This document shows, one piece after another, positions 1-59,782 of a stretch of DNA of 59,782 bases. How positions within the stretch are numbered: position 1 is the first letter of the stretch; each line of letters opens with the position of its first letter. Position numbers and translations under genes: made by a program. Source of the DNA: Blastocatellia bacterium. GTDB taxonomy: Bacteria > Acidobacteriota > Blastocatellia > RBC074. The notes under the pieces are model-generated. The model saw only the letters and a program-made list of their open reading frames with translations. It ran no database searches and was not told where the DNA came from. The DNA is taken from assembly GCA_046155425.1 (NCBI GenBank), contig JBJXFM010000485.1, forward strand, positions 1-59,782, given 5' to 3'.

Positions 1-384
1 CAGGCGCGTGCCGCCGCTGAGCATCTGCGCGCCGACGATGACTGTCATCATCAGGGCCGCCACGCCAATGCCCAGCCAGACATCGCGTCCCCAGCCGCGA
101 TAAAACCCGAAGCCCAGTTCCCGCACGCTCTTTTTTTCCAGCAGGCGCAAACACAGCCACGCCGCGAACACCAGCCAGATGTTCATCAGCGCATACGACA
201 GAATCATGTCCAGCGTTGGTTCAAAGGCCTGGCCGGGTTTCGCGCTGTCCGCGCCGGTTCCCGCGCCCGAGAGCAACGCGAGCATGGTGTACGGCGTGAC
301 GAGCAACAGCATGTAAATCAGCGCGCGCCAGCCGCCGCGCAGGAGGCCGTTTGCGGGATTGATGAAAAGCGATTCGGGATTCAT
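1..384 (-). CDS. hypothetical polytopic membrane protein, N-terminal part only (gene runs off the left edge); CPBP-type protease is only a weak guess
   Basis: Own minus-strand translation from ATG at 384-382: MNPESLFINPANGLLRGGWRALIYMLLLVTPYTMLALL...LGFGFYRGWGRDVWLGIGVAALMMTVIVGA. It has several hydrophobic spans. The start overlaps the stop of the upstream GH57 gene (ATGA). It is absent from the ORF track because it is truncated. Confidence 0.5.
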   Translation of the reverse strand, partial: MNPESLFINPANGLLRGGWRALIYMLLLVTPYTMLALLSGAGTGADSAKPGQAFEPTLDMILSYALMNIWLVFAAWLCLRLLEKKSVRELGFGFYRGWGRDVWLGIGVAALMMTVIVGAQMLSGGTRL

Positions 385-1982
385 GCCTGACCGGGGTTGT
401 AAACGCGGTAATCGAGTTCCTGAAAGATCGTGTCGCGGCTTTCGACGCCGGCCAGCCAGGCCGTGTCGATGCGGTTGCCGAGGATCATTTCATAGAGTTC
501 GGTAAAGCGGTGGATGTGGTTCCGGAAACGTTTGATCGCGTATTCCGACATCGTTCCGGTGGTGATGATAAAGGCCCAGTCCGAGGATTGCGCCAGCAAC
601 AGTTCGCGCGCCGCCTGATTCAGCGCGCGTTCGAGGTCGCCGGCGGCGGCGGGGAATCTGGCGGCCAGCTCGACCATGCGCTGTTCGGCGACGGACTGAT
701 GCAGGTACATCCAGTTGGTCTGATGATTGATCCAGACACGGTTGTACCCCTCGGCGCCCCACGAAGAGGCCGAGGGCGTTTGTGTCTGGTTGTCGGGATA
801 AATGTCCAGATAATCGATCGGCGAGATCATCTGTATTTCATCCTGGTCGTAATGCTGTTTTTTGAACAGATGAAACAGAAACTGCGGGCCTTCGAACCAC
901 CAGTGGCCGAACAGCTCGGCGTCATAGGGCGCGAGAATCAGCGGCGCGCGGCCGAGTTGCTGACGCAGGTGTCGCGCCTGTGCCTGGCGGTTGCCCAGGA
1001 AATTGCCCGCGTGCGCGGCGGCGCGTTCCCCCGCCCATTCGGGCACGTAAGGTTCTTTCTCGTGCAGCTGGACCTTGCCGGTGATGCGGTGATATTTGAA
1101 TCCGGTGTTGCGGCGCACGCCGTCGTCATGGAGATATGGTTTGATGTAATCGTAATCGGCGGCGTCATAACCGAGGTCGCGGTAAAACTCGCGGTACAGC
1201 GGATCGCCCGGATAACCGGTTTCCGAGCTCCAGACCTGTTCGCTGGTTTCGGAATCACGGGCGAACACGGCGACACCTGCCGGCGTGATGACGGGCGCGT
1301 GGATGCCACGGCGCGGGCGCGGCGCGCCATAGAGGATCGCGTGTGCATCGGCGATGAAAAATTGTATGCCGGCTTCGCGCAGATATTTGTCATCGCCCGG
1401 GCCAAAGGCGCATTCGGCCAGCCAGATGCCGCGCGGGTCGCGGCCAAAATGTTTCTGGTAATTGGTTTTGGCGATCTGAATCTGCGCGCGTTTGACGGTT
1501 TCATTGGCCATCAGCGGCAGGAAACCGTGCGTCGCGCCGCAGGTAATGATTTCGAGGACACCCGCGTCCTGCAACTCGCGGAATCCGCGAATGATGTTGC
1601 GCTGGTAGCGGTTCTCGAACACCTCGCGGCATTCGTTGAAATGCCGGCGGTACATCAGCGCGGCGGAATGAAAATCCGGCGCGGCTGTTTTTGTGCGCGC
1701 AACCTCGAGTTCCGCCAGTTCGCACAGTTTGTCGAGATGCCGCGCGTACCGCTGCTGCAACAGCGGGTCGCCGAGCATTTCGCACAGCGGCGGCGTCATG
1801 GACATGGTCAGACGAAACCGCACGCCCTCGTCGAGCAGGGTATTGAACGCGACCAGCAACGGGAGATAGGTCTCGCTGATGGCCTCGTAAAGCCAGTCTT
1901 CTTCGAGGAAATCGTCATATTCCGGATGCCGCACAAAAGGCAGATGCGCGTGCAACACGAGGCTCAGATATCCGGCTGTCAT
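381..1982 (-). CDS. glycoside hydrolase family 57 protein (GH57 alpha-glucan branching-enzyme type)
   Basis: 533-aa ORF. The N-terminus GYLSLVLHAHLPFVRHPEYDDFLEEDWLYEAISETYLPLL and its length are typical of GH57 branching enzymes. Confidence 0.85.
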   Translation of the reverse strand: MTAGYLSLVLHAHLPFVRHPEYDDFLEEDWLYEAISETYLPLLVAFNTLLDEGVRFRLTMSMTPPLCEMLGDPLLQQRYARHLDKLCELAELEVARTKTAAPDFHSAALMYRRHFNECREVFENRYQRNIIRGFRELQDAGVLEIITCGATHGFLPLMANETVKRAQIQIAKTNYQKHFGRDPRGIWLAECAFGPGDDKYLREAGIQFFIADAHAILYGAPRPRRGIHAPVITPAGVAVFARDSETSEQVWSSETGYPGDPLYREFYRDLGYDAADYDYIKPYLHDDGVRRNTGFKYHRITGKVQLHEKEPYVPEWAGERAAAHAGNFLGNRQAQARHLRQQLGRAPLILAPYDAELFGHWWFEGPQFLFHLFKKQHYDQDEIQMISPIDYLDIYPDNQTQTPSASSWGAEGYNRVWINHQTNWMYLHQSVAEQRMVELAARFPAAAGDLERALNQAARELLLAQSSDWAFIITTGTMSEYAIKRFRNHIHRFTELYEMILGNRIDTAWLAGVESRDTIFQELDYRVYNPGQA

Positions 1983-2148
1983 ATGGGTAGTGAATTGCGA
2001 TCTGGATTGAATAGGCGCCTGGGATAAACGTGGCGCTGGCGATACAGACTGTCAGGCGCTGACCCGACGGTTTCATAATGCCGCTTGCGTCACGCCACGG
2101 CAAGGCAGGGCGCGCGGGCGCGGCTGTTTTTGCGGGTGTCGCGCCTTC

Positions 2149-2463
2149 TTACTCTTCTTCCATGGTGCAGAGCAGGGGATATTCGCTGGCGCGGGCGAGG
2201 TTGTGGACTTTGTCGATCCTGGCTTCGGCGACTTCGTGGGTGTACACACCGGCGACACCGAGACCCTGCTGATGGACGGCCATCATGATGGTGAAGGCGT
2301 CGGTGTCGGATTTATGAAAGATGGTTTTCAGGATGAACATGACAAATTCCATGGTCGTGTAATCGTCATTGTGCAGCAGGACCTTGTACAGCGGCGGTTT
2401 CTGGACCTTTTGCTTGCTCTCGGTGACGACCGAGCCATCATTTTCATCTTCCCATTCAGGCAT
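2149..2463 (-). CDS. clpS: ATP-dependent Clp protease adaptor ClpS
   Basis: 104 aa. PPLYKVLLHNDDYTTMEFVMFILKTIFHKS...AFTIMMAVHQQGLGVAGVYTHEVAE is the conserved ClpS core. Confidence 0.9.
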   Translation of the reverse strand: MPEWEDENDGSVVTESKQKVQKPPLYKVLLHNDDYTTMEFVMFILKTIFHKSDTDAFTIMMAVHQQGLGVAGVYTHEVAEARIDKVHNLARASEYPLLCTMEEE

Positions 2464-2538
2464 ACCGGCAGATCAGCCCTGGTTGATATTCGCGCGCGAA
2501 GCGGATTGTTTCACGAGAATGGCATGCTATCACACCTG

Positions 2539-5500
2539 TCATGGTTTCTCCGTGGCTGGCGGAGCTTTCTGCCCGGATTCTTCTTTGGGCGCGAGGGCTT
2601 TGAACGCGGGCAGGTCGGCGAGTGATTTGAAATCCGGGTTTTCCAGCGACGCGCGCAGATATTCGGAGAGCTCGATGGCGCGTTTGAGGGTGGCGACGGC
2701 TTCGCGTTTGCGGCCCGCCAGGGCGAGGACACGCGCGCGTTCAAAATGCGCGGCGGCGTTTTCGCGGTCCAGCTTCACCGCCTGGGCGGCGGCGGCAAGG
2801 GCGAGCGGGTACTGCCGCAACTGGCGATGGAGGCTGGTGATGATTTTGTAATCGCCGGATTCCGGGCCGAGGGCGACCACGCGCCGCATGGTTTTCAGCG
2901 CCGCGTCGACGTGGTCCTGCATATCCTGACAATGCGCCAGCAGCCGCAATCCCTCTTTGTGACCCGCGAGCTCTTTGGGAAAAGCGAGCAACAGCTTTTC
3001 CACCCGCGGGTACATTTCCTCTTCGGCTTCATCGGTGAGGACCTCCGTATCGAAACCCAGTGAACTGAAAACATCGTCGAGTTCCTGTTTTTGCCCGGCC
3101 ATTTGTCCGGTGGCGGCGCGGAATGTGTCACGCAGGGCGCCGACGGCCTTGTCGTGCAGGTCGTTCCAGAGCAGGAAGGAAACGAGGCGGATCTGCTGAT
3201 CGATGTGGGCGTCGCGTTTGCTGGCTTCGCGGTACGCCGCCTCGGCCTCGGGCAGTTTGTCCATGCGCGCGAGCACGGCGCCCATTTCCTGGTGCGGGCG
3301 CGGGTCGCGCGGCGCCAGTTGCGCGTACCGTTGCAGGGGCGCAAGGGATTTTTCCCCTGTGTCCTCGTCGTTGTCGTAATGATCGCCCAGCGCGCGCCAG
3401 GCCGGCGCGTAATCGGGCCAGCGCGTGGTGATCGACAACAGCAATGTTTCGACGGGGCCTGGCGATTTGGGAGCGGCGATGACCGGCGCCTCAGTGTCTG
3501 TTTTTTTCTCTTCTTTTTTCTCCTCCGGGCCGGCGGATTTTTCCGTGGCCTTTTCCGCTGCCTGCTGGCGTTCGGATTCCTCGAAATTCAGTTTTGTTTC
3601 CAGCAGGCGGGTTTTCATCAGCAACAGTGGCGCGCTTTCGCCCGTGCGCGCGATCAGTTGTTCCAGTTGCGCAAGGGCTTTTTCCGGATCGATGAAACGC
3701 CGGGCCATGATCCTTGCCGGGTCCTGCCCCGGTGTCAGGGCAGCGCGCAGCGGGTCGCCGAGCAGGGAAGGATAGCCATCGAGGTCCTCGACTTCGGTGA
3801 TGTACCAGGCGCCGTCACGCTGGCTGAGATGAAATCTGAATAATTCCTGCCCCAGCCGTGCGAGGGTGATGACGCGGCCCGCGCTGGTTTCCTGATGCAG
3901 CAGGTGTGGTTCGGCCCATTCCCAGTCGCCGGTCCATTTCTGGTTCAGGTCGCCAACGGCGCGGTCAAAGGCGGCGATCACGGCGGCGCGTGGTTTTTCA
4001 TCGAGCGCCGCGAATTTCCCCGCGCCCAGCGCCTGTTCGATGGCCAGTCCGGCGTCAAAGGCCAGCGCGCGCATGGAGGCCGCGTCCGCCGCGCCGATTT
4101 CCCGGACAAGGCGCGCCGGGTCACGCTGAAAATCCGCGACCGTCGCGCGTGTTTCCAGCACTTCCAGATTCACCTGGCCGAGGATCGTGTATTCGATAAA
4201 ACCATCGTCGGCGAAACGCAGGTGCGTCGCGTCCACATAATCCGGCAGGCCCCAGGTGGGATCGAGCTCGACCCATTTCCCCAGCCAGATTTCCACCCAG
4301 GCGTGCGCGCCGAACGATCCGCCGCTGTAAGCCAGGCCGGAGACCACGCGCGCGGGCAGGCCAAGGGCACGGGCCATGGCCGTGTACAGTTCCGCGTGTT
4401 CCAGACAATCGGCTTCGCGCGAGGCCAGCGTCTGCGCGCTGGTGCTGTTGACGCGTTTCCATTTGAGGTTGGTGTGTGTCCATTCGGCGAGCTTGCGCGA
4501 GACACTACGGCCATCCCGATCCTTGCCGGCGATTTCCCGGGCCAGTTTGACGACCTCGGGCGCGTCCGTATTGATGCGCGGCGTCGCCTGCAGATATTCG
4601 CGAAATTCCGGCGCGGCGACCGGCAGTCTGGTGGTCAGCCCCGCCGGCATGCGCCGCGCGGTGTTGCGATAAACCAGCGCGCCGTCGGCGCCGGCCGTTT
4701 CGACGGTGTGCCAGGCAAAAGGCGTAATGTCCTCGCGAATGCGCGGCGTCAGGCCCGGTTCCCTGGTCGTGACTTTCAGGCGCAGCGATTCCATGCGCGT
4801 GGGTTGCAGGATGTTCAGGCCGCGCGGGGTGATCAGGGCGTTCAGCAGGTCGATTTCGCCGTTTTTCGGCCCGGCGCTGCCAACGGTGTAGCGGCCCTCG
4901 CGGCCAAAGGACAGCGACAGCGCGGCGTCAAGGGCGACCTCACCGGATGTTTCGGCGCGCGCGGCGACCCAGGCGCGCTGGCTGTGAAAGGCATGCATCA
5001 TGGCGCTGATGACATTGAGCATGCGCAGCGAGTTTTCATCCTTGCCAGCGACCTTGCGCGCCTCGGCAAAGGCCGCGTCGATGCTGTATGTGGCGAACAG
5101 CGCGAGTTGGGCGGGCGTGCCCTCGATGGCCCGCTGGTAATCGCGCGTGGCGGCGAACTTTTCCTTTTCCTCGAGCAGTTTCAGCGTGGCGACACTGTCG
5201 GCGAAAACCAGATATTCATCCGTCACAGTGAAATGCAGCGATTCGCTCATGGGCGGCAGCGTGGCGACGGGGCCGCCGAAGGCCGTGGCGTCTTTGACCA
5301 TGACCGCGCTGGTGAATAATTTTCCGGCGCGGAACTGGCGGGCGGCCTCGCCGTCTTTCAGCCGCGCGGCCAGAACAAAGGAGGGGGTGGCGTTTTCATC
5401 CTTGGAAAAGACCGATGACAGGCTGAGCAGGGCGGCGGCCATTTCGCCCTGCAGGCGGGGCATCAGATTCTGTTTCATCTCGCTGTCGAGCTGTTTCGCC

Positions 5501-8466
5501 GCAGCTTTTTGGTCCGCCGTCTTTTGTTCCTCATCCGGATCGGACAGGCGCGTTTCCAGCGTCTCCATGGCTTTCCAGAGTTTTTCCGGCGCGAGCACGG
5601 CGCCGGCGTACAGAATGGCGGACCGCGGCAGCAACTCGCGCGGTATGGCCAGATCGCGCGCGGCGAAAGGACGCAGGCTGCCGACCCAGTCGTTGTCCTT
5701 CATGCGCAGTGTGAACTTTGTTTCCCAGCTGGTCGGCAGCGATTCCGGCGCCTGCCGCAACGCGCCGCTTTCCGCGCCGAGGGCTTCGCCAGGGAATTCA
5801 AAAAAGACGTCCTCGGGCGCGCCGGGTTTGCTTTTTCCGGCCGCCGCCGGCGCTTTCACGGCCGGGGAAAACGTCAGGTCACCCAGCCGGCTGAAATACG
5901 TGATTTCCCCGGTCTGGTTTTGTGTCTGGCGAAACGATTCGTTTGCGGCGATGACGGGTTGCGCGGCGGCGCGGCCCAGCAGGTCCAGCAGGGATTCACG
6001 CGTGGGCGTGATCACCGCGGTGTCGCCCAGATACGCAATGTGCGTCCTTTCGCGCGCGACCACACCCGTCACCGAGAGGGTCATTTTTTCGACGATCGTG
6101 ACGGGCAGTGTTCCGATGCGTTCCTCACGCAGGAAGATGTCGGCGGGTCCCGTGCGGCGCGGCGAACGTTGCCCCGTTCCCGCCATCACGGACGCATCGT
6201 TGAGAGAAGCGGTCAGCAGCATCGGCACAATGGCGGGCAGGGCGCCGGCCATGCGTGTGATGACCGAGGTGGTGGTGACCAGCGAATCAAGCGAACCGAA
6301 TTGTTTCTGCCAGGTCGCCACCAGATGTTCGAGACGCGCGCGATCGCGAACACGCAGGATCAGCGCGCTGTGTGATTCGGTGGTCGCGCTTTTGCCGGGC
6401 TCGACCCATTGCGCCAGCGACAGCGGCGCGCCCAGATCAACGCCCGTCGCCGCGCTGACACTGTCCGTGGCCGCCGCGTTGAGCCAGCCGGACATCTGCG
6501 CCTTGTATGTATTGAGCAACAGCGCAAAGGTCATCTGGTCGCGCACGGTTTCCATCTGCACGCCGGAAAACGCGCGGTCCAGCCGCGCCAGCGTCTGTTC
6601 GAAACGCGGCGCGCTGACATAGAGGTAGGAATGACCGGGAAAGAGTTTTTCACCGGTGGTCGGTGTGTTGGCGAATTGCGCCGGATCGGGCGCGAGGTTC
6701 GCGAAGGCAGTCGCGGGTTCACGGTACGCGAGCATGGCGTCGGCCCAGTCAGCGACCTGTGATTTGCGCGCGTCCTGCAGGACACCCTGTCGTTTCGCGT
6801 CGTTTCGCGCGTTGGCGTATGCCGCGCGAAACCGGATTTTTTCCATGGCGTCGCTGACCGCGCCGCGCACGAGGGCCAGGCGCAGGGATTCCGGCAGGTG
6901 GCGGAACGAAGCGGTGTATTCGCCCACGCCCGGCGTGAAGGCGCTGGTCACCGTGCCCGCTGGTTTGGCGGGTGGCGTAAAGGTTGTCCGGCCGGCGCCG
7001 GCCTTTGATCCGGGCGCGGGCGGCGGTGGCGGCGGCGGATCCTTGTCAAATTTCGCGTCGATTTCCTTCAGCCGTTTTTCCAGCGCGGGCAGGCTGGCCG
7101 GCGCGCCGATGTCGCCCAGCATGCGCATGGCCGCGTATTCCGTCTCGCCTTTGGCAAGGGCCTGGACGGCGGGCAATGTGTCAGCGGTCTGTCTGCGCCG
7201 GACATTTTCGGCGAGCAGGGTGACGAGGCGTTCATCGCCGGCGAGCGACAGTTTCGCCAGCGGCAACAGCAGGCCGCGCAGGGGCAGGATCAGGGCGATC
7301 CGCAATCCGGCGGCGTTTTGCGCGGCGGTGTCCGCGCGAAGCAGTTCCTCAACCAGCGGGCGCGCCGTCTGTTCATCGAGCGCCGTGCACAGATGCAGCA
7401 GCGCGGTGGGGGAAGCGGCGAGGGCGTTCAATCCGGGCCTGACGGCGCTGAGCACGGCCGCGGCATGTTTTTCCGCCAGCAGATTCAGGGCGCGGGCGGC
7501 GACCGCGCTGGTGTAAGGAGCCGGGTCGCCAAGGACCCAGACCAGCGTGGCCATCGACAGTGTCAGCCCATCACCCGCGGGCAGGCGCGCCGCATGCTGG
7601 CCGAATGCCCACGCGGCGGCGGCGCGCACCTGCGGGTCACTGTCGGTCAGCATGTCCATCAGTGATTCCGGGAGTGATTCCGGCGCTTTACCGGTCCCGG
7701 CGCCCATGCCCATCAGTTCACGCATTTGCGCGGACACGTCGGCGTTTGTCTGGCCCCGGCGAATATCCGCGGCGAGCCGCAGGGCCATGGCGTCCCGCGC
7801 CGGATTCATTTGCGCGCCGGCATTCAGCGTGACGAGGCGCGCGCGCAGGGTTTCAAATTCGGTGTCCCAGTGCCCGGCCGCGGTGATGCGCGCGGACAAC
7901 ATGGCGCGCTTGAAATACGGCTCCCATTTCTCGAAAGCTTCCGCCGCGCCGGTCAGCAGGAACACATAGGCGCGCGGCCCGGATTGCGTGACCCAGAACA
8001 CCTGCCGCAGCTGTTGTCCGGAATCTTCCTCGCGTTCCAGCGCGATTTCGCGGGCATCCAGGCCGCCCAGCAAAACACGCCGCACGGTCATGGTCTCGAG
8101 GTTGACACGGACCTCGCGCAGGCCCTTCAACATGGCGGTGGTGTAATTGGCCACGCCATAGCCCTCGGGAATGTCCTCGGTCATGACCATGATGTTGGCG
8201 GCGTCACCCTCGCTGATGAGTTGCAACTGGCCCTTTTCCACCTTGTTTTCCCGCCAGCTGGCCGGACGCCAGAACGTCCAGCCTTTCTCCCTGTCGATGT
8301 GGCGGACATATTTGTCGGCGGGCAGGGCGTATCCCTCCCACTGCGCGGCGCGCGCCTCGGTTTTTCCCGTGTCCGGCGCATCCCGGGCGCGCACGGACAG
8401 GACGAACAGCGGACAGATGAACAACAGGGACGTGACGAACAGACAGGCGCGGAACCCTTGGCGCAT
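2539..8466 (-). CDS. giant secreted multidomain protein with HEAT-like repeats, transglutaminase-like core and C-terminal TPR repeats
   Basis: Uninterrupted 1975-codon ORF. Signal-like N-terminus MRQGFRACLFVTSLLFICPLFVLSVRA. HEAT-like DSDPQVRAAAAWAFGQ. Poly-Pro linker PPPPPPPAP. Transglutaminase Cys/His/Asp core SREADCLEHAELY...GAHAWVEIW...VELDPTWG (nt ~4255-4425). TPR-like helical repeats at the C-terminus (nt ~2540-3400). Confidence 0.85.
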   Translation of the reverse strand: MRQGFRACLFVTSLLFICPLFVLSVRARDAPDTGKTEARAAQWEGYALPADKYVRHIDREKGWTFWRPASWRENKVEKGQLQLISEGDAANIMVMTEDIPEGYGVANYTTAMLKGLREVRVNLETMTVRRVLLGGLDAREIALEREEDSGQQLRQVFWVTQSGPRAYVFLLTGAAEAFEKWEPYFKRAMLSARITAAGHWDTEFETLRARLVTLNAGAQMNPARDAMALRLAADIRRGQTNADVSAQMRELMGMGAGTGKAPESLPESLMDMLTDSDPQVRAAAAWAFGQHAARLPAGDGLTLSMATLVWVLGDPAPYTSAVAARALNLLAEKHAAAVLSAVRPGLNALAASPTALLHLCTALDEQTARPLVEELLRADTAAQNAAGLRIALILPLRGLLLPLAKLSLAGDERLVTLLAENVRRRQTADTLPAVQALAKGETEYAAMRMLGDIGAPASLPALEKRLKEIDAKFDKDPPPPPPPAPGSKAGAGRTTFTPPAKPAGTVTSAFTPGVGEYTASFRHLPESLRLALVRGAVSDAMEKIRFRAAYANARNDAKRQGVLQDARKSQVADWADAMLAYREPATAFANLAPDPAQFANTPTTGEKLFPGHSYLYVSAPRFEQTLARLDRAFSGVQMETVRDQMTFALLLNTYKAQMSGWLNAAATDSVSAATGVDLGAPLSLAQWVEPGKSATTESHSALILRVRDRARLEHLVATWQKQFGSLDSLVTTTSVITRMAGALPAIVPMLLTASLNDASVMAGTGQRSPRRTGPADIFLREERIGTLPVTIVEKMTLSVTGVVARERTHIAYLGDTAVITPTRESLLDLLGRAAAQPVIAANESFRQTQNQTGEITYFSRLGDLTFSPAVKAPAAAGKSKPGAPEDVFFEFPGEALGAESGALRQAPESLPTSWETKFTLRMKDNDWVGSLRPFAARDLAIPRELLPRSAILYAGAVLAPEKLWKAMETLETRLSDPDEEQKTADQKAAAKQLDSEMKQNLMPRLQGEMAAALLSLSSVFSKDENATPSFVLAARLKDGEAARQFRAGKLFTSAVMVKDATAFGGPVATLPPMSESLHFTVTDEYLVFADSVATLKLLEEKEKFAATRDYQRAIEGTPAQLALFATYSIDAAFAEARKVAGKDENSLRMLNVISAMMHAFHSQRAWVAARAETSGEVALDAALSLSFGREGRYTVGSAGPKNGEIDLLNALITPRGLNILQPTRMESLRLKVTTREPGLTPRIREDITPFAWHTVETAGADGALVYRNTARRMPAGLTTRLPVAAPEFREYLQATPRINTDAPEVVKLAREIAGKDRDGRSVSRKLAEWTHTNLKWKRVNSTSAQTLASREADCLEHAELYTAMARALGLPARVVSGLAYSGGSFGAHAWVEIWLGKWVELDPTWGLPDYVDATHLRFADDGFIEYTILGQVNLEVLETRATVADFQRDPARLVREIGAADAASMRALAFDAGLAIEQALGAGKFAALDEKPRAAVIAAFDRAVGDLNQKWTGDWEWAEPHLLHQETSAGRVITLARLGQELFRFHLSQRDGAWYITEVEDLDGYPSLLGDPLRAALTPGQDPARIMARRFIDPEKALAQLEQLIARTGESAPLLLMKTRLLETKLNFEESERQQAAEKATEKSAGPEEKKEEKKTDTEAPVIAAPKSPGPVETLLLSITTRWPDYAPAWRALGDHYDNDEDTGEKSLAPLQRYAQLAPRDPRPHQEMGAVLARMDKLPEAEAAYREASKRDAHIDQQIRLVSFLLWNDLHDKAVGALRDTFRAATGQMAGQKQELDDVFSSLGFDTEVLTDEAEEEMYPRVEKLLLAFPKELAGHKEGLRLLAHCQDMQDHVDAALKTMRRVVALGPESGDYKIITSLHRQLRQYPLALAAAAQAVKLDRENAAAHFERARVLALAGRKREAVATLKRAIELSEYLRASLENPDFKSLADLPAFKALAPKEESGQKAPPATEKP

Positions 8467-8591
8467 AGGTATACCTCAATGGAAATACAACAGATCCGGA
8501 GAACCCGGATGCAGGGGACGATGGGAGAGTAGACAGGGTCGGGCAGGGCGAGAATACGCCAGGCGTGGCGGGAAATTCAATGCGCGGCGGG

Positions 8592-9239
8592 TTATTTGAC
8601 CGGCAGTTTTTCGCCGAGGAGGACATCGGGCGGAAAACCATGAATATTGAAAAACGCCTTGATTTCCGCGCCCATTTCCCGCGCTTCCTGGTACTGCATC
8701 ACGGGACCGTAATCGCGGCGGTCGGCGATCACGCCCCATGCCTCGATGCCCAGCGAGTTGGCCAGGTACAGGGCGCGCGGCAGGTGAAATTCCTGGGTGA
8801 CGAGCAACGCGCGGCGCACGCCGAAAATGTCGCGCGCGCGCAGGCAGGTTTCATACGTCGAACGGCCGGCGTAATCGAGGATGATGTGTTCCGCCGCGAC
8901 CGCGCGTTCGAGCAGCGCGTCCCGCATGGCCCGCGGTTCGTTGTAACTGGCTTCGCGATTGTCACCGGACACGAGAATGCGATCCACCTTGCCGGCGGCA
9001 TAGAGCGTGGCGGCCGTGCGCACGCGATCCTCGAGCATGGGCGAGGGAGAACCGTCGCTGTACACACCCGCGCCAAAGACGATGGCCACACGGGGCGCGG
9101 GCCATGCGCTGGTTTCCGCCCGCGTGGGTGTCACCAGACGCTGGTCGTAGCGGTGCACACGGTGATGCAGCAGCCAGAGGCCCGCCAGGACGGCGAGCAG
9201 CAGCGACACGACAATTCCAGAAAAGCGGCGGCGGTTCAT
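8592..9239 (-). CDS. SanA/YdcF (DUF218) family protein with N-terminal membrane anchor
   Basis: 215 aa. N-terminal TM (IVVSLLLAVLAGLWLL), then ILVSGDNREASYNEPRAMRDALL...LLVTQEFHLPRALYLA, typical of DUF218/SanA. Confidence 0.7.
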   Translation of the reverse strand: MNRRRFSGIVVSLLLAVLAGLWLLHHRVHRYDQRLVTPTRAETSAWPAPRVAIVFGAGVYSDGSPSPMLEDRVRTAATLYAAGKVDRILVSGDNREASYNEPRAMRDALLERAVAAEHIILDYAGRSTYETCLRARDIFGVRRALLVTQEFHLPRALYLANSLGIEAWGVIADRRDYGPVMQYQEAREMGAEIKAFFNIHGFPPDVLLGEKLPVK

Positions 9240-9537
9240 AACAATAGTGGCACAGGCGATAAAACAGACAACAGGCTAATCAAACTATTCGCCACGTGTG
9301 GCTGTCAAGCAACCGGGCCGTCAGGCATGGCCCGACGGCTCATATGTCGGGGAGATGCTGGGCGCGGTCCGGGCGAGGTGGTATACTGCACGCCCGTTTC
9401 GGGTTGTCCTGACAATGAAATTTTTTCGTTCCTGGCGTGGCCCGGGAAACGTATGGGACATGTGCGGCCACCACCGCGCCATTTGTGTCATACGTCCCTG
9501 CAGCGTGAACGCCACAACCCGAAAAAGGAGTTTTGCC

Positions 9538-10137
9538 ATGTTTTGTCCGAATTGTGGAAACCAGGCCAGTGAGGAAATTAAATTCTGCCGCCAGTGCGGC
9601 GCGAACCTGCGCGGCGTGCAGGAGGCCATGACCGCGCGCCCCGGCAGCGGGAAGTTTGATCTCGGCAAAACCTGGCTGGCCGAGGCGCTCATGTCCCAGG
9701 AAGAGCTGGACCGCCGCAAGGGCATTACGCCGGAAATCAAACGCCTGCGGGAAATCAAGGCCGGTGTGATCACTTCGCTGGCCGGCGTCGGCGCCATGAT
9801 CTTTCTGTATTTTTTCCTGGGCGCCGTCGCGCAGCATGAGGGGCGCGACGCCGATATTGTGGGGCGCGTCTGGCTGGCCGGTCTGGTTCCGTTTCTGATT
9901 GGCCTCGGCCTGATTTTCAACGGCATGGTCATTGGCCGCCGCCTTGCCCGCCTCCAGGAAGAGCAGTTGCAGAAAAAGCTGCCTGTGGATGTGCCCGGCC
10001 AGATCTCCGCGCCCGGCCGGACAACCGATCAGTTGCAGGCGCCGCAGTTACGCCCCGCGGACAGTTTCAGCATTACCGATCAGACCACCGCGCACCTGGC
10101 CGAGCGCATACATGCGCAACCGCGCCGCGAAACCTGA
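9538..10137 (+). CDS. zinc-ribbon domain membrane protein
   Basis: The track ORF 9298-10137 is trimmed to the ATG at 9538, which is preceded by GAAAAAGGAG. The protein starts MFCPNCGNQASEEIKFCRQCGANL (double CxxC zinc ribbon) and has two hydrophobic helices downstream. Confidence 0.7.
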   Translation: MFCPNCGNQASEEIKFCRQCGANLRGVQEAMTARPGSGKFDLGKTWLAEALMSQEELDRRKGITPEIKRLREIKAGVITSLAGVGAMIFLYFFLGAVAQHEGRDADIVGRVWLAGLVPFLIGLGLIFNGMVIGRRLARLQEEQLQKKLPVDVPGQISAPGRTTDQLQAPQLRPADSFSITDQTTAHLAERIHAQPRRET

Positions 10138-10178
10138 TCGATCACCACAGCCCCTGTCTCAGAAGGGAATCCCGAGAT

Positions 10179-10805
10179 ATGTTTTGTAACCAGTGTGGGA
10201 CGGAAAACAAGGATGACGCGCGGTTCTGCCGCAATTGCGCCATGCCGCTTGTGCCCATTTCGAGTTATCCCGACGCCGCGCAGACACCCGTGGCGAGTCC
10301 GCAACCCGAATTTCGCACGCCGCCCGCCAATCCGTGGAATACGCCGGGCACGGCCGATTACGGCGCGGACACAGGTCAGGGACAGACCTCGCTGGCCAGC
10401 CGTCCATATAGTCCGAACCAGCCGCTTTCCTCCGCGGCGGGTCCGAATCAACCGCTGGAGTCCCAGGTGACTGGCTATCAGCAATACCAGGGCTATCAGA
10501 CCACATACGCTGGTTACAACCCGCCCATGTCGACGGGGGGCAATGCCAGTGGCCGCGCGATCACGGCGATGATTCTCAGCCTGATTTCCATTGGCACCTG
10601 CGGGCCGTTTCTCAGCATCCCCGGGATGATTCTGGGCAAGATGGAACTGAACGCGATCCGGGAGGGCAAGGCGCCAAAGGCAGGTGAAACCTTCGCCAAA
10701 ATCGGATTCTGGGCCGGGCTGGTCCTGACCGTGCTGTTCAGCCTTGTGATCATTTTGTACGTGGCGATCATCGTCATGGCCATCGCCGGCGGGAATATCC
10801 ACTAA
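10179..10805 (+). CDS. zinc-ribbon protein with Pro/Gln-rich linker and DUF4190-like C-terminal membrane domain
   Basis: MFCNQCGTENKDDARFCRNCAMPL zinc ribbon. The C-terminus AITAMILSLISIGTCGPFLSIPGMILGKMELNAIREGKAP resembles DUF4190. Confidence 0.7.
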   Translation: MFCNQCGTENKDDARFCRNCAMPLVPISSYPDAAQTPVASPQPEFRTPPANPWNTPGTADYGADTGQGQTSLASRPYSPNQPLSSAAGPNQPLESQVTGYQQYQGYQTTYAGYNPPMSTGGNASGRAITAMILSLISIGTCGPFLSIPGMILGKMELNAIREGKAPKAGETFAKIGFWAGLVLTVLFSLVIILYVAIIVMAIAGGNIH

Positions 10806-10809
10806 ACGC

Positions 10810-11238
10810 TTGAACGTTTTCCTCAAAACACAAACACCGGCGCTGTCCGCGCTGGCGCCTGGCGCGCTGTCCGCGCTGACGCTGGTCACGGCGCGTTGGC
10901 TGACCCCGTCGCCCACGGGCGTGGGTACGCACCGGCAACTGGGTTTTCCACCGTGCATCTTTCTGACACTCAGCGGATGGCCCTGTCCCGGCTGCGGGCT
11001 GACGACGAGTTTCGCGCACGCCGCGCGGCTGGATTTCGCCGCCGCCTGGCACGCGCACCCCTTTGGACCACTTGCGTTTTTGCTGACGCTGTCGCTGATC
11101 CCCCTGTCACTGTGGCTGGCGCGCCGCCACGCTTCCTTCGCCGATGTCTGGCGGATTCGACTGACCAAACCGGCGCTGGCCTTCCTCCTGCTCTGGTGGC
11201 TGGCCGGATGGGTATACAAAATAAATACGATTGGCTGA
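10810..11238 (+). CDS. DUF2752 domain membrane protein
   Basis: 142-aa ORF (TTG start as given in the track). The motif GWPCPGCGLTTSF followed by hydrophobic helices is the DUF2752 signature. Confidence 0.6.
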   Translation: MNVFLKTQTPALSALAPGALSALTLVTARWLTPSPTGVGTHRQLGFPPCIFLTLSGWPCPGCGLTTSFAHAARLDFAAAWHAHPFGPLAFLLTLSLIPLSLWLARRHASFADVWRIRLTKPALAFLLLWWLAGWVYKINTIG

Positions 11239-11262
11239 ACCCGTTATTCACCCGCTGCCCCG

Positions 11263-13005
11263 ATGATGTCCTTCACTCTTCCCGTCTCCATCAGCAGGCT
11301 GACATTCGCGTTATTACTCGCGCTGGCCGGTCTGCCAACCTTTGCGCAAACACCCATGAAACCAAAAACACAGGCCCCGGCGGCCATCCCCGCGGCGTTG
11401 CAATCGCGCGCCGAACGCAGCAATTACGAGGAAACCACCCGCTATGACGAGGTCATGGCCCTGATCGGCGAGTTGCAGAAAGACGCCCCGAACCTGCGTG
11501 TCGAAAGCTTCGGGACAAGCGAGGAGGGCCGCGCGCTGCCGTTGCTGATCTTTGCCAATCCACCCGTTTCCCGGCCCCGCGAAGCCATGCAGTCCGGTAA
11601 AACCATTGTCTTTGTCCAGGCCAACATCCACGCCGGCGAGGTCGAAGGCAAGGAAGCCATGTTGCAAATCGCGCGGCGGCTGGTGTCCGGCGACCTGCAA
11701 TCATTGCTCGACAACCTGATCATTCTGATCGCGCCGATTTACAACGCCGACGGCAACGAACGCATCGATCCGAAAAACCGCACCGCGCAAGACGGCCCCA
11801 TCGGCGGCGTCGGCACGCGCGAGAACGCCAAAGGCCTGGACCTCAACCGCGATTACATAAAACTCGAATCAGCCGAAGCCAACGCGCTGATCGGCCTGTT
11901 CAATCGCTGGGATCCGCATCTGACCGTCGATCTGCATACGACGAATGGCTCGTATCACGGCTATCACCTGACCTATGCGCCGACACTTAACCCCAACGCC
12001 GATGCGCGGCTGACCGCCTTTGCGCGCGGCAAAATGCTGCCGGCGATCACCCGCGCCATGCTGCGGCGTAAATTCCGCACCTACTATTACGGCAATTTTG
12101 CGACAAAGGAGCGCCTCAACCGCGAGTTCGACACCTTTGAAATGCAGCGTTCCGGCGCGGCCGCGCAACCCAGCGACAAGCCCGCCGAAACCAAAGTCTG
12201 GCGGACCTTCGACCATCGCCCGATGTTCGGCAACAATTACGCCGGCCTGCGCAACCGCCTGACGATTTTGTCCGAGGCCTACAGCTATCTCGATTTCAAA
12301 AGCCGCATCGCCGTCACCGAAGCCTTTGTCGAGGAGATTTTCAATTACGCCGCCGCGCACGCCGCCGAAATCGCCGCCGTCACCCGGCGCGCCGACGAGG
12401 CCGCCGTGCGTGGCAAATTGCCCCCCCAGGGTGTGTCCTTTGAGCTCAAGGCGCTCGATAAACCGGTGAATATTCTCGTCGGCGCCGTCGAGAAAAAACG
12501 CAATCCGCGCAACGGCCGCGACATGACGGCAATGATCGAGGACAAGGTCACGCCCACGCTGATGCCGGATTACGGCCTGTTCGCGGCGACCAGAACCGTG
12601 TCCGTCCCCCAGGCGTATCTGTTCCGCAATGAAAAGGGATTGCAGACCATCATCGGCAAGCTCGTCGCGCATGGCGTGACGGTCGAGGAACTGACCGCGC
12701 CGCTGACCGCCGAGGTCGAAAGCTGTCAGATCGACAAGGTCAACAAGGTGGGCCGTCCGTTTCAGGGCCATCAGCAACTGACCTTGCGGACATCCGTCAA
12801 AACGGAAACACAGACATTCCCCGCCGGATCGATTCTCGTGCGCGCGGCGCAACCCCTCGCGCCGCTGATCGTCTATCTGCTCGAAGCCGAAAGCGATGGC
12901 GGATTCGTCAACTGGAATTTTCTGGATGAATATCTGGAGAAGGGCAGGACCTGGCCGATTTACAGGCTGGGCAAAGCGGTGAATCCGGCGGCGCGGGTTC
13001 GCTGA
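11263..13005 (+). CDS. M14 family zinc carboxypeptidase-like protein, secreted
   Basis: 580 aa. Signal peptide [29 protein letters not shown]. Zinc motif region [19 protein letters not shown] and NADGNER...NRDY, as in M14 peptidases. Confidence 0.7.
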
Positions 13006-13055
13006 TCACTGAAAACAAAGACGAGAACGCGGAACATGCGGAACACGCGGAACAA

Positions 13056-13104
13056 ACGGAGCAAACGGAAACCTGTCTGTGTGGAAGATTTCCGTTTGTT
13101 CCGT
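13056..13104. terminator. 16-bp hairpin between convergent M14 and M28 genes (candidate bidirectional terminator)
   Basis: acggagcaaacggaaa (13056-13071) pairs with tttccgtttgttccgt (13089-13104), with one G-T wobble and a 17-nt loop. The left arm is part of a 9-nt tandem array (gaacatgcg/gaacacgcg/gaacaaacg/gagcaaacg, ~13027-13072). There is no clean T-run. Confidence 0.5.
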
Positions 13105-13123
13105 CTCCCGTGATGGAACTATT

Positions 13124-14749
13124 TCATCGCCGCGCCGGACTGGCAGGCGCTGGCGTGGCCGTGCGTTCCACGGGCAGCGGCGGCATTTCCTCTTTGCTGA
13201 AACGCGGCAGTTGCTCGTCGCGCGTGGCCAGCGCATACAACGCCGCGGCAATGACGATCGCCGACTTTTTCGCGTCGTCCTCGATCACGCGTTCATAGGT
13301 GTCGAGGTTCGTGTGCCAGGTCGCGGAGAAATATTCGATCGGGTCCTGCGACACGCCGATGCCTGGCAAACCAGCGTTGCTGAACGAAGTGTTGTCCGAT
13401 CCGCCAAGGGCGCGGCTTTTCGAGGGCAGCGCGCCCATCACGCCGAGCTCCGCAAACGGCGCGAGAATTTCGCGGAGGACCTTCGCGCCTTCCATCGGGC
13501 CGAACACGCTCATGCCGCGCGCGCGGCCGGTGCCGCTGTCGATGTTGAAATAGCCGGCGAATTTCGCGAATTCCGGCGTGGGGTTGTCCACCGAACCGAA
13601 ATGCTTTTTCACATAGGCCTGTGAACCGAGCAATCCCTGCTCCTCGCCGCTCCAGAGGGCCACGCGAATCGTGCGGCGCGGCCGGACGCCGAGGGCCTTG
13701 AGAATGCGCGCCGCTTCCATCATCGTCGCGCAGCCGATGGCGTTGTCCGTCGCCCCTGTCGCCGCATGCCACGAATCGAGATGCCCGCCGAGCATGACCA
13801 CTTCATCCTTTTTGTCCGTGCCGGGAATTTCGCCGATGACATTGTATGAAGTTTTGCCCGCGGGATAGCTCTGATTGACGATGTCGAATTCCAGATCGAC
13901 GCGCGTGCCGTCGGCGAGAATGCGCGCGATGCGGCCATAGTCCTCGTTGCGCAGAATCACCGTGGGAATCGCCTTGCCGATGTCGTATGCGCGGTTCTGA
14001 AAGGCGCGGATCTGGCCGTGTGCGCGCCCGGCATCCTGGACGTGCACGAGCGCGCCGCCCGCGCGGAGGAATTCGCGCATCCTGTCGGCGAGATCGCGCG
14101 CGCTCAGACGGTTCGGCTCCGGCTCTTCCTCCTGCCGGCGATTGCCGCGCCGCCCGAATGGCGAGGCGTTGGGATCATTTGATGTATATCGTTCGCGCGC
14201 TTCGTTGTCGGGCGTGCGCAATGGCTCTGGTTTCAGGTTGACCGGGACGATCCGGGCTTTGCCCTCGAGGACGATGCGGTTGCGAATCTGATCGCGATGC
14301 GCGTCCATCCAGACTTTCAGCGACTCTTCCGTGGGTTTGTCCGGCGGAATGATCTGCACCGCCTGGGCGCGGATGGTTCCATTGGTGCCTGGTGTCCAGG
14401 CCAGCGCCTCGCAGCTCAGCTGGTCTTTGACCGGGGCGATGATGTGCGCCGCGACGCGTTCATTCAGCCAGCCGGGGTGGCCGAAATCCCATGGTTCGAG
14501 ATGGCAGTTCTCGAATCCCCAGGACTGCATTTCCTTCACGGCCCAGTCGGCGGCGGCCTTGTGGTTGGGCGAACCGGTCAGCCGCGGGCCATAAATGTCG
14601 GTGAAATAATGCAGCGTGCGCATGATGCGCGAATTTTCCATGCCTTCTTTGCGAATGCGGGTGTTGATGTCGGCTTCCTGCGCGGGCATGGCCAGCGGGT
14701 GTGAAAGCAGCGCCAGACAAAGAAACAAAAAGCGAAAATGTCGAATCAT
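13124..14749 (-). CDS. M28 family metallopeptidase with PA domain, secreted
   Basis: The track ORF is trimmed to the ATG at 14749 ([24 protein letters not shown] signal peptide). [34 protein letters not shown] is the M28 metal-binding core. Confidence 0.85.
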
Positions 14750-14862
14750 CGGGAGAGATCCTTTCCTTATGCTGAAATCGCGACGCGCCGTGGTTTCAGC
14801 CTGGTCAGCAACGCCGCCGGATTGTGTATGCATTGTCCGCCGCATGCGCGGGCAGGATTCGA

Positions 14863-15450
14863 TCAGCGCGCCATCGCATGGTATTCCGGGTTCGGCATCA
14901 TCCCGGTTGCATGCGCCATGCGATTGGTGAAATTGTACATTGCCGCGATTTCGATCACGTCCCAGATTTCCTCCGTCGTCAGCCCGGCGCTTTTCAGATC
15001 GTCGAGATCATCCTGATCGCAATCCTGCGGGCTGATCGTCAGCTTGACCGTGTAATCGAGCACCGCGTTCATTTTGGCGTCGAGCCCGGCGCGTGTGTAA
15101 TCGTAGGTAATGCGGTCGCCCTGGACGCCGTCGCCAAGGGCCTCGCGCAGCGCCGCGCCGTGCGAGACAAGGCAGTACAGGCAATGGTTGGTCATCGACA
15201 CCGTGACGGCGATCATCTCGCGTTCGGCGGCGCTGAGGTTGTCCGTGGGTTCGTGCAATTGTTTGTAATGCGCAAACCAGGCGCTCAGACGTTCCGGGCG
15301 GAAACTCATCACGCGAAAGACATTGGGCACAAAGCCCAGGCGCTCCCTTGCCTTGCCAAATAATCTGCGCAGGTTTTCCGGCAGTTCTTCTTCCGGCGGG
15401 ACGGGAAACCAGCTGATTCCTTCATTGGCTTGTGAATCCATTTGTTTCAT
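14863..15450 (-). CDS. carboxymuconolactone decarboxylase (AhpD-like) family peroxidase-related protein
   Basis: 195 aa. The motif [13 protein letters not shown] (CxxC in an AhpD-like fold) and overall length match the CMD/peroxidase-related family. Confidence 0.75.
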
Positions 15451-15964
15451 TCCATTTTGCGGCTTTTTGTATCAGGGCCGCGATGATCGCGGCTTTTTGT
15501 TCGGAATAGGCAAGCAATGTCCTGGCGCCAGCCGCGACGAGGTCCTGCTTGTGACGCCCATATGCGGCCGCCTCATGCGGGTGGGCGTGCAGGAAATCAC
15601 GCAACAACAGATTGTTTCGCCACAGATCACCACCGTGAAGCGTCAGGTGCAGATTGCAGGAGCGCGGCCCGCGTTTGCGAAAATACCAACGCCCCGGAAC
15701 ACCCGCCTCTCCCAGCGATACATACCCAAGGGCCTCGATCACGGCGATTTGCCGGCCGGACGGGGGAAAGGCGGAAAGCCCGGCCAGCAAATCGATAATC
15801 GGTTTGGCGACGAGGCCGGGCACCGCCGTGCTGCCAATGTGTTCGATGTACGTGGCCGCGTCACCCAGCCCCCCGAGCAGCCGCGCCTGCTCATCGGCGA
15901 ACCAGCGCGGCCATTCGGGGTTGTAATCGACTATGGTGATGGGTTCGTCAACTTCCATTACCAT
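15422..15964 (-). CDS. GrpB family protein
   Basis: [21 protein letters not shown] and NLHL...[14 protein letters not shown] are GrpB signatures. I chose the start at 15964 because its ATG overlaps the upstream gene's TGA (ATGA). Confidence 0.8.
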
Positions 15965-16872
15965 CAGTTGTAAAACGGAAATAGTTTTTTGATCTCGGCT
16001 TTGTCGGGGCGACGGCCGTATTCGCATATTTCAAAGGCCTCGGCGTGCTGCACCTTTGCGCCGCGCGCCGCGCCGTACCATCCCTCGAGGTTTTTGCGGA
16101 AACGATTGGCGATGCCGGTCTGCCGGTCAACGAAACGTTTGCGCACGGCCGCCCAGCGCTGTTTGACGAATTCGGGATCCTTATTGAGCAGCGATTCGTC
16201 GCCATTGGCCCCGCCTTCGTAAAACTGCGAAACCATGCCCAGCAACCCGTCGAGTTTCTTTTCCATCACGGAATCAATGTCCACGATGATGTCGGCGGTA
16301 AAGGGATTCGGCTTCTGGAAATTATCGGTGGAATAGAGAAACACCGGGTTTTTGGTGAGGTGCGGAACCTCGGGGCAGAAATTCGGCACGGTCACCATAT
16401 AGGCCGCGTCCTGCACGAGCACGCCGGTGTAGCGATGATCGGGATGATAATCATTGGGCCGGTGACTGATGACAATGTCGGCCTGCCATTCACGGATTTT
16501 GCGCGTGACTTTCTTGCGGTTTTCCAGCGTGGGTTCCAGTTCGCCGTCGTGGTTGTCGAGCTGTTCGACGGTGTAACCCATCAGCTTTGCCGCGCGTTCG
16601 ACCTCGGCTTTGCGGCGGCGATAGAGCATGCCCCCGGCTTCCTTAAAGTGCCCGATATCGCCGTTGGTGCAGGAGACGAGCTTAACGTGATGGCCCTGGG
16701 CGGCCCACAGCGCGGCGGAACCCGACGCGCCGATTTCCGGGTCGTCGGGATGCGCGCCAAAGACAATGATGCGTAATTTGCCATCGGGTCCCTGCGCCCG
16801 CGCGGGGGACGAAAGGAAAACAAAAAACAGAAACAGGGGAAAAAGCGCGGCCAAAAAACTCTTTCGGTTCAT
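15964..16872 (-). CDS. PIG-L (LmbE-like) family deacetylase with signal peptide
   Basis: IIVFGAHPDDPEIGASGSAALWAAQGHHVKLVSCTNGDIGH is the PIG-L motif. The start at 16872 (MNRKSFLAALFPLFLFF...) is preceded by GGAGG. Confidence 0.8.
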   Translation of the reverse strand: MNRKSFLAALFPLFLFFVFLSSPARAQGPDGKLRIIVFGAHPDDPEIGASGSAALWAAQGHHVKLVSCTNGDIGHFKEAGGMLYRRRKAEVERAAKLMGYTVEQLDNHDGELEPTLENRKKVTRKIREWQADIVISHRPNDYHPDHRYTGVLVQDAAYMVTVPNFCPEVPHLTKNPVFLYSTDNFQKPNPFTADIIVDIDSVMEKKLDGLLGMVSQFYEGGANGDESLLNKDPEFVKQRWAAVRKRFVDRQTGIANRFRKNLEGWYGAARGAKVQHAEAFEICEYGRRPDKAEIKKLFPFYN

Positions 16873-17005
16873 GGTTGCCTCCGGTATGTCCTGCAAGGGT
16901 TGGTAACGAAACCGCTGGTGATCTGTCTGGTGGAAGCTTCTGCGTGAATGGCGAAGCCGACAACACCATATCGCCTGCCGCCGATTTCCTCAACCGCGCG
17001 CGGGA

Positions 17006-17404
17006 TCAGACGTCGCGTGGATTCGGGATCTGGCTGATCATGTGCAGCAACGCCCCCGCGCAGACGAGATAGATGCCATGACGGCTGAAGGGCGTGTCAT
17101 TCAGGTCGGGATGCTGTGGCTCGTAAAAGAAGGCGGCGAGCAGCAGGCCGGTGGACAGCATGACCAGCGCGGACCCGGCGATCTGCGCCCATCCGCGCCA
17201 CGATGCCGGGATCATCCGCAGATAAAGCCCCAGCCCCAGATGCAGCAGCCCGGCCAGCAGCAGGTAAATGTGCCGCGAGCGATAAAGCATGCGCGGCAGA
17301 TCGGGCATGCCATGCAGGTGGTCGTGATAGCGATCCATGTATTGCCCGGTCAGGGCAAAGATGATCAGCGTGGCAATGCCGATGAGCAGATGCGCGCGTT
17401 TCAT
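17006..17404 (-). CDS. hypothetical four-helix membrane protein
   Basis: 132-aa ORF with four hydrophobic spans (LLIGIATLIIFALTG, IYLLLAGLLHLGLGLYL, and others). No family recognised. Confidence 0.6.
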   Translation of the reverse strand: MKRAHLLIGIATLIIFALTGQYMDRYHDHLHGMPDLPRMLYRSRHIYLLLAGLLHLGLGLYLRMIPASWRGWAQIAGSALVMLSTGLLLAAFFYEPQHPDLNDTPFSRHGIYLVCAGALLHMISQIPNPRDV

Positions 17405-17416
17405 AGTCCGTTGTGT

Positions 17417-18022
17417 TCAGAGTGTCTCGCTGACACGCGCCGCGATCACCAGTCCCGTGGACCATTGCATGGTGGTCAGCGCCAGGCAGGGTCGCGCGCG
17501 CAGTTCAGCCATGAGCGCGGCGACTTTCAGGTCGTGTCCCGCCGGCCAGTTTGGTTGCGGCAGCATGTCGTCGATGACATACAGGCCGCCGCGTTTGAGC
17601 AGGCCGAGGGATTCTTCAAGGTGTGAGTACTTGCCCGGCCATGCGTCGGCGAAAATCAGGTCATATCGTTCATAGCGCGGCTGGCGCAGCCACGCGCCGC
17701 CGTCTTCGTTGACGAAGCGGACGCGCGTGTCGCCGCCGAGGTTTTTTCGCGCAATGCCGAGGACTTCGGCGTCTGTCTCGATGGTGGTCAGCTGTGAGGT
17801 GAGGTCCATGCCCTCCAGCATCCATGCGGTCGCCAGCCCCGTGCCCGTGCCAAGTTCAAGGAACTGACCACCGGGCTTGCCGGCCACCAGCGTGCGCAAC
17901 AGCGCCCCTGTCATGTCATCCGAGGCGTATGGAAATCCCATGGCTTGTGTGTCGGCCTGAATCTGCCGCACCCGCGCGGGAATGTTGTCGGGGAACCAGC
18001 TGAAATCCGTGATGATGCTCAT
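17417..18022 (-). CDS. class I SAM-dependent O-methyltransferase
   Basis: 201 aa. SAM-binding FLELGTGTGLATAWM and YDLIFADA, as in family-3 O-methyltransferases. The start overlaps the upstream GNAT stop. Confidence 0.75.
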   Translation of the reverse strand: MSIITDFSWFPDNIPARVRQIQADTQAMGFPYASDDMTGALLRTLVAGKPGGQFLELGTGTGLATAWMLEGMDLTSQLTTIETDAEVLGIARKNLGGDTRVRFVNEDGGAWLRQPRYERYDLIFADAWPGKYSHLEESLGLLKRGGLYVIDDMLPQPNWPAGHDLKVAALMAELRARPCLALTTMQWSTGLVIAARVSETL

Positions 18023-18552
18023 AGCTCGTTGAATTCGGGCATGTATCTGACCAGCCCGCTTTTGCCCGCCGCCGCGCCGGGCTGTAATTCCGCGACCATG
18101 AAATGATCGGCGGGAACCGCGTATTCACAGGCGAATCCCTTTGTTTCCGCCGTGACAAAACCAAGGCGCGGATAATAATCCGCGTGCCCGAGGACAAAGA
18201 CGAGTTGGTAGCCCATGCGCCCGCAGGCCGCCAGACCCGCGCGGACCAGCCGCGATCCCACTCCCTGTTTTTGCGACGCGGGCGCCACGGCCATCGGCGC
18301 AAGACCCATCGCGGTGAAGGTCTCGTTGGCGGAGGCGACGGTGACCGGACTGAAAAAAATATGTCCGATGATCGCGCCTTCTTTTTCCGCGACCAGCGAG
18401 ATGTAGGGCCGCGCGGTCTGGCGCAGGGCGGCGACCAGGCCGGCCTCGCTCTCGCTGCCGAACCGCGCCAGAAAGGCCGCGCGGATGACCCTGTCCACGG
18501 CGGCGTAATCCGCTTCTGTTTCCGGACGGATGGATGGCATGTGTGCGTCCAT
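18019..18552 (-). CDS. GNAT family N-acetyltransferase
   Basis: 177 aa. IRPETEADYAAV...IIGHIFFSPV...QKQGVGSRLVRAGL is the acetyl-CoA-binding motif. The start may instead be the internal Met at 18540. Confidence 0.8.
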   Translation of the reverse strand: MDAHMPSIRPETEADYAAVDRVIRAAFLARFGSESEAGLVAALRQTARPYISLVAEKEGAIIGHIFFSPVTVASANETFTAMGLAPMAVAPASQKQGVGSRLVRAGLAACGRMGYQLVFVLGHADYYPRLGFVTAETKGFACEYAVPADHFMVAELQPGAAAGKSGLVRYMPEFNEL

Positions 18553-18587
18553 TCTTTGAAAAGGTCTTTATCTCTTTGAAAAAATCT

Positions 18588-19385
18588 TTATTCGCCTTTT
18601 TTCTGTCCTGGCGCGAGGCGCAGCTTTTTGGCGTCACGCGTCAGATAGACCGTATAGCCATAGAGATCGCTGCGATAGAGCGTATGCACATATTCAATGG
18701 GCCGCCCCTCGACGGTGAACACGGTGCGTTCGATGGACAGGAGCGGTGCTCCGATGCGGACATCGAGCAGGCCGGCGACATACGGGTCGGCCAGCGCGGC
18801 GGTGATCCGTTGCCGCGCATCGCGCAGTTTAAGCGCGAATTTTGTTTCCGGCAGCCGCGGCAAGGCGCCGGTGTTCAGTTCCTCGGGCGAGAGTTGCGAA
18901 CCGATATCCGCCGGCAGGTAATTGACGATCAGGCTGTCCGGCTGCTCGTCACGCAGGCGCAGGCGTTTGAGGCGATAGAGCGTGTCCCCGGGGGTGATAA
19001 CGAGGATTTCGGCCTCGTGGGCGTCGGCGTCGACACGGTTCATTTCCAGCGCCCTGACCAGCGTGTCCTGGCCCATGCTGATCAGTTCATCCAGCGATCC
19101 GGTCAGGTGAATGGCGCCATCGAAACTTTTACGTTGCGTGCGGCGTGCGGCGACAACGGCGCCGCGCCCCTGCCGCCGTTCAATCAGCCCTTCCCCGGCC
19201 AGGGTGGACAGGGACTGGCGGACGGTGATGCGGCTGACGCCATATTGCTCGATCAGTTCGCTTTCCGTCGGGAGGCGTTCGCCGGGGCCAAACGCGCCGG
19301 ACAGGATTTTTTCGCGCAGCAGGTTTTCCAGCTGGTAATAGAGTGTGACACGGCTGCTGGCAAAAGATGATCTGGGACGGGCCAT
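18588..19385 (-). CDS. GntR family transcriptional regulator, HutC subfamily (UTRA effector domain)
   Basis: 265 aa. Winged-helix LPTESELIEQYGVSRITVRQSLSTLAGEGLIERRQGRG followed by a UTRA-like C-terminal domain. Confidence 0.85.
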   Translation of the reverse strand: MARPRSSFASSRVTLYYQLENLLREKILSGAFGPGERLPTESELIEQYGVSRITVRQSLSTLAGEGLIERRQGRGAVVAARRTQRKSFDGAIHLTGSLDELISMGQDTLVRALEMNRVDADAHEAEILVITPGDTLYRLKRLRLRDEQPDSLIVNYLPADIGSQLSPEELNTGALPRLPETKFALKLRDARQRITAALADPYVAGLLDVRIGAPLLSIERTVFTVEGRPIEYVHTLYRSDLYGYTVYLTRDAKKLRLAPGQKKGE

Positions 19386-19388
19386 AGG

Positions 19389-19438
19389 GAAGGCGGAATC
19401 ATCGGGAGCGTATTGTGCGCGGCGGCGATTCCGCCTTC
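19389..19438. promoter_or_regulatory. perfect 12-bp inverted repeat directly upstream of the GntR start
   Basis: gaaggcggaatc (19389-19400) and gattccgccttc (19427-19438) are exact reverse complements with a 26-nt spacer. It lies between the DUF4288 stop (19489) and the GntR ATG (19385). It could be a terminator/attenuator hairpin or an operator. Confidence 0.4.
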
Positions 19439-19488
19439 GCCGCAGTGTTTGTGTCCGGGCAGCTCGGCTTTCACCTTTCGCGGGTGAA

Positions 19489-20001
19489 CTATTTTGCCTT
19501 TTTTCTGCCGGCTGTTTTTTTTGCCGGCGTCGTTTTCTCCTGCGTGTGCCGCTCTTCTTTTTCCGCCTCTTCCATCATGGCGCGGGCCAGTTCGCGGTCC
19601 ATGAAGTTGATGCGCTTGCCGTGCAGGACCTCTGTTTCGTCCTGGCCGAAACGCGCGTTGACCAGCGCGGCGTCCGTTTTGCCGCGGCTGACGATTTCCG
19701 TGGCGGAATAGATCTCGACGCCGGCCCCGGGGTCGGCGAGCAGTTCATACAACTCGCATGTGTCCAGATAACGCGCCTTGACGCGCTGGCCGAGCACGCT
19801 GGTGAAATCGACGCGGTCGCAATAGGCGCGGGCCTCGTCCTCGGCCTTTTTCAGCGCTTCGTCCTCGTTGCGGGCGCGGAACAGGACCACGCGTTCCTCG
19901 GCGAGGGTGACGTTGGGATCATAGCCGCGCGTTTTGTATTCGGGCTCCCCGTGGGCCTCCAGACGGAACAGTGTTTTGACCGAGTACCATACCCATGCCA
20001 T
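19489..20001 (-). CDS. DUF4288 domain protein with basic C-terminal tail
   Basis: 170 aa. WYSVKTLFRLE...ERVVLFRARNEDEALKKAEDEARAY...GAGVEIYS fits my recollection of the DUF4288 pattern. The tail is TTPAKKTAGRKKAK. Confidence 0.6.
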   Translation of the reverse strand: MAWVWYSVKTLFRLEAHGEPEYKTRGYDPNVTLAEERVVLFRARNEDEALKKAEDEARAYCDRVDFTSVLGQRVKARYLDTCELYELLADPGAGVEIYSATEIVSRGKTDAALVNARFGQDETEVLHGKRINFMDRELARAMMEEAEKEERHTQEKTTPAKKTAGRKKAK

Positions 20002-20105
20002 TAGCGCACCAGCCTTTTCTTGTCCTGCCAGTATTGTTCACGCAATTCGCGGCGCAGGATTTTGCCGGTCAGATTGCGAGGTGATTTCCCGGTGAAAATC
20101 CGGTG
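20001..20105 (-). pseudogene. 3'-terminal remnant of an AMP-dependent synthetase/ligase (acyl-CoA synthetase-type) gene
   Basis: Own translation of the minus frame ending at TAA 20003-20001: ...IFTGKSPRNLTGKILRRELREQYWQDKKRLVR*. It carries the conserved C-terminal (T/S)GKI(L)RREL ligase motif. There is no start codon and no similarity further upstream. The stop overlaps the DUF4288 ATG (TAATG). Confidence 0.6.
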
Positions 20106-20375
20106 ATTTTGCCTGCCGGGATTGGCAGGTATGCGAACTCTGAATAGTCCGGTGTCAGAGGGCGTACACACAATTCCCGCCCGGCGCCCGCGCCTGCGGT
20201 GTCGTTGGTCGCGCTTGTCTGACGGAAAACAACGTTGGGATGCCTGAAACAGTCTTTGACAGGCAAAAGTATACTGTTGTGCGCTTCTTATGACAATACA
20301 GCCAATCGCCTTTCACAGGGGATAGACGGGGTGAAAACGCATTCGCCGGATGCGTCCATGCCTTGCGCGGCGGCA

Positions 20376-20404
20376 TTGACAATCAGCGTACCGAGGCATA
20401 TGTT
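20376..20404 (+). promoter_or_regulatory. candidate sigma70-type promoter upstream of the orphan cluster
   Basis: TTGACA (20376-20381), a 17-nt spacer, then TATGTT (20399-20404), in an AT-richer intergenic stretch ~185 nt upstream of the ATG at 20589. Pattern match only. Confidence 0.25.
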
Positions 20405-20588
20405 CAGCGCATAAACAATTTGAATCACAATTGGATATTGGGGTTTGCGGATTTTCCGGCTCGCCGGCGCGTTTGACGGGCGCCATCGGGGAACAGGCGT
20501 GAATCGGACATGACCAGCGGATGGCGTTTCCGTAAAAGCAGGCGGGCTGTCATCGAAACTGATTTCTGTACTGCAGGAAAGGCGTTTC

Positions 20589-21113
20589 ATGGCGGATATC
20601 GACATTCATTATGACCCACTGGCCGTTAACGTTAACCCGAGCACGGTGGCGCTGACGGGGCTGAATGATATACAGAGCCGGATTACGCTCGAGACACCGC
20701 AACCGGTGCGCGCCGACACGCGCACGGAGCTGGTCCTGCCACAGCCGTTCAGAACGGAAATAAATGTTCCCGATCCGATTCGCACGGAAAGCACGGCGGC
20801 GCTGGATATCAGACCACTGGCGCTGGATCAGTGTCTCAACCTGCGTTTCGCGCCATTGCCGGCGACCTGTGTCCGCCTGCCGTATCAGCAGCATGTCGGG
20901 TTGACGTGGTTTGGCGTGGAAATCCTCGGCCTGACATTGCGCGGCGAGGCGCAGACCATCGTCGAGCCGTTGCCCGACAAACCAAAGGTTGTCTGGGGCG
21001 CCACGGAATCAGCAATACGGCCTGGCGATGGCGCGACGCATGACGCCATACATGGAGAAGGCTGCGGAAATCCGCCTTCTTCACAGGGCGCGCTGCGCAT
21101 ACGGCTGGGATAA
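20589..21113 (+). CDS. orphan cytoplasmic protein A with PxP-h-R-T-E repeats
   Basis: 174 aa. The ATG is preceded by AGGAAAGG. No signal peptide or TM. Contains PQPVRADTRTE / PQPFRTE / PDPIRTE repeats (nt 20697-20789). No family recognised. Confidence 0.7.
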   Translation: MADIDIHYDPLAVNVNPSTVALTGLNDIQSRITLETPQPVRADTRTELVLPQPFRTEINVPDPIRTESTAALDIRPLALDQCLNLRFAPLPATCVRLPYQQHVGLTWFGVEILGLTLRGEAQTIVEPLPDKPKVVWGATESAIRPGDGATHDAIHGEGCGNPPSSQGALRIRLG

Positions 21114-21146
21114 GGCGCGGCCGTCCGTGAAACACGGGAGGAGTCC

Positions 21147-21968
21147 ATGAGCACAACGGAGAAAAAATCCAGACCTGCCATACAGCATGTTCACATTCAT
21201 GGTCCCGGGGGCGATGGAGCCATTGTTCTGGCTGGCGACCCGGCGTCCATCACGGGTGTCGTGCGCCTGCACAACCGCGGACCCGAGAAAATCATCGTGC
21301 GTGAGGCCTGGTTGCTGAACCTGAAGTTGCATCTGTCGCAACCCGAGGGGGGCACGGCGCCGGCTTGTCCGGTTTCGTTTTCGGGCATGACAGTTGATCC
21401 GGGCGCCGCGCAGACGGTGTCGCTGCGGCTGGATCTTGACCGGCGGACGCCGCCGGGCGAATACCAGGGTGAACTGCACATGGCCGGGCTGCAAACCCCG
21501 GCGCGTCTTTATGTCATGCCCTCCGTCCGCGCGCGTGTTTCTCCACGCCCCTGTGTCATCGACCGGCGCGCTGGCGCCAGCGTCACGGCACACCTGGCCA
21601 TCGCCAACGAAGGGAATGTGCCGCTATATCTGAGCGAAATCGGGCAGGTTCCGCTGTTCGAGGACCTGCTGTTGCGGCGCAGCGTGGCGTCCATTCTGTC
21701 CGGTGACACGCCCGCGCTGCTGGAAAACCTCGCGCCGAAAGCGGCGGATGATGGCGGCGCCGGCGGGGCTGTCAGCCCGCAAAAGGGCACGCTGCTGATT
21801 CGCAACGAGGCGTTGACGCTCGCCCCCGGCGAAACGCGCCGCGTGGAAATAGAGGTACGGTTGCCGGATCATCTGCAACCAAATACGCGGTATCTGGCGC
21901 GCTTCCCGCTGTACACCACCGAGATTGAATTCGTTATTGTCCCGTCGGGTAACCCGGCGCCGGATTGA
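21147..21968 (+). CDS. orphan cytoplasmic protein B with two beta-sandwich (Ig/CARDB-like) modules
   Basis: 273 aa with a strong SD (GGGAGGAG) 4 nt upstream. Two modules with alternating-hydrophobic strand patterns: ITGVVRLHNRGPEKIIV...MTVDPGAAQTVSLRLDL and VTAHLAIANEGNVPLYL...LTLAPGETRRVEIEVRLP. No signal peptide. Confidence 0.75.
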   Translation: MSTTEKKSRPAIQHVHIHGPGGDGAIVLAGDPASITGVVRLHNRGPEKIIVREAWLLNLKLHLSQPEGGTAPACPVSFSGMTVDPGAAQTVSLRLDLDRRTPPGEYQGELHMAGLQTPARLYVMPSVRARVSPRPCVIDRRAGASVTAHLAIANEGNVPLYLSEIGQVPLFEDLLLRRSVASILSGDTPALLENLAPKAADDGGAGGAVSPQKGTLLIRNEALTLAPGETRRVEIEVRLPDHLQPNTRYLARFPLYTTEIEFVIVPSGNPAPD

Positions 21969-22021
21969 CCCGGACGTTCGCGGGTATCAAAACAAAGTTC
22001 GCATTACTGGAGGAACAAAGC

Positions 22022-22753
22022 ATGCAGAACACGATGTCACATGTGATGGGCGGGGATGCGCGGCGGATGTTTCCGGACAGGAGCGCGGCTGTTCAGCCAC
22101 GCGCCTGCGACGCCTGCGGGCGCGCCCTTGCTCCCGCAGGCGCGGACTGGATGGGGCAATGGTACGACGCGATGTATCGCGGCGCGGCCCCGCTGGCCGG
22201 CCAGATGATGACGGAGGTGATGCGGACATGGGATCGCATGGCGCGGGGCATGTTCGATTCGCTGACACCGCCGCCCATGCCCGGCGCGCATGTCGCGAAT
22301 TGCGGTTGCGCGCGTTGCCGCCCGGACGATTGCCACTGCCGTTGTTGCGTCGTCAACGCCGATCTGCTGGTCAACGCGCGTGTCGGGGAACGCCGCGTGG
22401 TTCCGCTGGTCATCGAAAACAACATGCGGCGCGAACGCGAAGTTTCCCTGGAACTCAGTTCGTGGACAAACCGCGATGATAAGGGAATCCAGGTCGCCGG
22501 GCTGATCGAGGGACCAACGAAATTCACGCTGAAGGCCTGCGAAGAGCGCGTCGTCACGCTCATCGTCAATGTCAGCGGTGCGCCAACGCCGGGGGCGAAC
22601 GAAAACAGAATGCAGGACGTGACGGAATGCCAGGTCGTGTACGCCGATCTGCGTGTCGTTGGCTGTGACATACGGCCCATCCGCATTGCCGTCAGCGTGT
22701 TGCCACGCGATTGCGGCCCCACGCGCATCGATTGCCGCTGCGGGTGTTGCTGA
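22022..22753 (+). CDS. orphan protein C: Met-rich N-terminus, Cys knot, one beta-sandwich module, CRCGCC terminus
   Basis: The start is moved to the ATG at 22022 (GGAGGA 7 nt upstream). An in-frame TTG at 21965 that overlaps the B stop is an alternative. 243 aa. By my count, 12 Met in the first 90 residues. NCGCARCRPDDCHCRCC at nt 22301-22348. 17 Cys in total. The protein ends ...DCGPTRIDCRCGCC. Confidence 0.75.
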   Translation: MQNTMSHVMGGDARRMFPDRSAAVQPRACDACGRALAPAGADWMGQWYDAMYRGAAPLAGQMMTEVMRTWDRMARGMFDSLTPPPMPGAHVANCGCARCRPDDCHCRCCVVNADLLVNARVGERRVVPLVIENNMRREREVSLELSSWTNRDDKGIQVAGLIEGPTKFTLKACEERVVTLIVNVSGAPTPGANENRMQDVTECQVVYADLRVVGCDIRPIRIAVSVLPRDCGPTRIDCRCGCC

Positions 22754-22806
22754 CAGTTCCGGAAACGCGTGTGACCGGACAAGAGGGGCCGAATGGGGAA
22801 AAAGCC

Positions 22807-23622
22807 ATGGCGAATGAATTACAGAATCTGAGCGACTGGATGCAGGGACTGCTGTCACGTTCGGTCGAGGAACAGTTGCGCGCCTCGCAGCGTTATTTCG
22901 AGGTCATGCAACGCGCCGGGCGCGGCGAGTTGTTGACGCGGCCGGCCGGGGAAAATTACTGGCGTTTCGTGCAGGAAGAAGGAACGCGGTTCGCGCGCGA
23001 CTGGACGACACTGACAGTGAATTATTACAACGGGCTGGCCGAACTGGGCCGCGCGTGGAATGACACATATTTCGAACAGGTGCTGGGCATGCGTGTGACC
23101 GAGGGCGCCATGGCCACGGCCGGCGTGGCGCACGAGGGGCCGCATGCCGCGCCGGCGCCGGTTGCTCCACGGCGCGTCGAACTGGAAATGCGCGCGGCCA
23201 GCGGGACTGAGGCGACCGCTGCGTTTGCGCTGGAAAACAGACAGAACGAGGCGCTGCGGATTTCGTTTCTCGTGTCGGATTTTGTCAGCGCCGACGGGAC
23301 AAGTTCACTGCGCCCGCCGCTGCAAATAGAGCCCTCCCGCTTCACGCTGCCCGCCGGGATGGAACAGGCCGTCACCCTGCGCCTGCCCGTGACCGCCGAA
23401 TTCCTGCCGGGCCAGCCATACAGCGCGACGATTGTCGTCCAGGGATATGACCATCTCGAACTGATCGTGCATCTGCTGGCGGAACCATCCCCCGTGATCG
23501 AAGCGCAGAACATGGCGGCGCATAAAGCCGCGCCAAAGCGCGCGAAAGCAAAACCGGCCGGCGCGCCGGCGCGCGGCAAATCTCCTGAAACGGCCGGCAG
23601 ACGTTCAGGCAGCCGCCGCTGA
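22807..23622 (+). CDS. orphan protein D: helical phasin-like N-terminus, one beta-sandwich module, Lys/Arg/Ala/Pro tail
   Basis: The start is set at the ATG at 22807 (MANELQNLSDWMQGLL...). The module contains ATAAFALENRQNEALRISFL...FTLPAGMEQAVTLRLPV...YSATIVVQG. The tail is HKAAPKRAKAKPAGAPARGKSPETAGRRSGSRR. Confidence 0.75.
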   Translation: MANELQNLSDWMQGLLSRSVEEQLRASQRYFEVMQRAGRGELLTRPAGENYWRFVQEEGTRFARDWTTLTVNYYNGLAELGRAWNDTYFEQVLGMRVTEGAMATAGVAHEGPHAAPAPVAPRRVELEMRAASGTEATAAFALENRQNEALRISFLVSDFVSADGTSSLRPPLQIEPSRFTLPAGMEQAVTLRLPVTAEFLPGQPYSATIVVQGYDHLELIVHLLAEPSPVIEAQNMAAHKAAPKRAKAKPAGAPARGKSPETAGRRSGSRR

Positions 23623-23682
23623 CAACGCCGCCGCTGACAACTTTGACTCTTCACCCGGCAGGCGATCACACCACCTCCACGA

Positions 23683-26190
23683 ATGGACCGAAAGAGCAGC
23701 AAACGTCGTAATGACACGAAAACGGCGGCGGCCACGCCCGCGCCGCCACGCGCCCGTGGAAAGAAAGCCTCCAAAGACACGGACCCGGCGTTCCTAGCTC
23801 CTGCGGCGCTCGCGAATCCGCCGCGAAAACGCGCACGGGCAGGCGCGCCGCCATCATCCGCACAGCCGTCATCCGCCCGCGCCGAAACGTCGCATGCCGA
23901 AACGCCCCTTCCGCCCAAAACCCGCGTCGCCATTGCCGATGCGCCAGGGCAGGACAAATTCGCATTGCTGGAATCCGCGTTGCGGCAGGCGGGGTTCCGG
24001 GAACATCTGGCGGCGGCCTGCCAGCGCGGACCGGGTTCCCCGGACGCCATGCGCATCCTCATCAAACCGGACTTCAGTGTCTTTGAGGCGCACGGCGCCA
24101 CGGGCACGGACCCGGCGCTGGTCGAACATCTCATCGACCTGCTGCACGCATGGGGTTACACCAACGCACAGGTTTGCGAGGGGCCGAACAGTTTCGATCT
24201 GTGGCTGGAAAACCGCGATGTCCTCGTCCTCGCCGAAATGATCGGATACCGCTTTGTTACGCCGGCAGGCAATTCATATGACGTCCTGGATCTCAGTGAA
24301 GATGTCATCCCATTGGACTTTCCGGCCGGCAGCGCCCTGCACGGCGCCGGGCTGGCGCGCGTATGGGTCGAGGCCGATTACCGCATTTGCTTTGCGCGGA
24401 ACAAGACGGACGAGGAAGAGTTTTACGCACTCGGCCTGCACAACCTGGCGGGCGCGTTGCCGTTGCGGGACAAGGATTACCATTACCGGCATCGCCTTGA
24501 TCCGCGCGATGTCGCGTCTGAATTGCTGCGGCGGACGCCGGCGCATTTCAGCGTGATTGACGCCTCGGTCAGCAACCATGGCGGCGCCGGCGCGCGCGTT
24601 TCCCATCCGCTGGCGACCGCGACCATGATTGCCAGTTCCGACCTCCTGCTCGCGGACTGGGCGGCCGCGCGGAAAATGGGGCTGGATCCGTATGTCTCGC
24701 GGCGCAACGCGGCGGCGTTGCGGGAAATCGGCCTGCCGGTGGCCTATGAAGTCGCCGGCTCGCTGGCGCCGTATCCCGGCTGGATCAACGTGCATCCGCT
24801 GATGGCCGATTCCGTGCGGCGGCGCAATCGTTCGCTGACCGTGATGCGCCTGCTGGCGCCATGGCTGCAAACGGCCGATCCGGCGCTGTTCCCGTTCCGC
24901 GATGTCCTCAATGAGCGGCTCAACAACCTGCTGGCGCGCAATCTGTCACGCCCGGACGAACAGCCGGGAACATTCTGGGCCACGGTCGCGCTCAACTATG
25001 CCCTGGGCGCGGCGCACGACGGCGTGACGACATACCAGACGCTGTTCGACAAGGATCGCCTGCGCTGGCGCGAGGCGCCGCTCAATATCGACCTGCTCGA
25101 ACATCGCCTGACGGAATACGAGGCGATTGTCGACTATCTGGCGCCGCTCGCAAACCTGGTGGCGGACGCGCCGGCGGATCGCGAGGGACTGCGCTGGTGT
25201 GATTACGGCAAATCCGTGCTGTTCAGCTTTTCCCGCGTGATTCCCGCGCCGTATGACGATTTTGTCGCGCGTGTCGCGATCACCGAGGCCATTCAGCTGA
25301 TGAACGATTACATCGGCGGCGTCGCGGTTCCGGTCGCGCACGACGCCGATGGGCGCGTCACGCATCAGGCCGAACGCAATCTGTATCTGCCGCAACCGAA
25401 TTACCTGGCGCTGTATCAGGGAGAAATCATTGATGTGACGAAGCTCGAATACATCGTGTATGAAGCCGGCGCGCGGCGCATTTACTGGCGCACGGTGAAA
25501 AGCGCCAACGCCTCGGCGGAATACGACGACGGCATGGTGACATTCGCCCGGACGGAAGCGGGCGAAACACTGGTGACAATCATGGGGCGGCAATTGTTCA
25601 CCCTGCCGGTGTTCTGGAAAATCGTCAATCTCGAACTGAATCCCATGCTCAGGGAATATCTGGTGGCCAATGCATACAGCGATTTTTTCACGCGGACGCT
25701 GAACAATTTCGAGGCGAAATACGAGGGCCGCGAAATCCGCATCGGCCGCGCGTGGAATCACGAACAGGGCGAACCCGGAGCCGCGGCGAACGAACGCATG
25801 CCAGCCGAAGTGGTGGCGGAGCTGCTGGGCCGCGCCGGCGCGGCGGTCAATCGCAACTGGGACACGATCGCGCGCTTTCTGCCGCGTAAATATCAAACAG
25901 AGAAGTCGGCACAGGGGCCAGCACAGGGGCCAGGGCCCGATGCGGGCGCGGGACACGGGGCTGTAAATGGCGTTGCGCGGGGCGTAGTCGATGAAGACGG
26001 CTTCACACACGTACGCCCGCCGTCGGGCGATGCGTTTGTCACGAACGGGGTGGAGGATTCCGCCGCGACGGAAACAGAAGACGATCTGCGGCGTCTTTTC
26101 AATCGCGCCAAAAGCGGTTCGCGGACATTTTTCAAAGACCTGACAGCGGCCGTCAAAAAGGATCTGGGCCGGCCGGGGAAACAGGACTGA
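23683..26190 (+). CDS. basic disordered N-terminus + DUF362 domain + unassigned ~350-aa C-terminal region
   Basis: 835-aa ORF. The first ~110 residues are Lys/Arg/Pro/Ala-rich. DUF362-like pattern: MRILIKPDF...TDPALVEHLIDLL...ADYRICFARNKTDEE...FSVIDASVSNHGG...MIASSDLLLADWAAARKMGLDP. The C-terminus LRRLFNRAKSGSRTFFKDLTAAVKKDL looks amphipathic. There is no obvious SD, so the start is uncertain. Confidence 0.7.
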   Translation: MDRKSSKRRNDTKTAAATPAPPRARGKKASKDTDPAFLAPAALANPPRKRARAGAPPSSAQPSSARAETSHAETPLPPKTRVAIADAPGQDKFALLESALRQAGFREHLAAACQRGPGSPDAMRILIKPDFSVFEAHGATGTDPALVEHLIDLLHAWGYTNAQVCEGPNSFDLWLENRDVLVLAEMIGYRFVTPAGNSYDVLDLSEDVIPLDFPAGSALHGAGLARVWVEADYRICFARNKTDEEEFYALGLHNLAGALPLRDKDYHYRHRLDPRDVASELLRRTPAHFSVIDASVSNHGGAGARVSHPLATATMIASSDLLLADWAAARKMGLDPYVSRRNAAALREIGLPVAYEVAGSLAPYPGWINVHPLMADSVRRRNRSLTVMRLLAPWLQTADPALFPFRDVLNERLNNLLARNLSRPDEQPGTFWATVALNYALGAAHDGVTTYQTLFDKDRLRWREAPLNIDLLEHRLTEYEAIVDYLAPLANLVADAPADREGLRWCDYGKSVLFSFSRVIPAPYDDFVARVAITEAIQLMNDYIGGVAVPVAHDADGRVTHQAERNLYLPQPNYLALYQGEIIDVTKLEYIVYEAGARRIYWRTVKSANASAEYDDGMVTFARTEAGETLVTIMGRQLFTLPVFWKIVNLELNPMLREYLVANAYSDFFTRTLNNFEAKYEGREIRIGRAWNHEQGEPGAAANERMPAEVVAELLGRAGAAVNRNWDTIARFLPRKYQTEKSAQGPAQGPGPDAGAGHGAVNGVARGVVDEDGFTHVRPPSGDAFVTNGVEDSAATETEDDLRRLFNRAKSGSRTFFKDLTAAVKKDLGRPGKQD

Positions 26191-26243
26191 ACGACAGGGC
26201 GAGGACGCGTGTGAGCGGAAACGATTCTTTCCATGGAGCAGGC

Positions 26244-27335
26244 GTGAAAGTACTGGTCACCGGCGCGAGCGGGCTGATCGGCGCGAGTCTCGTGCGGGAA
26301 CTGCTGACGGCGGGATGCCACGTGCGCGCGCTGGTCCGCCCGACCAGCGATCCGCGCGCCCTGGCGGGCCTGCCGGTCGAGATTGTCCATGGTGACATCC
26401 TCTCGCCGGACAGCCTTGCCGCGGCGGCGGCGGATTGCGAACTGTTGTTTCATACGGCGGCGATTTTTGCCTATCAGGGGCATACGGACAGGCAACTCGA
26501 AAGCGTCGCGGTGGATGGAACGATCAACGCGCTGGAAGCGGCGCGGCGCGCGGGTGTGCGGCGTGTCACGCTGACATCGTCAAGCGTGACCCTCGGATCC
26601 GCCGCCACGCGGACGATCCGGGATGAAAACGATACGCTGACCGGCGCGCCGGATTCCGCCTACGCCGCTGCCAAGGTCCGGCAGGAACAGGCGGCGTTCG
26701 CCCGCGCGGCGGAGCTGGGGCTCGATCTCGTGGTTGTCTGTCCGACGATCACCGTGGGGCCGCACGATTTCCGCCTGAGTCCGAGCAACGGGGCGATCAT
26801 GACGTATCTGGCCGATCCTTTCCGCATCACCTTTCCGGGCGGTTGCAATGTCGTCGCGGCGCGGGATGTGGCGCGCGGGCATCTGCTGGCGGCGGCAAGG
26901 GGAGAGACAGGACAGCGTTATGTCCTTGGCGGCGAGAACCTGGAATGGATCGACATCCATCGCCTGATCGCGCGGCTGTGCGGCGTGCCGGGACCGCTGT
27001 CCTTTACGAACCATACCGGGGCTTATCTGACGGCGGCGGCGCACGAACTGGTGTCGTGGCTGGGGCGCAGGCCGCCAACGACCACGCGGACACAGGCGCG
27101 CATGGTGGGACGTTATTACTGGTACCGGCACGAACGCGCGGCCGCGCTGGGATATGCGCCGGCGCCCGCCCGGGAAGCGCTGGCCACGGCCGTCGCCTGG
27201 CTGGCGGCCAGCCCGCATGTTTCACGCGCGCTCCGCGCCACGCTGCGTCTGTCGCGCGAGGTGTATGACGCGCGGCGAAAGATGGAGCAGGCCGAGGCCG
27301 CGTTGCGTGGAAGGCCGGTAGCCGGTGGACGGTAG
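26244..27335 (+). CDS. NAD(P)-dependent epimerase/dehydratase-family SDR (dihydroflavonol-reductase / HpnA-like)
   Basis: (M)KVLVTGASGLIGASLVRELL Rossmann motif and YAAAK catalytic motif. I prefer the GTG at 26244 (GGAG 6 nt upstream) over the track start at 26211. Confidence 0.8.
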   Translation: MKVLVTGASGLIGASLVRELLTAGCHVRALVRPTSDPRALAGLPVEIVHGDILSPDSLAAAAADCELLFHTAAIFAYQGHTDRQLESVAVDGTINALEAARRAGVRRVTLTSSSVTLGSAATRTIRDENDTLTGAPDSAYAAAKVRQEQAAFARAAELGLDLVVVCPTITVGPHDFRLSPSNGAIMTYLADPFRITFPGGCNVVAARDVARGHLLAAARGETGQRYVLGGENLEWIDIHRLIARLCGVPGPLSFTNHTGAYLTAAAHELVSWLGRRPPTTTRTQARMVGRYYWYRHERAAALGYAPAPAREALATAVAWLAASPHVSRALRATLRLSREVYDARRKMEQAEAALRGRPVAGGR

Positions 27336-27438
27336 CTCTGAACCAGGTTCATGGCGAGCTCCCAGCCTTGTCTTTATTAGGGATTGTGAATCGGAGCATC
27401 GAACATCAATCAGAAACTACCGTCTACCGTCTACCGTC
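27313..27438. repeat. inverted pair of 7-nt x3 tandem arrays spanning the SDR stop codon and the next gene's leader
   Basis: ccggtag ccggtgg acggtag (27315-27335, including the TAG stop) against ctaccgt x3 (27417-27437), which are reverse complements apart from 3 positions. The spacer is 81 nt. Confidence 0.6.
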
Positions 27439-27467
27439 TTCTGTGAAATTTGAAATAAGAGGATCGC

Positions 27468-28007
27468 ATGAAAACCTTCAGCAGCATTGTTGTCGTCAAA
27501 CATCCGCGCGAGCTGGTCTGGACAACCATTCGCGATCATTTGCCGGAACTGACGCCGTTTCTGGACGACATTGACGCGATTTCCGTGTCGGAACGCGACG
27601 AAGAGCCGAATGGCACGGTCCGGCTGGTCAACCTGTGGAAAGCGAGCCCGCCGATTCCGGCGTTGCTGTCCTCGGTGCTCGATCCGGAGATGCTGGCGTG
27701 GGTGGATCGCGCCGAATACCAGCCGCAACAGTACGAATGTCACTGGCAAATCGAGCCGCGTTTCTTTCCGGACCGGACGCGCTGCGCCGGCGTGACGCGT
27801 TACGAAACGGCGCTGGGCGGCCGTGGCACAAAGATTACGTTCAGTGGCGGGCTGGGCGTGGCGATGGAAAACCTGGCGGGTGTCCCCGCGTTTATGGAAG
27901 GGACGGTCAGGCGCGGCGTGGAATCCTTTGTGACCACGCTGATTCCCAAAAACTTTCGCCGCCTGACCGATGCGCTCTCGCAATATCTGACGCGGCAGGG
28001 CGTCTGA
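27468..28007 (+). CDS. SRPBCC (START/polyketide-cyclase-like) family protein
   Basis: 179 aa. The N-terminus SSIVVVKHPRELVWTTIRDHLPEL and the overall size and pattern are typical of the SRPBCC ligand-binding fold. The SD AAGAGGA lies upstream. Confidence 0.6.
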   Translation: MKTFSSIVVVKHPRELVWTTIRDHLPELTPFLDDIDAISVSERDEEPNGTVRLVNLWKASPPIPALLSSVLDPEMLAWVDRAEYQPQQYECHWQIEPRFFPDRTRCAGVTRYETALGGRGTKITFSGGLGVAMENLAGVPAFMEGTVRRGVESFVTTLIPKNFRRLTDALSQYLTRQGV

Positions 28008-28011
28008 ACGC

Positions 28012-29232
28012 TCACGGTCCGCCGATCAGGTGCGCGTGGTGAAAGCCCAGCCGCGGGTCGGCGAGGCGAGGCAACGAAGGGACGTAATCGTGCAGCGGCG
28101 GCATCTGCACGCGGAAACGCAGGGTCGTTTCGGGGTAATCGTAAATCGTAATGTGGTTGAGGCCACGGTTGGCCGTGAACAGCAACGACTGATCCGCCGA
28201 GAGCTGACAGCCATAAATCGAATCGAGCAGGGAAAAACGGCTGACGCGCATGGCGCCGAAAAAATGCCGGTTGCCCGTGAAAAAACCGCCGCGGGCGAAT
28301 ACGTCATACACCTGTGTCGCGATTTCACGCGGATGCCGCAGGCTGGTCAGCAGGTCGGGCCGCTCATCGATCAGGCGGAAATCGGCCATGGATTCCAGGT
28401 CGATGAGGACCACGGACTGGCTGCCGCCGTTGCAGAAAATCAGCTCGCGGTCCGAGATCGTCACGTCGGAATTGATATGCGCGGGTGTTTCCCGCGTGGT
28501 CGCCCAGTGCCGCCGCACCTGTTTGCTTTCCGCGTCGACCTCAAAGGCGTATTCCTTGAGAAAGGCCATCGCCCATTCGTGATAATCGACATAGTCCTGG
28601 GGCAGGACGCGAAAGGAAACGCAGTAAAACAGGTCCTCGCGCGGATGGCAGACGAGGTGCCAGCAGGTCGCCGGCAATTCAATGCGCGTGGCCTGACCGG
28701 TCCGCATATCCCAGACGCCGACTTCGCGCGCTTCTCCATGTTTCGGGTGATCCATCGAGCCGTAGCAGAGATATTTTTTCGAGGGCGTCAGTTTCATCGA
28801 ATGCGGCAGCTTGACGAGATGCGGGCCGAGGCGTTCACCCTTTGACAAATCGCGCAGGTTGAAACGGTAAAAATAATCACCGATGGCCGTGATGAATTCC
28901 TCGTTGTTCAGCCATACCAGATGCGTGCTGCCGCGCAGGGAGGTGTCATTGGCCTCGAAACGCAGGGTGGAAATGCGCCCGATTTCACTCAGGTCCGCCG
29001 GATCGAAAAAGAGCAGGTGCTGCCCGGCGTTTCCCAGAAACCCGGCCGTGCCCGCCGGGTTGACGCTGACCCAGTGCCCGGCGGCGATGCCGGGGAAATA
29101 ACGGATTTTCCAGGCATGCGCCTGACCGGCCGGGTTGTACAGAAACAGACACACACCCGCCATGCCCTCAAGGCCGTTAATGCCATTGCCATCCAGCGCT
29201 ACGTAAAAGGCGTATGGATACCCTTTCAGCAT
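28012..29232 (-). CDS. hypothetical 406-aa protein (beta-rich, possibly propeller-like; no family recognised)
   Basis: Long ORF with no signal peptide. It converges on the SRPBCC gene with 4 nt between the stops. No motif I can name. Confidence 0.6.
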   Translation of the reverse strand: MLKGYPYAFYVALDGNGINGLEGMAGVCLFLYNPAGQAHAWKIRYFPGIAAGHWVSVNPAGTAGFLGNAGQHLLFFDPADLSEIGRISTLRFEANDTSLRGSTHLVWLNNEEFITAIGDYFYRFNLRDLSKGERLGPHLVKLPHSMKLTPSKKYLCYGSMDHPKHGEAREVGVWDMRTGQATRIELPATCWHLVCHPREDLFYCVSFRVLPQDYVDYHEWAMAFLKEYAFEVDAESKQVRRHWATTRETPAHINSDVTISDRELIFCNGGSQSVVLIDLESMADFRLIDERPDLLTSLRHPREIATQVYDVFARGGFFTGNRHFFGAMRVSRFSLLDSIYGCQLSADQSLLFTANRGLNHITIYDYPETTLRFRVQMPPLHDYVPSLPRLADPRLGFHHAHLIGGP

Positions 29233-29448
29233 GGTTCACCCTTGCGGATCGCTCCGCGCCAGAACTGCCAGAACTGGTTGATAATCTGCGTTGTTTGAGA
29301 TGAGCCGAGTATAGAAGCAGCCATGTGGTTGCGCAATACGGCGGCCGCCGCGGAACGGAATTCACCCATCCGTTTCCCGCCGGCGGCTGGTGGAAATGAT
29401 CCGCGCCCGGGTTGATACGGAGGAAGCGCTCATGGAGCAAAGGGTGTC

Positions 29449-30039
29449 ATGCTGAAAAAACAGACAGGAGAAGTCAGGTTGCCAGGCGGCGTCGCGGACA
29501 GCGTGTGGCAGCGCGTGTTCGCATATCTGTTCGCATACCTGGATGCCCGCGAGGCGGGGCTGGTACGGATCATGGTCAGCCAGTGCGGGGCGCCACACTG
29601 GCGCCGTCTGTGGATCACGCTGAACCGGCTGGGGAATGGCTGGCTGTATCTGCCGCTGGCCGTGCTGGCGCCGCTCCTGGCGGGGCGGCGGAGCATCCCC
29701 TTTTTGCGGGTGGCCGCGTTGTCGCTGATCGTGGCTTTTCTGTTGTATTCGTTTCTCAAACCGCGTCTGGCGCGCCTGCGTCCCTGTGATCTGGATCCGG
29801 GGATGTCGACGGCCGTGCTGGCGCTGGATAAATATTCCTGTCCCAGCGGGCATTGCATGACGGCGGCGGCGATTGGCTATCCGCTGGCGCACGAGTTTCC
29901 GTCATTGCTGTTGCTGGTGATCGCCGGCTGGGGGCTGATTGCCTGGTCGCGGCTGTCGCTGGGGCATCATTACCCCACGGACCTGCTGGCCGGAGGGCTC
30001 ATCGGCGCCGGGGTTTCCTGGCTGATTTCCGCTTTGTGA
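29449..30039 (+). CDS. PAP2 family phosphatase (membrane)
   Basis: KPRLARLRP...PSGHCMTAAA...SRLSLGHHYPTDLLAG are the three PAP2 motifs (KxxxxxxRP, PSGH, SRxxxxxHxxxD). Confidence 0.85.
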   Translation: MLKKQTGEVRLPGGVADSVWQRVFAYLFAYLDAREAGLVRIMVSQCGAPHWRRLWITLNRLGNGWLYLPLAVLAPLLAGRRSIPFLRVAALSLIVAFLLYSFLKPRLARLRPCDLDPGMSTAVLALDKYSCPSGHCMTAAAIGYPLAHEFPSLLLLVIAGWGLIAWSRLSLGHHYPTDLLAGGLIGAGVSWLISAL

Positions 30040-30163
30040 ACGGGCGCCGGCGCGCGCGTGTCTGGTGACCCGTTTGACAAAGGGACATGGATGGCCGGAC
30101 TATGCCAAATCACGATAAATTCTCCGCCGCCGCGTCCCCGGGGAACACAACGTATTTACCGGC

Positions 30164-32839
30164 ATGAACAAACCCATCATTTTTCTTTTCGCAATCCTTT
30201 TCCTTTTTCTCCCTTTTTCCCCACAGGCGCAAACCGCCGCCACGTTGCGTGGGCAGGTCAATGACCTTGCCGGCGCGGGTGTTGCCGGGGCGCAGGTCGG
30301 CCTGCGCAACACGGCGGCCGATATCGAACGGCAAACCACGGCCGGCGCCGACGGTCGCTTTCAGTTCACGGACCTGGCGCCAGGTCTGTGGCGGCTGCGC
30401 GTCGAGCACAAGGGATTTTCCGTCGCGACACAGATTGTCACCGTGGAAACCGGGCAGAACACAGATGTCAACGTGACCCTCGCGCCCGGCAGCATCAGTG
30501 AACAGGTGACCGTGACCGCCGCGCGCGGTCAGCGCGAAGCGCGCGATCTGACTGTCCCCGCCGAAATCATTACCCAGGAACAAATCCTGCGCGAAAACAC
30601 GGCGGCCACCCAGGAAACCCTGACGAAATCGGCGCAGGTGACACCCGTGGGCAACGGGCCGTTTCAGCAACGCCCGCGCCTGCGCGGCCTCGATTCCACG
30701 CGTATCCTGATCCTTGTGGACGGCGAACGCCTCAATACATCCCGCGTGGCCACCGACCGCGCCGGCCCGGAACTCGGCCTGGTGGACCCCTCGCTCATTC
30801 AGAATGTCGAAGTCGTGGGCGGTTCGGGTTCGGTGCTGTACGGGACGGACGCGCTGTCGGGGACGATCAATATCATCACCGACCAGCCGCGTCGTTCCGA
30901 CACCGTGCGCGTGGGCGCGGGGCTGAACCTGTTGTATGGCACGAATGACAACGGCCGCCGCGGCAATGCCAGCTTTGACCTGTCCGGCCGCTATTTCGCC
31001 CTGCGCGTGGCGGGCGCGCTGGAACGGTATGAGAACTATCACGCCGGGCGCGCATTCGGTGAAACCAGCCGCTTTCTGGTCACTCAGTTCCCGGCGCTGA
31101 GTGACGCCGCGCCGCCGCGCGTGCCGCCAGGAACCGTTGCGCAGCTGCTGCTCGGCCGTATCTTCCCGGACAATTTCAATGCGCCGTTCACGCGCACGAC
31201 CTCCGAGATTCCCAATTCACAGGCGCACGGCAGCAACCTCGACATCGTCGGGCGTCTGTTCCCCGACAACAACGGCGTGCTGCGCGTCGGCTGGATCCGC
31301 CGCCGCGCGGCCGATGTCGGTTTCCCCGATTTCTCCCCGCCGGTGTTTTTCCAGACCGTCAGCCTGCCGTTCAGCAACCTCGATAAATACAGCCTGCGGT
31401 ACGAACGCAGCGGGATCACGCCATGGTTCACGGGCTTTGCGCTGAAGGGCTATCACCAGCAACAGGACCGCAACCTGCGCAATGATTTTGCCGTATACAG
31501 CGCCGCGCCGCCGCGCCCGGGCCAGCAGCAGGTCGATTCCATCGTCGAGATCAAACTGCTGACCGACACACGTCAGAATGTCAAAAGTTATGGCTGGGAC
31601 GCGCAGGGGACGTTTCTGCTGTCTTCGCGCAACATCCTGACCACGGGCGCGAGCTGGTTTTATGACCACAGCCGCGATTCGCGTGTGTCGCGCGCCGACG
31701 CGGGCATCATTGCCTTTGCCACGCGGCCGCCCGCGCCGCCGACGCTGATTCCCGTGCCGCGCATTCCCTTTGGTCCGCCCGCGACCACCTTCCCCCAGCG
31801 TGTCCCCAAATCCGATTTCAAAAACCTCGGTTTCTTTGCCCAGGACGAATGGCACATCAACCGCTGGCTGCGCATTCTCGGCGGCGTGCGCGTCGATCGT
31901 TTTGACATCAGCACAACGGCGACGCCGGGCTATGACCCGCTGCTGCCCGGCATCGCCCAGGCGGCGCCGGCGATCGATCTCTCGAAGCTGCCGAACGCCG
32001 CGGGCCAGACGATTGACAGGTCCAACGTCAGCGGTGACATCGGCATGGTTATACAACCCACGCACGCGCTGAGTTTCAGCGGACGTGTCGGCCGCAGCTT
32101 CCGCCATCCGAATCTGGAAGAATTGTTTTTCACCGGCCCGGCGACGATTGGCAACATCATCGCCAATACAAAGGTACAGCCGGAAACGGGCGTCAATGTG
32201 GATCTGGGTGTGCGGTACCGGACGGCGCGTTATTCGGCGGCGGTCAATTATTTCAATAACACCTATCGTAATTTCATCTCGACGGAATTCATCGCCCAGG
32301 CGCCGCAACCCACCGGGCTGATCGCCCAGGCGATCAATTTCGCGCGTGTCCGCATCACGGGATTCGAGACGAACTGGGAAGTTCCACAGATGGTTGGCTC
32401 TTCCGCGCTGACATATTTCTGGACGCTGGGTTATCTGCGCGGGACGATTCTGGAAGGCGCCAATCCGTTTCAGCGCACATCGCTGCGCAACGCGCCGGCG
32501 GACAATATCTCGCCGCTGAAAAATGTCATCGGCCTGCGCTGGCAGGGCGGCGGGAATCGTTTCTGGGCCGAATACAACGCGCGCACCCAGGCGCAGGTGG
32601 ATCGTGTCTCGCCGTTGTTGCGCGAATCGCCGTTTCTGATCGCCCAGGACTATTTCGCGCTGCCTGGTTTCACGGTGCACACGGCGCGTGGCGGTTACAA
32701 TTTCCAGCGTGAACACGGGCGCGTGGCGCTGACCTTCGGGCTGGAAAATTTCGGCAATAAGTTTTACCGCGAACAGTTTCAGTTCGCCCCGGCGCGCGGC
32801 CGCAGCCTGACGATCGGCCTGCTGCTGAAAGTGTTTTGA
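30164..32839 (+). CDS. TonB-dependent receptor with N-terminal carboxypeptidase-regulatory-like domain
   Basis: 891 aa. Signal peptide, then LRGQVNDLAGAGVAGAQVGLRN (CarbopepD_reg-like). Plug region ILVDGERLN...GSGSVLYGTDALSGTINIIT. The C-terminus ends in an aromatic residue (LLLKVF). Confidence 0.85.
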   Translation: MNKPIIFLFAILFLFLPFSPQAQTAATLRGQVNDLAGAGVAGAQVGLRNTAADIERQTTAGADGRFQFTDLAPGLWRLRVEHKGFSVATQIVTVETGQNTDVNVTLAPGSISEQVTVTAARGQREARDLTVPAEIITQEQILRENTAATQETLTKSAQVTPVGNGPFQQRPRLRGLDSTRILILVDGERLNTSRVATDRAGPELGLVDPSLIQNVEVVGGSGSVLYGTDALSGTINIITDQPRRSDTVRVGAGLNLLYGTNDNGRRGNASFDLSGRYFALRVAGALERYENYHAGRAFGETSRFLVTQFPALSDAAPPRVPPGTVAQLLLGRIFPDNFNAPFTRTTSEIPNSQAHGSNLDIVGRLFPDNNGVLRVGWIRRRAADVGFPDFSPPVFFQTVSLPFSNLDKYSLRYERSGITPWFTGFALKGYHQQQDRNLRNDFAVYSAAPPRPGQQQVDSIVEIKLLTDTRQNVKSYGWDAQGTFLLSSRNILTTGASWFYDHSRDSRVSRADAGIIAFATRPPAPPTLIPVPRIPFGPPATTFPQRVPKSDFKNLGFFAQDEWHINRWLRILGGVRVDRFDISTTATPGYDPLLPGIAQAAPAIDLSKLPNAAGQTIDRSNVSGDIGMVIQPTHALSFSGRVGRSFRHPNLEELFFTGPATIGNIIANTKVQPETGVNVDLGVRYRTARYSAAVNYFNNTYRNFISTEFIAQAPQPTGLIAQAINFARVRITGFETNWEVPQMVGSSALTYFWTLGYLRGTILEGANPFQRTSLRNAPADNISPLKNVIGLRWQGGGNRFWAEYNARTQAQVDRVSPLLRESPFLIAQDYFALPGFTVHTARGGYNFQREHGRVALTFGLENFGNKFYREQFQFAPARGRSLTIGLLLKVF

Positions 32840-32885
32840 GATAAGTGGCCAGTGGTCAGTGGCCAGCTCAGGAAATTGATGCGAT

Positions 32886-33299
32886 ATGGAAACGTATGAC
32901 CTGGTGTATTGCGCGGGCGGGGTTTTGTGGCGCGAGGCAAATGACGGGCGCGAGGTCCTGCTGGTGCAGAGCCGCGATAACAAAGACTGGAAATTTCCCA
33001 AGGGGCATGTCGATGACACGGACCCTCGCTGGGACGCGGCGGCGCTGCGCGAGGTAAGGGAAGAAACCGGCTATGACGCCGCGATCCTGGATTTCGCGGG
33101 TTTCACGAAATACCCGGTCGGCGCGCGGATGAAAGTAGTTCTTTACTGGCATATGCAGCCGCTCGGTGATTTCGCGTTCACGGAAAGTGACGAAATCGAG
33201 CATTGCGAATGGTTGTCGATTCCCGCCGCGATGGCGCGTCTGACCTTTGACCTGGACCGCGACTTTCTGCGCCGTTTTCTGCGCGATGGCGAAATATGA
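32886..33299 (+). CDS. NUDIX hydrolase
   Basis: Nudix box: [27 protein letters not shown]. Confidence 0.85.
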
Positions 33300-34057
33300 A
33301 AGCCTGGAAACTGATTCTGGAATACGACGGCACGCGTTACAGCGGCTGGCAGGAACAACTCAACGCGCGGACGGTCCAGGGCGAATTGCGCAAAGCGGCC
33401 GAGGACATTTTCGACACGCGTGTCGATCTGGGCGGCGCCGGACGCACGGACGCGGGCGTGCATGCGCTGGGCCAGGCCGCGCACATGCGCGTGGACACGC
33501 GCCGCGCCGGGATCAGATCCACGCCACAGCCCCGGGAAATGCTGTACGCCCTCAACGACCGCCTGCCGGCCGACATCTGCATTCTCGATGTCAGTGAAAC
33601 GGGGACGCGTTTTCATGCGCGCCACGACGCGGTCTCGCGTACCTATCTCTATCAGATCTCCATGCGCCGCACGGCCTTTGAAAAAAAATATGTCTGGTGG
33701 ATTAAGGATAACCTCGATACACGGGCGATGACGGCGGCGGCGGGATTGTTCCCCGGGCGGCATGATTTCGCGGCGTTCAGCAAACGCGACGCGGCGCGGC
33801 CCGGTGAATCGACGGTGGTCGTGGTCGAGGCGGCGGGCATACGCGTGGAAAACCAGCGCATTCTGTTTCGCATCACAGCCTCGCATTTCCTGTGGAATAT
33901 GGTGCGGCGGCTGACCGGCACACTGGTCGAGGTGGGCCGCCACAACATCGAAGTCGCGGCCGTCGCCGACATGCTGGCGGGCAGAACAGCCGCCAATGCC
34001 ACCTGGACCGCGCCGCCTTCGGGGCTGTTTCTGGAAAAGGTCATTTATCGCGACTGA
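33296..34057 (+). CDS. truA: tRNA pseudouridine(38-40) synthase TruA
   Basis: [12 protein letters not shown]...[14 protein letters not shown] catalytic Asp motif. The start overlaps the NUDIX stop. Confidence 0.9.
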
Positions 34058-34097
34058 AGCGCGCATACACGATCCCCGGTCATTGCCGGTTATTGCG

Positions 34098-35558
34098 ATG
34101 AAGTCAGCGCCGGAACATATACACAACGGGATTGGCCACGGGGAGCCACGGGGAGCCACGGGGAGACATCCTCATGCAACCTTCTCTTTGGTGCTGATTG
34201 CGCTGGCCTGCGCGCTGCTCGCCGCCTGGTCCGCCTCCGCGCAGCAGAGCAAAAAGCCCAGACCCATTCCGCCAAAACTCTGCTCCCACGTCATTCTTGT
34301 AACCGTCAACGGCCTGCGCGCCGATTACCAGGGCGAAAAATACCGTCGTGAATATCCGCTGCCGGCGCTGCGCGCGCTGCAAACGGCCGGGGCCGCCACG
34401 CGCGGCATCGAGGGCGTATATCCCACGCTCGGCGCGCCCTCGCACGCGTCGATTCTGACCGGCGCGCTGCCGGCCGATCACGGTGTGACGGCGGAATTTG
34501 TCTTCGATGAAAAGACGGGCGCGCCGACCACGCAATCCTGGATCAGCGGGCATCCGATCAAGGGCGAGACGTTGCCGCGGGCGCTGGAACGCGCGGGCCT
34601 GCGCGCCGTGTCCATCGGCTTTTTATTGCCCGGGACAGGCGTTGCGCAAACGGATGAATCGCAGGGCGTCGCGGCCGGGAAAAAGCAAAAGCCCGATGAA
34701 CTGGCCGCCGCGCTGGCCGAGGATGAGCGCCGCGTGACAGCCGCGCTGGCGGCGCTGGCGGCGCCGGCAGGGCGGCCAAATCTGTTGTTGCTCAATCTGG
34801 CCGCGCTGGACGCGGCGCATCGCCGTTACGGTGTATTTTCGGCGCAGGCGGCCGCCACGCTGGCGAAAATCGACGCCGCGCTTGCCCGTTTGCGCGAGGG
34901 CAGCGCGGGTATGGCCGGCGACATGGTGATGATGGTCGCGGCCCCGTACGGCGCGGCGGCGGTGGAAAGCGAATTCCGTCCGGGCGCGGCGCTGGCCAGA
35001 ATCAAAAAGAAAGCCCTCGAAGCGCGCAATAAGAAAAAGAAGGACAAGGACAAGCCGGAAGAGCTGTATCTCGAATGGGAAGCAGTCGTGGAACCGCTGG
35101 GCGGCGCGGCGGCCGTGTACCTGCAAAACCCCGGGGATGAAGCCGCCGTGCAGGCCGTCGAGGGCATTTTTCAGCAACTGCACGCCGAATCGAACAGCCC
35201 CGTCTGGCGCATTCTCGACCGCCGGGACATTGCGCGGCTGGGGGCCGACCCGCGCGCCATCCTGTTTCTGGACGCCGCGCCGCGTTTCACCATGTCCGGA
35301 CGCCGCGACGGTGATGTAAAATCAGGCGCCGGGATCATGGCCGGACAGGGATATCTGCCACAGCGCATGGAAATGCATGGCGTATTTGCGCTGGCGGGAA
35401 AAGGCATCAGACCGGGCGCGACGCTGGAATACAGCCGTCTGATCGACCTTGCGCCGACGATCGCGCGGTTGCTGGGTGTGGAAATGCCCTCCGCGCGCGG
35501 GCGCGTGCTGTCCGAAGCGCTGACCGATTATGAAAAAAATCCAAATCCAAAGCAGTGA
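34098..35558 (+). CDS. alkaline-phosphatase-superfamily protein (nucleotide pyrophosphatase/phosphodiesterase-like), secreted
   Basis: The track ORF is trimmed to the ATG at 34098. Hydrophobic leader LVLIALACALLAAWSASAQ, then ILVTVNGLRADY and PTLGAPSHASILTG motifs. The start is uncertain because a 10-nt x3 repeat lies at 34136-34165. Confidence 0.6.
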   Translation: MKSAPEHIHNGIGHGEPRGATGRHPHATFSLVLIALACALLAAWSASAQQSKKPRPIPPKLCSHVILVTVNGLRADYQGEKYRREYPLPALRALQTAGAATRGIEGVYPTLGAPSHASILTGALPADHGVTAEFVFDEKTGAPTTQSWISGHPIKGETLPRALERAGLRAVSIGFLLPGTGVAQTDESQGVAAGKKQKPDELAAALAEDERRVTAALAALAAPAGRPNLLLLNLAALDAAHRRYGVFSAQAAATLAKIDAALARLREGSAGMAGDMVMMVAAPYGAAAVESEFRPGAALARIKKKALEARNKKKKDKDKPEELYLEWEAVVEPLGGAAAVYLQNPGDEAAVQAVEGIFQQLHAESNSPVWRILDRRDIARLGADPRAILFLDAAPRFTMSGRRDGDVKSGAGIMAGQGYLPQRMEMHGVFALAGKGIRPGATLEYSRLIDLAPTIARLLGVEMPSARGRVLSEALTDYEKNPNPKQ

Positions 35559-36339
35559 CGGCCCGCTGGAAATCTGCTGCCGCGATGAGGGGAATGGATC
35601 ACCGCTGGTGTTTCTGCATGCCTTTCCGCTCAGCCAGCGGATGTGGGATGGCCAGCTGGCGGCCCTCGCCGAGCGGTTTCGCGTAATGACGTTTGACTGG
35701 CGCGGATTCGGCGACAGTGAATTGCGCGGCGATGTTTTCACCATGGAACAATTCGCCGACGACCTGCGCGCGTTGCTCGACGCGCTGGAACTGGACCGCG
35801 TCACGCTGTGCGGCCTGTCGATGGGCGGGTACGCCGCGTTCGCGTTCATGCGCAAATACGCCGCGCGCGTGGCGAATCTGATCCTCGCGGACACGCGGGC
35901 GGGCGAGGATCTGGCCGCGGCGCGCCAGGGACGTCTGGACATGGCGCGCCGCGCGCTGACCGAGGGCGCGGGCGTGATCGCCGATCTGATGATTCCCCGG
36001 TTGCTGGCGCCCGCGACCATCCGCAATCATCCGGAAATCAACGCGCGTCTGCGGGCGATTATCGAGGCGAACGATCCGCGGGCCATCGCCGCCGCCCAGG
36101 CCGGCATGGCCGCGCGCGCGGATGCGACCGCGCTGCTGGAACAGATCCGCTGCCCGGCGCTGATCATCGTTGGCGGCGAGGACGCGCTGACGCCGCCGAG
36201 CGAGGCGAAAAAGATGTTTGATCGCCTGCCCGGCGCGCAGATGGCCGTGATCAATGGCGTGGGGCACCTGCCGAATCTGGAAGCGCCCGCCGAATTCAAC
36301 CGCATCGTCACCGGCTTTCTCACGCCGGAGCCCTTCTGA
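35530..36339 (+). CDS. alpha/beta hydrolase (3-oxoadipate enol-lactonase-like)
   Basis: 269 aa. LVFLHAFPLS, nucleophile elbow LCGLSMGG, and a C-terminal GHLPNLE motif. Confidence 0.85.
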   Translation: MKKIQIQSSDGPLEICCRDEGNGSPLVFLHAFPLSQRMWDGQLAALAERFRVMTFDWRGFGDSELRGDVFTMEQFADDLRALLDALELDRVTLCGLSMGGYAAFAFMRKYAARVANLILADTRAGEDLAAARQGRLDMARRALTEGAGVIADLMIPRLLAPATIRNHPEINARLRAIIEANDPRAIAAAQAGMAARADATALLEQIRCPALIIVGGEDALTPPSEAKKMFDRLPGAQMAVINGVGHLPNLEAPAEFNRIVTGFLTPEPF

Positions 36340-36348
36340 ACTGAGAGT

Positions 36349-36942
36349 ATGAGCGTGATGTATTGTCATTCCTGCGGCCGTGATCTGGCCCCGAACAGTT
36401 TGTTCTGCAACGCCTGTGGCGCGGCGACGGGGACCGCGCGCGGAACTTTGGGTGTGGCGGCGGCGTCAATACAGGGCGGCGGGACATTCCCCGCCGGTCA
36501 GCAGGACAGTCAGGTGTTGTTCAGTGTCCGTCCGGCGTTTTACGAAGCGGGATTCGCCTATGCGGTCGCGGCGTTGCTGTGCCTGCTGGCGGCCGGCGTG
36601 GCGGGCTGGTTCGGATGGCGCTGGCAGTATGTCGCGGGCGCGGCGGTGATTTTTCTGGCGCCGGCGATGTACAGGCACATCCAGCGCAACCGGATTGTCT
36701 ACACGCTGACACGGGGCCGCATGACGATCGATGCGGGTGTCTTTTCGCGGACGACCATGAACATTCCCGTGCGCAATGTGCAGAATGTGACGACCAGCGC
36801 CACGCTGGGACAGCGATTAATGGGGATTGGCGACGTGATAATTGACAGCGCGTCGGACGCGGGTAAAATCGTCATGCAGAACATTCGCAATCCAGGGCAA
36901 TACGCCGACCAGATCCTCGCGCAGCTGCAGCGCCGTTTCTGA
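36349..36942 (+). CDS. zinc-ribbon + membrane + bacterial PH (bPH_2/DUF304) domain protein
   Basis: MYCHSCGRDLAPNSLFCNACG zinc ribbon, two TM helices, then RIVYTLTRGRMTIDAGVFSRTTMNIPVRNVQNV...GIGDVIIDS, typical of bPH_2. The start may be the ATG at 36358. Confidence 0.65.
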   Translation: MSVMYCHSCGRDLAPNSLFCNACGAATGTARGTLGVAAASIQGGGTFPAGQQDSQVLFSVRPAFYEAGFAYAVAALLCLLAAGVAGWFGWRWQYVAGAAVIFLAPAMYRHIQRNRIVYTLTRGRMTIDAGVFSRTTMNIPVRNVQNVTTSATLGQRLMGIGDVIIDSASDAGKIVMQNIRNPGQYADQILAQLQRRF

Positions 36943-37059
36943 GACACGTTCATTCCATGCCCCCGGACCATGCGGATCAATGCCCATAATCGTCCCGCAC
37001 ATCCTGTTCAGGAGGCGATCTTGTTCAATCAGCAACCTTATCACCTTTTTCCCGGCGCG

Positions 37060-38238
37060 ATGTCTGCCCGGGTGGTCATTCTCAGCGTCATCATCCTGTT
37101 GAGCGTCTGCGCCGCGCAGCTGCCCGTGTCTGCCCAGCAGGCCTCCGCGCCCAAACCCGCGCCGGTCGTGGGCGTGCGCAAAATCGCCCTGCCCGATCTG
37201 GCCGGCGAATGGAAAGCCGCCGGCGCCGCGCGACGCAGGGACCCGGCGCAACTCGCCGCCGCTGATCAACTGGCGGTCTGGCGGGAATACGGCGTGCTGT
37301 CGGTCACGGCGCGCGATTATGTGCGCGGAAAAGCGAAAGTCACGGTTGCGGTATACGAAACGAAATTTCCCTCGGGCGCCTATGGCCTGCACAGTTTCAA
37401 TCGCGGCGCGTTGCCCGCCGGACAGAATGAAATACAGGCCGGGCCGTTGGTGATTCGCGCCGGAGAGAGCGCGGCGGATTTGCCGGCTGCTGTCGCCGCG
37501 CAGCTCAGCGCACAGGCAGGCGCGGACGCGGCGGAACTGCCGCAATTGCCCACGCGCCTGCCGGAACAGAACAAGGTCGCCGCGAGTGAAAAATATGTGA
37601 CCGGGCCACAGGCCTTGTCGCAAATGCCACCTTTCAGCGACCTGAAGGATGTCGTTGTGTTCACCGGCGGCGCCGAAGCGGTGGCCGCGCAATACGACAA
37701 CGGCGGGGGCAAAATGGACCTGCTGGTGGTGGACTGTTACACGCCGCAGCTGGCCACGGAAAACCTCGCGCGTCTGCGTGCGCTTGTGGATGCCCTGCCG
37801 CCCGGGGAAAAGGCCGCGCGCCTGGTGCAGCGCAGTGGCAATTACCTGATCGAAGCCGTCAACGTGCGCGACAGCGCCGCCGCGAAAGCCCTGGTCGAGC
37901 AGGTCAAACCGGCGTTCAAAGTGTACTGGGAAGGCGAGCGTTACAGCTCGATCCCGCTGGACAAACGTCCGCCCGACCCGCTGGTGATCGCGGAAATCCG
38001 CCGCACGGTTTTTTTCCTGTCGTCGTCCTTTCTGCTGATGGGACTGGTGATCGCCGCCACCATCTCGATGGGCATCATGGCCGGATTTGGCTATTTTTAC
38101 TGGCGCAAATACCAGCGGCGCAAACATGGCTTTGATGACTCGTTCAGCGACGCGGGCGGGACGATCCGCCTGAATCTGGATGATCACCTGCTGACCGGCC
38201 AGCAGCGCCAGGCGCGTCTGCTGGGCAAGGGCAATTGA
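37060..38238 (+). CDS. hypothetical secreted protein with C-terminal membrane anchor
   Basis: The track ORF is trimmed to MSARVVILSVIILLSVCAAQLPVSAQ. It has a C-terminal TM helix FFLSSSFLLMGLVIAATISMGIMAGFGYFYW. No family recognised. Confidence 0.6.
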   Translation: MSARVVILSVIILLSVCAAQLPVSAQQASAPKPAPVVGVRKIALPDLAGEWKAAGAARRRDPAQLAAADQLAVWREYGVLSVTARDYVRGKAKVTVAVYETKFPSGAYGLHSFNRGALPAGQNEIQAGPLVIRAGESAADLPAAVAAQLSAQAGADAAELPQLPTRLPEQNKVAASEKYVTGPQALSQMPPFSDLKDVVVFTGGAEAVAAQYDNGGGKMDLLVVDCYTPQLATENLARLRALVDALPPGEKAARLVQRSGNYLIEAVNVRDSAAAKALVEQVKPAFKVYWEGERYSSIPLDKRPPDPLVIAEIRRTVFFLSSSFLLMGLVIAATISMGIMAGFGYFYWRKYQRRKHGFDDSFSDAGGTIRLNLDDHLLTGQQRQARLLGKGN

Positions 38239-38325
38239 TTATTCCGGCGGCCGGGCGCATAGTCGCCACACGGTTTTTTCCCGCTTGTTTCGTGAATTCA
38301 TACTGTTACCGACAGGGAGCGCACC

Positions 38326-39744
38326 ATGGAAAAGGATTTGCTCGATTCCGCATCGCCTGCCCGCCGCTGGTTTCTGCAACAGTGCGGCATGGGCATGGGT
38401 TCGCTGGCGCTGGCCTCGCTGCTGGGCGATGAAACGCGCGCGCAGGCCCCCGGCGAGGACCCGCTCGCGCCCAAAAAGACGCACTTCCCGCCGAAAATCA
38501 AAAACATCATCTATCTGTTCATGGCCGGCGGGCCCAGCCACCTCGAACTGTTCGACAACAAACCACAACTGGCGAAATTCAGCGGCACACTGCCGCCACC
38601 CGAGTTGCTGAAAGGTTATCGCGCGGCCTTCATCAATCCGAATTCGACCCTGCTCGGACCACGCTTTAAGTTCTCGAATCACGGACAGTGCGGCGCCGAG
38701 ATTTCCGAGCTGCTGCCCTATACCGCGCAGATCGCCGACGACATCACCATCGTCAAATCCATGGCCACCGACGCGTTCAATCACGCGCCCGGCCAGCTGA
38801 TGATGAACACCGGCGCGATGATTTTCGGCCGCCCGAGTTTCGGGTCCTGGGTGGTCTATGGCATGGGCAGCGAAGCGCGCGACCTGCCCGCCTTTGTCGT
38901 ATTCAGCACGGGATCCAAGGGACCCAGCGGCGGAAACAGTTGCTGGGGCAGCGGGTTTCTGCCGACTGTCTATCAGGGTGTGCAGTTCCGCAACACCGGC
39001 GACCCGGTGCTCTATCTGTCCAACCCGCGCGGCGTCGATGAAAAACTGCAGCGCGACACCCTCGACACGATCAACAAACTCAACCGCATGCGCCTCGATG
39101 TCATGGGCGATCCGGAAATCGCCACGCGCATCAATTCCTATGAAATGGCCTTCAAAATGCAGGCCAGCGCCCCCGACGCCCTCGACCTGACAAAGGAACC
39201 GAAACACATTCTGGAAATGTACGGCGCGGAACCCGGCAAGCCTTCGTTCGCCAATACCGTGCTGATGGCGCGCAAACTGGTCGAACGTGGCGTGCGTTTT
39301 GTCCAGGTGTACCACGAGGCATGGGATCAGCACGGATCGCTGACGCGCGACCTGCGCAAAAACTGTCTGGATACCGATCAGGCCTGCGCGGCGCTGGTGA
39401 AGGACCTGAAACAACGCGGGATGCTCAAGGATACGCTGGTTATCTGGGGTGGCGAATTTGGCCGCACGCCGATGGTCCAGGGCGGCGACGACGGCCGCGA
39501 TCATCATCCGAATGCCTTTACCATGTGGATGGCCGGCGGCGGATTCAAGCCGGGTCTGACCCTGGGCGAAACCGATGATCTGGGCTTCAATGCCGTCAAG
39601 GATCGCGTGCACGTGCATGACCTGCACGCGACGTTGCTGCAACAGCTGGGCTTTGATCACGAGAAACTGACATACAGGTTCCAGGGACGTGATTTCCGCC
39701 TGACCGACGTGCAGGGGCTGGTGGTGGATAAGCTGCTGGCGTGA
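38326..39744 (+). CDS. DUF1501 domain protein (sulfatase-like fold) with twin-arginine signal
   Basis: Tat-like signal [50 protein letters not shown] and DGRDHH are DUF1501 signatures. Confidence 0.85.
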
Positions 39745-39772
39745 CAGACACCAGAGAACGTGGAAGACACGA

Positions 39773-39826
39773 AAAACGGAGCGGGCGGAAACTGGCAGGG
39801 AATGTTTCCGCCCGTTCCGTTTTTTT
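39773..39826 (+). terminator. rho-independent terminator after the DUF1501 gene
   Basis: 20-bp stem: aaaacggagcgggcggaaac (39773-39792) with gtttccgcccgttccgtttt (39804-39823), one G-T wobble, an 11-nt loop, and a T-run extending to 39826. Confidence 0.75.
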
Positions 39827-39994
39827 CATACCTGTGGGCATTCATTTGGCTGGAAGCGGCATCAAACCCGGCGCTATCGGGTGGTTTGCCCGTTTTTCGC
39901 GCAGGCAGGGTGTCCGGGATTACGTGAAAAACGGCGAAAGTGGTAGCATGGGGTTTTCCTGAACATCTGTTTTGCAACGCTGAGACGAGGGCCT

Positions 39995-40978
39995 ATGAAA
40001 AACAGCAAACTCATTCTGACCGTTCTGTTTATCGCTGGTGTGCTGGCCATGGTCGTCATGACCACGCGGGCGCAGGAAAAGAAAACCACGATCCAGGTGG
40101 GCGCGCCAAAACATACGGATGAGCTGTCACCCGAGGAAGTCATCCGTGCGTTCACCGAAAAGGAAAGCGAGCTGCTGGAACAGTGGAAGGAATTCACTTA
40201 TAAGCAGGAAACCAAATTCCAGGTGCTGGGACCGGCCAATACAGTCTCGGGTGAGTTTTATCAATTGTCCGAGTTTATTATGAATGACGCCGGTGTACGC
40301 CAGGAGCGCATCCTGCGCGCGCCGCAATCCACGCTGGACCGTACCGGATTGCAGATGACCTCGGAGGACCGCAACGCCCTCGTCAACCTGCAACCCTTTG
40401 CGCTGACCACGCAGGATCTGCCCAATTACAGCCTGAACTATATCGGGCGGGAAAAGATCGACGACATCAACGCCTATGTGTTTGACGTCAAGCCCAAAGT
40501 GATGTCCAACACCCGCGAACTCGAGCGGATGAAAAAGCAGAAAATCGAGGGCAAGTATTTCATGGGCCGCATCTGGGTCGATGACCAGGACCTCCAGGTC
40601 GTCAAAACGGCCGGCAAGACCGTCCCGGAATTCGGCCAGCGCTTCCCCAGATTCGAAACCTATCGCGAGAACATCGAGGGCAAATACTGGTTCCCGACCT
40701 ATACCTACGCCGACGACACGCTGGATTTTGAAAAAGGCTTCAGCGTGCATGTGCGCCTGGTTGTCCGGTATAAGGAGTACAGACGGTTCCAGGGCAATGT
40801 CCGCATCGTGGGCGGCGACGAGCAGGTGGACCCGGAAGATCTGAAATTGCTGGAAGCGGAAAAGGCGAAAAAGGCCGCCGGACAAGGTGGCAATACGCCA
40901 CCACCCGCCAATCCCGCGGAGAAGGGCAAGCCCGCGGAAAAAGGCAAACCCGCGGAAAAGAAAAAGCCCGTTCAGTAG
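39995..40978 (+). CDS. hypothetical secreted protein, possibly LolA-like fold, with KPAEKG repeat tail
   Basis: Signal peptide MKNSKLILTVLFIAGVLAMVVMTTRAQ. YIGREKIDDINAYVFDVKPK...GRIWVDDQDLQVVK is reminiscent of LolA-like/lipoprotein-sorting-like domains (tentative). The tail is PAEKGKPAEKGKPAEKKKP. Confidence 0.65.
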   Translation: MKNSKLILTVLFIAGVLAMVVMTTRAQEKKTTIQVGAPKHTDELSPEEVIRAFTEKESELLEQWKEFTYKQETKFQVLGPANTVSGEFYQLSEFIMNDAGVRQERILRAPQSTLDRTGLQMTSEDRNALVNLQPFALTTQDLPNYSLNYIGREKIDDINAYVFDVKPKVMSNTRELERMKKQKIEGKYFMGRIWVDDQDLQVVKTAGKTVPEFGQRFPRFETYRENIEGKYWFPTYTYADDTLDFEKGFSVHVRLVVRYKEYRRFQGNVRIVGGDEQVDPEDLKLLEAEKAKKAAGQGGNTPPPANPAEKGKPAEKGKPAEKKKPVQ

Positions 40979-43392
40979 GCGGTTTCCGCCGGGCGCTTTT
41001 TCCCGCCACGCCAATCAGACACAAACAACAGCAGCAGGATCACTCCTGCTGCTGTTGTCGTTTGCAGGCCGGTTCTCAAAAACGGCGGTTCGTAATAAAA
41101 CTCGATCAGGTGTTCTCCGCGCGGCGCGACAACGCCCGATAACAGGTAATCGACCTGAAAGACTTCGGTTTTTACTCCATCCACGCGCGCCTGCCAGCCC
41201 GGCCAGGCGATTTCACTCAAGACCAGCAATGACACATGTGACGCGGTCACGCGGGCCGACAACGAACCCGGCGCGTGGCGTGACAACGTGACCTCGCCGG
41301 TCCGCGCTTCAGTCTGCGCTGCGGCCGCGCCCTGCACGGCCAGCGCCTGGCTGATGCGCGTCGCCGCCGCGGGTTCGGCCAGCGCGTGGCGGCGCGGATC
41401 AAAACGCTGTCCATCCGGACCAGGCAATGCGCCACGAATCATTTTCAGCTGATCGCCCTGCCACGCCGGCGCGACATGGTTCACCAGCCAGGCGCGCGGC
41501 AGGCGGCGCTGGTTTTCATACACATGATGTTCCTGATAAGCCGGCAGCGGGCTTTGCCGCGCCACCCTGCGCCAGCGCGCGGGCGCGGTGGCCAGCGCAA
41601 AATCGTGCGGGACCAACGCATATCGCACGCTCAGCAAATCCAGCGTCTGATCGGCTTCGCCAAGGGTTTCGGGCAAATATGTATGCCCGGCCTCGTCGAT
41701 GCCGCTGAAGGTTTTGTACGCCGCGCTGAGCAACGGGTCATACCCCGGCGCCATTTCGAAACCCGCGAACCAGTCAGGGCGAAACCAGCCCGTGTTCTTG
41801 TTCGTGGCGAAATGAAACCGCCACGGCGCCGCATCGCCTGCCGCCGGTTTCAGCTCCGCCGGAAAGGCCTGCCCCGTTTCCGCCGCCGCCGTCATCGCGC
41901 TGTTGATCGGCGCGAAATACGCGTAGTGCAGAAAATCAAACAGCAGAAACACGGGGATCAGCATGCCGCCGCGCGCGCGATGTCCGTGCGTGAAATCCCA
42001 TACACACAGGCAGGCGGCCAGCGCCAGCGCCACGGGCATGACAAACTCAGCCGATGGCGTATGCCGCAGCGCAAACAATGTGCAAAACAAAGTGATGGCC
42101 ACGATGCTCGCGCGCAGCCGGCGTTTCATCAGGCCGAGCGCCTGTTCGTTCTGTTCCGTCAGAAAGCGCTCGACGGCATAACCCGCCAGGACGGCGACGC
42201 CGAGGGTGACTTCCATCCAGTGCCGGTTCGGGCTGCGGAACTGACCGAGCAGGGGGATGTGATACGACGCGGCGGCCAGCGGCGGCACGAATTTTCCGAG
42301 GGACAACAAGGCGCCCGCGATCACGGCACAGGCCCAGAAAAAGCCGGGCCGCCAGCGCGCGCGCCACGCCGTCAGCGCCCCGGTCAGCGCGAGCGCGAGG
42401 GTCAGGGCCCCGAGATAAATCTGGGCTTCGTTGTGATGCCAGTAATCGGCCTGAAAGGGTACCTGATAGGGTAATGGATAAATGCCGCGCCCGCCGCCGT
42501 GCATAAACGGAAACAGCGCGCCCGCCAGCGACAACGGATGCAGCGAATGCGCCGTGAACATTTCATACGTCCATGTCTCGCGCACCGATTGCCGTGTGAA
42601 GGCAATGGCCGGAAACATCTGCACGGCGGACAGCGCGGCGCCGAGGGCATACAACAAGGCGCATTGCGTCAGAAAGCGAAGGCGGGAAAAAGGGCTGCCG
42701 GCGGGCGTAAATGCGCGGAACAGGGCATACGCGGCGGCGAGCAGCGCGGCATACAAAAACGGCTGCGGATGCCCGGCGCACAATTGCCATGCGACAACCA
42801 GCGCGCCGCAAATGACCTCGCGCCAGCGCCATCTGTTTTTGTCCGGCGCGTCCCGCCACAGCCGTTCGATGCACAACAGCGGCAGCGGCGCCAGCGCGTA
42901 AATGTGCAGCAGGCCCGGGTAAATCGTCCGCGCCACGGGAAAACCGCTCAGGCCATACACCAGCGCGGTGACCACACCGGCGCGCCGCCGCCCGCCCAGC
43001 GCGCGCGCATACGCGTAGGCCGCGAGCAGGGCCACGGCGAAAGCTGCTTCCTGCGCGAAGGTCAGCGTGCGCAACCCGCCGCCCGATAAAAACAGCCAGT
43101 TGAAAGGATCCAGCGCGCCGGCCTGCAACTGCGCGAACAGTGGCATGCCGCCGTACATCCACGGATTCCACAGGGGTAAGCCGCCCGCGCGGATTTGCGT
43201 GGCGACGAGGTTGTACAGGGGCAGGAACCAGAACACGGCGTCCTGATCGCCAAGGGCAAGCAAACCCAGCGTCTCGCGCCAGAAAAAACACAGTGGCGTC
43301 AGCGCAAGGAACAGGATGGTCAGCAGATTTTTCCGGCGCGGGGAAAGGCGGGCGAAAGGCGGGCGCGGGGCTGACAAATGTTCACTGGGCAT
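40972..43392 (-). CDS. YfhO-like polytopic membrane protein (putative glycosyltransferase family)
   Basis: 806 aa with more than 10 hydrophobic helices, then a soluble C-terminal domain. The N-terminal pattern (FWFLPLYNLVATQIRAGGLPLWNPWMYGGMPLFA) resembles YfhO. Confidence 0.6.
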   Translation of the reverse strand: MPSEHLSAPRPPFARLSPRRKNLLTILFLALTPLCFFWRETLGLLALGDQDAVFWFLPLYNLVATQIRAGGLPLWNPWMYGGMPLFAQLQAGALDPFNWLFLSGGGLRTLTFAQEAAFAVALLAAYAYARALGGRRRAGVVTALVYGLSGFPVARTIYPGLLHIYALAPLPLLCIERLWRDAPDKNRWRWREVICGALVVAWQLCAGHPQPFLYAALLAAAYALFRAFTPAGSPFSRLRFLTQCALLYALGAALSAVQMFPAIAFTRQSVRETWTYEMFTAHSLHPLSLAGALFPFMHGGGRGIYPLPYQVPFQADYWHHNEAQIYLGALTLALALTGALTAWRARWRPGFFWACAVIAGALLSLGKFVPPLAAASYHIPLLGQFRSPNRHWMEVTLGVAVLAGYAVERFLTEQNEQALGLMKRRLRASIVAITLFCTLFALRHTPSAEFVMPVALALAACLCVWDFTHGHRARGGMLIPVFLLFDFLHYAYFAPINSAMTAAAETGQAFPAELKPAAGDAAPWRFHFATNKNTGWFRPDWFAGFEMAPGYDPLLSAAYKTFSGIDEAGHTYLPETLGEADQTLDLLSVRYALVPHDFALATAPARWRRVARQSPLPAYQEHHVYENQRRLPRAWLVNHVAPAWQGDQLKMIRGALPGPDGQRFDPRRHALAEPAAATRISQALAVQGAAAAQTEARTGEVTLSRHAPGSLSARVTASHVSLLVLSEIAWPGWQARVDGVKTEVFQVDYLLSGVVAPRGEHLIEFYYEPPFLRTGLQTTTAAGVILLLLFVSDWRGGKKRPAETAY

Positions 43393-43404
43393 GCCGCGAT
43401 CATG

Positions 43405-44076
43405 TCACGAACCCAGGTCGTCGAACAGCGTCCGCGCGGGCAGGACGCCGCGAAAACTCAGCCGGTGGATGGCCGTCGGACCATTTTCGCGCAGCGCCTG
43501 GAGGTGCACGGCCGCGCCATAGCCAACATTGCTGCCGAAGCCGTATTGCGGCCATGCTTCCGCGTATTCCCGCATCCAGCTGTCGCGGGCGACCTTGGCG
43601 ATGATCGAGGCGGCGGCGATCGAGACCGATTGCGCGTCGCCGCGAATGATCGGTTGTTGCGTGACGGCGAGGCCTTCCAGCCGGACCGCGTCGATCAAGA
43701 GGTGATCCGGCGCGGGGCTGAGCTGGGCGATGGCCTGCCGCATGGCCTTTTTGGTGGCGGCGAGAATGTTGATGCGGTCGATTTCATCCGCCTCGACGCG
43801 GGCGATGGCCCAGGTCAGGGCGGTCGCCTGAATTTCGACGGACAGGCGTTCGCGCACGGCGCGCGGCAGTTGTTTGGAATCGTTGAGACCCGCAGGGATG
43901 CGCGCGGGATCGAGTATCACGGCGGCGGCGACCACGGGACCGGCCAGCGCGCCACGGCCGACTTCATCGACACCGGCGATGTATTGCGCGCCGACCACGC
44001 GGGCCAGTTGCTCGAACTGATCCGTGCAGCTGATTTCAACGTGGGAAATCCTGTCTGTGGATGACCGCCTGGGCAT
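43405..44076 (-). CDS. rnhB: ribonuclease HII
   Basis: IAGVDEVGRGALAGPVVAAAV...DSKQL...IIAKVARD are RNase HII motifs. The start is trimmed to the ATG at 44076; the longer track ORF is probably an extension. Confidence 0.9.
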   Translation of the reverse strand: MPRRSSTDRISHVEISCTDQFEQLARVVGAQYIAGVDEVGRGALAGPVVAAAVILDPARIPAGLNDSKQLPRAVRERLSVEIQATALTWAIARVEADEIDRINILAATKKAMRQAIAQLSPAPDHLLIDAVRLEGLAVTQQPIIRGDAQSVSIAAASIIAKVARDSWMREYAEAWPQYGFGSNVGYGAAVHLQALRENGPTAIHRLSFRGVLPARTLFDDLGS

Positions 44077-44196
44077 GAAGAAGATGTGCGCCGGCGGGCG
44101 CGGGAAGGGAACACGGCAGCGCGCGAACCAGCATGGAACTGGTTCGCGCGCTGTGTCTGACAATCCGGCGGCTGCGCGGTTTGTTGGCCGCGCGGT

Positions 44197-44565
44197 TTAG
44201 TGTTTGGCCGCGTGTGTGCGTGTGTCGCGTTCGCGGATGCGCGCTGCCTTGCCGCGCAGCTCGCGCAGGAAATACAGCTTGGCGCGGCGGACACGGCCGC
44301 GTTTGACCACGTCGATATGATCGACAATGGTCGCGTGCAGCGGAAAGATGCGCTCGACGCCGATGCCGAACGAAGTCTTGCGGACGGTGATCGATTCGGC
44401 GATGCCGTGACCGCGCCGCGCAATGACGACGCCTTCAAAGGCCTGGAGGCGTTCCTTGTTTTCGCCTTCCTTGATGCGGACATGCACGCGCACCGTGTCG
44501 CCGGGAATGAAATCGGGAATGGCCTGGCGCAGCCCGGCGTTATTGACAAAATCAAGAGAATTCAT
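44197..44565 (-). CDS. rplS: 50S ribosomal protein L19
   Basis: The start is trimmed to MNSLDFVNN at 44565 (GAGG upstream). [37 protein letters not shown] is the L19 core. Confidence 0.95.
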
Positions 44566-44593
44566 TGTGATACCTCGGTCTGTTGGGATTTGG

Positions 44594-45364
44594 TTACTCG
44601 TTTTCGGCGCCCGTTGTGCTGGTGTTTTGTTCCGCCAGCCAGCGCCGTTCTTTATCATTGAGGGCGGCCTGGTCGAGCAGTTCCGGCCGCGCCTGCCATG
44701 TCTTAAGCAGAGCCATCTGTCTTCGCCACGCCGCAATGCGGGCGTGGTGACCGCTTAATAAAACCTCGGGCACGGGCCATCCGCGAAATTCCGCCGGACG
44801 CGTGTAATGCGGGCAATCCAGCAATCCGTCCGAAAAGGAATCATGATCGGCGGATGTTTCGCTGCCCAGCACGCCGGGCAATAAACGGGAAATCGCGTCC
44901 ACCAGAATCATGGCCGGAATCTCACCGCCGGTCAGCACATAATCGCCAATCGAAATCTCGTCGGTGATCAGGTGTTGCACGACGCGTTCATCCACACCCT
45001 CGTAACGGCCGCAGATCATGATCATCCGCGCGCATTCCGCCGCCATCCGCGCCGCGTCGTCCTGCCGGAACAGACGCCCCTGCGGCGAGAGCAAAACCAC
45101 CGCCGTGCGTTTGTCCGCCGTTTGCCGGTCAGCGTTCGCCAGCAATGTCTCGACGGCGGCGAACACCGGTTCGGGTTTCAGGACCATGCCATCGCCGCCC
45201 CCGAAAGGACGGTCATCCACGACCTGATGTTTATCGTTTGTGAAAGAGCGCAGGTCGTGAATCGTGATGTCAATCAACTGCTGCTGCCGCGCGCGCTGGA
45301 TCATCCCGAAATCGAACGGCCCCGTGAAAAATTCCGGGAAAATGGTCAGGATGTCGAAACGCAT
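44594..45364 (-). CDS. trmD: tRNA (guanine37-N1)-methyltransferase TrmD
   Basis: [13 protein letters not shown]...[17 protein letters not shown]...[12 protein letters not shown] are TrmD signatures. Confidence 0.95.
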
Positions 45365-45516
45365 ATGGCATACAGGATATAGGGATCAGGGGTTAGGATT
45401 CAGGGGTGATACTTTTCAAACACGGATTCTCACGCCGGATTGTCAGTTGATTTTAAAGAACCTGCTGCAACCACTATCCCAGGCCTGAACCCTGGTCCCT
45501 AAATCCTGAATCCTTC
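45365..45516 (-). other. 152-nt AT-richer spacer with complementary segments between rimM and trmD
   Basis: tagggatcagggg (45380-45392) is complementary to ccctggtcccta (45490-45501) with one extra base and one mismatch. ggattcagg (45397-45405) is exactly complementary to cctgaatcc (45505-45513). There is no ORF. Confidence 0.5.
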
Positions 45517-46065
45517 CTACAAATCCAGCAGCCCTTCCGGCGGATCGATGACGATGCGTTTGCCGGTGGTGTCAACCTCAGGGCAGATCGCGCGGGTCAG
45601 CGGGACAAGGTATTCGCGGTGCGGCTCCTTGCCGGTGTCGCTGATTTCGAGCAATGGGGCCGCGCCATAATGCCGCACGGCGCTGACTGTGCCCACCCGT
45701 GTTCCGTGACTGTCAAAAACCTCGCACCCGATCAGTTCAAATTCGTACCAGGTGTCCCCGGGCAGCTTTGTCAGTTGCGAGCGGGGGACGACGAGGCGTG
45801 CGTCGCGCAGTTTCTCGACGGATTCCACCGTGTCGTGGCCGGCGAATTTCAGAATGGCGCGCCCCTTGTGCACCCGGCCCTGCTGCAATTCCAGCGCACA
45901 GGGAAAACCGTTGGCCAGCAGGATCTGGATCGTGCGCCGCGCGGCAAAACGCTCGGGGAAATCGGTCAGCAGGTCGGCGACAACCTCGCCGCGGACGCCG
46001 TGCGGACGCGCGACGCGGGCGATGGTAATCAGCTCTTCATGCGCCGGATCGTTTTCACCGCTCAT
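45517..46065 (-). CDS. rimM: 16S rRNA processing protein RimM
   Basis: ITIARVARPHGVRGEVVADLLTDFPERF and a C-terminal PRC-barrel-like region. Confidence 0.9.
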   Translation of the reverse strand: MSGENDPAHEELITIARVARPHGVRGEVVADLLTDFPERFAARRTIQILLANGFPCALELQQGRVHKGRAILKFAGHDTVESVEKLRDARLVVPRSQLTKLPGDTWYEFELIGCEVFDSHGTRVGTVSAVRHYGAAPLLEISDTGKEPHREYLVPLTRAICPEVDTTGKRIVIDPPEGLLDL

Positions 46066-46076
46066 CGCCGGCCGTT

Positions 46077-46307
46077 TTACTCGAGAATGTCGAGGACATA
46101 GCGTTTTTTCAGCTTCAGGCCCGACGCGTTGAGCATGGTGCGAATGGCGCGCGCGGTGCGGCCCTGGCGTCCGATGACCTTGCCCAGATCACCGTCGGCG
46201 ACACGCAGTTCCAGCGTGGTCGCCTGTGATCCCTCGATTTCGCGGACCTTCACCTCTTCGGGGTTATCGACCAGCGAACGGGCAATGAGTTCGATCAGTT
46301 CCTTCAT
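46077..46307 (-). CDS. KH domain RNA-binding protein (YlqC/UPF0109 type)
   Basis: 76 aa. [10 protein letters not shown]...[18 protein letters not shown] (GxxG KH motif), in the conserved position between rpsP and rimM. Confidence 0.85.
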
Positions 46308-46375
46308 GTGAACCTCTGCAATGGGGCATTAACAGGGATACGGCGCCGGCGCGGAGACCGGCGCGAAAGTCTGAC

Positions 46376-46624
46376 CTAGCCCTGCGCCTGCTGGCCGAAT
46401 TTGCGGATCAGGCTGCGCACGGTTTCCGTGGGCTGCGCGCCTTTGGACAGCCAGTAATCGATGCGGTCCTGGCGCAGTTTGATTTCCGCCGGCTGGCGGA
46501 GCGGGTTGTAGGTCCCGACGATTTCGACAAAACGGCCGTCGCGGCGCGCTTCCTTATCGGCGACCACAACACGATAAAACGGCTGTTTCTTGGCTCCCTT
46601 GCGGGTCAGTCTGATGGCTAACAA
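46376..46624 (-). CDS. rpsP: 30S ribosomal protein S16
   Basis: (M)[41 protein letters not shown] prefer the TTG at 46624 (GGAG 9 nt upstream), which gives the canonical N-terminus, over the track's GTG at 46633. Confidence 0.9.
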
Positions 46625-46698
46625 AGCGAACACCTCCGGTGATCTGCGTCCGGCACGGAACCGGGCACGGGTGATCCGCGCCAGGCCGTGCGTGACAA

Positions 46699-48123
46699 TT
46701 AACGTTTCTTCTTCTTTTTGGCTTTCTTTTTCGCCCCGATGCCGGTGATTTTGCGAGCGACCTTGCCACCAAGGTTGCCGAGCATGCCGCCACCGAACAT
46801 CTGGCCGTTCATCATCATATTCATCATCTTTTTCATCTCGACATACTGATTGAGCATGGCGTTGACATCCTGCACTTTCGTGCCGCTGCCACGCGCGATG
46901 CGCTGTTTGCGGGATGAATTGATGATCAGATGGTTGTGGCGCTCGGCCGGCGTCATCGAATTGATGATCGCCACCGTGCGCTTCATTTCCTTTTCCATCT
47001 GCGCCGTCATTTCCGGCGTGACTTTGGGCATCATGCCCCCGAACATATCCCCGGGGAGCATGCTCAGCACGCTGTCCAGGGAACCCAGCTTTTTCATCTG
47101 GCCGAGCTGATCGCGGAAATCCTCGAGCGTGAACTCGTTGTTCACGATCTTGCGTTCCAGTTCCTCGGCCTTGTCCTCGTCGATTTCCTCGCGCGCCTTA
47201 TCGATCAGCGTCAGCACATCGCCCATGCCGAGAATGCGCGAGACGATGCGGTCGGGAATAAAGGCCTCGAATGTGTCGTTTTCCCAGTATTTCTCCCCCG
47301 TCCCGACAAACTTGATCGGCTGCCCCGTGACTTCCTTGATCGACAGCGCCGCGCCGCCGCGTGTGTCGCCATCCATCTTGGTAAGGATGACGCCGGTGAC
47401 CGCGATCTGGTCGTGAAACTGTTTCGCGCTGTTGACGGCGTCCTGCCCGGTCATCGAGTCGGCGACGAACAGCGTTTCGATGGGCTGCATCTCGGCCCTG
47501 ATCCGCTGCAGCTCGTTCATCAGCTGTTCATCGACATGCAGGCGGCCGGCGGTGTCGATCATCAGCGTATCGAACCCCGTCTGCTCGCAATGCAGCCGCG
47601 CCGCGCGGCACAGTTCCAGTGGATCGTTCAGCCCCCCGCCCGCGAAAACCGGTATGTGCAGCTGTTTGCCGATCACCGCCAGCGGCTCGCGCGCCGCCGG
47701 ACGATACACGTCCACCGACAGCAGCAACGGATTGCGGTTCTGGTTTTTCTGCAGCCAGCGCGCCAGTTTACCGGTTGATGTCGTTTTGCCCGACCCCTGC
47801 AAACCCACGACCATCACGCTGTTGGGACGCCGCGAAGTGAACAGCAAACGGCTGGATGTGCCCCCGAGCATCTCGACCATTTCCTCGCGGACAATCTGGA
47901 CAACCTGTTGTCCGGGCGAGAGCTGCTGCCATACGTCCTGGCCGAGCGCTTTGGTTTTGACGCGCTCGATGAAATCCTTCACGACACGGAAATTGACATC
48001 GGCCTCGAGCAGCGCGATGCGAATTTCGCGCATGGCCAGATCAAGGTGTTCCGGCGACAGACGGCTTTCGCCCCGCAGGTCCTTGACGACTTTCTTTAAT
48101 TTGTCGGAAAGGGATTCGAACAT
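46699..48123 (-). CDS. ffh: signal recognition particle protein Ffh
   Basis: [18 protein letters not shown]..., GTPase motifs [21 protein letters not shown] and TKMDGD, and a Met-rich M domain. Confidence 0.95.
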
Positions 48124-48222
48124 TTCTCAGCGAACTCTGCCGGCAAACACAGGCCGGACACCACGGCCGATCAACGGGCTGGTCTGCACAGACACCTGTC
48201 CCAGGGGAATTGCAAAACGTTA

Positions 48223-48251
48223 AGAATAGGCGGCGGACACAGGTGTGTCAA
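48223..48251 (-). promoter_or_regulatory. candidate sigma70-type promoter for ffh
   Basis: On the minus strand: TTGACA (48251-48246), a 17-nt spacer, then TATTCT (48228-48223), ~100 nt upstream of the ffh ATG. Pattern match only. Confidence 0.3.
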
Positions 48252-48276
48252 GGAATTGCAACCATTTTGTGATCAA

Positions 48277-49635
48277 TTAATCCGGCGGGTTTTTCATGGA
48301 ACTGTTTGCGGATGAAGCATTTGCCAGCAGGATCCGCAGGTCGCGAACGTTGTTGCCGGTGGGTCCCGTGATCAATGCGTCATCAAGGGCGCCAAAAAAT
48401 GTGAAGGAATCGCTGTTGTCCAGCAATGCGCCCGCTGACAAATTTTGTCTGTGCGCGCGCGCGATGGTGTCCGCGCCGGCAATCGCTCCGGCGGCCGGAC
48501 TGTGCCCATCGATCCCGTCCGTGCCCGCGCTGAGGACAACCGTGCCGGTCAGACCACGCTGTTCCATGGCGATGGCGGCGCGCAGGACAAATTCCTGGTT
48601 GCGGCCCCCGCGTCCGGTCCCGCGCACAGGGCAGATGACCTCGCCGCCGGACAACAGGCAGACGGTTTTGCCCGGATGTCTTGCGCCGAGATCCGCCAGA
48701 TGATCCAGATGCGCCACGGCCATCTCCTGGACATCGCCCTCGACCAGGTCATGCGCGATTTCCACCGCGCAACCCATTTCCCGCGCGATGTCCGCCGCGC
48801 GCGCAAGCGCAATTTCATTGTCCAGCAACAGATGATGCGCGCCGGCATTTGGCGGTTGTTCCGCCTGCGTATGCGCCAGCGCGCGGCGCAACACATCGGC
48901 GGCGCGCGCTGGGAATGCGTTCAGCAGGTCAAACCGCGCGACGATCCGTTGCAGCTCCGCCACGGTCGCCCGGCTGGCAATCGTCGGCCCCGAAGCGATT
49001 GTCGCCAGATCGTCGCTGTTGACATCGGAAATATATAAAGACACCTGTCGCGCACGCGGCGCGGCCTCGGCCAGACGCCCGCCCTTGACGGCGGACAGGT
49101 ATTTGCGGACGACATTCATTTCGCCGATCACCGCGCCGCATCCGACCAGGACGCGATTGACTTCGCGCAGATCCTCCAGCGTCAGACTGTCGTCAATCGG
49201 TTTTTCAAACAGCGCCGACCCGCCACCGGAAATCAGAAACAGGACCAGCGTGTCGTCTCCATCCGCCGCGCGCAGCATCTCCAGCGCCGCGCCGGCCGCC
49301 GCCACGCTTTGCGCATTCGGCAGCGGATGCCCGCCCAGCATGACGCGAAACCCCGGCGGCGGCGCGCCGTCAAAGGCATTCGTGACCATCAGGCCTTCGC
49401 TGATGTGTGTGTCCAGGGCATCGATTGCGCCGCGCGTCATGGTCGCGGCCGCCTTGCCAATCGCGATCACCAACAGACGCGACACACGCGTCAGGTCATA
49501 CGGCGTTTGTCCGGCGGTCAGCGTGTCGCCGGATCGTCGCAGCGCCGCGCGCACCACGGTTTCGGCGTCAATCGCCGCCAGCGTGCGCCGGAAAATGGAT
49601 TGCGCCAGATGACGTAAGACAGTCAGATCGGTCAC
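48277..49635 (-). CDS. glycerate 2-kinase / hydroxypyruvate-reductase-like protein (DUF4147 + MOFRL)
   Basis: 452 aa. LLVIAIGKAA...GGHPLP...LISGGGSALFE...GGEVICPVRGTGRGGRNQEF...SAGTDGIDG are MOFRL-family motifs. Confidence 0.85.
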   Translation of the reverse strand: MTDLTVLRHLAQSIFRRTLAAIDAETVVRAALRRSGDTLTAGQTPYDLTRVSRLLVIAIGKAAATMTRGAIDALDTHISEGLMVTNAFDGAPPPGFRVMLGGHPLPNAQSVAAAGAALEMLRAADGDDTLVLFLISGGGSALFEKPIDDSLTLEDLREVNRVLVGCGAVIGEMNVVRKYLSAVKGGRLAEAAPRARQVSLYISDVNSDDLATIASGPTIASRATVAELQRIVARFDLLNAFPARAADVLRRALAHTQAEQPPNAGAHHLLLDNEIALARAADIAREMGCAVEIAHDLVEGDVQEMAVAHLDHLADLGARHPGKTVCLLSGGEVICPVRGTGRGGRNQEFVLRAAIAMEQRGLTGTVVLSAGTDGIDGHSPAAGAIAGADTIARAHRQNLSAGALLDNSDSFTFFGALDDALITGPTGNNVRDLRILLANASSANSSMKNPPD

Positions 49636-49750
49636 GGGATTGCCTCCGGTGGTTTTCTGTCACGAACTCGCTTGCGTCCTCGTATTAGAGCCTGTTCTAA
49701 TCCCGCCAGCAACGTTGTTCCACATCAATTCCGTCATTCGCGTAACGCCC

Positions 49751-50278
49751 ATGCTTTTTGCCGTCGGATCGCAAAACCCCGTCAAGCTCGGCTGCGTCGC
49801 CGAAGCCATTGCCATGTTCCGGCCCGAGGCCCGCGCCACCGGCGTCAATACGGACTCGGGCGTCAGCGCGCAGCCCATGTCGGATGACGAAATGCGCGCG
49901 GGGGCGCTGAACCGCGCGCGCCAGGCCCTGGACCTTGTCGCCGAAGCCGAATACGGCGTGGGCATCGAGGGCGGCGTGCTCGACACCAGCGACGGCATGT
50001 GGGCCTACGCATGGGTGGTGATCGTCGATCGCGCGGGTCGCGTGGGCAAGGGGCAGACCGGACGTTTTTTATTGCCCGATGGCGTCGCGCGTCTGATCCG
50101 CGACGAGGGCCTGGAACTCGGCGAGGCTGATGACCGTTTTTTCGGCCGCAGCAATTCCAAACAAAAAGAAGGCGCCATTGGCATTCTGTCCGATGGCCGC
50201 ATGACCCGATTGCAGTTGTACAAACCCGCGGTGGTGTTCGCCCTGATGCGTTTTCTGCATCCGGAAAACTATGAATGA
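49751..50278 (+). CDS. inosine/xanthosine triphosphatase-like NTPase (DUF84/YjjX type)
   Basis: The start is trimmed to the ATG at 49751. MLFAVGSQNPVKLGCVAEA...GVSAQPMSDDEMRAGALNRA...YGVGIEGGV matches the YjjX family. Confidence 0.8.
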   Translation: MLFAVGSQNPVKLGCVAEAIAMFRPEARATGVNTDSGVSAQPMSDDEMRAGALNRARQALDLVAEAEYGVGIEGGVLDTSDGMWAYAWVVIVDRAGRVGKGQTGRFLLPDGVARLIRDEGLELGEADDRFFGRSNSKQKEGAIGILSDGRMTRLQLYKPAVVFALMRFLHPENYE

Positions 50279-50296
50279 GCGATGAAGGAGGGACCC

Positions 50297-51898
50297 ATGA
50301 AATCACTTGTTCGCGTCTGGCTGGCTGTCCTGACGGTGCTCGGCGTGGCCACGGTTCTGCATGGCGCGCAAACGGGCGCCTATGACGTATTGATCCGCAA
50401 CGCCCGCATTGTCGATGGAACCGGGGCCGCGTGGTATCGCGGCGACATCGCGTTGCGCGGAGATTCCATCGCCGCCATCGGGCATCTCGGTGAAACGGCC
50501 GCGCGCCGCGTGATCGAGGCCCGGGACATGGTTGTCGCGCCGGGCTTCATCGACATTCACAGCCACGCGCGCCGGACGATTTTTGAAGTTCCCACCGCCG
50601 AGAATTGCATTCGCCAGGGCGTGACCACGGTCATCGAAGGCCCCGACGGCAGTTCGCCCCTGCCGCTGAAACCGTATATGGACAAGCTCGCGGCGGCGCG
50701 CATCGGCATCAACTTTGGCATGTTTGCCGGGCAGGGCACGATTCGCGAACAGGTCATCGGCAACATCGACCGCAAAGCCACGGCCGATGAAATTGAAAAA
50801 ATGAAGGAACTGGTCCGCCAGGCCATGCTCGATGGCGCATTCGGCCTGAGCACCGGATTGTTTTATGTGCCCGGCAATTTCACGCCGACCGAAGAGGTGA
50901 TCGAGCTGGCGAAAGTCGCGGGTCGCATGGGCGGCATGCACATCTCGCACATGCGTGAGGAATCATCCGATGTGCTGAAAAGCGTCGCCGAGACCATCGC
51001 CATTGGCGAAAAAGGCGGTTTGCCCACCCAGGTCACCCATCACAAGATCGTTGGCACGGGCAACTGGGGCCGCAGCGTCGATACGCTGAAAATGATCGCC
51101 GCCGCCCGCGCGCGTGGCGTCGATGTCAGCATCGATCAGTATCCATACACGGCTTCGAGCACGAGCATCACCATGCTCATGCCGCAATGGGCGCAGGAAG
51201 GGAAACGCGAGGACGTGCTCAAACGCCTTGGCGATGCGCCCACGCGCGCGCGCATCAAAGCCGGGATCATCGACAACATCAAATACAACCGCGGCGGTGG
51301 TGACCCGAAAAACGTCGTCATCGCCCGTTGTGAATGGGACCAGAGCCTCGAAGGCAAAAACCTCGCGGAAATCACAAAAATGCGCGGCCGCGCCGCGACC
51401 CTTGAGGACGCCGCCGAAACCACCATGGACATTGTCGCCAAAGGCGGCGCCGGCGGTATTTTTCATGCGATCAACGAAGACGATGTCGTGCGAATCATGC
51501 AGGACCCGCTGACCATGATCGCCTCCGACGGCGGGATTGAAGTCATCGGCCGCGGCGCGCCGCACCCGCGCAGTTACGGCACATTCGCGCGCGTGCTGGG
51601 TGTGTACGTGCGCGAAAAACAGGCGCTGAAACTGGAAGAAGCCGTGCGCAAAATGAGTTCACTGCCCGCCGCGCGCCTTGGATTGCAGGATCGCGGATTG
51701 TTGCGTCCGGGAATGAAGGCGGACATTGTTTTGTTTGATCCCGCGACCGTGCGCGACCGCGCGACATTTACGAACCCGCATCAATATGCCGAGGGCGTCA
51801 GTTTTGTGTTCGTCAACGGCGCGCTTGTGCTGGATGGCGGAAAAATGACGGACAGGCGGTCCGGCCAGGTTTTGCGCGGCGCGGGGGCGCGGAAGTGA
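50297..51898 (+). CDS. N-acyl-D-amino-acid deacylase (D-aminoacylase) family amidohydrolase, secreted
   Basis: The start at 50297 has AAGGAGG 6 nt upstream and is followed by a signal peptide. APGFIDIHSH metal motif and further D-aminoacylase-like segments (VSIDQYPY, IASDGG). Confidence 0.85.
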   Translation: MKSLVRVWLAVLTVLGVATVLHGAQTGAYDVLIRNARIVDGTGAAWYRGDIALRGDSIAAIGHLGETAARRVIEARDMVVAPGFIDIHSHARRTIFEVPTAENCIRQGVTTVIEGPDGSSPLPLKPYMDKLAAARIGINFGMFAGQGTIREQVIGNIDRKATADEIEKMKELVRQAMLDGAFGLSTGLFYVPGNFTPTEEVIELAKVAGRMGGMHISHMREESSDVLKSVAETIAIGEKGGLPTQVTHHKIVGTGNWGRSVDTLKMIAAARARGVDVSIDQYPYTASSTSITMLMPQWAQEGKREDVLKRLGDAPTRARIKAGIIDNIKYNRGGGDPKNVVIARCEWDQSLEGKNLAEITKMRGRAATLEDAAETTMDIVAKGGAGGIFHAINEDDVVRIMQDPLTMIASDGGIEVIGRGAPHPRSYGTFARVLGVYVREKQALKLEEAVRKMSSLPAARLGLQDRGLLRPGMKADIVLFDPATVRDRATFTNPHQYAEGVSFVFVNGALVLDGGKMTDRRSGQVLRGAGARK

Positions 51899-51956
51899 CA
51901 AGGGATGGTATGGCGAAGTTTTTACGTGCTACACTTTCGCGCACGAGGGGAAATTT

Positions 51957-52178
51957 ATGCAGGTAATTACATACGAAGCAGTTGTGGAAGATGGGCAGAT
52001 CAAATTGCCGGATTCTGTCCGTCTGCCTGAAAAGACACGTGTTTATGTCATTGTTCCAGGGCTTGCTGCTCCGGCCTCACGCTATTTTGTCGGGAGCCCT
52101 CGCCTCGTACGGCCGGAACAGGCGATGGATTTTGCCAAAGAGGTGATCCGGGAAACAAAGGATGCCGACATACAATAA
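51957..52178 (+). CDS. small DUF104/AF2212-like (antitoxin-like) protein
   Basis: 73 aa. YEAVVEDGQIKLPDSVRLPEKTRVYVIV matches the 'ENGVFKPLEKVDLPEGTKV'-type pattern of AF2212-like proteins. It is AT-richer than its surroundings (26 of the first 60 nt are G/C by my count). Confidence 0.55.
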   Translation: MQVITYEAVVEDGQIKLPDSVRLPEKTRVYVIVPGLAAPASRYFVGSPRLVRPEQAMDFAKEVIRETKDADIQ

Positions 52179-52545
52179 CTCTCTGTTCCTGCCGCCTGCC
52201 CCTGTTGCGGAAATCACGTTGCGGCATTCGATCAGCGGGGCAGCGCTTCCTGACGTTCTGATGCTGATTGATTCCGGCGCCGACGTGACGCTTTTGCCCA
52301 GGCCTTTTGTCCGGTTGCTGGAAATAGCCGTGATTCCTGATGTTCGCTACCCCCTTGCGGGATTTGACGGGCATGTCGCGGATTATGAGGCAGTACGTGC
52401 GGATGTGATTTTCCAGGGCCAGACGTTCAGGGGGCAGTATCTTGTGATTGACGAAGACTGGGGGCTGCTCGGGCGTGACATTCTGAACCACCTGCGCCTC
52501 GTTCTGGATGGACCAGCGTTGAGCTGGGAAGCCGGGGCCACATAG
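52162..52545 (+). CDS. retropepsin-like aspartic protease domain protein
   Basis: 127 aa. LMLIDSGADVTLLP (D-S/T-G-A active-site motif) and GLLGRDILNHL (C-terminal dimer-interface-like motif). It overlaps the preceding ORF by 17 nt. Confidence 0.65.
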   Translation: MPTYNNSLFLPPAPVAEITLRHSISGAALPDVLMLIDSGADVTLLPRPFVRLLEIAVIPDVRYPLAGFDGHVADYEAVRADVIFQGQTFRGQYLVIDEDWGLLGRDILNHLRLVLDGPALSWEAGAT

Positions 52546-52651
52546 GTTTCCAACCGTCTTGTGATTCTCCTCTCCCTGGACAAGCCCGCCGCCAATCCAC
52601 TACATTGCCTCTTACTTCATATCGCCTTTCCGTCAGGAGAAATATTCATAC

Positions 52652-53752
52652 GTGTTACGCGCAGGTATCGTCGGATTGCCCAATGTCGGCAAATCCACGC
52701 TTTTCAACGCGCTGACGGCCGCCAAAGCCGAAGCGCAAAACTATCCTTTCTGCACGGTCGAGCCGAACGTCGGCGTCGTCGAAGTGCCTGACGCCCGTTT
52801 GCAGAAACTGGCCGCGCTGGTCAAACCGCAAAAGGTCGTTCCGGCCGTCGTCGAATTCGTGGACATCGCCGGCCTCGTCAAGGGCGCGGCGCAGGGCGAA
52901 GGTCTCGGCAATCAGTTCCTTGCCAACATCCGCGAAACCGATGCCATCGTGCATGTCGTTCGTTGTTTCGACGACCCCGATGTCATTCACGTCATGGGCG
53001 GCGTGGACCCCGCGCGCGACCGCGAGATCATCGAACTCGAACTGGCGCTGGCCGATCTGGCCTCGGTCGAAAAACGCATCGACCGCGCGCGCAAAACCGC
53101 CAAAGCCGGCGACAAGGACGCGCTGGCCGAATTGCCCGTGCTGGAAATCGCCCTGCAAACGCTCAGCGATGGCCAGGGCATCAGCAGCGCCGGGCTCGAC
53201 GCCGATCAGATGGCGCTGATCAAATCGCTGAATCTGCTGACGGCGAAACCCATTCTGTATGCCGCCAATGTCACCGACGCCGAGCTGACCGGCGAGGAAG
53301 GCCCATATCTCAAGGCGCTGCGCGCGGCCGTCGAAGCGAGTGGCGAGACCGCGGACATTGTTCCCTTTTCCGCGAAAATCGAAGCCGAGTTGTCCGAATT
53401 GTCGCCGGAAGACCGCGCCGAATTTCTGAGCTCGCTGGGGCTTGAATCCGCCGGGCTGGATCGTCTGATTCACGCGGCGTACGCCCTGCTTGGATTGCAG
53501 ACCTATTTCACGGCCGGTGAAAAGGAAGTGCGCGCCTGGACGATTCACAAGGGCGACACCGCGCCCAAAGCCGCCGCCGTGATTCATACGGATTTCGAGA
53601 AGGGCTTTATCCGCGCGGAAACCGTCGCCTATGCCGATTTTGTCGGCAATGGCGGCTGGAAAGACGCGCGGGAAAAAGGCCTGATGCGGTCGGAAGGCAA
53701 GGAATATATCGTGCAGGATGGCGATGTGATGCTGTTCCGCTTTAATGTGTAA
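52652..53752 (+). CDS. ychF: redox-regulated ribosome-binding ATPase YchF
   Basis: GTG start. (M)[21 protein letters not shown]...NYPFCTIEPN-like, with TGS and C-terminal domains ([10 protein letters not shown]). Confidence 0.95.
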
Positions 53753-53771
53753 AGCGGAAATCTGCTCCACG

Positions 53772-53840
53772 AAGACAGACGAAGAGGCACGAAGGGAGAG
53801 ACAAAAAATATCTCTCCCTTCGTGCCTCTTCGTCTGTCTT
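53772..53840. terminator. perfect 30-bp hairpin between convergent ychF and NlpC/P60 genes
   Basis: aagacagacgaagaggcacgaagggagaga (53772-53801) is the exact reverse complement of tctctcccttcgtgcctcttcgtctgtctt (53811-53840). The loop is 9 nt (caaaaaata). The arms are built from three 10-nt acgaagNNNN units. No T-run on either side. Confidence 0.6.
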
Positions 53841-53857
53841 TGTGGAAACGTTTTGTT

Positions 53858-54700
53858 TTACCGCAGTTGCTTTGCGGGTTTGCGGGGCCTGGCCGGTCGC
53901 GGTGTTTCTTCTTCCGGTTCAGCTTCTGCTTTTGTGTCTGCTTTTGTATCTGCTTTTGTCTCCGGGTTGTCGGCCTCTTCATCGGCGGCCTCGACCGGAG
54001 CTGGCACGATGGGAGCTTTTTTCACCCGTGGCGTCAGCGTGCCCGGCGGCAAATCTCCGAGCAGCGGTGGGAGGTTGGGAATGCGGCGATAGCCGACAAT
54101 GCGGCTGGCCCAGTATCCATCCAGCGGCGAGAGCATGACACCCTGCGATGTCGCGGAATGATAAAAGGATTTGGCGTCGCGGACGATGCCGGCATGACCG
54201 AGGTCGTTGAAAAACACCAGGGTGCCGAACATCTGCTGCTCTTCCTCGGTCGCTTCCGGAAAGTTTTCCCAGTAATTCCGCGCGGATGAACGCTGGAACC
54301 GCATGCCCGCCTCGCGAAACACACGCCAGACAAATCCTGAACAGTCATACCCCGTGTCTTCAGACCCGTTGTACTGATAGGGAATGCCGATGCGCGCGTC
54401 CATGGCCTCGAGCAGGCGGACGGGAAACCCGGCCTGCCAGGCGCTGACCTCGACTCTGGTGTTGGCGATGTCCTGCGCGGTCACCATATCGGTTGTCAGC
54501 GCGGGCGGGCGTGGCGGCGGGCTGTTTTCGCGGCTGACTGTACTGATTCCCGGCGCCACGGCGCCAGGGCTGGTTTTGATTTTGAGCGTTGGTTTGTTGC
54601 GAATGGCGGGTGTCGTGGATGTTTCCTGTGCGCTGGTCCCCATTAACCAGACACAACAGACAAGGGCGGCAATCGGCGGCAATCTGAACAATTCTCGCAT
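53858..54700 (-). CDS. NlpC/P60 (C40) family peptidase, secreted, with acidic KADT-repeat tail
   Basis: The start is trimmed to MRELFRLPPIAALVCCVWLMGTSAQ (54700). GIPYQYNGSEDTGYDCSGFVWRVF contains the catalytic Cys, and HAGIV the His. The tail is ETKADTKADTKAEAEPEEE. Confidence 0.85.
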   Translation of the reverse strand: MRELFRLPPIAALVCCVWLMGTSAQETSTTPAIRNKPTLKIKTSPGAVAPGISTVSRENSPPPRPPALTTDMVTAQDIANTRVEVSAWQAGFPVRLLEAMDARIGIPYQYNGSEDTGYDCSGFVWRVFREAGMRFQRSSARNYWENFPEATEEEQQMFGTLVFFNDLGHAGIVRDAKSFYHSATSQGVMLSPLDGYWASRIVGYRRIPNLPPLLGDLPPGTLTPRVKKAPIVPAPVEAADEEADNPETKADTKADTKAEAEPEEETPRPARPRKPAKQLR

Positions 54701-54853
54701 GTAGTTTCTTTCCGCTGCTCTGATGCAAGGATGCAAGGGGAAGATCCGCGGCAGCAATTGTTCATGATGCTAGCACGGAACGCCGGTCATTTCGACCGGA
54801 AAGCAACATCGAAATGAATGAATGACCGGTCAAGTTGACCGGAAATTCGTCAT

Positions 54854-56569
54854 TCAGACCGCCCCCTGTTTCAGCTGTTCGACGGCGTATTCGCTGGCGC
54901 GCATCGCCAGCGCGAGGATCGTCAGCGTGGGATTGACGCAGGCGCTGGACACAAAACAACTGCCGTCCACGACGAACAGGTTGCGGACATCGTGCGCCTG
55001 ATTCCATTTGTTGAGGATCGATGTTTTGCGGTCATCGCCCATGCGCGCCGTGCCGACTTCGTGAATGCTGTGGCCGGGCGGATAGGGATCGAGGTTTTCC
55101 GTGACCAGCTCGATGCCCGCGTGGTGAAACATTTCGTGCGCGCATTCGATCACGTCGTGTGTCAGTTCGCGTTCGTTGTCGCCATAGGCGATGTCGATTT
55201 TCAGCGCCGGGATTCCCCAGGCGTCCCGCAGCTTCGGATCGATCGTGACCTTGTTTTCCGGGCGCGCCAGCACTTCGCCAAACCCGCTCATGCGAATCAT
55301 CGCCGGATGCCAGCTTTTGACCGCGTGTTTGAAATCCGCGCCGAATCCCGGCAGCAGTTTCGCGTGCCCGGGGAAAATGCCCGCGCCGCTCGAACACTGA
55401 TACCCGAAACCGCGAATGTATTTTGCCTGCCGCGACGCCCTGTCCAGATTGCGAAAACGCGGAATGTATGTGCCCTGCGGACGCCCGTCTTCATTGACGA
55501 TTTCGCGTCCTTTCAGTTTTGAAGCAAATCCCGTAAACGACACACCCCAGGTATGGTCGTGCAGGTAATGCCCCAGCACGCCGCTGGAATTGGCGACGCC
55601 ATGCGGATAAAAGCGCGATTTCGAGTTGAGCATGATCCGCGTGCTTTCCAGCGACGAGGCGCCCAGCACGACGATTTTGCCCAGCGCCTCGTATTCCTGC
55701 CGTGTTTCGCGATCGACAAAGGCCACGCCGCGCGCCCGGCCGGTGTTGCGGTCAATCAGGACTTCGCGGACTACGGAATTGGGCCGCAGCGTCAGGTTGC
55801 CGGTCGCCCGCGCGGGTTCCAGCAACGCCGTGGGTGAATTGAACATCGCGCCGACATCGCACCCGCGCCCGCACGTGCCGCAGTAATGACACGAGGCGCG
55901 ATGTTTCCGCACATCCGCCGGCAGCTTTTCCTTTTGCGACGTCACGCCGGCGCGCGTGGGAATCAGACGATGGCCCGATTTTTCCACGCCTTTTTTCAGC
56001 ATCATCTCGCCGCACAGCATCGGCTGTGGTTTCTGAAACACGCCGTCGGGCAGCTGCGGCAGGTTTTCATAACTGCCCATGACGCCGATCAGTTCATCGA
56101 CGCGGTCGTAATATGGTTTCAGGTCGGCGTAGGAAATCGGCCAGTCCTCGCCGTAACCATCGTGCGTGCGCGCCTTGAAATCGTAATCGCTCAGACGCAG
56201 GCTGACGCGGCCCCAGACCAGCGTGCGTCCGCCCACGGCGCGCGCGCGGACCCAGTCAAAGGGTTTGTCCTTCGGCGTCGAATAGGGGTTTTCATCCAGC
56301 CGCGCGTATATGTGATCGGTGTATCCGTCGGCGAACCCGTATTTGTAATTGTGCGCGTCGCGCGGCGACAGGCGGCCGCGAAATTTTTCCTCGTACGGCC
56401 ACGCGTGCGTTTTGAAATCGCTGTACAGATCCAGTTTTTTGCCGGCTTCGAGCACCAGGACTTTGAGGCCCGCGCGGGCCATGATCCATGCGGCCATGCC
56501 GCCCGCCGCGCCCGACCCGACAATGACTGCGTCATACACGATGTTCGCTTTGCCCGTGATGATCTCCAT
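54854..56569 (-). CDS. GMC family FAD-dependent oxidoreductase
   Basis: YDAVIVGSGAAGGMAAWIMARAG (FAD GxGxxG motif), with the C-terminal GMC region HEVGTARMG...NLFVVDGS. Confidence 0.85.
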   Translation of the reverse strand: MEIITGKANIVYDAVIVGSGAAGGMAAWIMARAGLKVLVLEAGKKLDLYSDFKTHAWPYEEKFRGRLSPRDAHNYKYGFADGYTDHIYARLDENPYSTPKDKPFDWVRARAVGGRTLVWGRVSLRLSDYDFKARTHDGYGEDWPISYADLKPYYDRVDELIGVMGSYENLPQLPDGVFQKPQPMLCGEMMLKKGVEKSGHRLIPTRAGVTSQKEKLPADVRKHRASCHYCGTCGRGCDVGAMFNSPTALLEPARATGNLTLRPNSVVREVLIDRNTGRARGVAFVDRETRQEYEALGKIVVLGASSLESTRIMLNSKSRFYPHGVANSSGVLGHYLHDHTWGVSFTGFASKLKGREIVNEDGRPQGTYIPRFRNLDRASRQAKYIRGFGYQCSSGAGIFPGHAKLLPGFGADFKHAVKSWHPAMIRMSGFGEVLARPENKVTIDPKLRDAWGIPALKIDIAYGDNERELTHDVIECAHEMFHHAGIELVTENLDPYPPGHSIHEVGTARMGDDRKTSILNKWNQAHDVRNLFVVDGSCFVSSACVNPTLTILALAMRASEYAVEQLKQGAV

Positions 56570-56659
56570 GCGCTGTGTTCCTGTTGATGGCGCTGTCCGC
56601 CCGTTGTTTTCGCAATAATGCAGGGAAATGCTGTGTCATATAGAGCCACAAACGAAGAG

Positions 56660-56758
56660 AAGAGTGAAAGGGGAAGGGTGAAGAGTGAAGATTTTCTGCC
56701 GGGCGGCCAGACGGATTGTCTTTACTTTTCACTCTTCACTCCTCACTCTTCACTCTTC
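56660..56758. repeat. imperfect inverted pair of 7-nt tandem arrays in the divergent GMC/ALDH intergenic region
   Basis: Left array: aagagtg aaagggg aagggtg aagagtg (56660-56687). Right array: cactctt cactcct cactctt cactctt (~56731-56758), ending 2 nt before the AAGGAG SD of the ALDH gene. Confidence 0.6.
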
Positions 56759-56774
56759 AAAAGGAGACACGCCT

Positions 56775-58223
56775 ATGAACATGGAACGGGCTTGTAATTT
56801 TATTGCGGGCGATTGGCGGCCAGCGGCCGGTGAAAAGACGATGCCGGTGTATGAACCGGCGACCGGCGAGGTATGGGGCGCGATCGCGGACAGCGCGGTG
56901 GAAGATGTCGATCAGGCCGTGGGCGCGGCGCGGCGGGCATTTGATGAAGGAGACTGGGGACGCACGACCGCCGTGGATCGCGGGCGTATGCTGACGCGGC
57001 TGCACGAACTGATTGCCGCCAACGCGGCGGAACTCGCGGCGCTGGAATCACGCGATACGGGGAAGCCGCTGACCGCCGCGCGCGCCGACATTACGGCGCT
57101 GGCGCGGTATTTTGAATTTTATGGCGGCGCGGCGGACAAGCTGCACGGCGAAACCATTCCCTATCTCGCCGGATATTTCGTGGCCGCGTTGCGCGAACCG
57201 CACGGCGTGACCGGGCATATTCTGCCGTGGAATTATCCGGCGCAGATGTTTGGCCGCACCCTCGCGCCCGCGCTGGCGGCGGGTAACGCCGTTGTGCTCA
57301 AACCCGCCGAGGATGCCTGCGCCTCGACTTTGCGCATGGCCGAGCTGGCGCGCGACGCCGGGTTTCCCGCCGGCGCGCTGAACGTGGTCACGGGCCGTGG
57401 CGCCGAAGCGGGCGCGGCGCTGGCAGCGCACACGGGCGTGGATTTTGTTTCCTTCACCGGCTCGCCGGCCGTTGGCCAGATCGTGCAGAAACTCGCGGCG
57501 GATCATTACGCCGCCTGCACGCTGGAACTCGGTGGCAAGTCACCACAGGTCGTTTTCGCCGACGCCGACCTGGACGCCGCGATTCCGGTCATCTGCCGCG
57601 CGATCATCCAGAACACTGGCCAGACCTGTTCCGCCGGCAGCCGCGTGCTGGTCGAACGCGGGGTCTATGACCACCTCGCCGCGCGCCTCGGCGAGGCCTT
57701 TGCGTGTGTGCGCGCCGGCGCGCCCGAGATGGATCTGGATTGCGGGCCGATCATCAACGCGCGGCAACAGGCCCGTGTGCTTGGGTACATCGATCGCGCG
57801 CGCGCCGCTGGTACCGAGGTGCTGGCCGTGGGCGCGATTGCCGCTGGCGTGGCGGCTGGCGGTTATTACGTCACACCCACGTTGTTTGGCGCCACGGCGC
57901 GCGCCAGCGAACTGGCCTGCGAGGAAGTATTCGGACCCGTGCTGACCATCCTGCCTTTTGACGACGAAGCCGACGCGGTCCGTCTGGCCAATGGCACGGA
58001 CTATGGCCTCGTTGCCGCCGTCTGGACGCGCGATGGCGCGCGGCAGCTGCGCATGGTCAAGGGGTTGCGCGCCGGGCAGGTGTTTGTGAATTGTTATGGC
58101 GCGGGCGCGGGCATCGAACTGCCCTTTGGCGGCGTCGGCAAGAGCGGGCATGGCCGTGAAAAGGGCTTTGCCGCGCTGCACGAATTCACACGCACAAAAA
58201 CCATGGTCATCAACCATGGCTGA
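56775..58223 (+). CDS. NAD(P)-dependent aldehyde dehydrogenase
   Basis: The start at 56775 has AAGGAG upstream. ALDH motifs are present: ELGGKSP, a catalytic Cys region NTGQTCSAGSR, and EEVFGPV. Confidence 0.9.
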   Translation: MNMERACNFIAGDWRPAAGEKTMPVYEPATGEVWGAIADSAVEDVDQAVGAARRAFDEGDWGRTTAVDRGRMLTRLHELIAANAAELAALESRDTGKPLTAARADITALARYFEFYGGAADKLHGETIPYLAGYFVAALREPHGVTGHILPWNYPAQMFGRTLAPALAAGNAVVLKPAEDACASTLRMAELARDAGFPAGALNVVTGRGAEAGAALAAHTGVDFVSFTGSPAVGQIVQKLAADHYAACTLELGGKSPQVVFADADLDAAIPVICRAIIQNTGQTCSAGSRVLVERGVYDHLAARLGEAFACVRAGAPEMDLDCGPIINARQQARVLGYIDRARAAGTEVLAVGAIAAGVAAGGYYVTPTLFGATARASELACEEVFGPVLTILPFDDEADAVRLANGTDYGLVAAVWTRDGARQLRMVKGLRAGQVFVNCYGAGAGIELPFGGVGKSGHGREKGFAALHEFTRTKTMVINHG

Positions 58224-58256
58224 TCGCGGGCGTTGTCAGAAAGCGAAAGGAAACGT

Positions 58257-59000
58257 ATGGAACTGAAAGATAAAGTGGCGCTGATCACCGGCGCCGGTTC
58301 AGGTTTTGGCGAAGCCATTGCCCGCGCCTATGCCGCGCGCGGCGCGCGTGTCGTGCTGGTGGATCTGCGCATCGATGAAGCCGAACGTGTCGCGGCCGAT
58401 CTGGGCGGCCATGCGATTGCCATTCAGGCCGATGTCGCCGACGGCGCGGCCGTGCGCGCGGCCGTCGAGGTCGCGGCAAAGACATATGGCGCGCCGCACA
58501 TCGTCGTCAACAACGCGGGCTACACGCATCGCAACGGATCGCTGCTGGATGTGGACGAGGTGACCTTTGATCGCGTGTTCGCGGTGAACGTCAAGTCGAT
58601 TTATCACATGGTCCAGGCCGTGGCCACGGCCATGCGCGACAACGGCGGCGGGGTCATGCTGAACATCGGATCCGTCGCCGGCATTCGTCCACGCCCCGGC
58701 CTGGTCTGGTACAGCGCCTCAAAGGGCACGGTCAGTTTGCTGTCCAAAGCGCTGGCGGTTGAACTGGCCCCGTGGAAGATACGCGTCAACACGATCTGCC
58801 CGGTCCTGGCGATCACGGGCATGGCGGCTGATTTCATGGGCGGCGAAGACACGCCGGAAATCCGCGCGCGTTTTCTCGGCACGATCCCGCTCGGGCGTTT
58901 CTGTGATACCAGCGACGTTGCACAGGCGGCGGTTTATCTGGCCGAAGCGGATTTTGTCACGGGGATTGAGCTGCCGGTGGATGGCGGGCGGGCGATATAA
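58257..59000 (+). CDS. SDR family oxidoreductase (FabG-like)
   Basis: The start at 58257 is MELKDKVALITGAGSGFGEAIA (TGxxxGxG motif). Also NNAG and YSASK catalytic motifs. Confidence 0.9.
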   Translation: MELKDKVALITGAGSGFGEAIARAYAARGARVVLVDLRIDEAERVAADLGGHAIAIQADVADGAAVRAAVEVAAKTYGAPHIVVNNAGYTHRNGSLLDVDEVTFDRVFAVNVKSIYHMVQAVATAMRDNGGGVMLNIGSVAGIRPRPGLVWYSASKGTVSLLSKALAVELAPWKIRVNTICPVLAITGMAADFMGGEDTPEIRARFLGTIPLGRFCDTSDVAQAAVYLAEADFVTGIELPVDGGRAI

Positions 59001-59009
59001 GCGCCGCGA

Positions 59010-59782
59010 TTATCGGGTTATCGTTCCCAGCGCCGCGCCCCACGAAAATCCCGCGCCGAACGCGGGCAATAACACGTGATCGCCCGGCGCCAGCGCCTGC
59101 AAACGGCCCGTGCGCTTTGCCTCGGCGAGGGCGATGAAAGCCGACGCGCCGCTGGTGTTGCCCGTCTGCGCGACCGTGCTGACGATACGATCCGCGGGCA
59201 TGCCCATTTGTGTCCCCAGCGCGCGCAGCAGGTTGGCGTTGGCCTGATGCGGCACGACCAGGGCGATTTGTTCCGGCGTGATTTCATTGCGCCGCATGAC
59301 AAGACCTGCCGCGTCGCACATTTTGCGCACGGCATGCAGAATCACGGCGCGGCCATTCATAAACGGGAGAAGCGTTGTTTCGTCGCTTTCCCATGCGGCG
59401 CCGCGTACACACAGGTCTTCGGCGAAACTGCCATCGGTTTCGATCAGAACATCATCGAGCCGGATCACGCCGGATGCGTTTTCAGGCAGGTCGCGGCTGA
59501 TGACCAGCGCGCCCGCGCCATCGCCGAACAGCATCGAAAGTTCCGCGCTGCGCCGATGCAGGTCGAGGCCGCGTGACTGCGCTTCGGCGCCGAAACAGAC
59601 GACGTGGCGCGCCAGACCCGCGAGGAGCAGCGCGCGCGCCAGTTGCAGGCTTTGCAGAATGACCGTGCAGCCGGATCGCAGGTCAATCGCCGGAATCTGC
59701 CGGCATCCCGTCAGTTTGCGCTGGATCAGCGGGCCGATGCCGGGAACCTGATAATCCGGCGAAATCGTCCCGCCGATCAGGT
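59010..59782 (-). CDS. fabH: beta-ketoacyl-ACP synthase III (FabH-like), C-terminal two-thirds; the 5' end lies beyond the right edge
   Basis: My own translation shows the reading frame stays open from the Met at 59534 up to the window edge: ...SPDYQVPGIGPLIQRKLTGCRQIPAIDLRSGCTVILQSL...LFGDGAGALVIS...VVPHQANANLL...GNTSGASAFIAL...AFGAGFSWGA. The Cys, His and Asn catalytic contexts of FabH are all present. Confidence 0.85.
   Translation of the reverse strand, partial: LIGGTISPDYQVPGIGPLIQRKLTGCRQIPAIDLRSGCTVILQSLQLARALLLAGLARHVVCFGAEAQSRGLDLHRRSAELSMLFGDGAGALVISRDLPENASGVIRLDDVLIETDGSFAEDLCVRGAAWESDETTLLPFMNGRAVILHAVRKMCDAAGLVMRRNEITPEQIALVVPHQANANLLRALGTQMGMPADRIVSTVAQTGNTSGASAFIALAEAKRTGRLQALAPGDHVLLPAFGAGFSWGAALGTITR

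Follow-up and report, generated by a model that had tools for sequence, protein, structure and literature searches.

A bipartite gene system found across bacterial phyla, in which a movable cassette of structural-looking cytoplasmic proteins accompanies a putative lipid-enzyme core

The phasins and tethers of PHA granules (PhaP, PhaF and PhaM) are among the closest described counterparts of the proteins considered here, and in PhaF and PhaM an amphipathic helical domain is followed by a K/A/P-rich basic C-terminal tail. Family 2 encapsulins with polyprenyl transferase or terpene cyclase cargo are protein assemblies coupled genetically to isoprenoid enzymes, and in GRM microcompartment loci structural genes flank a glycyl radical enzyme. 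Lipid-binding beta-sandwich domains are well established in eukaryotes, and RhoGDI, PDE6-delta/UNC119 and ML/NPC2-type domains are Ig-like sandwiches tied to isoprenoid chains. START and SCP2 proteins act in lipid transfer, while the SDR proteins HpnA and SdmB are, respectively, hopanoid-associated and a sterol demethylase reductase.

The locus described here lies in a window of 59,782 nt, the whole stretch of DNA that was analysed, from a Blastocatellia bacterium (GCA_046155425.1). It belongs to a system of two modules: a core, E-F-G-H, sometimes with a PAP2 gene, and an optional, movable and fast-evolving cassette, A-B-C-D. A literature search returned no published description of the cassette or the system, so that both the E-F-G-H set and A-D appear to be described for the first time, and to our knowledge neither the DUF362-START fusion E nor the propeller protein H has a characterised counterpart. 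The reading preferred here, which is tentative and falls somewhat short of probable, is that A-D serve as a non-enzymatic scaffold or coat for an isoprenoid-derived hydrophobic compound within this undescribed cross-phylum bipartite system.

Table 1. Features of the locus, in window coordinates
Feature	Position	Strand	Length	Remarks
Sigma-70-like promoter match	20376-20404	+		TTGACA-17-TATGTT; within 587-nt gap 5' of A
A	20589-21113	+	174 aa	
B	21147-21968	+	273 aa	
C	22022-22753	+		best start ATG at 22022, GGAGGA in front
D	22807-23622	+		best start ATG at 22807
E	23683-26190	+	835 aa	
F	26211-27335	+	374 aa	GTG start
G	27468-28007	+	179 aa	beyond originally reported coordinates
H	28012-29232	-	406 aa	convergent with G; beyond originally reported coordinates
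PAP2-family membrane phosphatase	29449-30039	+		divergent from H

The genes A to F form the close-set, co-directional series that had been predicted, with gaps of 33, 53, 53, 60 and 20 nt in that order (Table 1). SD-like motifs stand in front of A (AGGAAAGG), B (GGGAGGAG) and C (GGAGGA), the three genes for which they had been announced, and also in front of F and G; none was found upstream of E. The listed start of C was favoured over a TTG at 21965. The promoter match agrees at 10 of 12 positions and is tentative, since shuffled sequence is expected to contain such matches in numbers not clearly below those of the region. For GC content the region has 0.60-0.65 and the whole 59.8-kb window 0.57-0.67, a likeness to the flanks that had been judged correctly by eye. 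Mean Kyte-Doolittle values in 19-residue windows stay below 1.6 throughout A-H, with at most 1.28 in A-E and a maximum of 1.59 in F; no TM or signal sequence was found in A-E, again as predicted. The PAP2 protein peaks at 2.22, above 1.6, and has TM-like segments. The boundary at 27335 did not hold: the conserved unit extends past it and includes G, H and the PAP2 gene.

A carries three P[QD]P[VFI]R[AT][DE] repeats, at residues 37, 51 and 61, which correspond to the PxP-h-R-T-E repeats noticed originally, and it ends in ...LRIRLG. Across its family the short N-terminal repeats vary and a C-terminal core, P..R.H.P...FG.E....GE.Q.I.E.Y.P, is conserved; profile scans with Pfam and NCBIfam gave no family for A. 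B consists of two Ig-like beta-sandwich modules, as had been proposed, with the motifs TPPGxY and NxGNVP, and in profile-profile comparison both match the module of D (96.6% and 95.7% probability). The first module scores 28.0 bits (E-value 2.5e-6) with Pfam NPCBM_assoc/NEW3, above the cut-off of 24.4, and a precomputed NEW3 match exists for just 2 of 54 B homologues; B is thus a distant member of the NEW3/CARDB-like Ig fold class, not of a functional family. The B family comprises 741 clusters at 50% identity (E-value at most 1e-10), all of them small stand-alone proteins, and every source name of its homologues is 'hypothetical'.

C begins with a helical part, continues with a Cys-rich segment (CGCARCRPDDCHCRCC) and a single beta-sandwich module, and ends in CRCGCC, with 17 Cys in total including those of the segment and the terminus; most C proteins end instead in W..HF.C..PC and a variable tail. 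Pfam scans of C, and of homologues of A and C, yielded no family. D starts with a helical phasin-like N-domain of ~95 aa, which a Pro/Ala linker joins to a single beta-sandwich module, and its tail is rich in K, R, A and P. The architectures of C and D had both been read correctly, and so had the recurrence of structural modules and helical domains: one Ig-like module is common to B (twice), C and D, giving four copies per cassette. C and D match each other at 99.2% probability (E-value 6.7e-20 over 194 columns) and are, by this profile comparison, paralogues with helical N-domains. A 'mini-D' with the helical part and basic tail only occurs in Betaproteobacteria, Verrucomicrobia and Acidobacteriota, and K/A/P-rich tails are frequent in the D family and absent in many members.

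Searches of A-D against Pfam, NCBIfam, PADLOC and the PDB, by sequence or profile, returned no significant family apart from the generic NEW3 match. The original statement that none of these proteins could be placed in a family therefore stands, for B with the exception of this generic match. Conserved columns are limited to Pro, Gly, Tyr, Asn and Leu in B and to a single Pro in the helical and sandwich profiles of D; in C they are the Cys motifs and in A they are Pro, two Gly and Glu. No catalytic-type residues are found among them. Over the same loci A-D are 21-55% identical, against 59-75% for H. With no TM or signal segments, no catalytic-type residues, fast evolution, a repeated module and helical N-domains, A-D look non-enzymatic and structural.

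Like PhaF and PhaM, D and mini-D have an amphipathic helical domain at the N-terminus and a basic C-tail rich in K, A and P, and they are likewise cytoplasmic, small and apparently non-enzymatic. Phasin_2 (PF09361) was reached by 2 of 10 D or mini-D proteins, both of them mini-D, with 17.6 and 21.1 bits (E-values 4.6e-3 and 3.8e-4) against a cut-off of 24.9; the D protein of this window did not match it, and the profile of the D helical domain had no specific match in the PDB. Unlike known phasins, D carries an Ig-like sandwich, and the enzymes it accompanies are of the isoprenoid or lipid kind and do not make polyesters; no PHA synthase was found among the recurrent neighbour families.

The core protein E opens with a basic tail predicted to be disordered (residues 1-73), which tends weakly to accompany A-D, start codons being uncertain, and continues with a DUF362 domain (residues 125-330; E-value 1.6e-16, 61.4 bits against a cut-off of 24, full profile covered). 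DUF362 (PF04015) shares a clan with the LarA N-terminal domain (PMC11770544). In an AlphaFold2 model, residues 80-360 are DUF362/LarA-like, residues 372-494 helical and residues 504-681 START/helix-grip-like, so that the ~350 residues originally left without assignment divide into a helical linker and a START-like domain. Foldseek searches with the model returned STARD4 (6e-6), StAR (1e-5) and LarA (2.4e-4), and residues 504-681 superpose on STARD4, StAR, STARD3, CERT and TTHA0849, each at probability 1.0 and with a target TM-score between 0.49 and 0.69, at pLDDT values that are mostly 82-97 by block with two lower blocks at about 63-66. The START-like region has no sequence-family match in the Pfam scan, and its assignment is at fold level only. 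It is followed by a disordered linker with DEDGFxHF and a terminal helix (residues 796-827, F..DL..A..KD) whose motif is conserved both with and without A-D in the locus. The disordered basic N-terminus, the DUF362 domain and an amphipathic-looking C-terminus had all been noted originally.

F is an extended SDR, in agreement with its first assignment (Epimerase 6.8e-30, 104.7 bits, passing the cut-off; 3Beta_HSD 1e-18). It is closest to HpnA and SdmB, yet it scores below both curated cut-offs (250.8 bits against 367.65 for HpnA, TIGR03466; 151.3 bits against 600 for SdmB, NF052578), and neither squalene-hopene cyclase nor any other hpn gene was recognised among the conserved neighbours. G matches Polyketide_cyc2 over profile positions 3-140 of 142 at an E-value of 0.023, with 15.4 bits where the cut-off is 27.4, and its profile had a best PDB match at an E-value of 0.98 (DR_A0006). 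Profile comparison of G with the START domain of E gave no match, and G may tentatively be considered SRPBCC-like.

H is the most conserved protein of the system (59-75% identity by tblastn over 71 loci, 62-75% in all but one) and contains many invariant His, Asp, Glu and Cys residues. Pfam and NCBIfam scans found no family for it, and its 840 clusters are all named 'hypothetical'. Its AlphaFold2 model (pLDDT 85.7) is matched in Foldseek by generic propellers only, and H is an orphan beta-propeller with the look of a metal enzyme. The PAP2 protein (Pfam PAP2 3.6e-18, 66 bits against a cut-off of 27.2) has undecaprenyl-diphosphatase SepP as its best NCBIfam match (1.7e-10), below the cut-off, as is PgpB; it is a PAP2-family phosphatase of the polyprenyl-diphosphate or lipid-phosphate type. 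A PADLOC scan of A-G and the PAP2 protein returned no defence-system match, and the one match of H (E-value 0.023) is noise.

Homologous loci were ascertained through E (84 loci, at least 12 phyla) and through A (53 loci or contigs). In the first set E-F-G occurs in 75-84 of the 84 loci (F in 79, G in 75), H in 71, a PAP2 gene beside the core in 22-23 and the A family in 33; in the second, 50 of 53 contigs show A, then B, then C/D. The A-B-C-D cassette was found in more than a dozen bacterial phyla. Its internal order is invariable, whereas strand and placement with respect to the core differ between loci, the cassette lying upstream, divergently, after G, after H or 5 kb away. The arrangement is far beyond chance; the same genes occur together in dozens of unrelated genomes. 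On two of the points on which the original prediction had staked itself, no profile match to a known system was obtained and synteny proved to be conserved. Alphaproteobacterial loci have E-F-G-H-PAP2 without A-D, and Betaproteobacteria keep only mini-D of the cassette, which is thus dispensable for the core; this counts against the scaffold proposal. The recurrent neighbours are E, F, G, H, PAP2, glycyl radical enzyme and activase, polyprenyl synthase, geranylgeranyl reductase and ABC-transport genes. Where a structure rather than a metabolic pathway had been envisaged, the cluster is physically coupled to an E-F-G-H-PAP2 pathway with START-like and SDR components, and E, previously grouped with A-D, therefore belongs with the enzyme module.

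Where E-H are missing, two genes adjoin the cassette. One encodes a polyprenyl synthetase (PF00348 at about 1e-55), the other a flavoprotein of the geranylgeranyl reductase family, whose 201-205 bits with TIGR02032 exceed the cut-off of 158.8; the pair is present in loci L100, L104, L109, L125, L127, L134 and L136. The synthase gene lies between C and D, inside the cassette, in L138/L139 and beside a cassette that has E-H as well in L040; most loci have no synthase within 10 kb. No homologue of either enzyme was found in the 59.8-kb window, so the isoprenoid link at this locus rests on homologous cassettes elsewhere. Within the core, signs of lipid handling include the START-like domain of E, which superposes on lipid-transfer proteins, the HpnA/SdmB/3beta-HSD-like F, the PAP2 protein and, in variant loci, SCP2-like proteins. 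The link of A-D to lipids is reasonably supported. If A-D assemble, they would share with family 2 encapsulins the genetic coupling of a protein assembly to isoprenoid enzymes, with Ig-like or helical proteins instead of an HK97-fold shell. The cassette-linked synthases score 151-154 bits against NF041169, 'family 2 encapsulin cargo polyprenyl transferase' (cut-off 450), a value far too low for membership that reflects general short-chain prenyl synthase similarity. An encapsulin nanocompartment was rejected, as Pfam and NCBIfam revealed no HK97-fold shell or encapsulin family in the locus.

In the scaffold or coat proposal, module 1 would be a cytoplasmic enzyme and lipid-binding set acting on a hydrophobic, most likely isoprenoid-derived substrate: E would fuse a DUF362/LarA-like catalytic domain to a START-like lipid-binding domain, F would be an HpnA/3beta-HSD-like NAD(P) oxidoreductase, and the small, possibly SRPBCC-like G, the propeller H and often a PAP2 lipid-phosphate phosphatase would complete it. 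Module 2, A-B-C-D, would comprise a repeat protein and three others constructed from a shared Ig-like beta-sandwich module; of these three, two have amphipathic phasin-like helical N-domains and one has Cys clusters, and polybasic tails are frequent. A-D would sequester or organise an isoprenoid product or intermediate in the cytoplasm, and perhaps its enzymes also; the helical domains may contact the lipid phase, and the body may be tethered to a polyanion such as the nucleoid by D, with its K/A/P-rich tails, and by the basic N-terminus of E, in the manner of PhaF and PhaM on PHA granules. To the established gene content, synteny, domain folds, paralogy and alternative partner modules we infer, in addition, an isoprenoid substrate, lipid contact, assembly and tethering, and self-assembly of A-D is put forward by inference only. 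It is more doubtful that A-D constitute a novel cytoplasmic structure for isoprenoid lipids made of Ig- and phasin-like subunits, be it a scaffolded or coated body or a prenyl-chain-holding complex. If true, A-D would be able to plug onto different enzyme sets, namely E-F-G-H, a glycyl radical enzyme, and the pair of polyprenyl synthase and geranylgeranyl reductase; H and the DUF362-START protein E would be new lipid-modifying enzymes, the propeller serving under aerobic conditions and a glycyl radical enzyme taking its part in anaerobes.

The same linkage to polyprenyl synthase, geranylgeranyl reductase and START- and SCP2-like proteins would arise if A-D did not self-assemble but were soluble proteins that carry or chaperone prenyl or isoprenoid chains. 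The core of every Ig-like sandwich would then hold a hydrophobic chain, as in RhoGDI, PDE6-delta/UNC119 and ML/NPC2-type domains, and intermediates would be passed between the synthase and reductase, or E-H, and the membrane. The four sandwich modules per cassette and the small size and cytoplasmic nature of A-D agree with such a role; however, the parallel with those domains is conceptual, based only on genetic linkage to geranylgeranyl-type enzymes, and no sequence similarity to them was detected. A-D show no sequence relation to any lipid-binding sandwich, their matches being generic Ig, CBM and NEW3 only, and a carrier role gives no reason for a repeat protein such as A, for phasin-like helical domains, or for Cys clusters and polybasic tails. 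It is considered unlikely, although it retains some weight.

It is improbable that A and/or C are instead substrates, lipidated (e.g. S-prenylated) or otherwise modified on conserved Cys, with B and D as recognition or escort factors and the polyprenyl_synt-family neighbour supplying or transferring the prenyl group, as ComQ does for ComX. Cys-X closes 22 of 72 distinct A C-termini, typically as ...E[ILV]CR, and C proteins of the window type terminate in -CC (CRCGCC, CRCACC, CACGCC), resembling the CC/CXC motifs of Rab-type geranylgeranylation; a polyprenyl_synt gene lies within the cassette in L138, and B12-radical-SAM genes lie close by in three loci of the glycyl-radical-enzyme type. Yet these terminal motifs are not universal, as the ends of the window's own A protein and of most C proteins demonstrate, the protein prenyltransferase alpha/beta family was not seen, the synthase is missing inside 10 kb in most loci, and metal binding suits the Cys-rich segments equally well.

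The metal or polyanion cargo suggested in the original prediction would make A-E a cytoplasmic inclusion for metal, polyphosphate or nucleic acid, with F incidental, and this is quite improbable. The 17 Cys of C with their conserved clusters and the disordered polybasic tails of D and E are in keeping with it, as is a polyphosphate kinase gene ~2.4 kb 5' of E (~6.6 kb 5' of A) in one locus, L142. However, the tails are missing from many members, the enzymes E and F go with G and H and not with A-D, and the genes that recur nearby include no metal transporter, ferritin-like nucleator or polyphosphate enzyme; they encode lipid or isoprenoid proteins, among which polyprenyl synthase and geranylgeranyl reductase point to an isoprenoid lipid. 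The Cys clusters in C and the basic tails that D and E carry would still allow a secondary metal or polyanion role, and the original interpretation as a whole is partly supported. That A-D and E-H are functionally unrelated, or A-D are fast-evolving accessories without a common function whose adjacency is historical, is very improbable: many E-H loci lack the cassette and the cassette occurs elsewhere without E-H, but adjacency rebuilt in many arrangements across phyla is a signature of selection for linkage, the cassette order is invariant, and the alternative partners share one biochemical theme.

Six loci lack H and have a glycyl radical enzyme, which is O2-sensitive, together with an activase; this state occurs in four anaerobe lineages. 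A PFL2/eliminase-type glycyl radical enzyme, with its activase and an oxidoreductase, directly follows the cassette in four lineages, which recalls the structural genes beside such enzymes in GRM loci, whereas most loci have the propeller H and not a glycyl radical enzyme. The terminal amphipathic helix of E behind its disordered linker formally resembles an encapsulation peptide, but it stays conserved without A-D. A bacterial microcompartment was rejected: neither BMC-H (PF00936) nor BMC-P (PF03319) was detected when A-H, and homologues of A and C, were compared with Pfam. PFL2/eliminase-type glycyl radical enzymes usually act on small polar molecules, and a lipid substrate therefore fits poorly with these variants. 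The enzyme at L022:5339-7816 matches PFL-like at 4.5e-160 and Gly_radical at 7e-19; against subfamily TIGR01774 the variant-locus enzyme scores 578 bits, below the cut-off of 678, and its activase scores 263 bits against TIGR02494, above the cut-off of 174. The SCP2-like proteins of these variants are sub-threshold matches that cover the full profile in two independent sequences.

The six plus-strand open reading frames on which the original prediction was built (A to F, 20589-27335) are all present in the sequence, with intergenic gaps of 33, 53, 53, 60 and 20 nt, and none of A-H contains a TM-like hydrophobic window, in keeping with the claim that A-E lack transmembrane helices. The GC content of the cluster resembles that of its flanks, as had been seen by eye, which rules out a recent island, and the repeats of A, the Cys clusters of C and the basic tails all match their earlier description; the underlying observation is therefore confirmed. 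The limits drawn around it were too narrow, as the conserved gene order runs on through G and H and in many cases a PAP2 phosphatase. The window is a 59,782-bp contig from a Blastocatellia (Acidobacteriota) MAG, and its E and H are 100% identical to proteins in NCBI MAG records. An Rfam scan of 19950-30200 found no riboswitch that would name a ligand, and a promoter and terminator scan gave matches not above shuffle expectation. The opposite strand upstream of A carries five genes, none of which recurs in related loci: the DUF4288 and GntR/UTRA genes, one for a GNAT acetyltransferase, one that is O-methyltransferase-like and one for a small membrane protein. The TonB-dependent receptor just 3' of PAP2 is of a type typical of Acidobacteriota and elsewhere is not conserved beside the system. 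A very long open reading frame (1975 aa) with coding-like GC3 is also found in the window.

Coordinates of the genes, protein regions and related features (L-numbers denote homologous loci on other contigs)
Feature	Location	Strand	Remark
Very long ORF	2539-8466	-	
Five genes upstream of A	17006-20001	-	
GntR/UTRA regulator	18588-19385	-	among the five
DUF4288 protein	19489-20001	-	among the five; Lys-rich tail
A	20589-21113	+	most plausible start
B	21147-21968	+	most plausible start
C	22022-22753	+	ATG start with GGAGGA ahead
C terminus	22733-22753		ends in -CC
D	22807-23622	+	most plausible start
E	23683-26190	+	most plausible start
E N-terminal tail	23683-23900		variable length
E disordered basic N-tail	residues 1-73		AlphaFold2 model
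E DUF362 domain	residues 80-360		AlphaFold2 model
E helical region	residues 372-494		AlphaFold2 model
E beta-sheet and long-helix domain	residues 504-681		AlphaFold2 model; disordered linker next
E terminal helix	residues 796-827		AlphaFold2 model
F	26211-27335	+	most plausible start
G	27468-28007		~180 aa; continues order after F
H	28012-29232	-	~406 aa; convergent
PAP2 phosphatase	29449-30039		frequent member beyond H
TonB-dependent receptor	30164-32839	+	N-terminal CarboxypepD_reg domain
mini-D	L005:9494-9925		
mini-D	L007:9345-9884		
mini-D	L016:3429-3887		
mini-D	L061:9168-9590		
mini-D	L075:13908-14279		
Glycyl radical enzyme locus	L022:5339-9835		no H
B12-binding radical SAM gene	L022:679-2016	-	beside cassette
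B12-binding radical SAM gene	L067:668-2005	-	beside cassette
B12-binding radical SAM gene	L038:14257-15666	+	beside cassette
Synthase/reductase partner region	L125:13133-15627		cassette without E-H
Synthase region	L138:11561-12589		between C and D

An E profile, run against one genome for each GTDB species, yielded 157 loci, 80 of which were retained, from Verrucomicrobia, Chloroflexi, Acidobacteriota, Cyanobacteria, Nitrospirota, Alpha-, Beta- and Gammaproteobacteria, Bacteroidota, Actinomycetota, Fibrobacterota, Gemmatimonadota, Ignavibacteria and Binatia; cultured carriers of the E-F-G-H core among them include Mitsuaria sp. WAJ17 and Massilia frigida CCM 8695. Co-occurrence of homologues had been proposed as a check on the cluster, and on long contigs the same genes do surround E homologues in the same order as in the window. 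When the window proteins were searched by tblastn against all 84 E-ascertained loci, E matched in 84/84, F in 79, G in 75, H in 71 and PAP2 in 22, compared with 28 for B, 20 for D, 12 for A and 9 for C; iterated profiles lift these counts to 33 loci for A, 32 for B and about 38-45 for the C/D pair. Gene maps accordingly distinguish a near-universal core, in which E, F and G stay together and H lies either upstream or convergent downstream, from an optional cassette whose internal order A-B-C-D is constant and whose placement varies. The cassette is upstream on the same strand (the window, L001, L004, L006), divergent (L011-L013, L045), after G (L009, L024, L036), after H (L039, L077, L080), directly ahead of H in Saprospiraceae (A-B-C-D-H-E-F-G) or about 5 kb off (L022, L067), and cyanobacterial-type contigs carry E-F-G-A-B-C-D-H on a single strand. 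It is absent from the E-ascertained loci of Alphaproteobacteria. Where the full cassette is missing, E-H may be accompanied by mini-D (110-150 aa), a short D version of helical domain and basic tail, which is the sole cassette remnant in Betaproteobacteria, one Gemmatimonadota MAG and some Verrucomicrobia and Acidobacteriota.

The cassette proteins are built from few modules. In A, the short N-terminal repeats are variable and a C-terminal core of ~50 residues is conserved. B consists of two Ig-like modules with the motifs TPPGxY and NxGNVP, and its invariant residues are Pro, Gly, Tyr, Asn and Leu only. Profile-profile comparison identifies C and D as paralogues across both helical domain and sandwich (99.2% probability, E 6.7e-20, 194 columns), and both B modules match the D sandwich (96.6% and 95.7%); A showed no relation to B, C or D. 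The conserved Cys motifs of C come in two styles, CC.IPE..CPP.C with a C-terminal W..HF.C..PC in the majority and C.C..C.P..DDCHCRCCV with a terminal -C.C.CC in the window subgroup, whose members end in -CC. A K/A/P-rich tail is frequent at the end of D, and that of mini-D is K/R/A/P-rich. To judge from sequence, the conserved residues of A-D are not catalytic-looking. The orphan status originally assigned to A, C and D held, as Pfam, NCBIfam and PADLOC scans that included diverse homologues and mini-D gave nothing specific, and these databases together with the PDB offered nothing for A-D beyond generic Ig-like matches; two mini-D proteins have sub-threshold Phasin_2 matches. At 50% identity, the B family comprises 1018 representatives with E<=1e-3, of which 741 reach <=1e-10; the best 150 representatives are stand-alone proteins of 161-447 aa. 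A subgroup of 320-348 aa (P0348, P0352, P0362, P0367, P0383, P0394) has an N-terminal extension of ~75-100 residues, for which an A-B fusion is one possibility. Among the distinct termini of A, 22/72 end in Cys-X, typically E[ILV]CR; these ends and the -CC of C are reminiscent of lipidation signals.

Since all of these loci had been ascertained through E, a reverse search was started from A, using a trimmed alignment of its C-terminal region against metagenome contigs. In 50 of the 53 loci recovered, B and after it two or three C/D paralogues come behind A as far as the contig allows, which marks the cassette as a fixed unit. E-F-G-H, with or without PAP2, adjoins it on nine long contigs and is partly visible on four more, whereas seven long contigs (L100, L104, L109, L125, L127, L134, L136) carry the cassette with no E-H within 10 kb. 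On four of these seven, two genes follow the cassette directly: one for a polyprenyl diphosphate synthase, which scores about 1e-55 against PF00348 and has short-chain IdsA and GGPP synthase as its best NCBIfam models, and one for a flavoprotein of the geranylgeranyl-reductase family, which at 201-205 bits exceeds the TIGR02032 cut-off. On the other three, one or both families are nearby. The synthase also adjoins a cassette that does have E-H (L040), and on a 95-kb contig found through its B homologue (L138) it lies within the cassette, in the order A-B-C-synthase-D. That cassette is followed by four unannotated genes of 132, 101, 341 and 145 aa; by eye the 145-aa protein is SCP2-like, and the 341-aa protein has a YHDHNWGSW motif. 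PDB searches with the 341-aa protein, E, B, and the helical domain and sandwich of D returned no significant relative. The occurrence of one cassette with two different partner sets points to a long hydrophobic, isoprenoid-type lipid as the common denominator.

Among the core proteins, E is conserved over about 600 residues with many invariant polar positions, and its AlphaFold2 model has a pLDDT of 72, rising above 90 across most of the core. The beta-sheet and long-helix domain matches StAR, STARD3, STARD4, STARD5, CERT and bacterial START-like proteins in Foldseek (E 6e-6 to 1e-4, probability 1.0), while the N-domain matches the lactate racemase LarA (2.4e-4); DUF362 and the LarA N-domain belong to one Pfam clan (PMC11770544). 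The N-terminal tail ranges from 0 to over 150 residues across the alignment and in many members is, as in histone H1, extremely rich in K/R/S/T/P; with start codons uncertain, a basic tail shows a weak trend with the presence of A-D or mini-D (median net charge +3.5 or +5 versus 0). Nearly every E protein retains the C-terminal amphipathic helix, and its identity as a cassette-specific encapsulation peptide was rejected. F is an extended SDR whose best NCBIfam models are HpnA (250.8 bits against a cut-off of 367.65, which excludes membership) and the sterol demethylase reductase SdmB (151 bits), making it kin of both and a member of neither. G has a sub-threshold, full-length Polyketide_cyc2 match (E 0.023), no significant PDB relative by profile or sequence and no relation to the START domain of E in profile-profile comparison. 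The PAP2 protein is a bona fide PAP2, with the undecaprenyl-diphosphatase SepP as best match, below cut-off.

H is conserved more strongly than any other component (59-75% identical between phyla) and has nine invariant His residues (53, 104, 138, 144, 192, 242, 252, 398, 399) as well as several Asp, Glu and Cys that are likewise invariant. Pfam and NCBIfam scans and single-sequence and profile searches of the PDB found no relative, and the 840 clusters recovered at 90% identity are all named 'hypothetical'. Its model, a beta-propeller with a helical insert (pLDDT 85.7, pTM 0.89), finds its matches among generic propellers alone (NirN, BtuG and WD40, for example); a carotenoid-oxygenase-like identity receives no support from the top Foldseek matches. 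All six loci without H (L022, L067, L036, L038, L044, L052), from Bacteroidales, Acidobacteriota, Fibrobacterota and one unclassified MAG, encode a glycyl radical enzyme of ~825 aa (PFL-like 4.5e-160, Gly_radical 7e-19), and no H-bearing locus does (Fisher p 2.7e-8; 4.6e-6 after collapsing near-identical loci), an exclusion that, given the few lineages, is suggestive and not proof. The enzyme belongs to the PFL2/glycerol-dehydratase (eliminase-type) family, with PFL2, CutC, glycerol dehydratase and HypD as the nearest relatives of solved structure; the activase can be recognised in 5/6 loci, the cassette lies immediately upstream in 4/6 (L022, L067, L036, L052), and 3/6 (L022, L067, L044) encode a small protein with a sub-threshold, full-length SCP2 match. 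B12-binding radical SAM genes stand beside the cassette in three loci of this type. The pattern suggests that H may catalyse a step performed by radical chemistry in anaerobes, or may need O2, and an aerobic/anaerobic enzyme swap is possible.

The best-supported reading of the sequence evidence is that A-D form a non-enzymatic cassette that may organise, coat or carry an isoprenoid-derived hydrophobic compound for the neighbouring enzymes. The version in which it would be a scaffold or coat draws on the phasin-like helical domains, the pairing of helical domain and K/A/P tail, the repeat protein, the four-fold module repetition and the fast evolution of the cassette. PhaF and PhaM combine a helical domain with a K/A/P tail, and D and mini-D show a like combination. 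Several points weaken this organising role: the cassette is dispensable for the core, the window has neither a polyprenyl synthase nor a geranylgeranyl reductase gene, the domain calls for G, SCP2 and phasin are sub-threshold, and a lipid is a poor fit as substrate for a glycyl radical enzyme of the eliminase type. The main rival makes A-D a soluble prenyl-chain carrier that would hold its cargo in beta-sandwich pockets, and a more speculative one has A and C themselves lipidated on their terminal Cys motifs. The metal or polyanion cargo of the original prediction finds support in no recurrent neighbour, and the Cys clusters of C and the basic tails leave it at most a secondary role.

Literature searches found no description of this gene system in the library covered, and databases name its proteins 'hypothetical' or 'DUF362 domain-containing'. 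Identities as a defence system, a BMC or an encapsulin were rejected on membership; with these, the phasins and HpnA all giving no membership or no clear match, the genes are filed as an undescribed system, for which phasin-coated inclusions and encapsulins carrying terpenoid enzymes may be the nearest analogues. If the lipid-organising reading of the cassette is correct, bacteria would possess an undescribed means of handling very hydrophobic isoprenoid compounds in the cytoplasm, with a modular non-enzymatic cassette that passes from one lipid enzyme set to another. The orphan families H (840 clusters, 90% identity) and B (about 740, 50% identity) and the ~750-aa DUF362-START proteins would thereby gain a function, a likely swap between an oxygen-dependent and a glycyl-radical enzyme would come to light in their pathway, and there would be new parts with which to store or channel terpenoids by engineering. 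Should the assembly reading prove wrong, the conserved E-F-G-H core would still be a well-defined place to look for a new lipid or isoprenoid pathway. The candidate system is notable for its clean modular genetics, its strongly conserved orphan enzyme H, a testable isoprenoid hypothesis and its phylogenetic breadth. An E homologue on a 2.7-kb contig (L015, JACXTO010000070.1) is binned in a Methanomassiliicoccaceae archaeon MAG, reflecting either archaeal presence or mis-binning.

What the first reader, a model, noticed from the sequence alone, without database searches (positions are those of the whole stretch)
21219..23470. Four paralogous beta-sandwich modules spread over three consecutive signal-less proteins
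The modules share the same two landmark strands.
- First strand: ITGVVRLHNRGPEKIIV (B1), VTAHLAIANEGNVPLYL (B2), RVVPLVIENNMRREREVSL (C), ATAAFALENRQNEALRISFL (D).
- Second strand: MTVDPGAAQTVSLRLDL...PGEYQGELHMAG (B1), LTLAPGETRRVEIEVRLP...NTRYLARFPLYT (B2), FTLKACEERVVTLIVNV...VVYADLRVVG (C), FTLPAGMEQAVTLRLPV...PGQPYSATIVVQG (D).
The h-x-h-x-N-x-G and (F/L)T(L/V)xxGxxxxVxL pattern is what CARDB/DUF11/PapD-like Ig folds show. Those are normally extracytoplasmic, whereas here none of the carriers has an export signal. A locally duplicated, cytoplasmic Ig-like module family is unusual.
Basis: partly seen in the sequence, partly recalled or inferred. Interest (0 to 1): 0.65.

Follow-up and report, generated by a model that had tools for sequence, protein, structure and literature searches.

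The report
Cytoplasmic Ig-fold cassette beside lipid genes
Three neighbouring genes encode four anciently related immunoglobulin-like (PapD/ASH-type) beta-sandwich modules with no export signal, and with a fourth gene they form an unnamed cassette, conserved across at least five bacterial phyla, that always lies next to lipid or isoprenoid-type genes.

Summary
All quoted strands are in the sequence, in genes B (21147-21968, two modules), C (22022-22753) and D (22807-23622).

- **Relatedness:** family profiles link the D module to C (E 5e-12), B1 (2e-9) and B2 (5e-8). Six control profiles give nothing.
- **Fold:** AlphaFold2 models of B and C show Ig-like sandwiches. Their closest solved folds are PapD-type chaperones, ASH domains and major sperm protein.
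- **Location:** none of 181 homologues, and 1 of 147 further representatives, has a signal-like N-terminus. Cytoplasmic location stands.
- **Age:** the duplication is ancient, not recent.

The context is new. A-B-C-D is a fixed cassette found in Chloroflexota, Actinomycetota, Alpha- and Betaproteobacteria, Acidobacteriota and Cyanobacteriota. All members are annotated as hypothetical. The cassette sits beside one of two gene sets:

- a DUF362 protein, an HpnA-like reductase, a START-like protein, a very conserved 406-aa protein and often PAP2 (as in this window);
- a polyprenyl diphosphate synthase, a tocopherol-cyclase-like protein and an SCP2 protein.

C carries about 14 conserved cysteines. 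D often ends in a histone-H1-like, helix-hairpin-helix or zinc-ribbon-like tail.

My best reading is a soluble Ig-module scaffold or coat for a hydrophobic lipid pathway, tethered to the nucleoid in many lineages. That function is inferred, not shown.

The parts
20376..20404 (+). Promoter-like site (TTGACA-17-TATGTT) upstream of gene A; possible operon start
   Evidence: Consensus scan, 10 of 12 matches. A consensus match only; function is inferred.
20589..21113 (+). Gene A (174 aa), first gene of the cassette. It has three 'PxP[VFI]R[AT][DE]' short repeats (nt 20697-20789), a conserved core 'DxxPxxxDxCL...GLTxFGxE', and a conserved C-terminal 'GLRIRLG' (nt 21087-21110). It is not an Ig module by profile.
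   Evidence: Alignment A6. Repeat counts of 0-3 in 32 homologues, with a His-rich linker in 9 of 32. hhalign against the modules is below 10%. No Pfam family.
21147..21968 (+). Gene B (273 aa): two tandem Ig-like modules
   Evidence: GGGAGGAG ribosome-binding site before the ATG. 54 homologues. AF2 pLDDT 86.8. Foldseek matches tandem ASH, FnIII and transglutaminase-C domains.
21189..21515 (+). Module B1 (B aa ~15-123)
   Evidence: Strands 15-123 in the model. Pfam NPCBM_assoc 28 bits. B1-Dm hhalign E 1.9e-9.
21531..21938 (+). Module B2 (B aa ~129-264), with a low-confidence helical insert at aa 176-200
   Evidence: B2-Dm hhalign E 5e-8 and 8.4e-8. Invariant 'NxGNVPL'.
22022..22753 (+). Gene C (243 aa): amphipathic long helix, Cys cluster, Ig-like module, Cys cluster
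   Evidence: GGAGGA before the ATG at 22022. 146 homologues. Alignments A1 and A3. AF2 model.
22301..22348 (+). N-terminal Cys motif CxCxxC...DCxCxCC (C aa 94-109)
   Evidence: C96 and C99 nearly invariant; C104, C106, C108 and C109 invariant or nearly so.
22358..22705 (+). Module C (C aa ~113-228), with conserved Cys173, Cys203 and Cys215 in or beside its loops
   Evidence: pLDDT above 90 for most of 115-226. Foldseek matches Caf1M, PapD, OCRL-ASH, HYDIN and MSP at E 4e-5 to 7e-4. Cm-Dm hhalign E 4.9e-12.
22706..22750 (+). C-terminal Cys motif RDC...DCxCxCC (C aa 229-243)
   Evidence: C231, C238 and C243 invariant; C240 and C242 at 90% or more, in 120 sequences.
22807..23622 (+). Gene D (271 aa): amphipathic helical N-domain (aa 1-95), linker, Ig-like module, basic tail
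   Evidence: Alignment of 48 D sequences. The profile search finds 641 representatives. Amphipathicity test.
23170..23481 (+). Module D (D aa ~122-225), the hub of the four-module family
   Evidence: Significant profile matches to B1, B2 and C.
23482..23619 (+). Lys/Arg/Ala/Pro-rich basic tail of D (11 K/R in the 49 residues aa 223-271, which include the module's last three residues)
   Evidence: Homologues carry H1-like, HhH (Pfam HHH_5) or zinc-ribbon-like tails, or none.
23683..26190 (+). Gene E (835 aa): DUF362 domain (aa 125-330) plus a large conserved C-terminal region with no family. It always follows D in type I loci.
   Evidence: Pfam DUF362 1.6e-16. Synteny. No PDB relative.
26211..27335 (+). 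Gene F: HpnA-like / 3-beta-HSD-type NAD-dependent SDR
   Evidence: Pfam Epimerase and 3Beta_HSD. NCBIfam HpnA 250.8 bits (below the 367.65-bit cut-off) and SdmB 151 bits.
27468..28007 (+). Gene G (179 aa): probable SRPBCC/START-like lipid-binding protein
   Evidence: Weak but full-length Polyketide_cyc2 match, E 0.023, aa 3-157. Conserved in type I loci.
28012..29232 (-). Gene H (406 aa): extremely conserved protein with many invariant His and no family; possibly a beta-propeller enzyme
   Evidence: Mean column identity 67% across phyla. Only a faint Lactonase-propeller hit. No PDB relative.
29449..30039 (+). Gene I: PAP2 membrane lipid phosphatase, an optional member of the cluster
   Evidence: Pfam PAP2 3.6e-18. 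Two TM-like segments. Present in 6 loci in all, the window included (layout).

Best explanation
**What it is.** B, C and D carry four anciently diverged, paralogous PapD/ASH-type Ig-like beta-sandwich modules. Together with A they form one conserved, soluble, cytoplasmic four-protein unit.

**How it most likely works.** The unit is a hetero-oligomeric scaffold or coat. Its Ig modules act as protein-protein interaction or assembly modules, and they organise a hydrophobic lipid pathway (probably isoprenoid-derived) encoded next door.
- In this window the partners are the DUF362 protein E, the HpnA-like reductase F, the START-like carrier G, the conserved protein H and the PAP2 phosphatase I.
- C contributes a metal-thiolate centre built from two DCxCxCC motifs that flank its module.
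- D is the adaptor. Its gene always sits next to the enzyme genes. In many lineages, including this one, its basic, HhH or zinc-ribbon-like tail ties the assembly to the nucleoid or another polyanion.
- A supplies short linear repeats and a C-terminal strand that may dock onto the modules.

**Shown:** homology, fold, absence of export signals, fixed gene order, and constant linkage to lipid-type genes.

**Inferred:** complex formation, metal binding, DNA tethering and the lipid substrate.
For: **Homology and fold**
- Profile comparisons.
- Models and fold matches.

**Cytoplasmic and soluble**
-.

**Fixed A-B-C-D order in 44 fetched loci plus the window, from Chloroflexota, Actinomycetota, Alpha- and Betaproteobacteria, Acidobacteriota and Cyanobacteriota**
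- All 39 sequences with informative flanks (38 fetched loci plus this window) hold one of two partner sets.
- 25 (24 fetched loci plus this window) hold E-F-G-H, with or without PAP2.
- 14 loci hold a polyprenyl diphosphate synthase (Pfam 1e-59; IdsA/GGPP-synthase-like). Most of them also hold a DUF2804/tocopherol-cyclase-like protein and an SCP2-like protein, and half hold a 133-aa protein.
- In 7 loci the synthase gene lies between C and D.
- D is adjacent to E in every type I locus that holds both genes intact, even where A-B-C has moved elsewhere, as in Acidimicrobiaceae.
- Both partner sets include a lipid-carrier fold, START-like or SCP2.

**Metal binding**
- C has a median of 16 Cys and about 14 conserved positions.
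- His-rich inserts recur in 31 of 120 C and 9 of 32 A proteins, but in 0 of 54 B proteins.

**Nucleoid tether**
- D tails of three unrelated nucleic-acid-binding types recur: H1-like K/A/P, HhH and zinc-ribbon-like.
- 54 of 147 further representatives have strongly basic tails.
- Precedent: the lipid-droplet protein MLDS binds DNA through C-terminal PAKKA motifs (PMC5504291).

**Helices**
- The N-terminal helices of C and D are significantly amphipathic.
Against: - No direct evidence that A to D bind one another. No multimer modelling or co-variation analysis was possible.
- The lipid link rests on gene neighbourhood and on weak domain calls for G, H and Z: E 0.02 to 0.2, below Pfam thresholds.
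- The two partner gene sets share little. A common substrate is therefore an assumption.
- Many D proteins have no tail at all: Alphaproteobacteria, Acidimicrobiaceae and the cyanobacterium. Nucleoid tethering cannot be the core function.
- The cyanobacterial C-like protein has lost most of the Cys motifs.
- Amphipathic helices fit helical bundles as well as lipid surfaces.
- Two Anaerolineales contigs (L007, L010) show no lipid genes downstream of D. Their upstream flank is missing.
Confidence: 0.4

Rival explanations
1. The modules are lipid chaperones. Each Ig-like sandwich opens a hydrophobic pocket that hides a polyprenyl or other lipid chain, as in RhoGDI, PDE-delta/UNC119 or NPC2/ML domains. 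B, C and D would then be soluble carriers that hand intermediates between the neighbouring enzymes, rather than a structural scaffold.
For: The cassette is constantly linked to lipid or isoprenoid genes, and a polyprenyl diphosphate synthase gene is inserted between C and D. The proteins are soluble with no TM segments. Lipid-binding Ig-like sandwiches are an established class (my own knowledge).
Against: Each partner set already encodes a dedicated carrier fold, START-like G or SCP2. Foldseek's best matches are PapD, ASH and MSP protein-interaction domains, not RhoGDI or ML domains. The conserved residues are turn and surface motifs (TPPGEY, NxGNVPL, PGE), not an obvious pocket lining. Pocket geometry could not be inspected because no coordinates were available.
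Confidence: 0.2
2. The cassette is a metal-handling or redox unit. C is an Fe-S, Zn, Ni or Cu thiolate protein. The His-rich A and C variants store or deliver a metal, or C passes electrons, to the neighbouring enzymes. One candidate recipient is E, whose DUF362 domain shares a Pfam clan with the nickel-pincer enzyme LarA. The Ig modules would be mere carriers.
For: About 14 conserved Cys arranged as duplicated DCxCxCC motifs. His-rich inserts in 31 of 120 C and 9 of 32 A proteins. DUF362 and DUF2088/LarA share clan CL0471 (PMC11770544).
Against: Type II loci keep A to D but lack E and H. The cyanobacterial C-like protein lacks most of the Cys. The His-rich stretches are variable inserts, not conserved. 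B and D have no metal motifs yet are equally conserved.
Confidence: 0.15
3. The proteins leave the cytoplasm by a non-classical route and build a surface or spore-coat structure. Assembly could use PapD-style donor-strand exchange, with A's C-terminal 'GLRIRLG' strand as the donor. That would fit the usual extracytoplasmic habitat of this fold.
For: The closest solved folds for C are periplasmic PapD and Caf1M chaperones. The nearest non-cassette sequence relatives are giant multi-repeat proteins, one of them with a signal peptide. The many cysteines could form disulfides outside the cell.
Against: No signal-like N-terminus in 181 homologues, and 1 in 147 further representatives, that one being a 2900-aa repeat protein. 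No usher, secretin or transporter gene is conserved in the loci. D carries nucleic-acid-binding tails. The neighbours are cytoplasmic enzymes.
Confidence: 0.05
4. The resemblance is convergent or due to chance. Short beta-strand patterns such as h-x-h-x-N-x-G and FTLxPGE recur in unrelated beta-rich proteins of GC-rich genomes.
For: Pairwise BLAST scores are low, 22-31 bits. B1-C and B2-C are not significant even as profiles.
Against: Profile E-values of 1e-8 to 1e-12 over 75-94 columns, with both landmarks in register. Six control profiles score below 10%. Only B, C and D are hit among 366 window ORFs. Three of the four modules have independently predicted Ig folds.
Confidence: 0.02

Closest known systems
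PapD-like / ASH / MSP Ig-like beta-sandwich superfamily (PapD, Caf1M and DraB chaperones; HYDIN, CEP192 and OCRL ASH domains; nematode major sperm protein and VAP)
   Same: Same fold by Foldseek for B1, B2 and C, and for D by profile homology. ASH and MSP members are also cytoplasmic protein-interaction or polymerisation modules. VAP's MSP domain docks lipid-transfer proteins through short linear motifs (my own knowledge; reviews listed). That parallels a cassette sitting beside START-like and SCP2 genes, with a repeat-bearing partner A.
   Different: No sequence-level membership in any of these Pfam families. There is no signal peptide, no usher or pilin genes, and no C-terminal membrane anchor. 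ASH and MSP domains are eukaryotic. Here four modules are spread over three bacterial proteins, with Cys clusters and basic tails.
Pfam NPCBM_assoc (NEW3) and related E-set Ig domains (CARDB, fn3_5, FixG_C)
   Same: B1 passes the NPCBM_assoc gathering score (28.0 against 24.4 bits). 10 of 54 B homologues hit it, 5 hit fn3_5 and 3 hit FixG_C.
   Different: Those domains are accessory modules of secreted glycosidases, proteases and envelope proteins. B2, C and D match none of them. No CARDB or DUF11 hit was obtained.
Bacterial extracellular multi-repeat ASH-like proteins
   Same: The D-module profile hits each repeat of giant proteins (P0250, P0303, P0262) on the 'N.G...L.I ... FTL.P..S..V.V.F' pattern.
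   Different: Those proteins carry 7-15 tandem repeats and dockerin-like ends, and at least one has a signal peptide. The cassette proteins carry one or two modules and are cytoplasmic.
Granule and lipid-droplet surface proteins with DNA-binding tails (MLDS of Rhodococcus; PhaF and PhaM of PHA granules; TadA/HBHA)
   Same: D has an amphipathic helical N-domain plus, in many lineages, a K/A/P-rich histone-H1-like tail. MLDS binds DNA through C-terminal PAKKA motifs and tethers lipid droplets to the nucleoid (PMC5504291).
   Different: None of those proteins contains an Ig-like module or belongs to a four-gene cassette. No homology to D's N-domain was detected. Many D orthologues have no tail.
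Soluble quinone-biosynthesis metabolon with lipid-carrier subunits (UbiJ SCP2 and UbiK; Coq10 START)
   Same: The concept matches: soluble proteins keep polyprenyl intermediates in the cytoplasm, using SCP2 or START folds. Both folds appear among the cassette's neighbours, and type II loci add a polyprenyl diphosphate synthase. The comparison rests on my own knowledge.
   Different: No Ubi or Coq enzymes are present. The Ubi metabolon has no Ig modules. This is an analogy only.

Membership tests
Ig-like beta-sandwich, PapD-like/ASH/MSP structural superfamily | Seven- to eight-stranded two-sheet beta-sandwich superimposable on known members | tested here: met
   B model pLDDT 86.8, with Foldseek E 6e-9 to 1e-6 against ASH, RbmA and transglutaminase-C tandems. 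C module pLDDT above 90 over most of it, with Foldseek E 4e-5 to 7e-4 against Caf1M, PapD, OCRL-ASH, HYDIN and MSP. D was not modelled. It is joined by profile homology at E 2e-9 to 5e-12.
Ig-like beta-sandwich, PapD-like/ASH/MSP structural superfamily | Sequence match to a curated family model (PapD_N, ASH, Motile_Sperm, DUF1573) | tested here: not met
   No such Pfam hit for B, C or D, even at E up to 10. The family census shows only scattered NPCBM_assoc, fn3_5, FixG_C and Cep192_D3 hits for B and none for C.
Pfam NPCBM_assoc (NEW3, PF10633) | Score at or above the gathering threshold | tested here: met
   Met for B1 only: 28.0 bits against a cut-off of 24.4, aa 56-107, a partial match. 10 of 54 B homologues match. 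Not met by B2, C or D.
   Neither family appears.
Chaperone-usher periplasmic chaperones (PapD family) | Sec signal peptide and periplasmic location | tested here: not met
   No N-terminal hydrophobic region in 181 homologues. Maximal ORFs allow no hidden signal.
Chaperone-usher periplasmic chaperones (PapD family) | Adjacent usher and pilin subunit genes | tested here: not met
   The conserved neighbours are DUF362, SDR, START-like, PAP2, polyprenyl synthase and SCP2 genes.
VAP-type MSP tethers | C-terminal transmembrane anchor, and an FFAT-motif-binding face | tested here: not met
   No TM segment in A to D. FFAT-type binding cannot be tested with these tools.
Lipid-droplet or granule proteins with DNA-binding tails (MLDS, PhaF, PhaM) | Lys/Ala/Pro-rich C-terminal tail of the PAKKA type | tested here: inconclusive
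   Present in the window's D and in many homologues, e.g. L039 with 61 K/R in 161 aa and 54 of 147 representatives. Absent from alphaproteobacterial, Acidimicrobiaceae and cyanobacterial D. DNA binding was not tested.
Lipid-droplet or granule proteins with DNA-binding tails (MLDS, PhaF, PhaM) | Localisation on a lipid or polymer inclusion | not testable with these tools
   Needs microscopy or fractionation.
Known anti-phage defence systems | Match to a PADLOC model | tested here: not met
   No hit for A to I.

The most novel reading that the evidence does not exclude
A-B-C-D builds a previously unrecognised cytoplasmic protein assembly. It would be made of PapD/MSP-like Ig modules, stabilised by a cysteine-thiolate metal centre. 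It would coat or scaffold an isoprenoid-type lipid body or a soluble lipid metabolon, and in many lineages it would be hitched to the nucleoid for inheritance. That would make it a bacterial counterpart of VAP/MSP lipid-transfer hubs or of lipid-droplet coats, present in at least five phyla.
Probability: 0.2. Interest if true: 0.8.

Novelty: new variant of a known kind. Interest (0 to 1): 0.6.

Why it matters
- **An unusual habitat for a known fold.** Ig-like PapD/ASH-type domains in bacteria are almost always envelope or secreted modules. Here four paralogous copies are fixed in soluble cytoplasmic proteins.
- **A widespread, unnamed cassette.** It spans Chloroflexota, Actinomycetota, Proteobacteria, Acidobacteriota and Cyanobacteria. 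The D module alone has 641 representatives at the 50% identity level, and every member checked is annotated 'hypothetical'.
- **A testable function.** The constant partnership with lipid and isoprenoid-type genes, the lipid-carrier folds, the Cys-rich metal site and the nucleoid-binding tails all point to an uncharacterised way of organising hydrophobic metabolism in the bacterial cytoplasm.
- **New families to define.** At least five protein families (A, C, D, H and Z) have no Pfam or NCBIfam model.
- **A host to work in.** The cassette occurs in at least one isolate with a complete genome, Sphingomonas sp. SUN019, and in a Kribbella isolate, so genetics and lipidomics could address its function directly.

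Tried and rejected
- **Raw pairwise BLAST between the four window modules.** Too weak to decide, at 22-31 bits. Family profiles were needed.
- **First iterative HMM run over six-frame ORFs.** It timed out. The second run showed cross-family hits, possibly seeded by fused or over-extended ORFs. I rebuilt clean module profiles from called proteins before testing homology.
- **N-terminal helical regions of C and D.** No detectable homology, below 1% probability. A and G are unrelated to the modules.
- **PDB sequence and profile searches for E, G and H.** Nothing significant.
- **Pfam and NCBIfam for A, C, D, H, Y and Z.** No family. There are only faint hints for G (Polyketide_cyc2, E 0.023), H (Lactonase propeller, E 0.22) and Z (DUF2804, E 0.022; tocopherol cyclase, E 0.11).
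- **PADLOC.** No defence-system match.
- **Literature.** Searches for DUF362, cytoplasmic PapD-like with polyprenyl, bacterial MSP-domain lipid transfer, and Ig-like lipid-droplet proteins found no description of this cassette. One listed DUF362 paper, opened, matched only on DUF3623.
- **Word-seeded homologue search for D.** It returned only 7 proteins. D orthologues had to be taken from fetched loci and from the exhaustive representative search.
- **Mis-called starts hiding signal peptides.** Rejected. The maximal ORFs of B, C and D add no hydrophobic N-terminus.
- **Prenylation of C's C-terminal CxCxCC motif (Rab-like), or a ComQ-like role for the polyprenyl synthase.** Considered but left as untested speculation. 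Type I loci lack the synthase, and the same Cys motif also occurs internally.

Full report
**1. What is at the coordinates**

The region 20.5-30 kb of the window holds a run of genes on the + strand.

| Gene | Coordinates | Length | Note |
|---|---|---|---|
| A | 20589-21113 | 174 aa | |
| B | 21147-21968 | 273 aa | |
| C | 22022-22753 | 243 aa | ATG preceded by GGAGGA |
| D | 22807-23622 | 271 aa | |
| E | 23683-26190 | 835 aa | |
| F | 26211-27335 | 374 aa | |
| G | 27468-28007 | 179 aa | |
| H | 28012-29232 | 406 aa | minus strand |
| I | 29449-30039 | 196 aa | |

- Intergenic gaps from A to F are 20-60 nt.
- A sigma-70-like site lies at 20376-20404.

**2. Are the four modules really related?**

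Raw BLAST between the window's own modules is weak: C-D 27% over 78 aa at 30.8 bits, the others about 22 bits. I therefore collected families.
- B: 54 homologues.
- C: 146 homologues.
- D: 48 sequences, from a word-seeded search plus fetched loci.

Module-only profiles compared with hhalign:

| Pair | Probability | E-value | Columns |
|---|---|---|---|
| C-D | 97.5% | 4.9e-12 | 75 |
| B1-D | 96.3% | 1.9e-9 | 86 |
| B2-D | 94.8% | 5e-8 | 88 |
| B1-B2 | 75% | 2.6e-5 | 40 |
| B1-C, B2-C | not significant | | |

Y.a.v.v.G) in register.
- The platform's own hhalign reproduces D-C (96.1%, E 3e-9, 94 columns) and D-B2 (94.5%, E 8.4e-8).
- The N-terminal regions of C and D, and the unrelated families A and G, served as controls. 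All score below 10% probability.
- A D-module HMM run against all 366 six-frame ORFs of the window hits only D, C (7e-10) and B (3e-9, both halves).

The modules are paralogous, with D as the hub.

**3. Fold**

- AlphaFold2 on the B alignment gives pLDDT 86.8 and pTM 0.77. It shows two all-beta domains, aa 15-123 and 129-264, the second with a floppy helical insert.
- Foldseek against the PDB returns tandem Ig-like domains. The hits are ASH/PapD-like proteins of the ciliary central pair, the CEP192 SPD-2 domain, RbmA and transglutaminase C-terminal domains, at E 6e-9 to 1e-6.
- The C model (pLDDT 77) has a long helix at aa 39-79, a low-confidence Cys-rich stretch, and a sandwich at aa 115-226 with pLDDT above 90 over most of it.
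- The C sandwich matches Caf1M, PapD and DraB chaperones, the OCRL ASH domain, the HYDIN PapD-like domain and major sperm protein.
- Pfam recognises only B1, as NPCBM_assoc/NEW3 at 28.0 bits against a cut-off of 24.4.
- A census of homologues shows scattered Ig-family hits for B and none for C.
- The fold assignment is therefore solid. These are new sequence families within it.

**4. Export signals**

- No homologue of B (54), C (120) or D (7) has an N-terminal hydrophobic stretch.
- A to H of the window have no TM-like segment.
- The longest possible ORFs add no signal.
- The D-module profile was searched against 1.84 billion representatives. It finds 641 proteins at E up to 1e-3 and 194 at E up to 1e-10.
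- Nearly all of the best 150, the only ones listed, are 200-350-aa D-like proteins.
- Of 147 new representatives, only one has a signal-like N-terminus. It is a 2900-aa multi-repeat protein.
- A few giant repeat proteins with dockerin-like ends are hit repeat by repeat. They show where the module's extracellular cousins lie.

**5. Context: a conserved cassette**

Contexts of homologues and 39 loci from a species-representative genome collection were parsed with family HMMs.
- A-B-C-D occurs in that order in Anaerolineae and other Chloroflexota, Acidimicrobiia and other Actinomycetota (including a Kribbella isolate), Sphingomonas, Phenylobacterium, Erythrobacter, a Burkholderiaceae MAG, a Thermoanaerobaculia MAG and Nodosilinea.
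- Type I (24 fetched loci plus this window, 25 in all): D is followed by E (DUF362 plus a large unknown region), F (an HpnA-like SDR), G (~175 aa) and H (~406 aa, usually on the opposite strand). PAP2 is often present.
- In Acidimicrobiaceae the order is D-E-F-G-H(-)-A-B-C. D stays with E.
- Type II (14 loci): no E-H. Instead there is a polyprenyl diphosphate synthase. Pfam gives 1e-59, and the best NCBIfam models are IdsA and GGPP synthase.
- In seven of these loci the synthase gene lies between C and D. In six Actinomycetota loci it lies upstream on the other strand.
- Type II loci also carry a ~350-aa protein with faint DUF2804 and tocopherol-cyclase similarity and an SCP2-like protein in most cases, and a 133-aa protein in about half.
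- All 39 sequences with informative flanks belong to one of the two types. The rest are cut by contig ends.
- G gives a weak but full-length SRPBCC/Polyketide_cyc2 match.
- H is extraordinarily conserved, with 67% mean column identity and many invariant His, and has no family.
- RefSeq calls A, B, C, D and G of Sphingomonas sp. SUN019 'hypothetical protein'.
- No PADLOC match. No paper describing the cassette was found.

**6. Anatomy of the four proteins**

- **A.** It has 0-3 copies of a short 'P[DEQ]P[IVLF][RK]T[DE]' repeat (three in the window), a small conserved core, a variable linker that is His-rich in 9 of 32 homologues, and a conserved C-terminal 'GLRIRLG'.
- **B.** Two modules, with invariant 'TPPGEY' and 'NxGNVPL'.
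- **C.** An amphipathic helix, then CxxC...DCxCxCC, the module (with conserved C173, C203 and C215), then RDC...DCxCxCC at the very C-terminus.
  - The median is 16 Cys per protein, against 1 in B.
  - 31 of 120 homologues carry His-rich inserts.
  - From the strand order in the model I infer that the two DCxCxCC motifs, C203 and C231 lie at one end of the sandwich, and C173 and C215 at the other. No coordinates were available to check this.
- **D.** An amphipathic helical N-domain, a linker, the hub module, then a lineage-specific tail:
  - none in Alphaproteobacteria, Acidimicrobiaceae and the cyanobacterium;
  - a K/R/A/P-rich histone-H1-like tail in the window and many others, up to 61 K/R in 161 aa;
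  - a helix-hairpin-helix domain (Pfam HHH_5) in several Chloroflexota;
  - a zinc-ribbon-like CxxCG..F.R...C motif in several Actinomycetota.
  - 54 of 147 further representatives have strongly basic tails.

**7. Most likely mechanism**

*Shown:* four paralogous cytoplasmic Ig-like modules, a fixed four-gene cassette, and obligatory neighbourhood with lipid or isoprenoid-type genes that include lipid-carrier folds.

*Inferred:*
- A to D assemble into a soluble scaffold or coat. PapD/ASH/MSP-type modules are protein-interaction or polymerisation modules elsewhere.
- The scaffold organises a hydrophobic pathway.
- C holds a metal-thiolate centre.
- D links the cassette to the enzymes, by gene adjacency, and in many lineages to the nucleoid.
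- Three unrelated nucleic-acid-binding tail types have been acquired at the same position. This mirrors MLDS, which tethers lipid droplets to DNA through PAKKA motifs (PMC5504291).

I put 0.4 on this composite. Rivals:
- lipid-chaperone modules, 0.2;
- a metal or redox unit, 0.15 (note that DUF362 shares a clan with LarA: PMC11770544);
- non-classical export, 0.05;
- chance similarity, 0.02.

**8. Comparison with known systems, and novelty**

- The fold is known. The sequence families for A, C, D, H and Z are not in Pfam or NCBIfam.
- The cassette is not a chaperone-usher system: there is no signal peptide and there are no usher or pilin genes.
- It is not a VAP-type tether: there is no membrane anchor.
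- It is not a known defence system.
- I rate it a new variant of a known kind: cytoplasmic, multi-protein use of the PapD/ASH fold. There is roughly a 20% chance that it represents a truly new kind of cytoplasmic lipid-organising assembly.
- Interest is 0.6. It is a solidly verified, widespread, unannotated system with a clear experimental path, but its function is still inferred.

Noticed in passing
window 28012-29232 (-): Gene H (406 aa) has no Pfam, NCBIfam or PDB relative, yet it is 63-84% identical between phyla. It has dozens of invariant residues, including many His (HLxxHP, PAHINSD, NRGLNHI, GFHH). It is probably the key enzyme of the type I cluster, perhaps a metal-dependent beta-propeller.
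   Followed up: partly
L006 2503-3531 and the equivalent genes in L011, L021, L028, L030, L039 and L043: A short-chain polyprenyl diphosphate synthase gene is inserted between cassette genes C and D. Its second Asp-rich motif reads DDxLN in all 14 orthologues. Its second-best NCBIfam model is the family 2 encapsulin cargo polyprenyl transferase.
   Followed up: partly
L006 5197-6243 and 6227-6679, with orthologues in most type II loci: A ~350-aa protein with faint DUF2804 and tocopherol-cyclase similarity, and an SCP2-like protein, travel with the cassette wherever E-H are absent. This suggests a prenyl-lipid cyclisation or hydration step.
   Followed up: partly
window 23683-23940 (E aa 1-85) and 23482-23619 (D tail): In this genome both the C-terminus of D and the N-terminus of E carry Lys/Arg/Pro/Ala-rich low-complexity extensions that many orthologues lack.
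   Followed up: no
L041 7310-8782; L027 7600-9465: Single ORFs hit both the A and B HMMs (490 aa) or both the B and C HMMs (621 aa). These could be Rosetta-stone fusions that support physical interaction. L027 also has fragmented E and F genes, so assembly errors are just as likely.
   Followed up: no
L004 7339-7902 and 8906-9625 (Nodosilinea): The cyanobacterial cassette is divergent. The A-like protein has a different repeat ('QPVTLKL') and ends in CDVDCEPIDCEPMD. The C-position protein scores better with the D profile and has lost most of the Cys motifs.
   Followed up: partly
P0193, P0241, P0195: Some D-family proteins have a duplicated helical N-domain, or two Ig modules in tandem, followed by long Lys-rich tails.
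   Followed up: no
window 2539-8466 (-): A 1975-aa ORF with a transglutaminase-like core (aa 1307-1403) and a C-terminal TPR motif. It is unrelated to the cassette.
   Followed up: no
window 18588-20001 (-): Upstream of the cassette, on the opposite strand, lie a DUF4288 protein with a Lys-rich tail (19489-20001) and a GntR/UTRA regulator (18588-19385). They are not conserved next to the cassette in other loci.
   Followed up: no
window 30164-32839 (+), 38326-39744 (+), 46699-48123 (-): Genes typical of a chromosome: a TonB-dependent receptor with a CarboxypepD_reg N-domain, a DUF1501 protein, and Ffh/SRP54. The window looks like ordinary chromosome of a Gram-negative-type, roughly 60-65% GC bacterium. 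It is not close to any genome in the collections: the best cassette-protein identity among fetched genomes is 47% for C.
   Followed up: no

Follow-up and report, generated by a model that had tools for sequence, protein, structure and literature searches.

Gene C (P0001) raises the question of what a protein that joins a Met-rich N-terminal region and dense clusters of Cys to an Ig-like module might do in the cytoplasm of a Blastocatellia bacterium. It lies in the window, the 59,782-nucleotide stretch of DNA that was analysed here. The original prediction, made from the sequence of the window, took this combination as a sign of metal or redox chemistry and pointed to the Met-rich part as a possible Cu(I) ligand set. 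The features of C that we refer to are as follows.

22010..22015, + strand: Shine-Dalgarno sequence GGAGGA, 6 nt 5' of the ATG of C (direct sequence reading)
22022..22753, + strand: gene C (P0001), 243 aa followed by a TGA stop, founder of an unannotated family (translation, homologue searches)
22106..22117, + strand: CxxCG knuckle (C29, C32), in the long-form subset only, with CxxCG[RGS] in 48 of 262 family members
22142..22267, + strand: Met/Trp-rich amphipathic helical region, aa 41-82, with predicted helices at 43-52 and 61-81 (AF2, low-to-moderate pLDDT)
22301..22348, + strand: Cys cluster C-x-C-x2-C-x4-C-x-C-x-CC (C94-C109) with H90 ahead of it, each Cys 93-99% conserved
22349..22711, + strand: PapD/MSP/CARDB-like beta-sandwich, aa 110-230, with C173, C203 and C215 (AF2, Foldseek, hhalign)
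22712..22750, + strand: C-terminal Cys cluster C-x6-C-x-C-x-CC (C231, C238, C240, C242 and C243), 89-98% conserved, at which C ends

Composition, conservation and fold of C

C is a real gene, as judged from its Shine-Dalgarno sequence, the initial M-Q that it shares with its homologues in the alignment, and the large number of those homologues. The antisense ORFs are shadow ORFs of a region of 64% G+C, and an Rfam scan of the whole window returned no RNA family. Twelve Met are found in the first 90 aa (positions 1, 5, 9, 16, 44, 51, 62, 63, 67, 73, 77 and 86) and 17 Cys in the 243 aa (positions 29, 32, 94, 96, 99, 104, 106, 108, 109, 173, 203, 215, 231, 238, 240, 242 and 243). Seven of these Cys fall within the 16 residues from aa 94 to 109 (nt 22301-22348; NCGCARCRPDDCHCRCC is aa 93-109), where Cys makes up 44% of the residues compared to 7% over the whole protein, and 5 more lie in the final 14 residues, DCGPTRIDCRCGCC. 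The 12 Met, the 17 Cys and the clusters of 7 and 5 Cys had been part of the original prediction, and our recount agreed with each of them, down to the exact nucleotide positions of the first cluster. We then took 14 other ORFs from the window as the background composition (Met 2.3%, Cys 0.7%) for binomial tests. The P value was 9e-7 for finding 12 Met in 90 residues; a total of 17 Cys in 243 had one of 5e-12, and the string of 7 Cys in 16 one of 1e-11. The enrichment of both residues in C far exceeds chance.

The strongest hydrophobic stretch of C reached a max KD19 of 1.09, which is below TM strength, and inspection of the sequence revealed no visible signal peptide. Across A-E the max KD19 values (1.1-1.3) likewise stay below what a TM segment requires, and no signal peptide is apparent. 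The description of C as cytoplasmic is consistent with its lack of a TM segment and of a visible signal peptide. We rejected a Tat-type signal based on the motif 'ARRMFP', as this motif is not conserved and a hydrophobic core is absent downstream of it. Reading the C-terminus as that of a RiPP precursor was likewise rejected, as C is a folded protein of 243 aa.

No family in Pfam or NCBIfam (E <= 0.1) or in PADLOC matched C, and the profile of the C family matched no PDB sequence (E <= 1). We found 146 homologues in a collection clustered at 90% and 202 representative clusters in one clustered at 50%, all of them unnamed or labelled 'hypothetical'. They range from 76 to 331 aa in length, which indicates that informative domain fusions are absent. 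Per-residue conservation was calculated from an alignment of 238 members, each of at least 170 aa, and 15 of the 17 Cys of C are conserved at 89-99% in these sequences. In the N-proximal cluster, conservation is 93% for C94, 96% for C96, 98% for C109 and 99% for each of C99, C104, C106 and C108; on the sandwich it is 99% for C173, 97% for C203 and 98% for C215; and in the C-terminal cluster it is 89% for C240 and 98% for each of C231, C238, C242 and C243. H90 is His in 72% of the same sequences. The mean column identity of the family is 36% (32-sequence alignment), and 190 of 262 members, fragments counted, end in CxCxCC. In this alignment, near-invariant Cys clusters define a conserved C family.

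The original prediction had offered the conservation of each Cys and Met among homologues as its own check, and the two residues parted ways: the Cys positions are kept as described above, and the columns that hold Met in C are occupied by Met in only 1-24% of the 238 homologues and by L, A, V or W otherwise. The N-terminal Met content of our C ranks fourth among 148 full-length members, for which the median is 4.6%. The helix at aa 60-82 is strongly amphipathic, with a muH of 0.71 that 0 of 1000 shuffles reached, and the Met line one of its faces. Given the non-conserved columns and this amphipathicity, the Met make up a hydrophobic helix face and not a ligand set, and their abundance is a peculiarity of this lineage of C. 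As the Pfam and NCBIfam models of CopC, PcoC and CusF also gave no match to C, the proposal that its N-terminus carries a Met-rich Cu(I) motif was not supported.

The Ig-like module that had been noticed in C is present. An AF2 model built with 32 sequences places an 8-stranded sandwich at aa 115-226 (pLDDT mostly >90). The two Cys strings directly flank this sandwich and have pLDDT values of 41-50, as would be expected in such a model where a site needs its ligand. Foldseek against the PDB returned PapD-like chaperones, MSP/ASH domains and subtilase Fn3-like domains (E 3e-5 to 4e-4), the PapD-like and MSP/ASH matches having a probability of 1.0 but a TM of only ~0.3 over the whole query; against BFVD it returned phage tail or Ig-like domains. 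Across the PDB and BFVD, all matches of C were generic Ig-like folds, and none of them had Cys clusters. As modelled, then, C belongs with the PapD/MSP/CARDB-like (E-set) sandwiches, at the level of the fold only.

By its Ffh, which is 79-81% identical to proteins of Blastocatellia MAGs, the window is assigned to a Blastocatellia (Acidobacteriota) MAG. C is single-copy in this assembly (7.6 Mb, 1025 contigs, 94% complete) and was absent from all 60 relatives that were searched, 5 from the same genus, 31 from the same family and 24 from the same class. Homologues span at least five phyla, with relatives in Anaerolineae, Sphingomonadales, Caulobacterales, Rhizobiales, Burkholderiaceae, Acidimicrobiia, other Actinomycetota and Acidobacteriota. 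This patchy taxonomic spread suggests that the family has travelled by horizontal transfer. Some carriers can be cultured, among them Sphingomonas sp. SUN019, Pacificimonas pallii WHA3, Aurantiacibacter and Kribbella.

Partner genes and lipid-type neighbourhood

C is accompanied by three genes on the same strand.

20589..21113, + strand: gene A, 174 aa, with PxPIxTE repeats, an invariant C82, a beta-hairpin and a C-terminal GLRIRLG (alignment, AF2)
21147..21968, + strand: gene B, 273 aa, with two beta-sandwich modules (synteny)
22807..23622, + strand: gene D, 271 aa, Cys-free paralogue of C, with helices at the N-terminus, then a beta-sandwich and a basic tail of K/R/P/A

The PxPIxTE repeats of A are variable, and in some species A has a His-rich insert of its own. 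AF2 modelled A as mostly disordered (pLDDT 50), the only confident element being a long beta-hairpin at aa 93-125. B matched PF10633 (NPCBM_assoc/NEW3) in Pfam with an E value of 2.5e-6, above cutoff, and has no conserved Cys or His. In D it is the tail that changes: it is K/R/P/A-rich in the window, an HhH domain (PF14520) in Anaerolineae and a zinc-ribbon-like CPxC...CP in Acidimicrobiia, all of which look like nucleic-acid-binding types. An hhalign comparison of C with the sandwich of D (probability 92.6%, E 4.5e-7) indicates that the two sandwiches are homologous. Both proteins also share the layout of helical N-terminus, sandwich and tail, C being the Cys-decorated paralogue and D the one without conserved Cys. 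The comparison of C with B was not significant, so the idea of four paralogous modules is confirmed for the C/D pair only. Searched against PDB sequences, neither the profiles of A and D nor a 406-aa protein encoded further downstream had a match.

The window and every untruncated locus among the 45 that we fetched have A-B-C in this order on one strand; the loci that keep it number ~40 and belong to Acidobacteriota, Chloroflexota, Actinomycetota and Proteobacteria. D follows C in about 30 of these loci. In Sphingomonas sp. SUN019 neighbouring genes abut or overlap: B ends at 8004 and C starts at 8001, with a common ATGA, an overlap that implies co-translation. The locus of the closest homologue of C (59% identity, from a soil metagenome) has a nine-gene order identical to that of the window. 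We infer that C is an obligate subunit that acts with A and B and usually also with D. A search for literature on the A-B-C(-D) module found none.

Downstream of D, the window holds a set of genes of lipid type.

23683..30039, mixed strands: accessory lipid-type module, which accompanies A-D in about 14 loci (Pfam and NCBIfam matches)
23683-26190, + strand: DUF362 protein
26211-27335, + strand: HpnA-like SDR
27468-28007, + strand: SRPBCC-like protein
28012-29232, - strand: unannotated 406-aa protein
29449-30039, + strand: PAP2 phosphatase

The 406-aa protein has at least 13 invariant His, and the literature on DUF362 yielded no function. Other loci carry other enzymes. One variant has a polyprenyl synthase together with SCP2-like and DUF2804-like genes; in several loci of Chloroflexota and Actinomycetota the synthase gene is inserted directly between C and D. 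A WS/DGAT wax-ester/TAG synthase (PF03007, E 1e-44) was found in 6 actinobacterial loci. Another 5 loci have, immediately after D, a type I PKS with one module (KS-AT-KR-ACP), to which a methyltransferase domain is appended in some. At least one lipid-type accessory gene is present in 33 of 44 loci, and the 11 without one are mostly on short contigs. By their predicted families, the neighbours of A-D thus vary by lineage yet consistently appear lipid-related, as an association. For genes further out than the PKS, and for those of loci in which no module was recognised, Pfam gave unrelated functions. None of the C neighbourhoods contained a recognisable family of protein prenyltransferases or acyltransferases, and no metal-homeostasis genes recur there.

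A putative metal site and the alternatives

In a reducing compartment, a large set of conserved thiols usually serves metal ligation, and CxC, CC and CxxC are the motifs of metallothioneins. The C family adds a further feature, which we scored over the 40 residues ahead of the invariant CxCxCC in the 148 full-length members. This linker is hypervariable, with at least 15% His in 36 members, at least 25% His in 18, and from 0 to 14 extra Cys. One His/Cys-rich example is HHHHHHDHHDHHHHDHHHHDHHGHGCDCGCCDCCDCC; others are HHHHHHDHHDHHHHDHHHHDHHGHGCDCGCCDCCDCCDCCNCGCCC and HHHHRHRGDCGCGHHHHGHGHGHGHGHDCHC. Poly-His/CxC expansions of the linker occur in Phenylobacterium, Pseudorhodoplanes/Rhizobiaceae (Rhizobiales), Thermoanaerobaculia, Acidimicrobiaceae and Acidobacteriota, and near relatives are without them, so that they have arisen recurrently and independently. 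His-richness of A and of C within a locus showed no correlation (Spearman -0.25, P 0.35, n=16). Metal-binding tails of like His/Cys composition are found in SlyD, HypB, UreE, Hpn and the pseudomonad metallothioneins.

Taken with the conserved Cys and the cytoplasmic location, these linkers make metal-thiolate binding the most economical account of C, and the conserved Cys probably mark a metal-binding site on an Ig-like fold. The joining of a folded domain to a metallothionein-like part has a precedent in a Trx-MT chimera (PMC13578184). The composition of the linkers favours Zn (or Ni/Cu) over Fe-S, and Zn(II) is the most likely metal. Because metal-homeostasis genes do not recur beside C, it is unlikely to detoxify or store a metal, which would instead have a structural or cofactor role; we consider a structural metal more likely than a stored or detoxified cargo. 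The Cys spacing of C matched no catalogued metal site, and a literature search for the motif CXCXCC in this sense returned only unrelated work.

We tentatively favour, with a confidence that falls a little short of even, the reading that C is a cytoplasmic metal-thiolate structural subunit which, with A, B and usually D, forms part of an undescribed lipid-associated assembly. C would then consist of an amphipathic helical N-terminus, a sandwich and two metallothionein-like strings, CxCxxCxxxxCxCxCC and CxxxxxxCxCxCC. The amphipathic helices may contact a hydrophobic surface or a partner protein. The two strings, together with C173, C203, C215 and H90, would most likely chelate several metal ions as thiolate clusters; the about 16 ligands on offer would be enough for ~four tetrahedral sites or a metallothionein-type cluster. 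Such clusters would clamp the tails of C onto the sandwich and perhaps bridge to A and B, and the variable His/Cys linker of many homologues could serve as a metal-capturing tail. The A-D assembly as a whole may package or scaffold the hydrophobic products (isoprenoid, wax ester/TAG, polyketide lipid) of the adjoining enzymes. A bolder version, which we regard as doubtful, is that A-D form the coat or scaffold of an undescribed cytoplasmic inclusion of lipid, isoprenoid or polyketide lipid, transferred horizontally across Acidobacteriota, Chloroflexota, Actinomycetota and Proteobacteria, with Cys/His metal bridges of C locking the coat and the tail of D tying the body to the nucleoid.

The Cys of C could serve other chemistry. 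It is unlikely that C instead carries Fe-S clusters and acts as a redox or electron-transfer partner of lipid-modifying neighbours, for example the DUF362 or the 406-aa protein. C lacks the spacing CxxCxxCxxxCP and matched neither Fer4 nor any other Fe-S model in Pfam, and it is tied to A and B everywhere while the enzymes vary, the DUF362 and 406-aa genes being missing from most loci. The poly-His/CxC/CC expansions in its family are also typical of Zn/Ni/Cu/Cd thiolate binders rather than of Fe-S proteins. What speaks for Fe-S clusters is the presence of 15 conserved Cys in a cytoplasmic protein, the DUF362 gene in the C operon (Pfam places DUF362 in some iron-sulfur proteins) and the metalloenzyme-like set of at least 13 invariant His in the 406-aa neighbour. 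Thiol chemistry, in which the Cys would form reversible disulfides, within or between molecules, that harden or cross-link A-D, or act as a sacrificial antioxidant or redox sensor guarding stored lipids with the extra Met adding to the sink, has in its favour the modelled placement of a Cys string at each exposed end of the sandwich, the invariant C82 of A as a potential partner for C, and the association of the module with oxidisable lipid products. We nevertheless think it quite unlikely, as the cytoplasm is reducing, disulfides leave the His-rich expansions beside the cluster unexplained, the Met are not conserved, and CC pairs and an odd number of Cys, here 15, make for poor disulfide geometry.

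Two further alternatives concern the C-terminal string and the Met. If the CxCxCC strings were S-acylated or S-prenylated, they would anchor C on a lipid-inclusion surface in the manner of cysteine-string proteins or of Rab GTPases with their CC/CXC ends. The extreme C-terminal position of CxCxCC in those 190 of 262 members, the polyprenyl synthase between C and D in several loci and the fact that all accessory modules beside C make lipids would fit such an anchor, but we consider it improbable: no modification of this kind is known to us from cytoplasmic proteins of bacteria, the neighbourhoods of C contain no enzyme family for protein prenylation or acylation, and the His-rich expansions point to metal. 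That C is a copper handler, in which Met-rich motifs like those of CopC, PcoC or CusF and the Cys clusters jointly bind Cu(I), is very improbable. The 12 Met in the first 90 aa do stand out from the local background (P ~9e-7), and Cys clusters could bind Cu(I) as they do in MymT or in Cu-metallothioneins. Against this, the Met columns of the family, at 1-24% Met, are filled by L/A/V/W, the Met lie on one helix face, the periplasmic location of CopC, PcoC and CusF is at odds with the lack of a signal peptide in C, which also matched no Pfam or NCBIfam model, and there are no cop or cus genes nearby.

If C does bind metal as the favoured metal-thiolate reading holds, it would represent a new design of metal-thiolate site, with two Cys strings clamped on an Ig-like sandwich, and its family would be a new, unannotated one with a sharp 15-Cys signature. 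C would be a type of Cys/His metal-site protein within a gene module that has no prior description. The occurrence of A-B-C(-D) beside four kinds of lipid genes in at least five phyla points to an undescribed way of packaging or scaffolding hydrophobic products in the cytoplasm.

Comparison with known systems

This copy of C resembles CopC, PcoC and CusF in having one Met-high segment. Those proteins are periplasmic and keep their Met motifs; C is cytoplasmic, and neither a conserved Met motif nor a signal peptide with a model match was found in it. It also differs from ferredoxin-type proteins, having neither their CxxCxxCxxxCP-type spacing nor a match to an Fe-S model.

With SlyD, HypB, UreE and Hpn, which are nickel/zinc metallochaperones, C shares hypervariable His/Asp/Cys tracts beside a conserved domain, the length of which changes from one close relative to the next. 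In C, however, the tract lies between two domains and ahead of an invariant Cys cluster, and there is no hydrogenase or urease context. Closer in Cys pattern are the bacterial metallothioneins (SmtA/BmtA and the pseudomonad MTs; PMC10612145), which like C have dense CxC/CC/CxxC Cys and nearby His, and the TrxA Trx-MT chimera of Runella (PMC13578184), in which, as in C, a folded domain bears a Cys-rich part. In how it would work, C comes nearest to a metallothionein-type cluster built onto an Ig-like scaffold. Metallothioneins are <10 kDa and Cys-dominated, and they stand alone and are metal-induced; C, in contrast, has 243 aa, a conserved sandwich with helices, three conserved Cys on the fold itself and obligate membership of a four-gene module. 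It carries metallothionein motifs only locally, at aa 94-109 and 231-243, and matched no metallothionein model in Pfam or NCBIfam (E <= 0.1) and no metallothionein among PDB sequences (E <= 1).

The nearest structural matches of C are PapD-like, MSP/ASH and CARDB/NEW3 domains, and the neighbouring B matches NEW3 (PF10633) itself. These domains are periplasmic, on surfaces or eukaryotic and are without Cys clusters, and C does not belong to them at the level of sequence.

For the C/D pair, a parallel may be drawn with inclusion-surface proteins. PhaM of Ralstonia is an inclusion-surface protein that tethers to DNA, and MLDS of Rhodococcus is a lipid-droplet protein that tethers droplets to DNA (PMC5504291). 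No sequence relation of C or D to either was detected, the C/D sandwich is missing in phasins and MLDS, and the phasin models of Pfam matched neither C nor D, which leaves the amphipathic helices as the only resemblance to phasins. The likeness to PhaM and MLDS lies in the amphipathic N-terminal helices of the pair, the basic or HhH tail of D and the adjoining neutral-lipid genes of WS/DGAT type.

Placement and origin of the A-D cluster

The whole contig (1-59782) was assigned to Blastocatellia (Acidobacteriota) from its Ffh gene.

46699-48123, minus strand: Ffh, used for phylogenetic placement

The cluster of adjacent genes A-D, which encodes the cysteine-rich protein C, went undetected in a search of 60 related genomes, a result that suggests horizontal acquisition. 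Its G+C content (about 0.60-0.65) does not depart from that of the rest of the contig.

Accessory genes beside A-D

23683-26190, plus strand: DUF362 protein, 835 amino acids
28012-29232, minus strand: P0263, an unannotated 406-amino-acid protein

The DUF362 protein is about twice the usual size, and the DUF362 model covers only residues 125-330. At other loci its homologues run to about 700-780 amino acids; therefore, the C-terminal half, outside the model match, is conserved. P0263 versions from Blastocatellia, Sphingomonadales, Phenylobacterium, Anaerolineae and Acidimicrobiia share 65-73% mutual identity, and A-D are far less conserved across these lineages. At least 13 histidines and 4 cysteines of P0263 are invariant. 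Nothing in Pfam, NCBIfam or the PDB sequences matches the protein. It looks like a soluble metalloenzyme.

At loci from other phyla, the DUF362/SDR/SRPBCC/PAP2 set is replaced. A single-module type I PKS (KS-AT-KR-ACP, with a methyltransferase domain then added in some) lies directly 3' of the A-D genes in L032, L033, L035, L039 and L045 (about 10.8-16.9 kb), and a WS/DGAT wax-ester/TAG synthase adjoins them in L014, L015, L022, L024, L036 and L042.

Variable regions of proteins A and D

20589-21113, plus strand: protein A
22807-23622, plus strand: protein D, compared with L001:9803-10771 and L015:10407-11330

Protein A varies in its number of PxPIxTE-type repeats; Cys82 is invariant and GLRIRLG is conserved at the C-terminus, preceded in some homologues by His-rich inserts. 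AF2 predicts, with confidence, a long beta-hairpin at residues 93-125; elsewhere its prediction is disorder. Protein D ends in a tail that is exchanged by lineage: the window has a K/R/P/A-rich form, Anaerolineae have a helix-hairpin-helix (PF14520), and Acidimicrobiia have a zinc-ribbon-like CPxC...CP segment. Every one of these tail variants is of a nucleic-acid-binding type.
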